Of a DNA stretch of 32,060 bases, positions 1 through 32,060 are shown one piece after another. Every line of letters begins with the position of its first letter. Within the stretch, counting starts at the first letter, position 1. Source of the DNA: an uncultured Fidelibacterota bacterium (lineage in GTDB: Bacteria; Fidelibacterota; Marinisomatia; Marinisomatales; TCS55); assembly GCA_950063985.1 (NCBI GenBank), contig CATMBH010000001.1:1-32060 (forward strand), in the 5' to 3' direction. Position numbers and translations under genes: made by a program. The notes beneath the pieces are model-generated. The model ran no database searches. It saw only the letters and a program-made list of their open reading frames with translations, and was not told the origin of the DNA.

Positions 1-102
1 GAATCAATTACTGCAGCAGCAGAAATAGTTCCTAGTCAAGGTTTTTCTTTAAACAGTTTATGGAGAGGTGCATTAGGTATGTTTGTTTTAATAGTTATAG
101 CT
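1..102 (+). pseudogene. Fragment resembling the N-terminal region of a Flavobacteria-type NupC (CNT) nucleoside transporter, fused in frame to the next fragment
   Basis: Frame 1 reads ESITAAAEIVPSQGFSLNSLWRGALGMFVLIVIAY, which resembles the 'SQGFS..SL.RG.LG...L..IAY' start of the CNT membrane domain. The expected continuation (LFS.NRKAI) is absent. Recognised from memory only. Confidence 0.4.
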
Positions 103-306
103 TATAAAAAATCACAAAGATACTTTGGTGCTATTAGTTGTTTAATTTATATACAAATTTTTTGGTCTTTAATTTTTGGTTTCATTTTTTTTAATGAAAT
201 ATTAAATTTACTTGCAATTATAGGTGCCTTATTAATTATAATAAGTGGAGTTCTAGCTTTGCCAGCTCAATACAAACAAATTAATGAATTTGATCAAAAT
301 AGATAA
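94..306 (+). CDS. C-terminal part of a DMT/EamA family transporter (5' end missing or replaced)
   Basis: AY..S.....S.L.YIQIFWSLIFGFIFFNE......IIGALLIIISG matches the typical EamA C-terminal pattern. The start boundary is approximate. Confidence 0.7.
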   Translation, partial: VIAYKKSQRYFGAISCLIYIQIFWSLIFGFIFFNEILNLLAIIGALLIIISGVLALPAQYKQINEFDQNR

Positions 307-473
307 AATTATTTTTTTAAATATTTTTGTTGATCTTTTTCTGATTTTTTTACATTTAAAAATCATTTTCTAAAATTAAAAAATATAACTATAGTTGAAT
401 TTAAGTAGTCAAGTAGGGGAAACATCCGAATTATAATCAAAAGTTATCAAATAAGAATACCAAATAGAATAAA

Positions 474-627
474 TGCGACTTATCTGTATAGGTTGCGACT
501 GCATACAGTCCGAAGTCGCAAATTCATCAAAAACAAGAAATCAATGCATACACCTTTTGCATACACTTTTAAAAAAGTGTTATAATGCAACGCATTGGGA
601 CGATGTGTTGGGAAACAGAACGCCCCA
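474..627. repeat. Intergenic repeat copy 1 (attachment-site-like or promoter-hairpin unit)
   Basis: Aligns with 1151-1276. Contains TGCGACT x2 plus inverted AGTCGCA, TGCATACAC x2 (545, 558), palindrome ACACTTTT-aa-AAAAGTGT (563-580), and terminal dyad 596-609/614-627 ending AACAGAACGCCCCA. Confidence 0.85.
557..586 (+). promoter_or_regulatory. Sigma70-like promoter inside repeat copy 1
   Basis: TTGCAT (557-562), 18 bp spacer, TATAAT (581-586) with extended -10 TG at 578-579. An 8 bp inverted repeat fills the spacer. Confidence 0.45.
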
Positions 628-628
628 T

Positions 629-1003
629 TTATTTAATTTCCCTTTGCTTCCTCTTATTTTTGTAAAAATATAATAAAAATAAAAATGAAACTAATACACC
701 TATCAAATTAAATATAATATCAAAAATTTGAAAACCTCTTGAGGTAAATATTTGCAATATTTCAACTACTACAGAATAAATTATGCAAAATAATAAGATT
801 TTAAATTTATTAGAAAAAGAAAAATAAAAGAATAAATAAAGAATAAAAAAAAGAACTAGGTGTATTATAAAAGAAGTATTGTTGCTGAGATGTTTTTCTT
901 CTTCAACAAATTGAGTAATTATAAAAAGATCTAAAGGAATTAAAAGTGCTATTGAAAGAACAATTAAATAAGAAAAAGATATTATTTTAAAAAATTGTTT
1001 CAC
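629..1003 (-). CDS. VanZ-like family membrane protein
   Basis: Hydrophobic 124 aa ORF with H..LF..L, YS..VEILQIFTSRGFQIFDIIFNLIG, the VanZ 'E..Q.F...R....D...N..G' signature. Confidence 0.8.
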   Translation of the reverse strand: MKQFFKIISFSYLIVLSIALLIPLDLFIITQFVEEEKHLSNNTSFIIHLVLFFILYLFFYFSFSNKFKILLFCIIYSVVVEILQIFTSRGFQIFDIIFNLIGVLVSFLFLLYFYKNKRKQREIK

Positions 1004-1150
1004 AATTAAATTTAAAATTAAGAAATTGATTTTTTGACATTATTATTCATTATAAAAATAGTGTATTTCACAAAACACATATGATGAGAGTTTTTTTTCA
1101 TAATTTAAAATTACCTCATCAAAGACAATTATGCCACTTTGAAATCCCCC

Positions 1151-1276
1151 TATTTGTATAGTTGCAGACACTCTCAAGTCGCAAATTCGTCAAAAACGAG
1201 AAATTACTGCAGACACTTTTGAAAAAGTCTTATATATTGCGACTTGGGGAACATAGTTTAGGAAACAGAGCGCCCC
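1151..1276. repeat. Intergenic repeat copy 2
   Basis: TATTTGTATAGTTGCAGACAC...AAGTCGCAAATTCGTCAAAAACGAGAAATTACTGCAGACACTTTTGAAAAAGT...GGAAACAGAGCGCCCC is clearly homologous to copy 1. Terminal dyad at 1246-1259/1263-1276. Confidence 0.85.
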
Positions 1277-1284
1277 GCTACAAT

Positions 1285-1725
1285 TTATAGTTCGTAAACT
1301 TCCCAATTAGTTTTTTTTGAAACTCTGTCATATAGAGATTTTGCTCTTAGATTATCATTGCGCGTTATCCACCTAACCAAACCCCATCCTTTTTCTTTAG
1401 AAATTTTATCTAATTTTAAAATAAGTTTCTCACCAATTTTTAAACCTCTGTAGTCAGGAGAAACAAACAAATCATCTAAAAAACCAATATCCTTTCCTCT
1501 TAAAGGACTTGGCATTCTTCTGTAATGAGCAAAGGCAACTATTTTTTCTTCAAACTCACAAATCAATCCATTAAGTTCATGCTGTTCATCTGTCAACCAA
1601 CTCCATATGGTATTTAATATAGTCTGTGTCATTTCAACTTTATAAAACTCAGCATAACCGTGATAGAGTTTTTGCCAGTCTTCTTTATCGTTAAGTTTTA
1701 TGCTTCTAATAAATGTTGTGTCCAT
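1285..1725 (-). CDS. GNAT family N-acetyltransferase
   Basis: GFLDDLFVSPDYRGLKIGEKL (acetyl-CoA motif A) and WIT..DN.RAKSLYDRV. ATG at 1725 (MDTTFIRS) is preferred, because the longer ORF start lies inside repeat copy 3. Confidence 0.9.
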   Translation of the reverse strand: MDTTFIRSIKLNDKEDWQKLYHGYAEFYKVEMTQTILNTIWSWLTDEQHELNGLICEFEEKIVAFAHYRRMPSPLRGKDIGFLDDLFVSPDYRGLKIGEKLILKLDKISKEKGWGLVRWITRNDNLRAKSLYDRVSKKTNWEVYEL

Positions 1726-1743
1726 AAGACAATTTATAGCATA

Positions 1744-1858
1744 GCACGAAGTCTCCTGCAAAAGTCCTGCAAAAATATTGATTTCCTTACACGAAGTTTT
1801 TGAAAATGTGTTGGTTTTTGTGGTATAAATGACTAGAGGCGAGTAACAAAACGCCCCA
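1744..1858. repeat. Intergenic repeat copy 3 (divergent)
   Basis: Has its own short direct repeats GCACGAAGT/GCAAAAGT/ACACGAAGT, shares TTTTGAAAAnGT with copy 2, and ends AACAAAACGCCCCA (1845-1858). Includes TTGAAA-18-TATAAA facing the downstream gene. Confidence 0.6.
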
Positions 1859-1874
1859 TAATAATTTATATAAG

Positions 1875-2444
1875 ATGAAAAAATTTATAAAAAAAAATCC
1901 AGTTTTATTAGTTGTTGATGTGCAAAAAGGTTTTTTAGATGAAAAATATTGGGGAGGTAATAGAAATAATAAAAATGCAGAACTAATATGTAGTAAATTG
2001 ATAAATAAATGGAGAGATTTAAATCTTAAAATAATTCACGTCAAACATAGTTCTCTAAATCCCAAATCCCCATTACATAAAAACAATTCAGGTTTTGAAT
2101 TTAATCAGATGGTGAAACCGCTGGATAACGAAATTGTTATAATTAAGAATGTTAATAGTGCATTTATAGGAACAAACTTAAAAGAAATATTAGATAAGGA
2201 AAAATGCTCCACAATAGTTATCGTAGGTTTAACTAGTGACCATTGCATATCTACTACAACAAGAATGGCAGGAAACTTTGGATATGAGACATATGTGATT
2301 TCAGATGCTACAGCAACTTTTGATAAAGAAGGATTAAGTGGCGAAAGATTTAGTTCAGAAGAAGTTCATCAAATTTCTCTAGCAAGTCTTCAAAATGAAT
2401 TTGCTACTGTGCTCAAATATGAACAATTAATTAGTATGGAATAA
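1875..2444 (+). CDS. Isochorismatase-family cysteine hydrolase
   Basis: LLVVDVQKGF, K...SAFIGTNL, GLTSDHCISTTTR (D-K-C triad), DATATF. Confidence 0.92.
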   Translation: MKKFIKKNPVLLVVDVQKGFLDEKYWGGNRNNKNAELICSKLINKWRDLNLKIIHVKHSSLNPKSPLHKNNSGFEFNQMVKPLDNEIVIIKNVNSAFIGTNLKEILDKEKCSTIVIVGLTSDHCISTTTRMAGNFGYETYVISDATATFDKEGLSGERFSSEEVHQISLASLQNEFATVLKYEQLISME

Positions 2445-2470
2445 TGCTCAAAATTTTGTCATTAGAACGC

Positions 2471-2571
2471 AAAAATCAGAAAAAATAGCAGACACCCAAG
2501 AGCAGACACTTCACAAAAAACATAGATTAATATAGTGTATCGGTGGGGTGACAGAGTTACAGAACGCTCTC
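2471..2571. repeat. Intergenic repeat copy 4
   Basis: AAAAATCAGAAAAAATAGCAGACAC matches the AAAAAnnAGAAAnnnnnGCAKACAC block of copies 1 and 2. GCAGACAC occurs twice (2488, 2502). Ends TTACAGAACGCTCTC. Confidence 0.7.
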
Positions 2572-2680
2572 TAAATTCAATTTTTCATTTAAATTTATAA
2601 ATTTATTTTTTATAAAAAGTATAAACAGTTTTAAAAATAGTTTTACTTCCATAATCAATCCTAATAGTTTTATTTGTTTA

Positions 2681-3922
2681 ATGATTAAAAAATATTTTAC
2701 TATATCTATAATCAAAGAAGCACGTATTGATGAAAATCGATCTCCCTTTACCCCCGATCAAATACAAGCTTTAACTGATAAATTTCCCAATTTGCATGTT
2801 TTTGTTCAACCCTCCAAAAAAAGATGTTTTAAGGATGAGGATTATGCAAAAGCAGGCGCAAAAATAAAGGAAGATATAAGTCATTCCGATATCATTTTTG
2901 GCGTGAAAGAAGTTGAGATATCAACGCTTATTGAAAATAAATGTTATCTCTTTTTTTCACATACAACTAAAGTTCGAAATTATATCAACCAAGCCACACA
3001 AGACAAAGCTATTATTTATAAGAAAGAGCTTTTAAGAGAGATTTTAAAAAAAAATATTACTTTGATTGACTATGAAAATATAAGAGAAGTATCCGGAAAG
3101 GGATATCGATATCTTGGTTTTGGAAGGTTTGCAGGTATTGTTGGTTGTTACAATACACTTAATCTTTATCTAAAATTACAGAAAGAAAAATCACTTCCAA
3201 GAGCTTTTGAAATTAATAACTATGAAAAAATTAAAGAATTACTCAGTAAACAAAATTTTAATAAGCTCAAAATACTACAAACCGGAAGGGGAAATGTTGC
3301 CAAAGGTTCTATGGAAGTTTTAAAACATGCGAATATTAAACAGGTTTCAATAAATGATTATTTAAACAAAAAATATAATGAAGCAGTTTTTTGTAATATT
3401 TCGACTAGAGACTATGTTGAACGGAATGATGGCAAAGATTATTCAGTTCAAGATTTTGCTTCAAACCCTCATGAATATAAGTCAAAAGTAAAAAATTACC
3501 TATTTGATACAGATATGCTTATAACTGGTCATTATTGGGAACCAAAATTTCCAAAATTATTTTATCCAAATCAAATTAATGAATTTAAGAACCTAAAAAT
3601 CATAGGTGATATTACCTGCGATATTAATGGAGCTGTACCAACTACCGTAAGATCTACAACGATTGCAAAACCTTATTATTCAATTGATATCAATTCAATG
3701 AAAGAAATTGATTTGGGTAGCAAAGGTATTGCAGTTATGGCTGTTGATAATTTACCTTCAGAGTTACCTAATGAATCTAGCGAAGAATTTGGTAATAGCA
3801 TTATATCGGAAGTTTTACCTTATTTAATAAATCAAGATGACGGCCGTATAAACAGAGCTACTACAGCTTCACAAGGAAAGTTTTGTCCTCCATTTAGTTA
3901 TTTGGAAGATTTTATTAGATAG
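2681..3922 (+). CDS. Saccharopine dehydrogenase / lysine-ketoglutarate reductase-like oxidoreductase (AlaDh/PNT superfamily)
   Basis: E.R.P.TP, VQPS..R.F.D..Y..AGA, GVKE, FFSHT, IDYE, GFGRFAGIVG, DITCDINGAVP, MAVDNLPSELP. Confidence 0.85.
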   Translation: MIKKYFTISIIKEARIDENRSPFTPDQIQALTDKFPNLHVFVQPSKKRCFKDEDYAKAGAKIKEDISHSDIIFGVKEVEISTLIENKCYLFFSHTTKVRNYINQATQDKAIIYKKELLREILKKNITLIDYENIREVSGKGYRYLGFGRFAGIVGCYNTLNLYLKLQKEKSLPRAFEINNYEKIKELLSKQNFNKLKILQTGRGNVAKGSMEVLKHANIKQVSINDYLNKKYNEAVFCNISTRDYVERNDGKDYSVQDFASNPHEYKSKVKNYLFDTDMLITGHYWEPKFPKLFYPNQINEFKNLKIIGDITCDINGAVPTTVRSTTIAKPYYSIDINSMKEIDLGSKGIAVMAVDNLPSELPNESSEEFGNSIISEVLPYLINQDDGRINRATTASQGKFCPPFSYLEDFIR

Positions 3923-3959
3923 TTTTATTTTTTAATAGCAAAAATTGTTACGGCAGCCG

Positions 3960-3978
3960 GTACTCATAGCTCAATTGG
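3960..3978 (+). other. Possible 5' fragment of a tRNA (Arg-like); not a complete tRNA
   Basis: GTACTCATAGCTCAATTGG fits a 7 nt acceptor strand, TA, D-stem GCTC and D-loop GG. No anticodon or T arm follows. Confidence 0.3.
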
Positions 3979-4030
3979 CTTGACTTATGCACTGAAAAAA
4001 ACTTATTAAGATATTTATAGTATTAAAAAA

Positions 4031-4756
4031 TTAAGTCTTGAAAAAAAATCTTTTAATAAAAAAAGCAATAATTAAAAGAATAAAAAAACCAATTATAGGT
4101 AAATAAATCTCAGGAGAAAGAAAGACTGACAAAAAATTAAGTTCAGCATTTTGATCAATAATATTCTCAATACCACTTCCAAGTGCTACCCAAACAAATG
4201 TTGTAGGGATTATTCCTAAGAAAGTAGCAGCAATATAATTTTTAACGGACATATTAAAAATAACTGGTAAGACATTCTGGATAGGAAAAGGAGTACCCCC
4301 TCCCCCCATAAACCTAAAAAACATAAAATATATCGTTTCGTTCTTATTAAAAAATTTAATAAATTTAGTAAATTTTGTTGCAAATTTTTTTTCTATTAAT
4401 TCACTAAAAAAAGTTTTTGCTAAAAGATACAATAAAACGCCACCAAGTGTATTTCCAAAGACTAGAATTAGAGTTCCCAGCCATTTACCAAAAATAAAGC
4501 CAATCACTAAAGTAGGTAGCAACATGGGACATAACAATAGATTTAATAAAACAATAATAATAAAAAAAATAATTGTCAGGAAGAGAATATTATTTTCTTT
4601 GTATTTTAAAATTAAGCCTTTATTTTCTCTGATAAATTCATAGCTGGTTAAATCACTAATATCGAAATTAGAAAATAAAAAATAAATACCTGCCAAAAGA
4701 ACGATTAAATAAGCACTCCCTAAATAAATTTTAAAATTCAAAGATTTGAAGTTCAT
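4031..4756 (-). CDS. TVP38/TMEM64 (VTT/DedA-like) membrane protein
   Basis: GFIFGKWLG...GNTLG, R....PF.IQN, Y..ATFLGIIP. Divergent from rpmH, a usual position in Alphaproteobacteria. Confidence 0.88.
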   Translation of the reverse strand: MNFKSLNFKIYLGSAYLIVLLAGIYFLFSNFDISDLTSYEFIRENKGLILKYKENNILFLTIIFFIIIVLLNLLLCPMLLPTLVIGFIFGKWLGTLILVFGNTLGGVLLYLLAKTFFSELIEKKFATKFTKFIKFFNKNETIYFMFFRFMGGGGTPFPIQNVLPVIFNMSVKNYIAATFLGIIPTTFVWVALGSGIENIIDQNAELNFLSVFLSPEIYLPIIGFFILLIIAFFIKRFFFKT

Positions 4757-4835
4757 AGATTATTTTTTATCTGTACTTATTGGCTCTTATTACTTATAAA
4801 TATCAGAAAATTTTACAAAGAGCCAAAGCAATTTT

Positions 4836-4970
4836 ATGAAACGAACCTATCAACCCAGTCGACGCGTAAGAAAGAGAAAACACGGATTCAGATCTAGGAT
4901 GAGAAAAAAAAGTGGTAGAAAACTTATTGCCCGAAGAAGAGCAAAAGGAAGAAAAAAAGTATCCACTTAA
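4836..4970 (+). CDS. rpmH: 50S ribosomal protein L34 (missing from the ORF track, 44 aa)
   Basis: Manual translation [44 protein letters not shown]; lies directly upstream of rnpA. Confidence 0.98.
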
Positions 4971-4983
4971 CTAAATCCTAAAA

Positions 4984-5349
4984 ATGATCAAGTTTAAGAG
5001 CCTAAATCAGAGCAAACAATTTCTAAGAATTTTGAAGAAGAAAAGATTAAATACAAAATATTTTACAATTTACTTTGAAAAAAATTCAAGCAGTATAAAA
5101 AATAATGATAAAGAAATATTAAACGTAAGTTTTGTAATGAAAAAAAACATTGGAAATGCTGTAATCAGAAATAAGATAAAACGAAAATTAAAATCAGCTG
5201 TCCAAAAAGTTCTAAAAGAAAAACAGCCGGTTGACTTAAACTATACTTATGTAATTTTTGGAAGAAATAATGTATATAAAGATAAATTTCAGCTGATTTT
5301 TGATGAAGTTAATGACATGTTTAAAAGAATAAAACAAATAACTAGCTAA
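4984..5349 (+). CDS. rnpA: Ribonuclease P protein component
   Basis: KKNIGNAVIRNKIKRKLK (RNR-type motif); rpmH-rnpA-yidD-yidC synteny. Confidence 0.93.
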   Translation: MIKFKSLNQSKQFLRILKKKRLNTKYFTIYFEKNSSSIKNNDKEILNVSFVMKKNIGNAVIRNKIKRKLKSAVQKVLKEKQPVDLNYTYVIFGRNNVYKDKFQLIFDEVNDMFKRIKQITS

Positions 5350-5352
5350 ATC

Positions 5353-5604
5353 ATGAAACTGATTAATTATTATTTAATATTGTTAATAAAATTTTATAAA
5401 TATTTTATTTCACCTTATTTCCCTTTTAGCTGCAGATATCAACCTACCTGCTCCGAATACTTTATAGATTGCTTAAAACTTAATGGGATTTTAAAAGGTT
5501 TTTTGTTAGGAATAAAAAGAATTTTAAGATGCCATCCAATTAAAGTTTTAGGCGGTAGAAGTGGATTTGATCCTGCGCCTAACTTCAAAAAAGGAAAAAA
5601 ATAA
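5353..5604 (+). CDS. yidD: Membrane protein insertion efficiency factor
   Basis: ISP....[10 protein letters not shown]...RILRCHP....G.DP.P. Confidence 0.96.
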
Positions 5605-7287
5605 ATGGACTCAAAAAATGTATTGATGGCTATTGTGCTTTCAACATTAGTTTTGGTTTTTTGGGCAACTTTTTTCGAACCACCTCCTGTTGAGAGACAG
5701 ATTGCAGAAGATCAGGTAACAAAAAGTGAAGAACTTTCCTCTCCTTCAATCGAAAAAGTTGAGCTTTCAAAAAAAATTGCAAGAGATGATACAATTGATA
5801 GCGTTGCCAGAGTAAAAATAGAAAACAATAATATTAAGGGATCAATATCTCTCCAAGGCGCAATTATAGATGATATCATATTTAAAAATTATAAAGAGAG
5901 TTTAGAAAGTGATCAAAAAGTAATATTTTTAAACCCCAAAAGTTCAGACGAAGGATATTATATAGAAACTGGCTGGGCCTCTAATAGCAATGAAAAGTTA
6001 AAATTGCCCTTAGATAATACAATTTGGAAAGTAAAAGGTAATAAAGTACTCACACCAAATAAGCCGATAGTGCTTGAATGGGATAATAATGAAGGTTTAA
6101 TTTTTACAAAAAAAATTGAATTAGATGATAAGTATTTGTTCAAAATATCCCAGGGTATTAAAAACACTTCAAATAAATCTTATGAATTTTTTCCTTACGC
6201 TCAGATAACGCGAAATTATAAACCAGATGTAATACCTATATATATTCTACATGAAGGTTTTATTGGGATGTTTGATGATGAACTTAAAGAAGAAGATTAT
6301 GAAGATGTTGAAGATGAAAAATTCATTATCAATAGTTCAAAAGGATGGCTAGGAATCACTGATAAATATTGGCTCACAGCAATAGTTCCAGAAAAAGGAA
6401 AAAAATTTAAATCTGAATTTTTATCTATCGATGGAAAATATAAAGCCAATTTTATCATTAAAGAAGCTACAGTTCTTTCTTCAAATGCGTCCATAACAAA
6501 TGAAATAAATGCCTTCGTTATGGCAAAAGAGGTTGCAGTCATAGATGATTATGCCGAAAAATTGGGTATAGAAAAATTTGATTTAACAATAGATTGGGGA
6601 TGGTTCTATTTCATTACTAAACCATTATTTTTTGTAATTGAATATTTTTTCAAACTAACTGGTAATTTTGGAGTTGCAATTATTATTCTTACTGCGCTCG
6701 TACGTATAGTATTCTTCCCGCTTGCTAACTATTCTTTTCGATCCATGGCTAAAATGAAAATCCTTCAGCCTGAAATGATAAGATTAAAAGAGTTACACAA
6801 AGACGACAAGACTAAGTTACAACAGGAAATGATGGCATTATATAAAAGGGAAAAAGTCAATCCTGTTTCTGGTTGCTTGCCGGTACTTATTCAAATTCCA
6901 TTTTTCTTTGCAGTTTACAAAATGCTATATGTTACAATTGAAATGAGGCAGCAGCCTTTCTTTGGTTGGATACAGGATCTATCTGCCAGAGATCCAACTT
7001 CAATATTTAATTTATTTGGACTCATTCCATGGGATCCACCTACCTTCTTGATGATAGGTGTGTGGCCAATTCTTATGGGGTTAACTATGTTCTTGCAACA
7101 AAAACTAAATCCAACTCCACCAGACCCCATGCAAGCAAAAATTTTTATGTTTTTGCCAATTTTTTTAACAATCATATTGGCTCCATTTCCTTCAGGACTC
7201 GTAGTATATTGGACTGTAAGCAACGTCTTAACTATGGCTCAACAATGGGTCATCATAAGAGGAACAAAAGTAAAAACCGTTAGATAA
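5605..7287 (+). CDS. yidC: Membrane protein insertase YidC
   Basis: IDWGWFYFITKP, GNFGVAII, NPVSGCLPVLIQIPFF, PSGLVVYWTVSN. Confidence 0.98.
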   Translation: MDSKNVLMAIVLSTLVLVFWATFFEPPPVERQIAEDQVTKSEELSSPSIEKVELSKKIARDDTIDSVARVKIENNNIKGSISLQGAIIDDIIFKNYKESLESDQKVIFLNPKSSDEGYYIETGWASNSNEKLKLPLDNTIWKVKGNKVLTPNKPIVLEWDNNEGLIFTKKIELDDKYLFKISQGIKNTSNKSYEFFPYAQITRNYKPDVIPIYILHEGFIGMFDDELKEEDYEDVEDEKFIINSSKGWLGITDKYWLTAIVPEKGKKFKSEFLSIDGKYKANFIIKEATVLSSNASITNEINAFVMAKEVAVIDDYAEKLGIEKFDLTIDWGWFYFITKPLFFVIEYFFKLTGNFGVAIIILTALVRIVFFPLANYSFRSMAKMKILQPEMIRLKELHKDDKTKLQQEMMALYKREKVNPVSGCLPVLIQIPFFFAVYKMLYVTIEMRQQPFFGWIQDLSARDPTSIFNLFGLIPWDPPTFLMIGVWPILMGLTMFLQQKLNPTPPDPMQAKIFMFLPIFLTIILAPFPSGLVVYWTVSNVLTMAQQWVIIRGTKVKTVR

Positions 7288-8159
7288 TGTTACCTGCCGA
7301 AAATTTAGATAATAAAATAAAAAAGTTTTGGCCTAAAAACGGGCCGTCAACTGAAGAAGTCGAAAAGTACGTAAAAAAATATTCAAAAGAAAAAATAGTC
7401 ATTAAATGTGGAGGTCGAGTTCTTTTAGATGCGGACCTATTTAATAGTTTTATTGAGGATGTTGTCATCTTAAAAAAACTAGGTTTAACTCCTCTGTTAG
7501 TTCACGGTGGTGGATTAGGAATAAAGAAAAAATTAGATGAATTAAATATTGAAAGTAAATTTATTATGGGGCTACGAGTAACGGATGAAAAGATGATCAA
7601 AATTGTTGAGGATGTAATGATAGCATTCAATAAAGAGATTGTTAGTGCTTTAGAAAAAAAATCCTGTAAAGCAAAATCTATAACAATTAGTGAAAACAAT
7701 GCAATTTATGTTAAACAAAAAAATAAAGAACTAGGATATGTCGGCACCCCAACTAGAATAGATGATAAATTAATAAAGAATTTTATTCATAAAGACTTCG
7801 TGCCAATTATAGCGCCAATGGGACTCGATGAAAAAATGCAAGCTTACAACATTAATGCTGATACTGCAGCAGGGGCTCTAGCAATAAGTTTAAAATCAAG
7901 AAGATTATTGCTAATGACTGACGTTGAAGGGGTTTATGATGAGAATGAAAAATTGATTTCTGAAATAAAATCAACTCAAGCAGAAAAGCTTATTTATAAT
8001 CAAACAATTCACGGAGGGATGATCCCAAAAATAAGAACATGCATTAATGCAGTAAATAATAATGTAAAAGGTGTTGTGATTATTGATGGAAGAAGACCCC
8101 ACTCAATTCTTTTTGAATTATTTTCAGATCAAGGTGCCGGAACTCTTATTAGAAAATGA
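7287..8159 (+). CDS. argB: Acetylglutamate kinase
   Basis: VIKCGG, VHGGG, GLRVTD, NINADTAAG, LMTDVEGV, GGMIPKI, ELFSDQGAGT. Confidence 0.96.
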   Translation: MLPAENLDNKIKKFWPKNGPSTEEVEKYVKKYSKEKIVIKCGGRVLLDADLFNSFIEDVVILKKLGLTPLLVHGGGLGIKKKLDELNIESKFIMGLRVTDEKMIKIVEDVMIAFNKEIVSALEKKSCKAKSITISENNAIYVKQKNKELGYVGTPTRIDDKLIKNFIHKDFVPIIAPMGLDEKMQAYNINADTAAGALAISLKSRRLLLMTDVEGVYDENEKLISEIKSTQAEKLIYNQTIHGGMIPKIRTCINAVNNNVKGVVIIDGRRPHSILFELFSDQGAGTLIRK

Positions 8160-8827
8160 AGGAACTTCAATTTAGTAAATTTTGGATATTTGATTTGGAC
8201 AATACTTTATACTCAGGAAAAACTAGAGTTTTTGAGCAAATTGATAAAAGGATGTCAAAGTATATATCAGGCAAACTCAATGTAAGTATAGTTGAAGCAA
8301 AAGAAATTCAAAAAAAATATTTTTATAAATACAATACAACATTAAATGGGATGCTTAAAAATCATAAGATTGATGCAAATGAATTTTTAGAATTTGTACA
8401 TGATATAGATATAGACTTTCTTAAAAAAGATCTAACACTCAGTGAAGAATTAAGAAAACTTAAAGGAAAAAAAATTATATTTACAAACGGCTCCAAGAAA
8501 CATGCTTTAAATGTAATTCGAAAAATTGGAATCGAGCAACATTTTGATGATATTTTTGATATAGTTGATTCTAACTTTGTGCCCAAGCCAACAATGGAAC
8601 CTTATAAAAAGTTAGTGGAAAAACATAAAATTGACCCAAACTTATGTGTTCTTATTGAGGATATTGCAAGAAATTTAAAACCGGCATATGAAATGGGCAT
8701 GAAAACAATTTGGATTGAAAATGATGAACCGTGGGCAGCGAAATTTTCAGATAGCGATTTTATCAATTACAAAACTAAAAATTTAACAGATTTTTTAAAA
8801 AAAATTAATTTATTAAAAGCTGCTTAA
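8156..8827 (+). CDS. Pyrimidine 5'-nucleotidase, HAD superfamily
   Basis: [29 protein letters not shown]; sits between argB and dapD as in many Alphaproteobacteria. Confidence 0.92.
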
Positions 8828-9654
8828 TGAATATTAAATCTTTTGAAAAAATAATTAACGAAGCCTGGGATAAAAAAGGTCAGGTTAATTCTAAGTCTAG
8901 TAGAAAATTACTAAATGCTATTAGTAAAACTATAGACTTATTAGATTCAGGAGAAATACGAGTTGCTGAAAAGAAAAACAATGAATGGACCGTTAATCAG
9001 TGGATTAAAAAAGCAATTTTACTAAGCTTTAGAGTAAATAAAATGAAAACCTCAAAAGGTCCCTATGCTACTTGGTACGATAAAGTTGAAGGTAAAACCC
9101 AAAAATGGAATGAAAAAAAATTAATTCAAGCAGGATTTAGATCGGTCCCCAATGGAGTTGTTAGAAAAGGTGCATTCATTGCAAAAAATGTTGTCTTAAT
9201 GCCTTCATTTGTAAATCTTGGAGCTTATGTTGATGAAGGAAGTATGATTGATACGTGGGCCTCAGTAGGATCTTGTGCACAAGTTGGAAAAAACTGTCAT
9301 ATATCAGGTGGAGCTGGAATAGGTGGGGTATTAGAACCTCTTCAAGCAAACCCAGTAATTATAGAAGATAATTGTTTTATAGGAGCAAGAGCTGAAGTAG
9401 CAGAAGGTGTTATTGTTGAAAAAGGTTCAGTTTTATCTATGGGAGTTTACATAGGTGCATCAACAAGAATTATTGATAGAGCAACTGGAGAAACAATTTA
9501 TGGAAAAGTTCCTGCTTATTCGGTTGTAGTGCCCGGATCTATGCCTAGTAAAAATAACCCTGATGGTCCATCCTTATATTGTGTAATCATCGTAAAAAAA
9601 GTAGACGAAAAAACAAGAAGCAAAACATCAATCAACGATTTATTGAGAGATTAA
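8827..9654 (+). CDS. dapD: Tetrahydrodipicolinate N-succinyltransferase
   Basis: [46 protein letters not shown]. Confidence 0.98.
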
Positions 9655-9661
9655 TAAGCCA

Positions 9662-10447
9662 ATGCCTATCAATGAATTAAAGTTAGCAAGGGAATTGATT
9701 CGTAGACCAAGCGTCACTCCGAGAGATGCTGGTGCAATAAATATTCTAACAAAAAACTTAAGATCACTTGGTTTTAAATGCCAAATGATGAATTTTAACA
9801 ACATTAAAAATCTATATGCAAAACTTGGAACATCATCTCCTAATTTTTGTTTTGCGGGTCATACCGATGTTGTGCCAGTAGGTGATTTAAAATCTTGGTC
9901 GGTAAATCCATTCTCGGGCACTGTAAAAAATAATAAATTAATAGGACGTGGTGCAAGCGATATGAAAGGATCGATTGCTTGTTTTGTAGCCGCTTTAAGT
10001 CAGTTTAAAAAAATAAAACCAAAATTTAAAGGATCAATCAGTCTATTAATTACTGGAGATGAAGAAGCGATTGCAATCAATGGAACAAAAAAAGTTGTTG
10101 AGAAATTAAAAAAAAGAAAAGAAAAAATAAATTTTTGTTTAGTGGGCGAGCCAACAAACTTAACAAAACTTGGTCAGATGATGAAGATAGGTAGAAGAGG
10201 AAGTATCACCGGGTATCTAACGGTTTATGGAACTCAAGGTCACGTTGCTTATCCGCATCAAGCAAATAACCCTGCCCCTGTTATAACAAAAATACTAAAT
10301 CAAATTACAAATATTAAACTTGATAGGGGAACAAAAAACTTTCAACCTTCAAATCTTGAGGTAGTTAAAATTAATATTGAAAATACGGCTGATAACGTAA
10401 TTCCAGCAGAAGCTACGGCAACTTTTAATATTAGATTTAATAATTTA
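9662..10447 (+). pseudogene. dapE: Succinyl-diaminopimelate desuccinylase, truncated at about residue 262 (probably by a chimeric junction)
   Basis: [46 protein letters not shown]. The C-terminal third (TSDARF motif and final metal-binding His) is missing. Confidence 0.9.
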
Positions 10448-10483
10448 ATTAAAACCATAAAATATTACAGAAAAAATAAACCT

Positions 10484-10672
10484 AATAAAGAAATAACAAT
10501 GGATACTCCATATGGTAAAACTTCTGACTCGATAACAATAGGGAATTTTCATGGAACTAATGTTGCATTTATGCCAAGACATGGAAGAAAACATACAATT
10601 CCTCCACATATGATAAACTATCGAGCAAATATGTGGGCTTTCAAAGAATTAGGAGTTAAAAGAATTATTTCC
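10484..10672 (+). pseudogene. mtnP: Internal fragment of S-methyl-5'-thioadenosine phosphorylase, resembling Nitrosopumilus-like archaeal sequences
   Basis: [19 protein letters not shown]....[36 protein letters not shown] carries the TPYG, PRHG and PPH.INYRAN motifs. It lacks the N-terminal GGTG and all sequence after II. Confidence 0.85.
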
Positions 10673-10976
10673 TGATAAAATTTATTTATTTAGTGCGTAC
10701 ATGGAAGATAAGATGGTTGCCGGTGTAGTGAACTTCATTGCGACGGATAATGTGGTATTAGCGTTTTATATAAGCCATGATGAAGATTTCCAGGAAGCGC
10801 GCCCCATTAACTTATTATTCTATAAGGTTTTTGAGTGGGCGATACAGGAAAAGTTTCGTGTATTTGATTTTGGCATTTTTACTGTCAATGAAAAACCCAA
10901 TATGGGGTTGGCCCGGTTTAAGGAAAATTTTGGCGCCAGCGGTCAATTCAGAGATACGCTGGAATTGCATTTATAA
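10653..10976 (+). CDS. C-terminal fragment of a GNAT/FemAB-like acyltransferase
   Basis: The frame is open upstream of the listed ATG ([24 protein letters not shown]) and ends FDFGIFT...[14 protein letters not shown], a FemAB-like GNAT C-terminus. The N-terminus is missing. Confidence 0.75.
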
Positions 10977-10981
10977 ACCCT

Positions 10982-12415
10982 GTGTTTGAACAAATAAAAA
11001 AACTATCTGGCCAGACATTGATTTATGGCACGGGTCACATCATGGCCAGGCTGGTGACCTTCTTACTATTACCCCTTTACACTAATGTATTTACAGCGGA
11101 GGAGTATGGTGTAATATCCCTTGCCTATGTATTTATGGGTTTCATGGGTGTGGTGCTCCATTACGGTCTGGACGTTGCATTGATGAAAAAATATGTCCAA
11201 ACTAAAGGAGAAGAACGAACTTCTTTTTTCTCTAGCGCCTATGTGTCTCTAGCGCTTACCTCATTGATCTTTGCTATATGTGTTTCCTTGGGCAGTGACT
11301 TTCTAGCGCCCGTAATTCTGGATGGAAATTATCCCAAATTGATCGTTTATATTGGTTGGATCATATTTTGTGATATTCTTTGGTCTTTGCCTCAATTGAT
11401 CCTCCGCGCAGAAGAAAAACCAACTAAATATATAGTATTCAGTTTAACCAATGTAATTGCCACAATGACGTTGAACCTTGTATTTGTTTTAGTGATGAAA
11501 CTAGGGATTGAAGGTGTGTTGTTAAGCAATCTGATCGTTTCTGGAAGTTTGTTAATCATGACTTTTCCTATCGTGCTGAAACGAATAAGCCTGCAACATA
11601 TATCTGGAAAACACTGGAAAACATTAATGACCTTTGGACTACCTTTTTTACCTGCGGGTATTTTTTCTATGTTCATGGAGATCGCAGATCGATATTTGCT
11701 GAAATGGTTGACAGATATGGAAACGGTCGGTTTATACAGCGCCGGCTATAAGCTTGGTATGCTAATAATGTTGGCGGTCATGGGTTTTAACATGGGTTGT
11801 CAGCCATTTTTCTTAAAAGCCGGTTCAGACCAAAAGACAGTATTTGCACGGATTACAACTTATGTGCTGGCCATTCTGGGATTCTTGTGGTTATTGCTGT
11901 ACATATGGGTTGATGATATTGTACGGTTCCAGATCGGAGGCATTTCATTTTATGGCGAAGCATACTGGTCATCAACTGCGATCGTACCGGTCATTGCTTT
12001 AGGATACTGGTTTCATGGTGTATATATACTACAGGTGCCGGGTATGTATTTACAGGAAAAATCAAAAAACCTTATGATAGTAAGGGCAGTAGGGGCACTA
12101 ACAAATATTTTACTCAACATTATTTTGATCCCAGAATACGGTGCTATGGGCGCGGCCTGGGCAACTTGTTCATCTTTTGCAGCCATGGCCTTTTTGATAT
12201 TTTACATGAATCTCCAGACATTTCCCATGAACTATGAATGGGGCAGGATTATACGTGTGATCATGTCTATTATGTTCGTGTTTGCCATGGGTTATACAAT
12301 GACGGATACCTGGGTAAATAAATTGATCTTATCAACAGCTTTTCCAATTATTTTGTATCTTACCGGTTTTATGACAAAGGACGAACGACAGAGATTGCAG
12401 CGTTTATTGAAATGA
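10982..12415 (+). CDS. Oligosaccharide flippase (Wzx-like)
   Basis: LLLPLYT......YG, FGLP.......DRYLL......VGLYSAGYK, LIPEYGAMGAAWAT; many transmembrane segments. Confidence 0.92.
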   Translation: MFEQIKKLSGQTLIYGTGHIMARLVTFLLLPLYTNVFTAEEYGVISLAYVFMGFMGVVLHYGLDVALMKKYVQTKGEERTSFFSSAYVSLALTSLIFAICVSLGSDFLAPVILDGNYPKLIVYIGWIIFCDILWSLPQLILRAEEKPTKYIVFSLTNVIATMTLNLVFVLVMKLGIEGVLLSNLIVSGSLLIMTFPIVLKRISLQHISGKHWKTLMTFGLPFLPAGIFSMFMEIADRYLLKWLTDMETVGLYSAGYKLGMLIMLAVMGFNMGCQPFFLKAGSDQKTVFARITTYVLAILGFLWLLLYIWVDDIVRFQIGGISFYGEAYWSSTAIVPVIALGYWFHGVYILQVPGMYLQEKSKNLMIVRAVGALTNILLNIILIPEYGAMGAAWATCSSFAAMAFLIFYMNLQTFPMNYEWGRIIRVIMSIMFVFAMGYTMTDTWVNKLILSTAFPIILYLTGFMTKDERQRLQRLLK

Positions 12416-12434
12416 ATTTATTGATTAAACAGTT

Positions 12435-13550
12435 ATGATTGTTGTAGCAACCTCAGGGCATAGGCCCGATGATGAACGTATTTATCATAAAGAAATAAAA
12501 TCTCTGCTGAATACCGGATATAATATTCTTTATTGCACGCGCTGGGATGGTGATATGGATTTGTCAGCAGAACATCTAAACCATGTCAATGTATCCCGCA
12601 GCGCAACACCCATTAAAAATTATATTCGCTTCATACAGAATACGCTTGCCGAAAAAAGCCAAATAGAAATATTGCATATTCATGAATTTGATCTACTGCC
12701 CCTTGCGAAACAGATGAAGAAAAATAATGGAATTAAGGTTGTCTATGACGTTCATGATACATTGCGAGCTATGTGGGAGACATTTTCATCCAAAAAAGGA
12801 TTATTAAAAAAAGCGATAAACAAATCACTGTCATTTTTTGAAGTATCCCACTTGATGTATGTAGATGAAGTTATTCTGGCTAATAAGGTACTTGATGATA
12901 ATTTCTACAAGCAAAAGGGATTGAACACAACGGTTGTAGAAAATTTTCCACTATTGGATTCGCTTGGAGAAAAAAAACAATTCTCAACAAATCCGTGTAT
13001 TCTTTATCAAGGTCAAGTTAGTATAGACCAGGGGCTACTGGTACTTTTGGAGGCGTTTATAAAATTAAAAGAAACTGTCCCGGAGGTACGATTAAAAATC
13101 ATTGGACAAACCCGGCCTTTATCGTTTAAAGATATATTAAAAGAAAAAATAAATTTATCAGGGTTTGAAAATTCAATTACATTTCTGGATTTTATTCCCC
13201 ACGAACAGATTTGGCATCATATACGAGAAGCCCATATTGGCGTTATACCTTCATTGAAAACACCAAGAGTTGTGTTGGACACACCAACAAAATTATTCGA
13301 ATATATGGCTGCAGGATGTGCCGTTGTGGCGACGGATGTGCCTCCTGTACGTCACTTTCTTGATGGAGCAGGCGAACTGGTTGTACCCAACCATGTGCAA
13401 TCATTATACAAAGGAATATTAACTATTTTACAGAACGAAGATATTTATAATGATTATATAAATAAAAGTATGGTCCGAGTTAAACAAGAATACAATTGGC
13501 CTGAAGCAGAAAAGAAACTGTTATCTGTATACAAAAACTTAACGCGATGA
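12435..13550 (+). CDS. Glycosyltransferase family 4
   Basis: DERIYHKE, HIHE.DLL, YDVHD, PTKLFEYMAAGCAVVATD. Confidence 0.92.
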   Translation: MIVVATSGHRPDDERIYHKEIKSLLNTGYNILYCTRWDGDMDLSAEHLNHVNVSRSATPIKNYIRFIQNTLAEKSQIEILHIHEFDLLPLAKQMKKNNGIKVVYDVHDTLRAMWETFSSKKGLLKKAINKSLSFFEVSHLMYVDEVILANKVLDDNFYKQKGLNTTVVENFPLLDSLGEKKQFSTNPCILYQGQVSIDQGLLVLLEAFIKLKETVPEVRLKIIGQTRPLSFKDILKEKINLSGFENSITFLDFIPHEQIWHHIREAHIGVIPSLKTPRVVLDTPTKLFEYMAAGCAVVATDVPPVRHFLDGAGELVVPNHVQSLYKGILTILQNEDIYNDYINKSMVRVKQEYNWPEAEKKLLSVYKNLTR

Positions 13551-14632
13551 GAATACTGTACATCGCACCGGAAAATACAGTAGGCACATTAAATCTCTGG
13601 AAGAAGGCCCACGAAGCCCGCGGCAATGAATGTACATTTATCACCTTGTATCCCACCAAACACGATTATGATCCCGGGATTTGCCTAAACCTCCCACTGG
13701 TGAAAGCAAATCCCTGGTATATGCAGGGCCGCCATCGTTATTATCAATTTACTCGGGGTGGGCAGGGGGATTATCAGGAAAAGGATGGCTATCCGCCAAC
13801 ATGGGAACCAAACTCATTTCTGGAAAAGAATTATTTTCAGTTCCGTGACTGGCTGTGGAGTTTCAAGGTTGAGTCGGCCATTAAAGAATTGGGGTTTCTT
13901 GACTACGATATTTATCACTTGGATTGGGGTATGGAATTTTATCGGGACGGACGGTTTGTGAAAAAACTGAAAGCGGCAGGGAAACCGATTGTGTGTACAT
14001 ACCATGGACAGGATCTTCGCACCAGGGGCGTTATACCCACTATTGATAAAATAAGCAGTTTAAATGTGACCAGTGAACTGGATTTGTTAAAAAAACATCC
14101 AGACATACACTATCTGTTCCTGCCTTTTGATACAAAACAGCATAATCCAACCTTCAAAATAAATGAAACCATTCGCATATGTCACAGTCCTACAGACCGA
14201 TATTATAAAGGCAGTGAAACGATTATTCCTGTATGTAAAGAATTAGCTGAAAAAAACAATGTTGAATTTATTTTGATTGAAAACATGCCTCACGGTGAAA
14301 CCCAAATAATTAAACAGTCATGTGATATTTTAATTGACCAGGTCCATAACCGAGGCGGCTGGGGGTATGGCATGAATTCTGTGGAAGCCCTTTCCATGGG
14401 TCTGTGCTGTGTGACGGAACTGGTTGATGAATATGTTGAGTTTATCCCTGACCATCCATTTATAAATGTAAATGGGGACAATCTAAAAAAAACGCTAAAA
14501 GACCTGATCGCAAGTCCGGAGAAAGTTATGGAGCATAGAAAAAAAAGCCGGGAGTGGGTTGTCACCCATCATGATATGCATAATACAGCAGATGTTTTGT
14601 ACGGCTATTACAAAGAACGGGGTCTAGTTTGA
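13547..14632 (+). CDS. GT-B fold glycosyltransferase (GT4-like)
   Basis: YHGQDLR, HSPTDRYYKGS, DILIDQ....GYGMNSVEALSMG. Confidence 0.82.
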   Translation: MRILYIAPENTVGTLNLWKKAHEARGNECTFITLYPTKHDYDPGICLNLPLVKANPWYMQGRHRYYQFTRGGQGDYQEKDGYPPTWEPNSFLEKNYFQFRDWLWSFKVESAIKELGFLDYDIYHLDWGMEFYRDGRFVKKLKAAGKPIVCTYHGQDLRTRGVIPTIDKISSLNVTSELDLLKKHPDIHYLFLPFDTKQHNPTFKINETIRICHSPTDRYYKGSETIIPVCKELAEKNNVEFILIENMPHGETQIIKQSCDILIDQVHNRGGWGYGMNSVEALSMGLCCVTELVDEYVEFIPDHPFINVNGDNLKKTLKDLIASPEKVMEHRKKSREWVVTHHDMHNTADVLYGYYKERGLV

Positions 14633-15534
14633 ACGAGTCACCCACAATAGATATTGTTGTCCCCTGTTACAACGTGGCGCATATTGTTGAGCAATGTGTA
14701 AGCAGTTTACTCAAACAGTCCTACAGTAAAAATGCAATTACTATTTATCTGGTCAATGATGGTTCTTCAGATACAACCGGAGAAATCTTGCAATCATTTT
14801 CACATCATCGACATGTCAAGATTATTCATAATGAAAAAAATAGAGGTTTGTCTGCTGCCCGTAACACAGGGATAAAAGCGGGAGATGGAGAAGTCATTTG
14901 TTTTCTGGACAGCGATATGACGGTTAATTCTGATTGGATTTCTGCTCATCTAAACATATTAGGTAAAAATAATATAGTCGGTGTTCTCGGTGATTCCCAT
15001 TTACCAGAGGGACAACAGCCCAATAAGCTTGATCGTTATTTGTATGATTCACGTAGAGGTGCACGCCGTTTTGGAGAAGGAATCCCAATTCGATTTTCAC
15101 ATTTTTTATTTAATAACACATCCTTAAAGCGCTCAGTATTTGATGTTATAGAACTTTTTGATGAAAATATTACTTCTTATGGGGGAGAAGACACCGAGCT
15201 GGCAATTCGACTTTGGGAAGCATATCCAGATGGGTTGCGTTTTTCATTTTCAGCTGCTTGTGAACATCATCACTCTCGAGAATTAAATGAATTTTGTAAT
15301 TCTATGTATCAATACGGAAAAACTAATTTTCCGTCGTTAATAGAACAGTTTCCCCAGTATTCAGCAGAGTTAGGGGGGGAATGGATAAAATCGATGAAAG
15401 GGCGTATGCTGTTTAATCCAATCATACGCTTGGTTGTATCAAAAACACGTCATATTTGTAGCAGTTATTGGTTATCAAGGTATCAAGTCATTGACGCAGT
15501 AATTAGCGGAGCAAGGTCAGTTTCTCATCGGTAA
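14629..15534 (+). CDS. Glycosyltransferase family 2
   Basis: IVVPCYN, VNDGSSD, NRGLSAARNTG, FLDSD, YGGEDTEL. Confidence 0.93.
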   Translation: MNESPTIDIVVPCYNVAHIVEQCVSSLLKQSYSKNAITIYLVNDGSSDTTGEILQSFSHHRHVKIIHNEKNRGLSAARNTGIKAGDGEVICFLDSDMTVNSDWISAHLNILGKNNIVGVLGDSHLPEGQQPNKLDRYLYDSRRGARRFGEGIPIRFSHFLFNNTSLKRSVFDVIELFDENITSYGGEDTELAIRLWEAYPDGLRFSFSAACEHHHSRELNEFCNSMYQYGKTNFPSLIEQFPQYSAELGGEWIKSMKGRMLFNPIIRLVVSKTRHICSSYWLSRYQVIDAVISGARSVSHR

Positions 15535-15708
15535 CACAGAATTATTTCCCGAAATTTTCTTATTTAATAAAAATGTTGATAAATATCGAATTGTGCTTAA
15601 ATTCAAACGATTTGAAGATATATAACTCAAATCTTAATAAAGATGTAAAAGCAAAACGGGGGCTCAGTGCCTCCTTTTTTACGAATAACCAAACCAAGGA
15701 GGAACATC

Positions 15709-15918
15709 ATGGCTGATGTGAGTTCAACTGTCAATAGTGTCATCGCTGGAATCGTAGGTCTTATTAAAGGCTTAATTGTATTCTTTGTGTTTGCTAACAT
15801 TCTATACTCAACAGGTTTCGATCCTGTTGGTGGCGTAGTTGATTTGGTAAATACATTCCTGGATGGCGGACTAGCTGGATTGTTAGCGCTGCTATTTCTC
15901 GTATCAATGGTGGGATAA
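15709..15918 (+). CDS. Small hydrophobic membrane protein A (69 aa), unknown function
   Basis: Strong Shine-Dalgarno AAGGAGG (15696-15702) before ATG 15709; paralogous to 15996-16208 (shared GLAGLLAL). Confidence 0.85.
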   Translation: MADVSSTVNSVIAGIVGLIKGLIVFFVFANILYSTGFDPVGGVVDLVNTFLDGGLAGLLALLFLVSMVG

Positions 15919-15983
15919 TTAACAGGATGATTTAACAGGGTTCCTTTTGTGAAATTGGAGCCCTGTATCCTGTTAACGTCATC
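15919..15983 (+). promoter_or_regulatory. Structured intergenic RNA element between the two small genes
   Basis: TTAACAGGAT (15919-28) pairs with ATCCTGTTAA (15967-76). ACAGGGTTCC (15935-44) pairs with GGAGCCCTGT (15957-66) with one G-U. Confidence 0.65.
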
Positions 15984-15995
15984 ATAGGAGGAAAT

Positions 15996-16208
15996 ATGAG
16001 TGCTTTCGACAGCGTAAATGAATGGATAGCCAAAATAACCGACCTGCTTAAAACGCTGGTGGTCCTCGGCATCGTCATAGGAATTCTGTTTGATGATCCA
16101 TTTGGCGTGATTGCAGGAGTTGGTAGAATAATGGGACAATTTGGTGACGCGGGTCTTGCTGGCCTGTTGGCACTAATTTTTCTCGTTGCTGTATACAACA
16201 AAAAGTAA
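15996..16208 (+). CDS. Small hydrophobic membrane protein B (70 aa), unknown function
   Basis: Shine-Dalgarno AGGAGG (15986-91); two hydrophobic segments with an amphipathic linker; GLAGLLAL motif. Confidence 0.88.
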   Translation: MSAFDSVNEWIAKITDLLKTLVVLGIVIGILFDDPFGVIAGVGRIMGQFGDAGLAGLLALIFLVAVYNKK

Positions 16209-16234
16209 TCCACAACCAAATATCCATTTGACTT

Positions 16235-16266
16235 ACTGCGCCCCGCAAGCCGGGGCGTAGTTGTTT
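16235..16266 (+). terminator. Intrinsic terminator after the small-protein pair
   Basis: 11 bp stem ACTGCGCCCCG/CGGGGCGTAGT (one G-U) with 5 nt loop, followed by TGTTT. Confidence 0.75.
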
Positions 16267-16419
16267 ATACATACTCCTATTTGTAAACTTTTCATTATTA
16301 ATTCTGCTATATTCTTTCAATTGCATTGGAACAGCAGAGCAAACGTATGCGTTAGCAATTCAAATAATTTTTTAACGCATCATTGTTATCATTAACTTTA
16401 TTAGAATAATTTTCCGCCT

Positions 16420-17907
16420 ATGTTTAAATATAATAAGGCCCTAATTCTTTTTTTCTTTTTGAGTGCCAACCTATCAGCAACAATCCTCGTTGTTAACAGT
16501 GTGGATCAAAAAGAGAATGAACTGCAGGTATTAGACAATACAAAAGCATCTTATGTATCTGCTAAAGATCTATCCAAAGTTCTGACCTCACGATCACCGT
16601 ATGTCAACAAAGAACGCATGAAAATGGTTCTGTATTTTTCAGATACACGCATAAAAATTACCAGTAATTCCAGTTTTGTCCTTGTAGATGAAGAAGTATA
16701 TCATATGCCAATCCATGCCAAGGATGTTGGAGATGACATTTTTCTTCCCGCTGTACCTATTTTCAAGATTTTAAAACAAACTGTTTTACCCGGTTTATCC
16801 TATGATCCCAATAAGCAACGGCTGGATATTGATGTTGTTGAGTTCAATATCACTGATCTTGATATTGAACAAAAAGCGAATGGCACAATTTTAACAATCT
16901 ATACACGGGAACAATTTAAAGAAGGACACATCAGTTCTTTTGAACATGGAAATGGCTGGTTTTATTTAACTATTCAAGATGGGATTGTAGACACAACACG
17001 AATCAACAAAGTTGACACGCGGGGTGTTGTAGCTAAGGTTACCGCTAACCAATTCGCAGAATCTGCCCAGATAGCTTTCCGTCTGCGGTCAGGAATTATT
17101 GGTCATGAAATGTTTCAAAGCCCAGACCCCAATGCCATTGTAATTACACTTAGAACACCATTTGATAAAAGCGCAGGACGCATCCGTACCCTACGTAACC
17201 GCTGGCGGCTGGACACTGTGGTGCTGGATGCTGGTCACGGTGGAAAGGATGGTGGTACCATAGGTAAAAGTGGAACAAGAGAAAAAGATATTGTATTAGA
17301 TATCACTAAACGATTGGGCATGCTGTTAGAGAAAAAAACCAATATTAAAGTCGTTTATACCCGTGAAGAAGATGTATTTATTCCACTGTGGAAGAGAACG
17401 AAAAAAGCTAATGAAAGCAATGGCAAAATATTTGTTAGTATTCATGCAAACGGAAATCCTAATCGAACAGCTAGAGGTTTTGATGTTTTTCTGCTGAACG
17501 AGAGTAAATCAGATGAAGCTATTGAGCTGGCATCGCGGGAAAATGCTGTAATTAAACTAGAAGAACATAGCGGGGATAAATATAAAGAATTAACAGGTGA
17601 AAATCTAATCATGGCTACTATGGCGCAATCTATGTTTATGAAGGAAAGTGAGGAACTAGCGGCCTTAATCCAGGATGAACTGGGCAACCGGCTGGACTCA
17701 CCTAATCGTGGTGTAAAACAAGCGGGCTTTCAAGTATTGGTTGGCGCAAGTATGCCGAATGTTTTAATTGAAACGGGATTCCTTTCGAATCCAACCGATG
17801 AAAAACGCTTAAAACAATCATCATACCGTCAAAAGATTGCTGAAGGAATCTTCAGCGCCATTGTAAAATTTCGCTCTATCAGAGAAGCATTGCTGGCTGA
17901 AGGATAA
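16420..17907 (+). CDS. N-acetylmuramoyl-L-alanine amidase (Amidase_3) with signal peptide
   Basis: VVLDAGHGGKD, EKDIVL, FVSIHAN, MPNVLIETGFLSN. Confidence 0.95.
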   Translation: MFKYNKALILFFFLSANLSATILVVNSVDQKENELQVLDNTKASYVSAKDLSKVLTSRSPYVNKERMKMVLYFSDTRIKITSNSSFVLVDEEVYHMPIHAKDVGDDIFLPAVPIFKILKQTVLPGLSYDPNKQRLDIDVVEFNITDLDIEQKANGTILTIYTREQFKEGHISSFEHGNGWFYLTIQDGIVDTTRINKVDTRGVVAKVTANQFAESAQIAFRLRSGIIGHEMFQSPDPNAIVITLRTPFDKSAGRIRTLRNRWRLDTVVLDAGHGGKDGGTIGKSGTREKDIVLDITKRLGMLLEKKTNIKVVYTREEDVFIPLWKRTKKANESNGKIFVSIHANGNPNRTARGFDVFLLNESKSDEAIELASRENAVIKLEEHSGDKYKELTGENLIMATMAQSMFMKESEELAALIQDELGNRLDSPNRGVKQAGFQVLVGASMPNVLIETGFLSNPTDEKRLKQSSYRQKIAEGIFSAIVKFRSIREALLAEG

Positions 17908-18710
17908 TGTCAGATTCAAGACCTATTGGTGTTTTTGATTCGGGACTGGGCGGCCTGACTGTTGTCAAATCCTTATGTTCTCTCTTACCGAATGAATCCA
18001 TTGTTTATTTTGGTGATACAGCTCGAGTGCCATATGGCAATAAGAGCAAAGAATTGATCCTGGAATACTCCAAAGAAATCACAGATTTTTTGATAAAACA
18101 TGATGCAAAAATGGTTGTAGTAGCCTGCAATACGGCTTCGGCACTGGCGTTAGATGAATTACAGAAACATAGCCCTATACCAGTGCTTGGAGTCATTAAG
18201 CCTGGCGCTACAGAAGCTATTAAAGCGACGAGCAATAATCATATTGGCATCATTGGTACTGTAGCAACAATATCATCAAAAGCGTATGAAAAAGCATTGC
18301 ATGGATTAAACGGGAATATTCAAACGAGCTCACAAGCCTGTCCATTATTGGTTCCCTTGGCCGAAGAAGGCTGGTTGGAGGGCGATGTAGCAAATACCAT
18401 TGTGAATCATTATTTATCACCTTTGAATGATAACAAGATCGATACACTTATTTTGGGTTGTACACACTATCCTCTTTTAAAAGATGTAATCGCAAGCCAA
18501 GTAAATGATGGAACAGTGTTAATTGATTCAGCCGCTGCAGTTGCCAGAGCAGTTAAGAAAAGTCTGTCGGACTCTGATGAACTGAATGACAGCGATGAAA
18601 AGGGAGCACTGACTTGTTTTGTCAGTGATATACCTATGCGTTTTGAATCAGTAGGCCAGCGATTTTTAGGCGCCCCCATGGATCATGTCCAGACAATTCA
18701 TGGCATCTGA
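17907..18710 (+). CDS. murI: Glutamate racemase
   Basis: GVFDSGLGGLTV, DTARVPYG, VACNTAS, LGCTHYP. Confidence 0.98.
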   Translation: MSDSRPIGVFDSGLGGLTVVKSLCSLLPNESIVYFGDTARVPYGNKSKELILEYSKEITDFLIKHDAKMVVVACNTASALALDELQKHSPIPVLGVIKPGATEAIKATSNNHIGIIGTVATISSKAYEKALHGLNGNIQTSSQACPLLVPLAEEGWLEGDVANTIVNHYLSPLNDNKIDTLILGCTHYPLLKDVIASQVNDGTVLIDSAAAVARAVKKSLSDSDELNDSDEKGALTCFVSDIPMRFESVGQRFLGAPMDHVQTIHGI

Positions 18711-19950
18711 TTTCCAGAAACTTCTAAAGGATTTATATAGTTTACAACGTTTAGGAATTAAAACAGGGCTGGAACACACGCAACAATTACTTGATGCATG
18801 TGGAAACCCTCATCATCAATTAAAATTTATCCACTTGGCGGGAACCAATGGAAAAGGGTCAACCGCAGCATTTATCTTATCTATCTTGCGCGCCACTGGG
18901 TTAAAAGTTGGTTTGTATTCGTCACCTCATCTAGTACGGTTCAACGAACGTATTCGGGTGAATGGGGTTCCCATAGCTGATGAAAAGATCGTTGAATATA
19001 TGAAATTATTTTCCGCGGATATTCGACGTATTGAGAGCACATTTTTTGAAACGACATCCGCCATGGCTTTTTGGTACTTTAAGCAAAAAAAAGTCGATGT
19101 TGCTGTTATAGAAACAGGCTTGGGAGGACGGCTGGATTCTACAAATGTAATTGAACCGAAAATTGCTGTCATCACACCTATAAGCATGGACCATAGTGAT
19201 CTCTTGGGAAATGAACTAAAATCTATCGCTCGGGAAAAAGCAGGAATCATTAAAGAAAAAACACCGGTTATCAGTAGTCATCAGGAAAATGCTGTAAAAA
19301 ACGTACTAGTGCAAAAAGCAGCAGAGGTAGATGCGTATTTAATGTTTGTTGATTCACCCACCGATTGCACCATATCAATGGCTGGAACTTTTTTTCGTCA
19401 AGATGATTTAGATTATCAATTAACTCTTATAGGTGAACATCAAGCACAGAATGCATCCTTAGCGGTTGCAGCAGTAAGGGAATTCGGAAGTCCAGTTAAT
19501 GATGATCACATTAGAATTGGTTTACTTAATGCAACTTGGCCAGGGCGATTTCAGGTTTTATCCAACGATCCGCATGTTATTTATGATGTAGCACATAATG
19601 AACAGGGCATCAAGTCTATACTAAAAACTGTAAATAATATATTTGAGAAAAAGCCCATAGGTTTATTTGCACATAAGGAAGATAAAGAATTAGAACTTAT
19701 TGCGAATGTGATACGCGGGAAATTTGGAAAATTATTGGTTATGGACGACGAACAGGGATTATTGATGAGATCAGAAACTTTATCTATGAACTTAAGTAAA
19801 CATGGTATCGCAGCAGAACTGATGAAACGATTTGACGATTTTACATCATATTTACTCAACGGCCACCCCGGTATCATATTTGGTTCACATTACATGGCAA
19901 AACCTGTTTTTGAGCATTTTCAATTTCCCTTTGACACAGGAGTGATTTAG
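18700..19950 (+). CDS. folC: Folylpolyglutamate synthase / dihydrofolate synthase
   Basis: AGTNGKGST, SPHL..FNERI, ETGLGGRLDSTN, WPGRF, DVAHN. Start is 18700 or 18685. Confidence 0.96.
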   Translation: MASDFQKLLKDLYSLQRLGIKTGLEHTQQLLDACGNPHHQLKFIHLAGTNGKGSTAAFILSILRATGLKVGLYSSPHLVRFNERIRVNGVPIADEKIVEYMKLFSADIRRIESTFFETTSAMAFWYFKQKKVDVAVIETGLGGRLDSTNVIEPKIAVITPISMDHSDLLGNELKSIAREKAGIIKEKTPVISSHQENAVKNVLVQKAAEVDAYLMFVDSPTDCTISMAGTFFRQDDLDYQLTLIGEHQAQNASLAVAAVREFGSPVNDDHIRIGLLNATWPGRFQVLSNDPHVIYDVAHNEQGIKSILKTVNNIFEKKPIGLFAHKEDKELELIANVIRGKFGKLLVMDDEQGLLMRSETLSMNLSKHGIAAELMKRFDDFTSYLLNGHPGIIFGSHYMAKPVFEHFQFPFDTGVI

Positions 19951-19958
19951 AGTAATTT
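19931..19958 (+). promoter_or_regulatory. Putative sigma70 promoter for rho, overlapping the folC 3' end
   Basis: Perfect TTGACA (19931-36), 16 bp spacer, TAATTT (19953-58). Confidence 0.5.
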
Positions 19959-20052
19959 CAACGCTGTAAGCGCCTGCTCCCGCAGGGGCATCACTTTTTA
20001 GACAAATTTTAAAATTCAACTTTAACACATATTCAATTGGAGTTATTTATAT

Positions 20053-21300
20053 ATGGATGTTAATCAATTACAATCCTTGAACATAAAAGAGTTGGCAAAA
20101 GTGGCCCAGGATCTAGAAATCGCGGGTTATTCCGGTTTGAATAAACAGGAATTGATTGTCAACATATTGGAAACACAAAATGAAAAAGAAGGTGTTTTAC
20201 ACTCCAAGGGTGTTCTAGAAGTATTAAATGAAGGCTACGGTTTTCTGCGCAGCCCCGATTTTAACTATTTACCCGGTCCCGATGACATTTATGTAAGCCC
20301 TTCACAGATCAAGCGCTTCGGCCTGCGAACGGGTCATTCTGTATATGGACAGATTCGTAAACCGAAGGATAAAGAACGGTTTTATGCACTGTTAAAAATG
20401 GAAACTGTGAATGACAAAAGTCCGGATCATGTCAAACAGACAATCCTTTTTGATAAACTGACCCCGCTTTATCCTGAAGAAAAATTCAACCTCGAATTTG
20501 ATCCGAAAGACTTATCTACTCGAATCATGGATCTTATTTCACCCATCGGCAAAGGTCAACGTGGACTGATTGTTGCTCAGCCTAAAACGGGTAAAACGAT
20601 ATTACTGCAGAAAATAGCTAATGCACTTTTGAAAAATCATCCAAAGGTAAAATTAATCATTTTACTTATTGATGAACGTCCTGAAGAAGTCACAGACATG
20701 AAACGTCATGTGGATGCTGAAGTGGTCAGTTCAACATTTGACGAACCTCCGGAACGGCACGTGGCTGTGGCAGACATGGTCCTGCAGAAAACAAGACGCA
20801 TGGTGGAATACGGCGATGATGTAGTTATCCTGCTTGACAGTTTGACGCGCTTGGGAAGAGCCCATAATGCAGTTATTCCCCACAGTGGAAAGATTCTTTC
20901 CGGGGGCGTGGATTCCAATGCACTGAAAAAGCCAAAACAATTTTTTGGAGCAGCTCGGAATACTGAAGAAAGCGGCAGTCTGACAATTATTTCTACCGCT
21001 CTCATTGATACTGGCAGCCGCATGGACGAAGTAATCTTCGAAGAGTTTAAAGGTACCGGCAATATGGAATTGGTGTTGGACCGACGCTTAAGCGATCGTA
21101 GGGTTTATCCTTCCTTTGATATAATCCGCTCTGGGACAAGAAAAGAAGAATTATTGTTGGATAAAAAAATATTAGCGCGCATGTGGATACTGCGAAAACT
21201 GCTTAATGAGATGAATGTTATTGAAGCCATGGAGTTTATGCTGACGAGGATGAAGCGAACAAAATCGAATGAAGAATTTATGGAAACAATGAGCCAGTAA
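20053..21300 (+). CDS. rho: Transcription termination factor Rho
   Basis: [62 protein letters not shown]. Confidence 0.99.
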
Positions 21301-21360
21301 GTTTAATTTCAACTGAAAGGTGTAGAACTTTTTAATATATTTAGCTTATGAGGTATATAT

Positions 21361-22350
21361 ATGGAATATAGCAGTCCTCCAATTCGGACAGTTATTGCTC
21401 GAATAATAACTGATAAACCAGTTAGAAAAACACCTTATCAAGTCAAAGGTGTCTTTATGCGCCAGTTCCCTGATTTAGAGATTGTGCCAATGATGGATGG
21501 TACGTTTAGAGACCGATTTTTGTACCCCCGTGTTCAGATTAAAATACTGAATGAGCAAGTATATATGATTGGAATTCATGAAGGTGTAGATCCTATCGTT
21601 GAATTAGCTGGGCGGTTGGATATTTTAGATTTTGGGAACATTACTTTTCAAGTGTTTGATACGGAAGTAAATGTAAAAGATGACCAGTTCAAAGCTGTTG
21701 ATCGGTTAATTCGTTATCGCTTATTGACACCGTGGGTGGCCTTGAATCAGATGACAGGCAGCCGCTATCGATTTTTGAATAACAATGAGCGTATCGGGTT
21801 TTTGAACCGTTTGCTAGGACAAAATATTGTTTTTTTATCCCGGGAAATGGGAGTAGAACTTCAGGACAAAATTTTCACAAAAGTAAATTTGACATCTATG
21901 TTTCCTAAACCGGTAGATGAACGTAACTGGGGAGCTTTTTCTGGAGAATTTAGAACTAATTTTCTTCTACCAAATTACTTGGGTATTGGCAACGGTATTA
22001 CACGTGGTTATGGTGCTGTGTACGGGATGTTTAACCCACAATCGTTTCAGTTTGATGAAACCAGTCTACGAGAACAGAATAAAGATGGAGCTCAATCTCA
22101 ATCTGAAGGTATGGCTGTATCAGAGTTAGAAGGAGTAACTGTAGAAGATGTTCCAAAACCTAAACGACACATAGCCAAAAAGCGTAAAACGAAAAAAAGA
22201 ACAAAAAAAGTGCTGACAGAGGAATTTGACATTGTGGAAAATAAAGTTCCTGTGCTTCCAGAACCAAAGCAGGATAAAAAAGAATATATTAATCCTGAAG
22301 ACGACAAATTTAACAGTCCCGAATTTCATAAAAAGCAGCACAAACTTTAA
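21361..22350 (+). CDS. Stand-alone Cas6b-like RAMP protein with ~105 aa C-terminal low-complexity extension
   Basis: LYPRVQIK (cf. YP..QYK), Y...TPWVALNQ, L..LL.QNI..LS...G, F.GEF.TNFLLPNYLGIGNGITRGYG (Cas6 glycine-rich loop). No CRISPR array or other cas gene in the window. Confidence 0.8.
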   Translation: MEYSSPPIRTVIARIITDKPVRKTPYQVKGVFMRQFPDLEIVPMMDGTFRDRFLYPRVQIKILNEQVYMIGIHEGVDPIVELAGRLDILDFGNITFQVFDTEVNVKDDQFKAVDRLIRYRLLTPWVALNQMTGSRYRFLNNNERIGFLNRLLGQNIVFLSREMGVELQDKIFTKVNLTSMFPKPVDERNWGAFSGEFRTNFLLPNYLGIGNGITRGYGAVYGMFNPQSFQFDETSLREQNKDGAQSQSEGMAVSELEGVTVEDVPKPKRHIAKKRKTKKRTKKVLTEEFDIVENKVPVLPEPKQDKKEYINPEDDKFNSPEFHKKQHKL

Positions 22351-23562
22351 GTGACTCCCCAAACTGTAAAACTGGCGTCCCGGGTTGCGCGGATAAAGCC
22401 TTCGTTTACCCTGGAAATGGCTACGAAGGCTGCTGAAATGAGATCCCAAGGAATTGATGTGATTAATTTCAGTGTTGGTGAACCTGATTTCAACACACCG
22501 GAACACATCATTGCAGCCGGGAAAGCAGCCATGGACGCTGGCTTCACAAAGTATACAGCCGGCCCCGGGATGATTGAGCTGCGCCAAGCCATTTGTGAAA
22601 AACTTAAACGTGAAAATGGTTTAGAATACACACCTTCTGAAATCCTCGTTTCCAATGGTGAAAAGCAAAGTTTATATAATGCCTGTCAGGTATTGTTTGA
22701 TAAAGGAGATGAAGTCATTATCTTTGTTCCCTACTGGGTATCTTTCCCTGAATTTGTACGCCTTGCAGATGCTGAACCGGTTTTAATTGATACACTACCC
22801 GATAAACAATTTGAAGCAGATTTTGACGATCTTGAAAAAAAGATAACACCTGCAATAAAAGGTGTGATAGTCAATTCACCTTCAAATCCTACGGGTGGGG
22901 TATGGGGGGTAAAGGCCTTGATCCGCTTATTGAAAATGGCTGTGCAGCATGACTGGACCGTGATTTCAGATGAATGTTATGAACGTCTGGTGTTTGATGG
23001 AGAATTTATCAGTATAGAAAAGCTTAATCGTGACCATAATATAGGTGCTCGAGTTGTTACCTGTTTGAGTCTTTCTAAAACTTACGCCATGACAGGCTGG
23101 CGAATCGGATATGCAGCTGGGAATGAAATAATCATAAAGGCAATGAGTAAGATACAAGGTCAGTCAACGTCCTGCGCAAATTCGATTGGACAGCGGGCCG
23201 GTATCGCTGCTTTAACAGGTGATCAGCAGCCTGTAGAAGACATGCGCATACAATTCAGAGAGCGCCGTGATCTGATGGTTAAGCTGTTAAATGACATACC
23301 AAGGGTCTCCTGTGCAACACCTGGAGGGGCCTTTTATACATTCCCAAATTTTTCTGAATATATTGGGAAAAAAGCAAATGGAAAAGTTATTCAGGATTCT
23401 TTCGACCTGAGTGAATATATATTAACTTCGGAGGCTGTAGTCACGGTACCTGGAGATGGTTTTGGTGCACCGGGGCATATAAGATTTTCGTGTGCCACAG
23501 ATAAAGAGACGATAAAACGAGGTTTATCGAAGGTGGCAAGCGTTTTAGAAAAATTAATTTAA
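22351..23562 (+). CDS. PLP-dependent aminotransferase class I/II (aspartate aminotransferase-like)
   Basis: GEPDFNTP, NSPSNPTG, SDECY, SLSKTYAMTGWRIGY, GAFY. Confidence 0.95.
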   Translation: MTPQTVKLASRVARIKPSFTLEMATKAAEMRSQGIDVINFSVGEPDFNTPEHIIAAGKAAMDAGFTKYTAGPGMIELRQAICEKLKRENGLEYTPSEILVSNGEKQSLYNACQVLFDKGDEVIIFVPYWVSFPEFVRLADAEPVLIDTLPDKQFEADFDDLEKKITPAIKGVIVNSPSNPTGGVWGVKALIRLLKMAVQHDWTVISDECYERLVFDGEFISIEKLNRDHNIGARVVTCLSLSKTYAMTGWRIGYAAGNEIIIKAMSKIQGQSTSCANSIGQRAGIAALTGDQQPVEDMRIQFRERRDLMVKLLNDIPRVSCATPGGAFYTFPNFSEYIGKKANGKVIQDSFDLSEYILTSEAVVTVPGDGFGAPGHIRFSCATDKETIKRGLSKVASVLEKLI

Positions 23563-23574
23563 AGGGGTTTTATA

Positions 23575-23781
23575 ATGAAACAGGGAATACATCCCGACTA
23601 TATACTTGGCAAGGTACATTGTGCCTGTGGACATACATTTGAAGTATACAGTACTTTGGGTGACCAGCGGATCGATATCTGCTCAGTCTGTCATCCTTTC
23701 TTTTCAGGAAAGCAGAAACTGGTAGACACAGCTGGTCGTATTGAAAAATTTAGAGAGAAATACGCCAAAGCAGCCCAGTAA
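23575..23781 (+). CDS. rpmE: 50S ribosomal protein L31, zinc-binding type
   Basis: [36 protein letters not shown]. Confidence 0.98.
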
Positions 23782-23796
23782 CTAAACAAAAAGTAT

Positions 23797-23840
23797 AATG
23801 GCTCCGGGAACAGGTATATCCTTTTTGGAGCCATTTTTTT
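23797..23840 (+). terminator. Intrinsic terminator-like hairpin after rpmE
   Basis: AATGGCTCC (23797-805) pairs with GGAGCCATT (23827-35), with extra internal pairing and a following T run. Confidence 0.75.
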
Positions 23841-23868
23841 GTCTATGAAACACTTGATATTAACCATA

Positions 23869-24807
23869 ATGAAACCATCCATCCTTGTTGGCGGTCAAGC
23901 CGTCATTGAAGGTGTAATGATGCGCGTGCCGGGAGCCTATGCCACGGCTGTGCGCGATCCTGAAGGAAAGGTTCACGTGGATAAACATGATTTCACATCG
24001 CGAGTGCAAACATCAGGTTTCTGGAAAAGACCCATCCTGCGGGGTATAATGGCTTTATTCGAATCCATGAAAATGGGAATGAAAACTTTACAGTGGTCAG
24101 CGGATATTGCTATGCCTGAGGAAGCAGAAAAACAACCTGGCAAACTTGCAAGTTTGTTTTCAACATTATTTGCTGTTTTATTAGCCGTCAGCATGTTTGT
24201 TGTGGCTCCTTTAGGGCTAACTACATGGCTTTTGGATATTGAAACAGATGCATTGGTTTTTAACCTGATTTCAGGATTATTCCGCATATCTTTTTTTATT
24301 CTGTATTTATTGGCTATATCCATGATGAAAGATGTAAAACGTCTATTTCGCTACCATGGGGCGGAGCATCGTGTTGTATTCAACTTTGAATCCGGACAAG
24401 ATGTTAATGTTGATAACGCACAATCTTTCTCTACATATCATCCCCGCTGCGGGACAAGTTTTATGTTCATTGTACTTTTATCAGCTATCCTTGTGTTTGC
24501 CTTGATAGACACAATTGTTATGGCCATATTTGGTGAAATCACCATTTTTCATCGCTTGGCCTTTCATCTGCCGCTGATGCCACTGGTTGCAGGAATTTCC
24601 TATGAGATTATTAAAATAACAGCCCGTAAAGATGAATCATTGTTCTTTAGGTCTTTACGTGCGCCGGGATTGTGGTTGCAGCGCATTACGACACAACCAC
24701 CCGAAGATGATATGGTGGATGTGGCCATCACTGCATTGCAAAGTGCCTTTGGCGATAAATATAATGAAATGATTGGCAAGGAATACACAGCTGAGGCTAT
24801 CGGGTGA
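23869..24807 (+). CDS. DUF1385 membrane protein
   Basis: [38 protein letters not shown]; usual neighbour of rpmE/prfA/prmC. ATG 23869 is preferred as the start. Confidence 0.93.
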
Positions 24808-25865
24808 AAGATAAAATAGAAACAGTCATTGCCCGCCATGAAGAATTAAACAATTTATTAGCAGATCCTGCTGTTGTGAATGATCATGACAAGTTAAAAG
24901 AAACAGCACAGGAACATAGTCAATTAGCTCCAATTGTACTCAAAGGACAGGAATATTTAGTGGTACTACAGCATTTAGCTGATGATGAAGAAATCCTTGC
25001 AGGGGATGATGATGAATTAAAAGAAATCGCACAGGAAGAATTATCTGGACTTAAGGGGAAAAAAGTCAAATTGGAAAATGAATTAAAATTCATGCTTCTA
25101 CCAAAAGATCCTAATGATAACAAAAATACCATTGTTGAAATTCGGGCCGGAACAGGCGGCGATGAGGCAGCATTATTTGCAGCAGACCTCTATCGTCTTT
25201 ATAGACGGTTTGCTGAACGCAATAGCTGGAAATGTGAAGTGATGGCAATGAATGATACCGGGATTGGCGGTTATAAAGAGGTCATTTTTTCAATTAAGGG
25301 TAATGGCGCTTACGGACTCATAAAATATGAAAGCGGTGTGCACCGTGTTCAGCGCGTTCCCAAAACAGAGTCTGGTGGGCGAGTACACACATCAGCTGCA
25401 ACTGTGGCCGTACTTCCTGAGGCAGAAGAAGCAGAAATTGAAATAAATGAAGGCGATTTGAAAATTGATACATTCCGGGCCAGCGGTGCCGGCGGACAGC
25501 ACGTCAATAAAACAGAATCAGCCATTCGTATTACACACATTCCATCAGGTTTAGTTGTCTCTTGCCAGGATGAAAAATCGCAGCATCAGAATAGGATATT
25601 AGCTATGAAAGTGTTGCGCTCAAGATTGTTGGCTCAAGAACAAGAACGATTAGCTCAAGAACGTGCTAATACACGAAAGTCCATGGTTTCTACCGGTGAT
25701 AGGTCAGTAAAGATTCGCACATACAATTTCCCCCAAGGGCGAATTACAGATCACCGCATCAATTATACTGCCTATAACCTTGAAAGTGTAATGGATGGAG
25801 ATATTTCTGAATTAATTGAACAGTTAAAATTGTCGGAACAGCAGGAACAGCTGTCTGGCGATTAA
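24804..25865 (+). CDS. prfA: Peptide chain release factor 1
   Basis: [19 protein letters not shown] (PxT motif), [24 protein letters not shown]. Confidence 0.98.
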
Positions 25866-26729
25866 ATGGTCACTGTCCCCCAAGACGGCCAAATCACAAA
25901 CTGGCTGCACTGGTCAGCTGCAGAACTTGTACATTCACTAGAAGACAATAAACAGGAAGCCGAGTGGCTTTTATCGTCTTTATTAAATTGTTCTAAATCT
26001 GAATTATATCTTCAGAAAAATGAACTTTCTAAAGAGCAATGTGAACTGTTCCAAGATTGGATCAGCAGGCGTATAAAGGGCGAGCCCGCACAATATATAG
26101 CCGGTTGGACTGAATTTTATGGCCACCGTTTTAATGTAAACAAATCTGTTCTAATACCCCGAGCTGAAACTGAAATATTGGTAGATGTAGCTATTTATAC
26201 ACTCCAGGAATTAGAAAAACATCAGATCGTAGATATTGGTACAGGATCTGGGTGTATTGCCATTTCTGTGGCAGCTGAAATTCCCTCTGCGAGTGTTCTG
26301 GGGTTGGATATATCTCCGGAAGCATTGGTAACAGCTGAAGAGAATGCCTCTATAAACAAACTATTAAATGTGCAATTTTTACAAACAGACTTCTTACAGT
26401 TTACGCCCTCCGAGCCCGTATACGATGGCTTACTCATGAACCCGCCGTATATTCCAACAAATGAGATGGATACACTAATGAAAGAAGTCCGTGATTATGA
26501 GCCCGATCTGGCATTAACGGATCATGAAGATGGCTTAACGTTCTACAGGCACTTGGCTGACACGGCTCAAAAATGGGTGCATCCTGGCGGCTGGCTCATT
26601 TTGGAAGTAGGTCTTGGTGAACACCCGCAAAAAGCCACCGCTTGTTTTGATACTAAAGGGTTTGCTCAATTGGAGCTTATTGCTGATTTTAATACAGATG
26701 ATCGCATCCTCAAAGTGCAGGTGGTATGA
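25866..26729 (+). CDS. prmC: Release factor glutamine methyltransferase
   Basis: GEP.QYI.G, VLIPRAETE, DIGTGSGCIA, NPPYI; follows prfA. Confidence 0.96.
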   Translation: MVTVPQDGQITNWLHWSAAELVHSLEDNKQEAEWLLSSLLNCSKSELYLQKNELSKEQCELFQDWISRRIKGEPAQYIAGWTEFYGHRFNVNKSVLIPRAETEILVDVAIYTLQELEKHQIVDIGTGSGCIAISVAAEIPSASVLGLDISPEALVTAEENASINKLLNVQFLQTDFLQFTPSEPVYDGLLMNPPYIPTNEMDTLMKEVRDYEPDLALTDHEDGLTFYRHLADTAQKWVHPGGWLILEVGLGEHPQKATACFDTKGFAQLELIADFNTDDRILKVQVV

Positions 26730-27571
26730 AAATGCTCTGGCACCACATAGAACTTCTACGCCCCTTAAACTTGCTTACCTCGGCCCTTGCCATGGTGGTC
26801 TGCGCCAGCATTATGGATGGACTGCATGAAACGAAGATACTTTTGGTTACTATCTTCGTAGTGGTTTGTTATAATGCCGCTGCCAATGCCTATAATGATG
26901 TAATGGATTATAAAACGGACGTGGTTAATCGTCCGCGGCGCCCCTTGGTAACAGGGCAAGTAAAAATAAAAATGGCAAGGGCCATTGCCATATTACTGTT
27001 TGTAATTGGCAGCGTGTTGACTTTAGAACTTAGTAAATCAGCACAGTTTATCGCCATTGGCCTGGCCCTCCCCACCATGATCATTTACAGCAAATTCCTG
27101 AAGGGTACTCCTTTAATTGGTAATGCCGTTGTGGCTATTATCTTGGGCTTGGCGTTTATTTTCTCCGGTGCTGCTTTTGGTCAAATAGAAACCATGATCA
27201 TACCATCATGTTTAGCCTTTGGACTCACCTTTCTCCGAGAGTTTGTTAAAGACATGGCAGATATTGAAGGCGACTCAAAAGCAGGTTTAAATACATTTCC
27301 TACAAAAGTCGGATTAGAAAAATCTGCAAAATTCGCAATTGTTTCAGCATTGATTATTGGAGCTGGAGCTCTTTTCCCTTATTTAAACGGTTATTACGAT
27401 ATCCCTTATTTGGTTGTCCTTTTTTTAGGAGTAGAAATACCTTTGTTAATGATTGTATTTTCATTCCTGAAATCGCCTGAAATTGATCAGGCAAAACGAT
27501 TTTCCGAGGTATTAAAATTCAGTACAATCGCAGGATTAATGGCTTTTTTCGTAGATAATTATGTCCGCTGA
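26726..27571 (+). CDS. UbiA family prenyltransferase, DGGGP-synthase-like
   Basis: RP.N, NDVMDYKTDVVNRPRRPLVTG, YSKFLKGTPLIGN, REFVKDMADIEGD...G..T.P. Confidence 0.85.
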   Translation: MKMLWHHIELLRPLNLLTSALAMVVCASIMDGLHETKILLVTIFVVVCYNAAANAYNDVMDYKTDVVNRPRRPLVTGQVKIKMARAIAILLFVIGSVLTLELSKSAQFIAIGLALPTMIIYSKFLKGTPLIGNAVVAIILGLAFIFSGAAFGQIETMIIPSCLAFGLTFLREFVKDMADIEGDSKAGLNTFPTKVGLEKSAKFAIVSALIIGAGALFPYLNGYYDIPYLVVLFLGVEIPLLMIVFSFLKSPEIDQAKRFSEVLKFSTIAGLMAFFVDNYVR

Positions 27572-30500
27572 GTTTGTCCATTTACACAACCATTCAGACT
27601 ACAGTCTATTAGACGGCGCTCAAACCGTCCAGACATTGGTGAATACCATCGATGATCTGAAAATGGATTCGGTGGCGCTCACTGAACATGGCAATATGTT
27701 TAGTGTAGTCCCCTATTATAAATCAGCGAAAAAAGCCGGTGTAAAACCCATTATTGGCTGTGAGATCTACGTCGCCCATGGTAGCCGTTTTGATAAGAAA
27801 CCACGGGCAGAAGGTGGATGGGGCAATAATCATCTCATTTTACTGGCCCAGAATTTCGCCGGATATCGCAACCTGATGAAATTGGTTACAATTGGCTATT
27901 TAGAAGGATTCTATTATCGTCCCCGCATTGATAAAGAATTACTAAAAGAACACAGTGAAGGTCTTATTTGTTCATCAGGTTGTTTAAAAGGGGAAGTGCC
28001 GGAAAAACTGTTAGCAGGAGATTGGGAAGGTGCCAAAGCAACCGCACTGGAATTTGCCGAAATGTTCCCAGGGCGATATTATCTAGAAATTCAAAATCAT
28101 GGCATTGATGCCGAAGTGCGTAATGTGGAATTGATAACCAAACTGGCCCGAGAATTGGATTTGCCGCTTGTTGCCACTAATGATGCCCACTATGCCAAAC
28201 ATGAACATTGGGAAGCCCATGATATACATATCTGTCTCGGCACCGGCAAGGAAAGGGATGACCCCAATCGCCTGCGCTATGCCACACCGGAGTTTTACTT
28301 CAAGACACAGGATGATATGTATAAACTGTTCAAGGATTATCCAGATGCTTTGGAAAATACACGCAAAATCGCTGACAGCATCGATCTTGAACTACCTATG
28401 GGTAAATATCATTTACCTACATTTCCTATACCGGAAGACGCACCCTCCCAAAACCCTAATGAGTATTTGCGGTATTTATGTGATGAAGGTGTTCGGAATA
28501 TTTATGGAGACATCACAACGGATCTGCAGGGCCGATTGGATCATGAATTAGACGTAATCCAGAAAATGGGTTTTGCAGGATATTTTTTAATAACAATGGA
28601 TTTTGTGAAATATGCAAAAGACAATGGTATACCTGTGGGTCCAGGCAGGGGTTCTGCTGCTGGAAGCCTGGTGTCTTATGCTCTGGATATAACGACCATA
28701 GATCCGATGAGGCATAACCTGCTGTTTGAACGATTTCTAAATCCGGATCGTATCAGCCTCCCAGACATTGACATCGATTTTTGTATTGAGCGTCGGGGTG
28801 AGGTCATCGATTATATTAAACAGCAATACGGTGATAATTCTGTAACACAGATTATTACATTTGGAAAAATGAAAGCACGCCAAGCTGTACGAGATGTAGG
28901 CCGTGTCCTTGGTTTTTCGTTTGGGGAGGTTGACAAAGTAGCCAAAATGATTCCTATAGGGCCATTTGTAACTTTGCAGCAGGCCTTGAGCCAAAGTCCT
29001 GATATGCGGGAAGCTGCCGAAGGAAAATATAAGGAGTTGATAGACCATGCCCTGACTCTTGAAGGTATGAACCGCCACGCATCCACACATGCTGCCGGTG
29101 TTGTAGTCACACCAGGAGATTTAACAGACTTTACACCGCTGTTCAAAACAAACACGGGCGATATTACCAGTCAGTATGATATGAAAGGACTGGAAGCACT
29201 AGGATTGTTAAAAATGGATTTCCTTGGCCTTCGAAATTTGACTGTGATCGATCACACGATTAAGCTGTTGAAGCAACGTGGTGTAAAAATCGACATTGCC
29301 AAAATTGACATGGAAGATTCCTCGGTGTATAAACTATTTGCTAATGGAATAACTACAGGTGTTTTCCAGTTTGAATCTTCCGGTATGCGCGAATTCCTGA
29401 AAAAATTGAAACCCACCCAGATTGAAGACCTAATTGCCATGAATGCATTATACCGTCCGGGCCCCATGGAAAATATCGATAATTTTATCAAACGCAAGCA
29501 CGGCAAGAAAAAGATCACCTATATCCATCCTGCCCTTGAGCATATTTTAGAAGAGACCTACGGTATTATCGTTTACCAGGAACAAGTCATGCAGATTGCC
29601 CACGAAATTGCCAAGTTTAGTCTTGCTGAAGCGGACATCATGCGCCGTGCAATGGGTAAAAAGATAAAAGAGCTCATGGATGAAATGAAAACGGAGTTCA
29701 TTAATGGAGCGATAGCAAACGGCATCAACCGTAAAATAGCCGAAGACATTTATACCTTGATCGAAAAATTTGCGAAATATGGATTTAACAAAAGTCACTC
29801 CACAGCCTATGCATATGTAGCCTACCAAACGGCTTGGTTGAAGACCCATTATCCTGCGGAATTTATGGCAGCAAACCTCACCAGTGAAATGTCTAACATT
29901 GACCGGGTGGTAATTTTGATCAATGAATGCACAAAACTAAAGATCACTGTGGATGCTCCGGATGTAAATGTATCTGATATTCATTTTCACCCTGTAAATA
30001 AAAAAACAATCTCTTTTGGATTAAATGCAATTAAAAATGTAGGAGCTAAAGCGCTTGAACATATCTTGGAAACACGTGATAAAGACGGCCCTTTTGAATC
30101 CCTGTTAGATTTCACCTCACGTGTTGGTCTGCGAGTGGTCAATAAAAAGGTATTAGAAAGTCTTATTATGGCCGGTGCCATGGACAGCCTAGCAGGCACA
30201 AGGGCGGAAAAATTTGCTACAATCGATATTGCCTTAAAATACGGCCAGCAGATCCAGGAAAACAGACATCGTAACCAGGAAGATCTTTTTGGCCAAGCAT
30301 CCAACGGCCATTCCGCAATGATCCCAGCGTTAGTTAGCGCTGAAAGCTGGACAGACAGTGTTTCCCTGCAGAAGGAAAAAGAGGTTTTGGGTTTATACCT
30401 CTCCGGTCATCCGCTTTTGAAATATGCCGAAGACCTGGAAGAATTCAGCAATTTTGACTTCACTGAAAATGTAGAAGAATTAAAACGGGAGACTGTCCGT

Positions 30501-30992
30501 ATTGGTGGTTCCGTTCAGGAATTAAGACTTCATTTTGACCGCAAAAATAACCAGATGGCCTTTTTTAAACTTGAATGCCTTGGGGGTCAAGCTGAAATAC
30601 TCGCTTTCAGCTCTGTTTTTGATAAGTATAAGGACCTTTTGGATAATGATGAAATAATCTTTGTCAGCGGCAGACAAACAGATACGTCAGATTTCAGTGA
30701 TCTGAAAATTATCGCTGATGAGATCGTTGCCTTAGATAAAGCCCGTGATTATTACGCCAAGAATGTGAATATCAAATTTGAGTCCGAGGAAATGACCCCT
30801 AATGATGTAGATGCTATATACATACTGGTACAAAAGTACCATGGCAGCTGCGGGTTGTTATTCCATGTGTCGGTTGATAAAGGGAAAGAGCAACGTATTT
30901 TTGCCCATAATATTCGTGTTTCATCAGGCAGAGAATTCATTAAAAAGCTGCGGGATATTTATGGCAAGGATAACATCTGGGTCTCTAATTGA
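27561..30992 (+). CDS. dnaE: DNA polymerase III alpha subunit
   Basis: HLHNHSDYSLLDG, GPGRGSAAGS, PDIDIDF, GVFQFES, YGFNKSH; normal length, no intein evident. Confidence 0.99.
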   Translation: MSAEFVHLHNHSDYSLLDGAQTVQTLVNTIDDLKMDSVALTEHGNMFSVVPYYKSAKKAGVKPIIGCEIYVAHGSRFDKKPRAEGGWGNNHLILLAQNFAGYRNLMKLVTIGYLEGFYYRPRIDKELLKEHSEGLICSSGCLKGEVPEKLLAGDWEGAKATALEFAEMFPGRYYLEIQNHGIDAEVRNVELITKLARELDLPLVATNDAHYAKHEHWEAHDIHICLGTGKERDDPNRLRYATPEFYFKTQDDMYKLFKDYPDALENTRKIADSIDLELPMGKYHLPTFPIPEDAPSQNPNEYLRYLCDEGVRNIYGDITTDLQGRLDHELDVIQKMGFAGYFLITMDFVKYAKDNGIPVGPGRGSAAGSLVSYALDITTIDPMRHNLLFERFLNPDRISLPDIDIDFCIERRGEVIDYIKQQYGDNSVTQIITFGKMKARQAVRDVGRVLGFSFGEVDKVAKMIPIGPFVTLQQALSQSPDMREAAEGKYKELIDHALTLEGMNRHASTHAAGVVVTPGDLTDFTPLFKTNTGDITSQYDMKGLEALGLLKMDFLGLRNLTVIDHTIKLLKQRGVKIDIAKIDMEDSSVYKLFANGITTGVFQFESSGMREFLKKLKPTQIEDLIAMNALYRPGPMENIDNFIKRKHGKKKITYIHPALEHILEETYGIIVYQEQVMQIAHEIAKFSLAEADIMRRAMGKKIKELMDEMKTEFINGAIANGINRKIAEDIYTLIEKFAKYGFNKSHSTAYAYVAYQTAWLKTHYPAEFMAANLTSEMSNIDRVVILINECTKLKITVDAPDVNVSDIHFHPVNKKTISFGLNAIKNVGAKALEHILETRDKDGPFESLLDFTSRVGLRVVNKKVLESLIMAGAMDSLAGTRAEKFATIDIALKYGQQIQENRHRNQEDLFGQASNGHSAMIPALVSAESWTDSVSLQKEKEVLGLYLSGHPLLKYAEDLEEFSNFDFTENVEELKRETVRIGGSVQELRLHFDRKNNQMAFFKLECLGGQAEILAFSSVFDKYKDLLDNDEIIFVSGRQTDTSDFSDLKIIADEIVALDKARDYYAKNVNIKFESEEMTPNDVDAIYILVQKYHGSCGLLFHVSVDKGKEQRIFAHNIRVSSGREFIKKLRDIYGKDNIWVSN

Positions 30993-31432
30993 TCGCAGTC
31001 TTGCAGCGCGTTACATCCGGAAATGTAACCATTGATGGTCGGTTAGCTGGTAAAATTGATCAAGGCCTCGTCATTCTGTTGGGTGTAATGGGCGACGACG
31101 ATGAGGATGACGCTGATTTCCTGGTAAAAAAGATAGCTGGTTTGCGCATCTTTAATGATGAAAATGATAAATTGAATCTATCTGTCAAAGATGTGCATGG
31201 CGCCGCGCTGGTGGTAAGCCAGTTTACTTTATGCGCGGATACACACAAAGGCAGACGACCCAGTTTTATCCGAGCAGCGCCACCGGAAAAAGGTTTGGCA
31301 CTTTATGAGGATTTCATGAAAAAGCTGGAAGGTCAAGGTGTTCCTGTTCAATCAGGAGAATTTGGAGCTATGATGAATGTAAACATTCAAAACGACGGAC
31401 CGGTAACAATTGTACTAAACAGCAGGGATTGA
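30989..31432 (+). CDS. dtd: D-aminoacyl-tRNA deacylase
   Basis: QRV, LRIF.D, VSQFTL, KGRRPSF, G.FGAMM.V...NDGPVT. Confidence 0.97.
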   Translation: MIAVLQRVTSGNVTIDGRLAGKIDQGLVILLGVMGDDDEDDADFLVKKIAGLRIFNDENDKLNLSVKDVHGAALVVSQFTLCADTHKGRRPSFIRAAPPEKGLALYEDFMKKLEGQGVPVQSGEFGAMMNVNIQNDGPVTIVLNSRD

Positions 31433-31490
31433 AATATACTGAATTCGTTAAAGGGAACGTTGTAATTTTCCTTACACCGAGCTAAATCTA

Positions 31491-31895
31491 ATGGAACGCA
31501 AAATCAGAATATTGATGGCCAAACCCGGCCTGGACGGTCATGATCGCGGAATAAAGATATTAGCATCGGCCTATCGAGATGCCGGGATGGAAGTGATCTA
31601 TCTTGGCCTGCGCCAGACTCCGGAAATGATCGTTTCTGCCGCATTGCAGGAAGATGTGGATGTTATTGCGCTCTCCAGCCTGAATAATGCCCATATGACT
31701 ATTTTTACTAAAGTTGTGGAATTGATGAAGGATAAAGGCCTGGATGATGTTCTGCTAACCGGGGGCGGTATCATTCCGGAAAATGATATGACTGCATTGA
31801 ACAGTATTGGCGTGGGTAAGTTATTCGGTCCCGGCACCCCGGTCCAGGATACCATCGATTATATAACAGACTGGGTGCAAACCAACCGCCGCTGA
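31491..31895 (+). CDS. Stand-alone cobalamin-binding subunit of a methylmalonyl-CoA-mutase-type enzyme
   Basis: [10 protein letters not shown] (DxHxxG), [24 protein letters not shown]. Confidence 0.93.
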
Positions 31896-31897
31896 GC

Positions 31898-32060
31898 ATG
31901 GATCTCTCCAATCGCACCGCTTTGGAACTTCATTTTGCCGATAATTTTGAGACACATTTATTTCCTGTTTTGGCTGATCATTATTTAAAAGATGGTGATC
32001 TGGAACGGGCCCGCAAAGTATGTGCGATCGGACTGGAATACCACCCAAAAAATGCTGATG
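31898..32060 (+). CDS. Partial TPR-like protein running off the window end
   Basis: Manual translation MDLSNRTALELHFADNFETHLFPVLADHYLKDGDLERARKVCAIGLEYHPKNAD shows a TPR-like LA..Y...G....A......GL...P pattern. Confidence 0.7.
   Translation, partial: MDLSNRTALELHFADNFETHLFPVLADHYLKDGDLERARKVCAIGLEYHPKNAD

What the first reader, a model, noticed from the sequence alone, without database searches (positions are those of the whole stretch)
21361..22350. Orphan Cas6b-like gene embedded in the rho-rpmE-prfA housekeeping cluster, with no CRISPR array or other cas genes
Seen: the first ~220 aa carry the Cas6b-type motifs in order (LYPRVQIK, TPWVALNQ, NFLLPNYL-GIGNGITRGYG, with the G-loop at 21982-22014). 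The gene starts 60 bp after rho and its stop directly abuts the GTG of the aminotransferase (22350/22351). There is no repeat-spacer array, cas gene or mobile element in the ~10 kb on either side. Established: Cas6 normally matures crRNA, and rho-rpmE-DUF1385-prfA-prmC is a widespread core cluster. Inference: this may be a domesticated Cas6 reused as a housekeeping RNA-binding or RNA-processing factor linked to termination or translation. It is the strongest candidate for an undescribed system in this window.
Basis: partly seen in the sequence, partly recalled or inferred. Interest (0 to 1): 0.82.

Follow-up and report, generated by a model that had tools for sequence, protein, structure and literature searches.

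The report
CRISPR-free Cas6b partnered with Rho
This gene encodes a relative of the CRISPR RNA-cutting enzyme Cas6b that lacks both catalytic histidines, is conserved like a core gene and sits directly behind the transcription terminator gene rho across the ocean phylum SAR406 (Marinisomatota), mostly in genomes without detectable cas genes, and it likely serves as an RNA-binding partner of Rho rather than in immunity.

Summary
Observation confirmed. ORF 21361-22350 is a true Cas6b-fold protein: both Pfam domains pass their cut-offs, and the best structural match is Cas6b 4z7k.

In a 151-genome phylum sample, 72 genomes carry it, and 58 of those 72 show no cas1, cas5 or type III RAMP gene. It follows rho in 161 of 161 loci that also hold rho. 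It forms one clade apart from CRISPR-type Cas6b and largely tracks the Rho tree. Its core has dN/dS 0.04, close to Rho's 0.03.

The catalytic His-x-His is missing in 80 of 80 rho-linked copies and present in 19 of 19 other Cas6b from the same phylum. Several lineages lost the gene cleanly, so it is dispensable.

Domestication is well supported (about 0.9); the mechanism is inferred. Best reading: a non-cutting, RNA-binding Rho cofactor (0.45), for which a Rho co-fold gave weak support only. Rivals are an RNA regulator that does not touch Rho and a His-less housekeeping RNase. My literature searches did not find it in print. This scan found the same family before on 7 other genomes.

The parts
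21361..22350 (+). Rho-linked Cas6b-like gene (329 aa)
21382..21681 (+). N-terminal RAMP domain (Cas6b_N, residues 8-107)
   Evidence: Pfam PF17955 39.1 bits; high pLDDT
21487..21495 (+). Pro-Met-Met in place of the catalytic His-Asn-His (M. maripaludis H38/H40)
   Evidence: alignments to 4z7k; column counts
21700..22020 (+). C-terminal RAMP domain (Cas6b_C, residues 114-220)
   Evidence: Pfam PF17262 86 bits
21982..22014 (+). Glycine-rich loop; all four Gly kept, but the Lys invariant in CRISPR-type Cas6b is Asn
22036..22347 (+). Charged, low-confidence tail with short conserved motifs; found only in this order
   Evidence: pLDDT 51-86; tail of 60 aa or more in 57 of 57 order loci and 0 of 23 others; dN/dS 0.18
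22309..22341 (+). Conserved C-terminal motif F/Y-N-x-x-E-x-H-x-K; candidate partner-binding motif (inferred)
   Evidence: 47 of 57 order loci by regex; the 10 misses carry near variants
20053..21300 (+). rho, the invariant upstream neighbour
19930..19958 (+). Promoter-like TTTG-N19-TAATTT upstream of rho; resembles the Bacteroidota -33/-7 promoter (recalled); present in carriers and non-carriers
   Evidence: pattern in 82 of 121 carrier and 9 of 15 non-carrier leaders, 7% in shuffles; it overlaps the folC coding end
21304..21325 (+). TAATTT box just after the rho stop, plus the AGGTGTAG motif; candidate internal promoter and leader site, confined to one subclade
   Evidence: GTGTAG in 39 of 79 rho-cas6 spacers (shuffles 0.9) against 0-1 in four other spacers; box in 37 of 52 motif-bearing and 10 of 76 other carriers
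22351..23562 (+). Class I/II aminotransferase; usual but separable downstream neighbour
23575..23781 (+). rpmE (ribosomal protein L31), followed by DUF1385, prfA and prmC

Best explanation
This is a Cas6b-fold protein that lacks its catalytic histidines and is inherited next to rho without CRISPR, and it likely acts as a non-cutting, RNA-binding cofactor that is predicted to contact Rho and would tune Rho-dependent termination. SHOWN: the fold; loss of His-x-His; one clade; rho adjacency; purifying selection near Rho's level; presence in genomes without detectable cas genes; clean loss in some lineages. INFERRED: one ancestral recruitment of a CRISPR Cas6b into the rho-aminotransferase junction; co-transcription with rho; loss of cleavage; retained RNA binding through a remodelled set of conserved basic residues; physical contact with Rho, which would gate or redirect Rho loading on certain transcripts, as Rof, Hfq or NusG do in E. 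coli. The order-specific tail would add a further partner-binding motif.
For: Domestication (about 0.9 on its own). 72 of 151 phylum genomes carry the gene; 58 of the 72 have no cas1, cas5 or RAMP match. Within the order, 48 of 61 carry it and 7 of those 48 have cas1. The rho-linked rows form one side of a branch at 100/99 support against 19 other Cas6b, and at 98 when 128 library representatives are added. G070, G073 and G081 carry both kinds, with the His-bearing copy in a type I-B operon. Core dN/dS median is 0.039 (14 pairs) against Rho 0.027 and the aminotransferase 0.07. 20 of 48 splits are shared with the Rho tree (shuffles 0.19; patristic r 0.81). Loss of catalysis: His is absent at both columns in 80 of 80 rho-linked copies and present in 19 of 19 others; the H38A/H40A double mutant loses most activity (PMC3479195, passages). 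Link to Rho: adjacent in 161 of 161 loci, whereas the downstream junction is broken in 16 loci from at least 5 lineages (one search lists 17, but L053 is a BLAST overlap artefact). Co-fold with Rho: weak support, score 0.37 against best control 0.00. The mark was reached by 116 of 157 solved complexes and 2 of 215 mismatches; at 0.60 or under, by 18 of 157 and by both mismatches. The runs agree in at least 46% of contacts and partner pLDDT is at least 69. RNA binding: K/R kept at positions 29, 144 and 215 (100%), 50, 57, 61, 137 and 150 (91-93%) and 14 (90%). No Hfq over the cut-off in any of 151 genomes.
Against: The co-fold pass is in the weak band, which the tool calls more often wrong than right unless the guess was likely beforehand; my paired alignments were not part of its calibration. 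Some Cas6 enzymes cut RNA without histidines, using Lys/Arg networks (SsoCas6, PMC3652601, passages), so catalysis is not excluded. No RNA target was found. Rho shows no residue that cleanly separates carriers from non-carriers. The core is less basic than CRISPR-type Cas6b (median net charge +3 against +9), and four basic positions invariant there (27, 101, 186, 211) are lost, so RNA binding may be weakened. Adjacency could reflect dependence on the rho promoter alone. The gene was not found in 79 of 151 genomes. 5 of 24 strong splits conflict with the Rho tree.
Confidence: 0.45

Rival explanations
1. A domesticated, non-cutting, sequence-specific RNA-binding regulator or chaperone that does not touch Rho. 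It would bind a site in its own operon mRNA or in other transcripts and control their translation or stability.
For: Cas6 folds recognise short RNA motifs (established knowledge). The GTGTAG motif is kept just upstream of, and sometimes inside, the ribosome-binding site in 39 of 79 spacers, although synonymous sites are saturated between these lineages. Hfq was not found in the phylum sample.
Against: The motif is confined to one subclade of the order. Rho leaders fold no better in carriers than in non-carriers (median z -0.2 against 0.3). This reading does not explain the 0 against 5 or more junction breaks.
Confidence: 0.22
2. A His-less but active housekeeping endoribonuclease that uses a Lys/Arg network, as SsoCas6 does, to process mRNA or stable RNA, possibly handing products to Rho.
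For: The G-loop glycines are intact and K/R is kept at positions 29, 50, 57 and 215. Crenarchaeal Cas6 cuts without His (PMC3652601). Cas6 active sites are plastic.
Against: The His pair is kept in 113 of 121 rows of the sister group but lost in the whole rho-linked clade, together with the G-loop Lys and, in most copies, the Tyr equivalent to Y47 (Phe in 74%). No substrate was found.
Confidence: 0.2
3. A passenger: the gene has a housekeeping role unrelated to Rho and stays behind rho only because it uses the rho promoter.
For: rho-aminotransferase-rpmE is a stable cluster even in non-carriers (8 of 15 directly adjacent). Rho is unchanged between carriers and non-carriers.
Against: The rho junction is never broken in 161 loci, while the aminotransferase detaches at least 5 times. 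One subclade has a candidate promoter of its own. The co-fold gives weak support.
Confidence: 0.09
4. An ordinary trans-acting Cas6 that matures crRNA from arrays elsewhere in the genome.
For: Type III systems often use Cas6 in trans (PMC12669027, passage). 14 of 72 carriers have cas genes. Single-contig G084 holds a 9-repeat array with no cas1, cas2, cas5 or RAMP match. MAGs often lose arrays.
Against: 60 of 72 carriers lack class 1 effector markers. Single-contig G017 and G148 and two-contig G010 show no array by the TTGAAA pattern and no cas2. Carriers with type I-B systems encode a separate His-bearing Cas6b. The catalytic His pair is absent, and inheritance is vertical.
Confidence: 0.04

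Closest known systems
Cas6b of type I-B CRISPR-Cas (Methanococcus maripaludis Cas6b, PDB 4z7k/4z7l; Pfam PF17955 + PF17262)
   Same: Tandem RAMP fold, YPxxQ, WxxL, FxGxF and G-loop motifs; 27% identity; top sequence and structure hit.
   Different: No H38/H40 pair, G-loop Lys to Asn, no cas operon or array, fixed position after rho, vertical single-copy inheritance, and a ~105 aa tail in one order.
SsoCas6 (Sulfolobus solfataricus), a His-less but active Cas6
   Same: No catalytic histidine and a set of conserved basic residues (PMC3652601, passages).
   Different: SsoCas6 processes crRNA within CRISPR-Cas and belongs to another subfamily (11-13% identity).
Non-catalytic P. furiosus Cas6 paralogue (PDB 3ufc)
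   Same: Cas6 fold described as non-catalytic (PMC3652601, passage); Foldseek rank 10.
   Different: It comes from a CRISPR-bearing archaeon and is not known as a phylum-wide rho neighbour.
Rho-binding regulators Rof (YaeO), Hfq, YihE, Psu and NusG
   Same: Functional analogy only: proteins that bind Rho and change termination (PMC12360218, passages).
   Different: Unrelated folds. That review has 0 mentions of Cas6, and Rho binding is only weakly predicted here.
Exapted Cas components (solo Cas4; array-less derived modules in Streptomyces and Haloarchaea)
   Same: Cas proteins found outside adaptive immunity (PMC8730458 passages; PMC5704561 start of abstract).
   Different: The cases I read concern defence, mobile elements or multi-gene modules. 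None is a lone Cas6 fixed in a core transcription operon.

Membership tests
Cas6b protein family | Cas6b_N and Cas6b_C profiles above the curated cut-offs | tested here: met
   39.1/25 and 86/39.4 bits
Cas6b protein family | Tandem RAMP fold with a C-terminal glycine-rich loop | tested here: met
   AlphaFold mean pLDDT 85.7; Foldseek 4z7k E 6.8e-18, TM 0.78 by target length
Cas6b crRNA endoribonuclease (type I-B) | Catalytic His pair (H38/H40) | tested here: not met
   0 of 80 rho-linked against 19 of 19 other Cas6b (mapping)
Cas6b crRNA endoribonuclease (type I-B) | Encoded with cas8b-cas7-cas5-cas3, or with an array | tested here: not met
   No array pattern in the rho-linked loci among L031-L103; neighbours are housekeeping genes
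Cas6b crRNA endoribonuclease (type I-B) | A class 1 CRISPR effector elsewhere in the same genome | tested here: not met
   60 of 72 carriers lack cas5 and RAMP matches; 58 of 72 also lack cas1. TIGR02593 misses type I-E (E. coli control negative), and most genomes are drafts.
Cas6b crRNA endoribonuclease (type I-B) | Cleaves repeat RNA, leaving an 8-nt 5' handle | not testable with these tools
   needs an in vitro assay
His-less active Cas6 (SsoCas6 type) | Basic-residue network at the active site that supports cleavage | tested here: inconclusive
Rho-binding regulators (Rof/Hfq/NusG-like role) | Direct binding to Rho | tested here: inconclusive
   Weak co-fold support, 0.37 against best control 0.00; 116 of 157 solved and 2 of 215 mismatched pairs pass; at least 46% contact agreement; partner pLDDT at least 69
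Rho-binding regulators (Rof/Hfq/NusG-like role) | Changes Rho-dependent termination | not testable with these tools
   needs a termination assay

The most novel reading that the evidence does not exclude
A CRISPR RNA-processing enzyme was captured once, near the root of Marinisomatota, and became a dedicated Rho cofactor: an RNA-reading adaptor that docks on Rho and selects which transcripts are terminated, in a phylum where Hfq was not found. I know of no other Cas protein built into the core transcription machinery.
Probability: 0.4. Interest if true: 0.92.

Novelty: new variant of a known kind. Interest (0 to 1): 0.78.

Why it matters
The exaptation cases I read concern defence, mobile elements or the regulation of cas loci. 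A lone Cas6 held under Rho-level constraint in a core operon across an abundant ocean phylum would be a case of an immune protein turned housekeeping factor. If it binds Rho, it adds a new structural class of termination regulator outside Proteobacteria, testable with two purified proteins. Practically, databases already label these proteins 'CRISPR-associated endonuclease Cas6', which could inflate CRISPR counts in SAR406 genomes.

Tried and rejected
1. CRISPR repeat remnants as a target. Six repeats from control loci gave only short 13-17 nt matches in G000 and the rho loci. Rfam found nothing at E up to 1 in 15000-28000.

2. A carrier-specific hairpin in the rho leader. Fold z-scores were alike in carriers and non-carriers; the terminator-like stem at 19975-19990 is not conserved in sequence beyond close kin.

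3. The abundant RNA at about 15670-16190 as a non-coding target. It encodes two small membrane proteins, and its intercistronic hairpin also occurs in non-carriers G065, G171, G089, G161, G047 and G120 (the carrier labels printed there are wrong, and I read them).

4. A conserved upstream ORF in the rho-cas6 spacer. The ATG is not conserved. A full -33 element for an internal promoter was matched in only 6 of 128 carriers.

5. Rho residues co-varying with carriage. No clean separation.

6. Expression. RNA contigs of 4 runs cover the gene at low depth, and one bridges rho and the gene (X2, 21234-21635). Contigs cannot show strand, level or a single transcript, so I did not use this as support.

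7. A diverged copy after rho in non-carriers. No profile hit better than E 0.069 in 15 loci.

8. Viral carriage. None in viral contigs.

9. Context of the deep members P0143 and P0139. Not found.

10. The tail in the ESM Atlas. Only unnamed clusters under 0.9.

11. NCBIfam. No match.

12. The Cas6b-RNA structure paper was not available, so RNA-contact residues were not mapped.

Full report
OBSERVATION. Residues 8-107 match Cas6b_N (39.1 bits, cut-off 25) and residues 114-220 match Cas6b_C (86 bits, cut-off 39.4). The only significant PDB sequence hit is M. maripaludis Cas6b 4z7k (E 1.2e-26; E 3e-46 with the family profile). An AlphaFold model (mean pLDDT 85.7; core blocks above 90, tail 51-86) returns 4z7k first, followed by other Cas6 structures. 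The neighbours are amiA, murI, folC, rho, the gene, an aminotransferase, rpmE, DUF1385, prfA and prmC. No array was found in the window or in G000, which is 64.6% complete. G000 has one Cas6b_C match and no cas1, cas5 or RAMP match.

DISTRIBUTION. Named relatives are Marinimicrobia, Neomarinimicrobiota, Fidelibacterota or 'FCB group'; one 90% cluster member is labelled Lentisphaeria, probably in error. 57 of 61 close genomes match, including 44 of 45 high-quality ones, nearly always once. In an even phylum sample of 151 genomes at least 88% complete, plus G000, 84 match. I fetched the loci: 72 genomes carry the rho-linked form and 12 carry only another Cas6b. Of the 72, 48 are in the order, 8 elsewhere in the class and 16 in other classes. 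G175 lies at a contig edge and G093 is split in two frames. The gene was not found in family f12 (0 of 13; 0.8-1.1 Mb genomes), f17 (0 of 5), f29 (0 of 5) or most of f23, f25 and f27. In 15 non-carriers, rho runs directly into the aminotransferase in 8, with a ~550 nt gap in 1 and other genes in 6, and no remnant is detectable. With a single clade, this reads as one ancient insertion and several clean losses (inference). Sister phyla were not sampled. No viral carrier was found.

LINK TO RHO. rho is directly upstream in 161 of 161 loci that hold both genes (one search counts 160; the exception, L140, has a split rho whose last piece is adjacent). Some genomes appear twice among these loci. The downstream junction is broken in 16 loci from at least 5 lineages (f2, f15, f4, f21 and f25/f30), with 4 more loci at contig edges; L053 was dropped as a BLAST overlap artefact. 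A promoter-like TTTG-N19-TAnnTT precedes rho in 82 of 121 carrier leaders (7% in shuffles), so the gene would be second in the operon (inference; the resemblance to Bacteroidota promoters is recalled).

INDEPENDENCE FROM CRISPR. Among the 72 carriers, 14 have cas1, 5 have cas5 and 10 have type III RAMPs. The union is 14, so 58 have none, and 60 lack class 1 effector markers. Within the order the figures are 7, 2 and 3 of 48. The cas5 profile misses type I-E, and draft genomes lose arrays. Of four near-closed carriers tested, G017, G148 and G010 show no array by a TTGAAA pattern and no cas2, but G084 has a 9-repeat orphan array; G081 served as a positive control. G070, G073 and G081 carry both the rho-linked gene and a separate His-bearing Cas6b in a type I-B operon.

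EVOLUTION. In an IQ-TREE of 72 rows, the 53 rho-linked proteins form one side of a branch (100/99), and the order and class come out as groups (the tool warns that long branches meet at this split). With 128 full-length rows from the top 150 library representatives added, the His-less group still stands apart at SH 98 from 121 rows, 113 of them His-x-His. The tree is unrooted. Derivation from CRISPR Cas6b is inferred from the His being shared with P. furiosus Cas6 and from the group being confined to one phylum. Against the Rho tree of the same 51 genomes, 20 of 48 splits are shared (shuffles 0.19). 18 of 24 strong splits recur and 5 conflict, mostly at long-branch rows. Pairwise dN/dS medians, for pairs with dS under 1.5, are: core 0.039 (14 pairs), tail 0.18 (7), Rho 0.027 (13) and aminotransferase 0.07 (10). 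Within the order the core's dN about equals Rho's; over the phylum its tree is 2.7 times longer.

ACTIVE SITE. M. maripaludis Cas6b needs H38 or H40; the double mutant loses most activity and Y47A reduces it (PMC3479195, passages). His-Asn-His is present in 19 of 19 non-rho Cas6b from this phylum. 10 of them sit beside cas8b, cas7 or cas3, 1 near cas4, and 8 have no confirmed cas neighbour. His is absent from both columns in 80 of 80 rho-linked proteins (rows L036, L068, L070 and L094 were left out as edge, duplicate or split). The loop is replaced by a conserved P-x-x-D/N-G-x-x-R. The G-loop Lys becomes Asn (91%), and the Y47 equivalent is mostly Phe. Basic positions invariant in the controls (27, 101, 186, 211) are lost and new ones are fixed (R14, R57, R150); net core charge falls from +9 to +3. 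The surface is thus remodelled and under strong constraint. SsoCas6 cuts RNA without His (PMC3652601, passages), so inactivity is likely but not shown.

TAIL AND SPACER. A tail of 60 aa or more is present in 57 of 57 order loci and 0 of 23 deeper ones, with short conserved motifs, chiefly at the C-terminus. It is a later addition. A GTGTAG motif lies in 39 of 79 rho-cas6 spacers (shuffles 0.9; 0-1 in four other spacers), usually after a TAnnTT box. It is confined to one subclade, so it is a lead for autoregulation and not a phylum-wide feature.

MECHANISM. Rho is controlled by bound proteins such as Rof, YihE, Hfq and Psu (PMC12360218, passages). Hfq was over the cut-off in 0 of 151 genomes. 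A co-fold of Rho and the full protein gave weak support: 0.37 against a best control of 0.00. The mark was reached by 116 of 157 solved complexes and 2 of 215 mismatches; at 0.60 or under, by 18 of 157 and by both mismatches. Runs agree in at least 46% of contacts, partner pLDDT is at least 69, and no interface was given. My paired alignments lie outside the tool's calibration. With the one-sided gene linkage, I put a Rho-contacting, non-cutting RNA-binding cofactor at 0.45. The rivals are an RNA regulator without Rho contact (0.22), a His-less RNase (0.2), a passenger (0.09) and trans-acting crRNA processing (0.04). No RNA target was found.

KNOWN OR NEW. It is a member of the Cas6b protein family but fails the defining tests of a type I-B crRNA endonuclease. 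Full-text searches found no description: Cas6 with Marinimicrobia (1 unrelated paper); Cas6 with exaptation or stand-alone; orphan, solo, standalone or isolated Cas6; Cas6 with Rho or domestication; and Cas6 with Fidelibacterota, SAR406 or Marinisomatota (none of the 12 listed of 21 papers mentions Cas6). Passages of two reviews (PMC8730458; PMC12669027) and of a crRNA-biogenesis review (PMC5965381) do not mention it. Their supplements were not read, subscription journals are mostly outside the library, and Pfam or UniProt notes were not seen. This scan reported the same family on 7 other genomes. I had recorded my reading before that look-up and count those notes as no independent evidence. 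Verdict: real; a new variant of a known kind; interest 0.78.

Noticed in passing
window 1-10600: Likely chimeric contig. The left third is 24-35% GC, below almost all contigs of G000, and the 90% cluster of the gene at 2681-3922 holds a Pelagibacteraceae protein. The ORF at 9662-10675 joins a truncated M20 peptidase (dapE-like) to a phosphorylase fragment, which marks a probable misjoin near 10450-10700.
   Followed up: partly
window 15709-15918 and 15996-16208 (+): Two small paralogous hydrophobic ORFs (69 and 70 aa) with strong ribosome-binding sites and no Pfam family over cut-off. RNA contigs here have depth 350-2500 against 2-20 elsewhere in four marine metatranscriptomes (contigs only). 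Conserved upstream of amiA in the order, including genomes that lack the Cas6-like gene. ESM Atlas look-alikes at 0.94-0.95 are unnamed, partly viral clusters. Worth its own study.
   Followed up: partly
window 15919-15976 (+): Long intercistronic hairpin between the two small ORFs (-33.8 kcal/mol, z -5.0); hairpins of varying sequence recur in most of 38 related loci.
   Followed up: partly
window 19975-19990 (+): Terminator-like stem with a U-tract in the rho leader; possible attenuator, conserved in sequence only among close kin.
   Followed up: partly
L245:1430-2070 (G084): Orphan 9-repeat type I-B-like array in a single-contig genome with no cas1, cas2, cas5 or RAMP match.
   Followed up: partly
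L070:5004-5611 (G093): The rho-linked gene is split into two frames: a pseudogene or an assembly error.
   Followed up: no
L140:3618-5189: rho is interrupted by about 315 nt after residue 330; an insertion or an assembly gap.
   Followed up: no
L080, L081, L082, L083, L086: His-bearing Cas6b copies with no cas neighbour recognised by NCBIfam among the few ORFs scanned; may be type III-associated or other solo copies.
   Followed up: no
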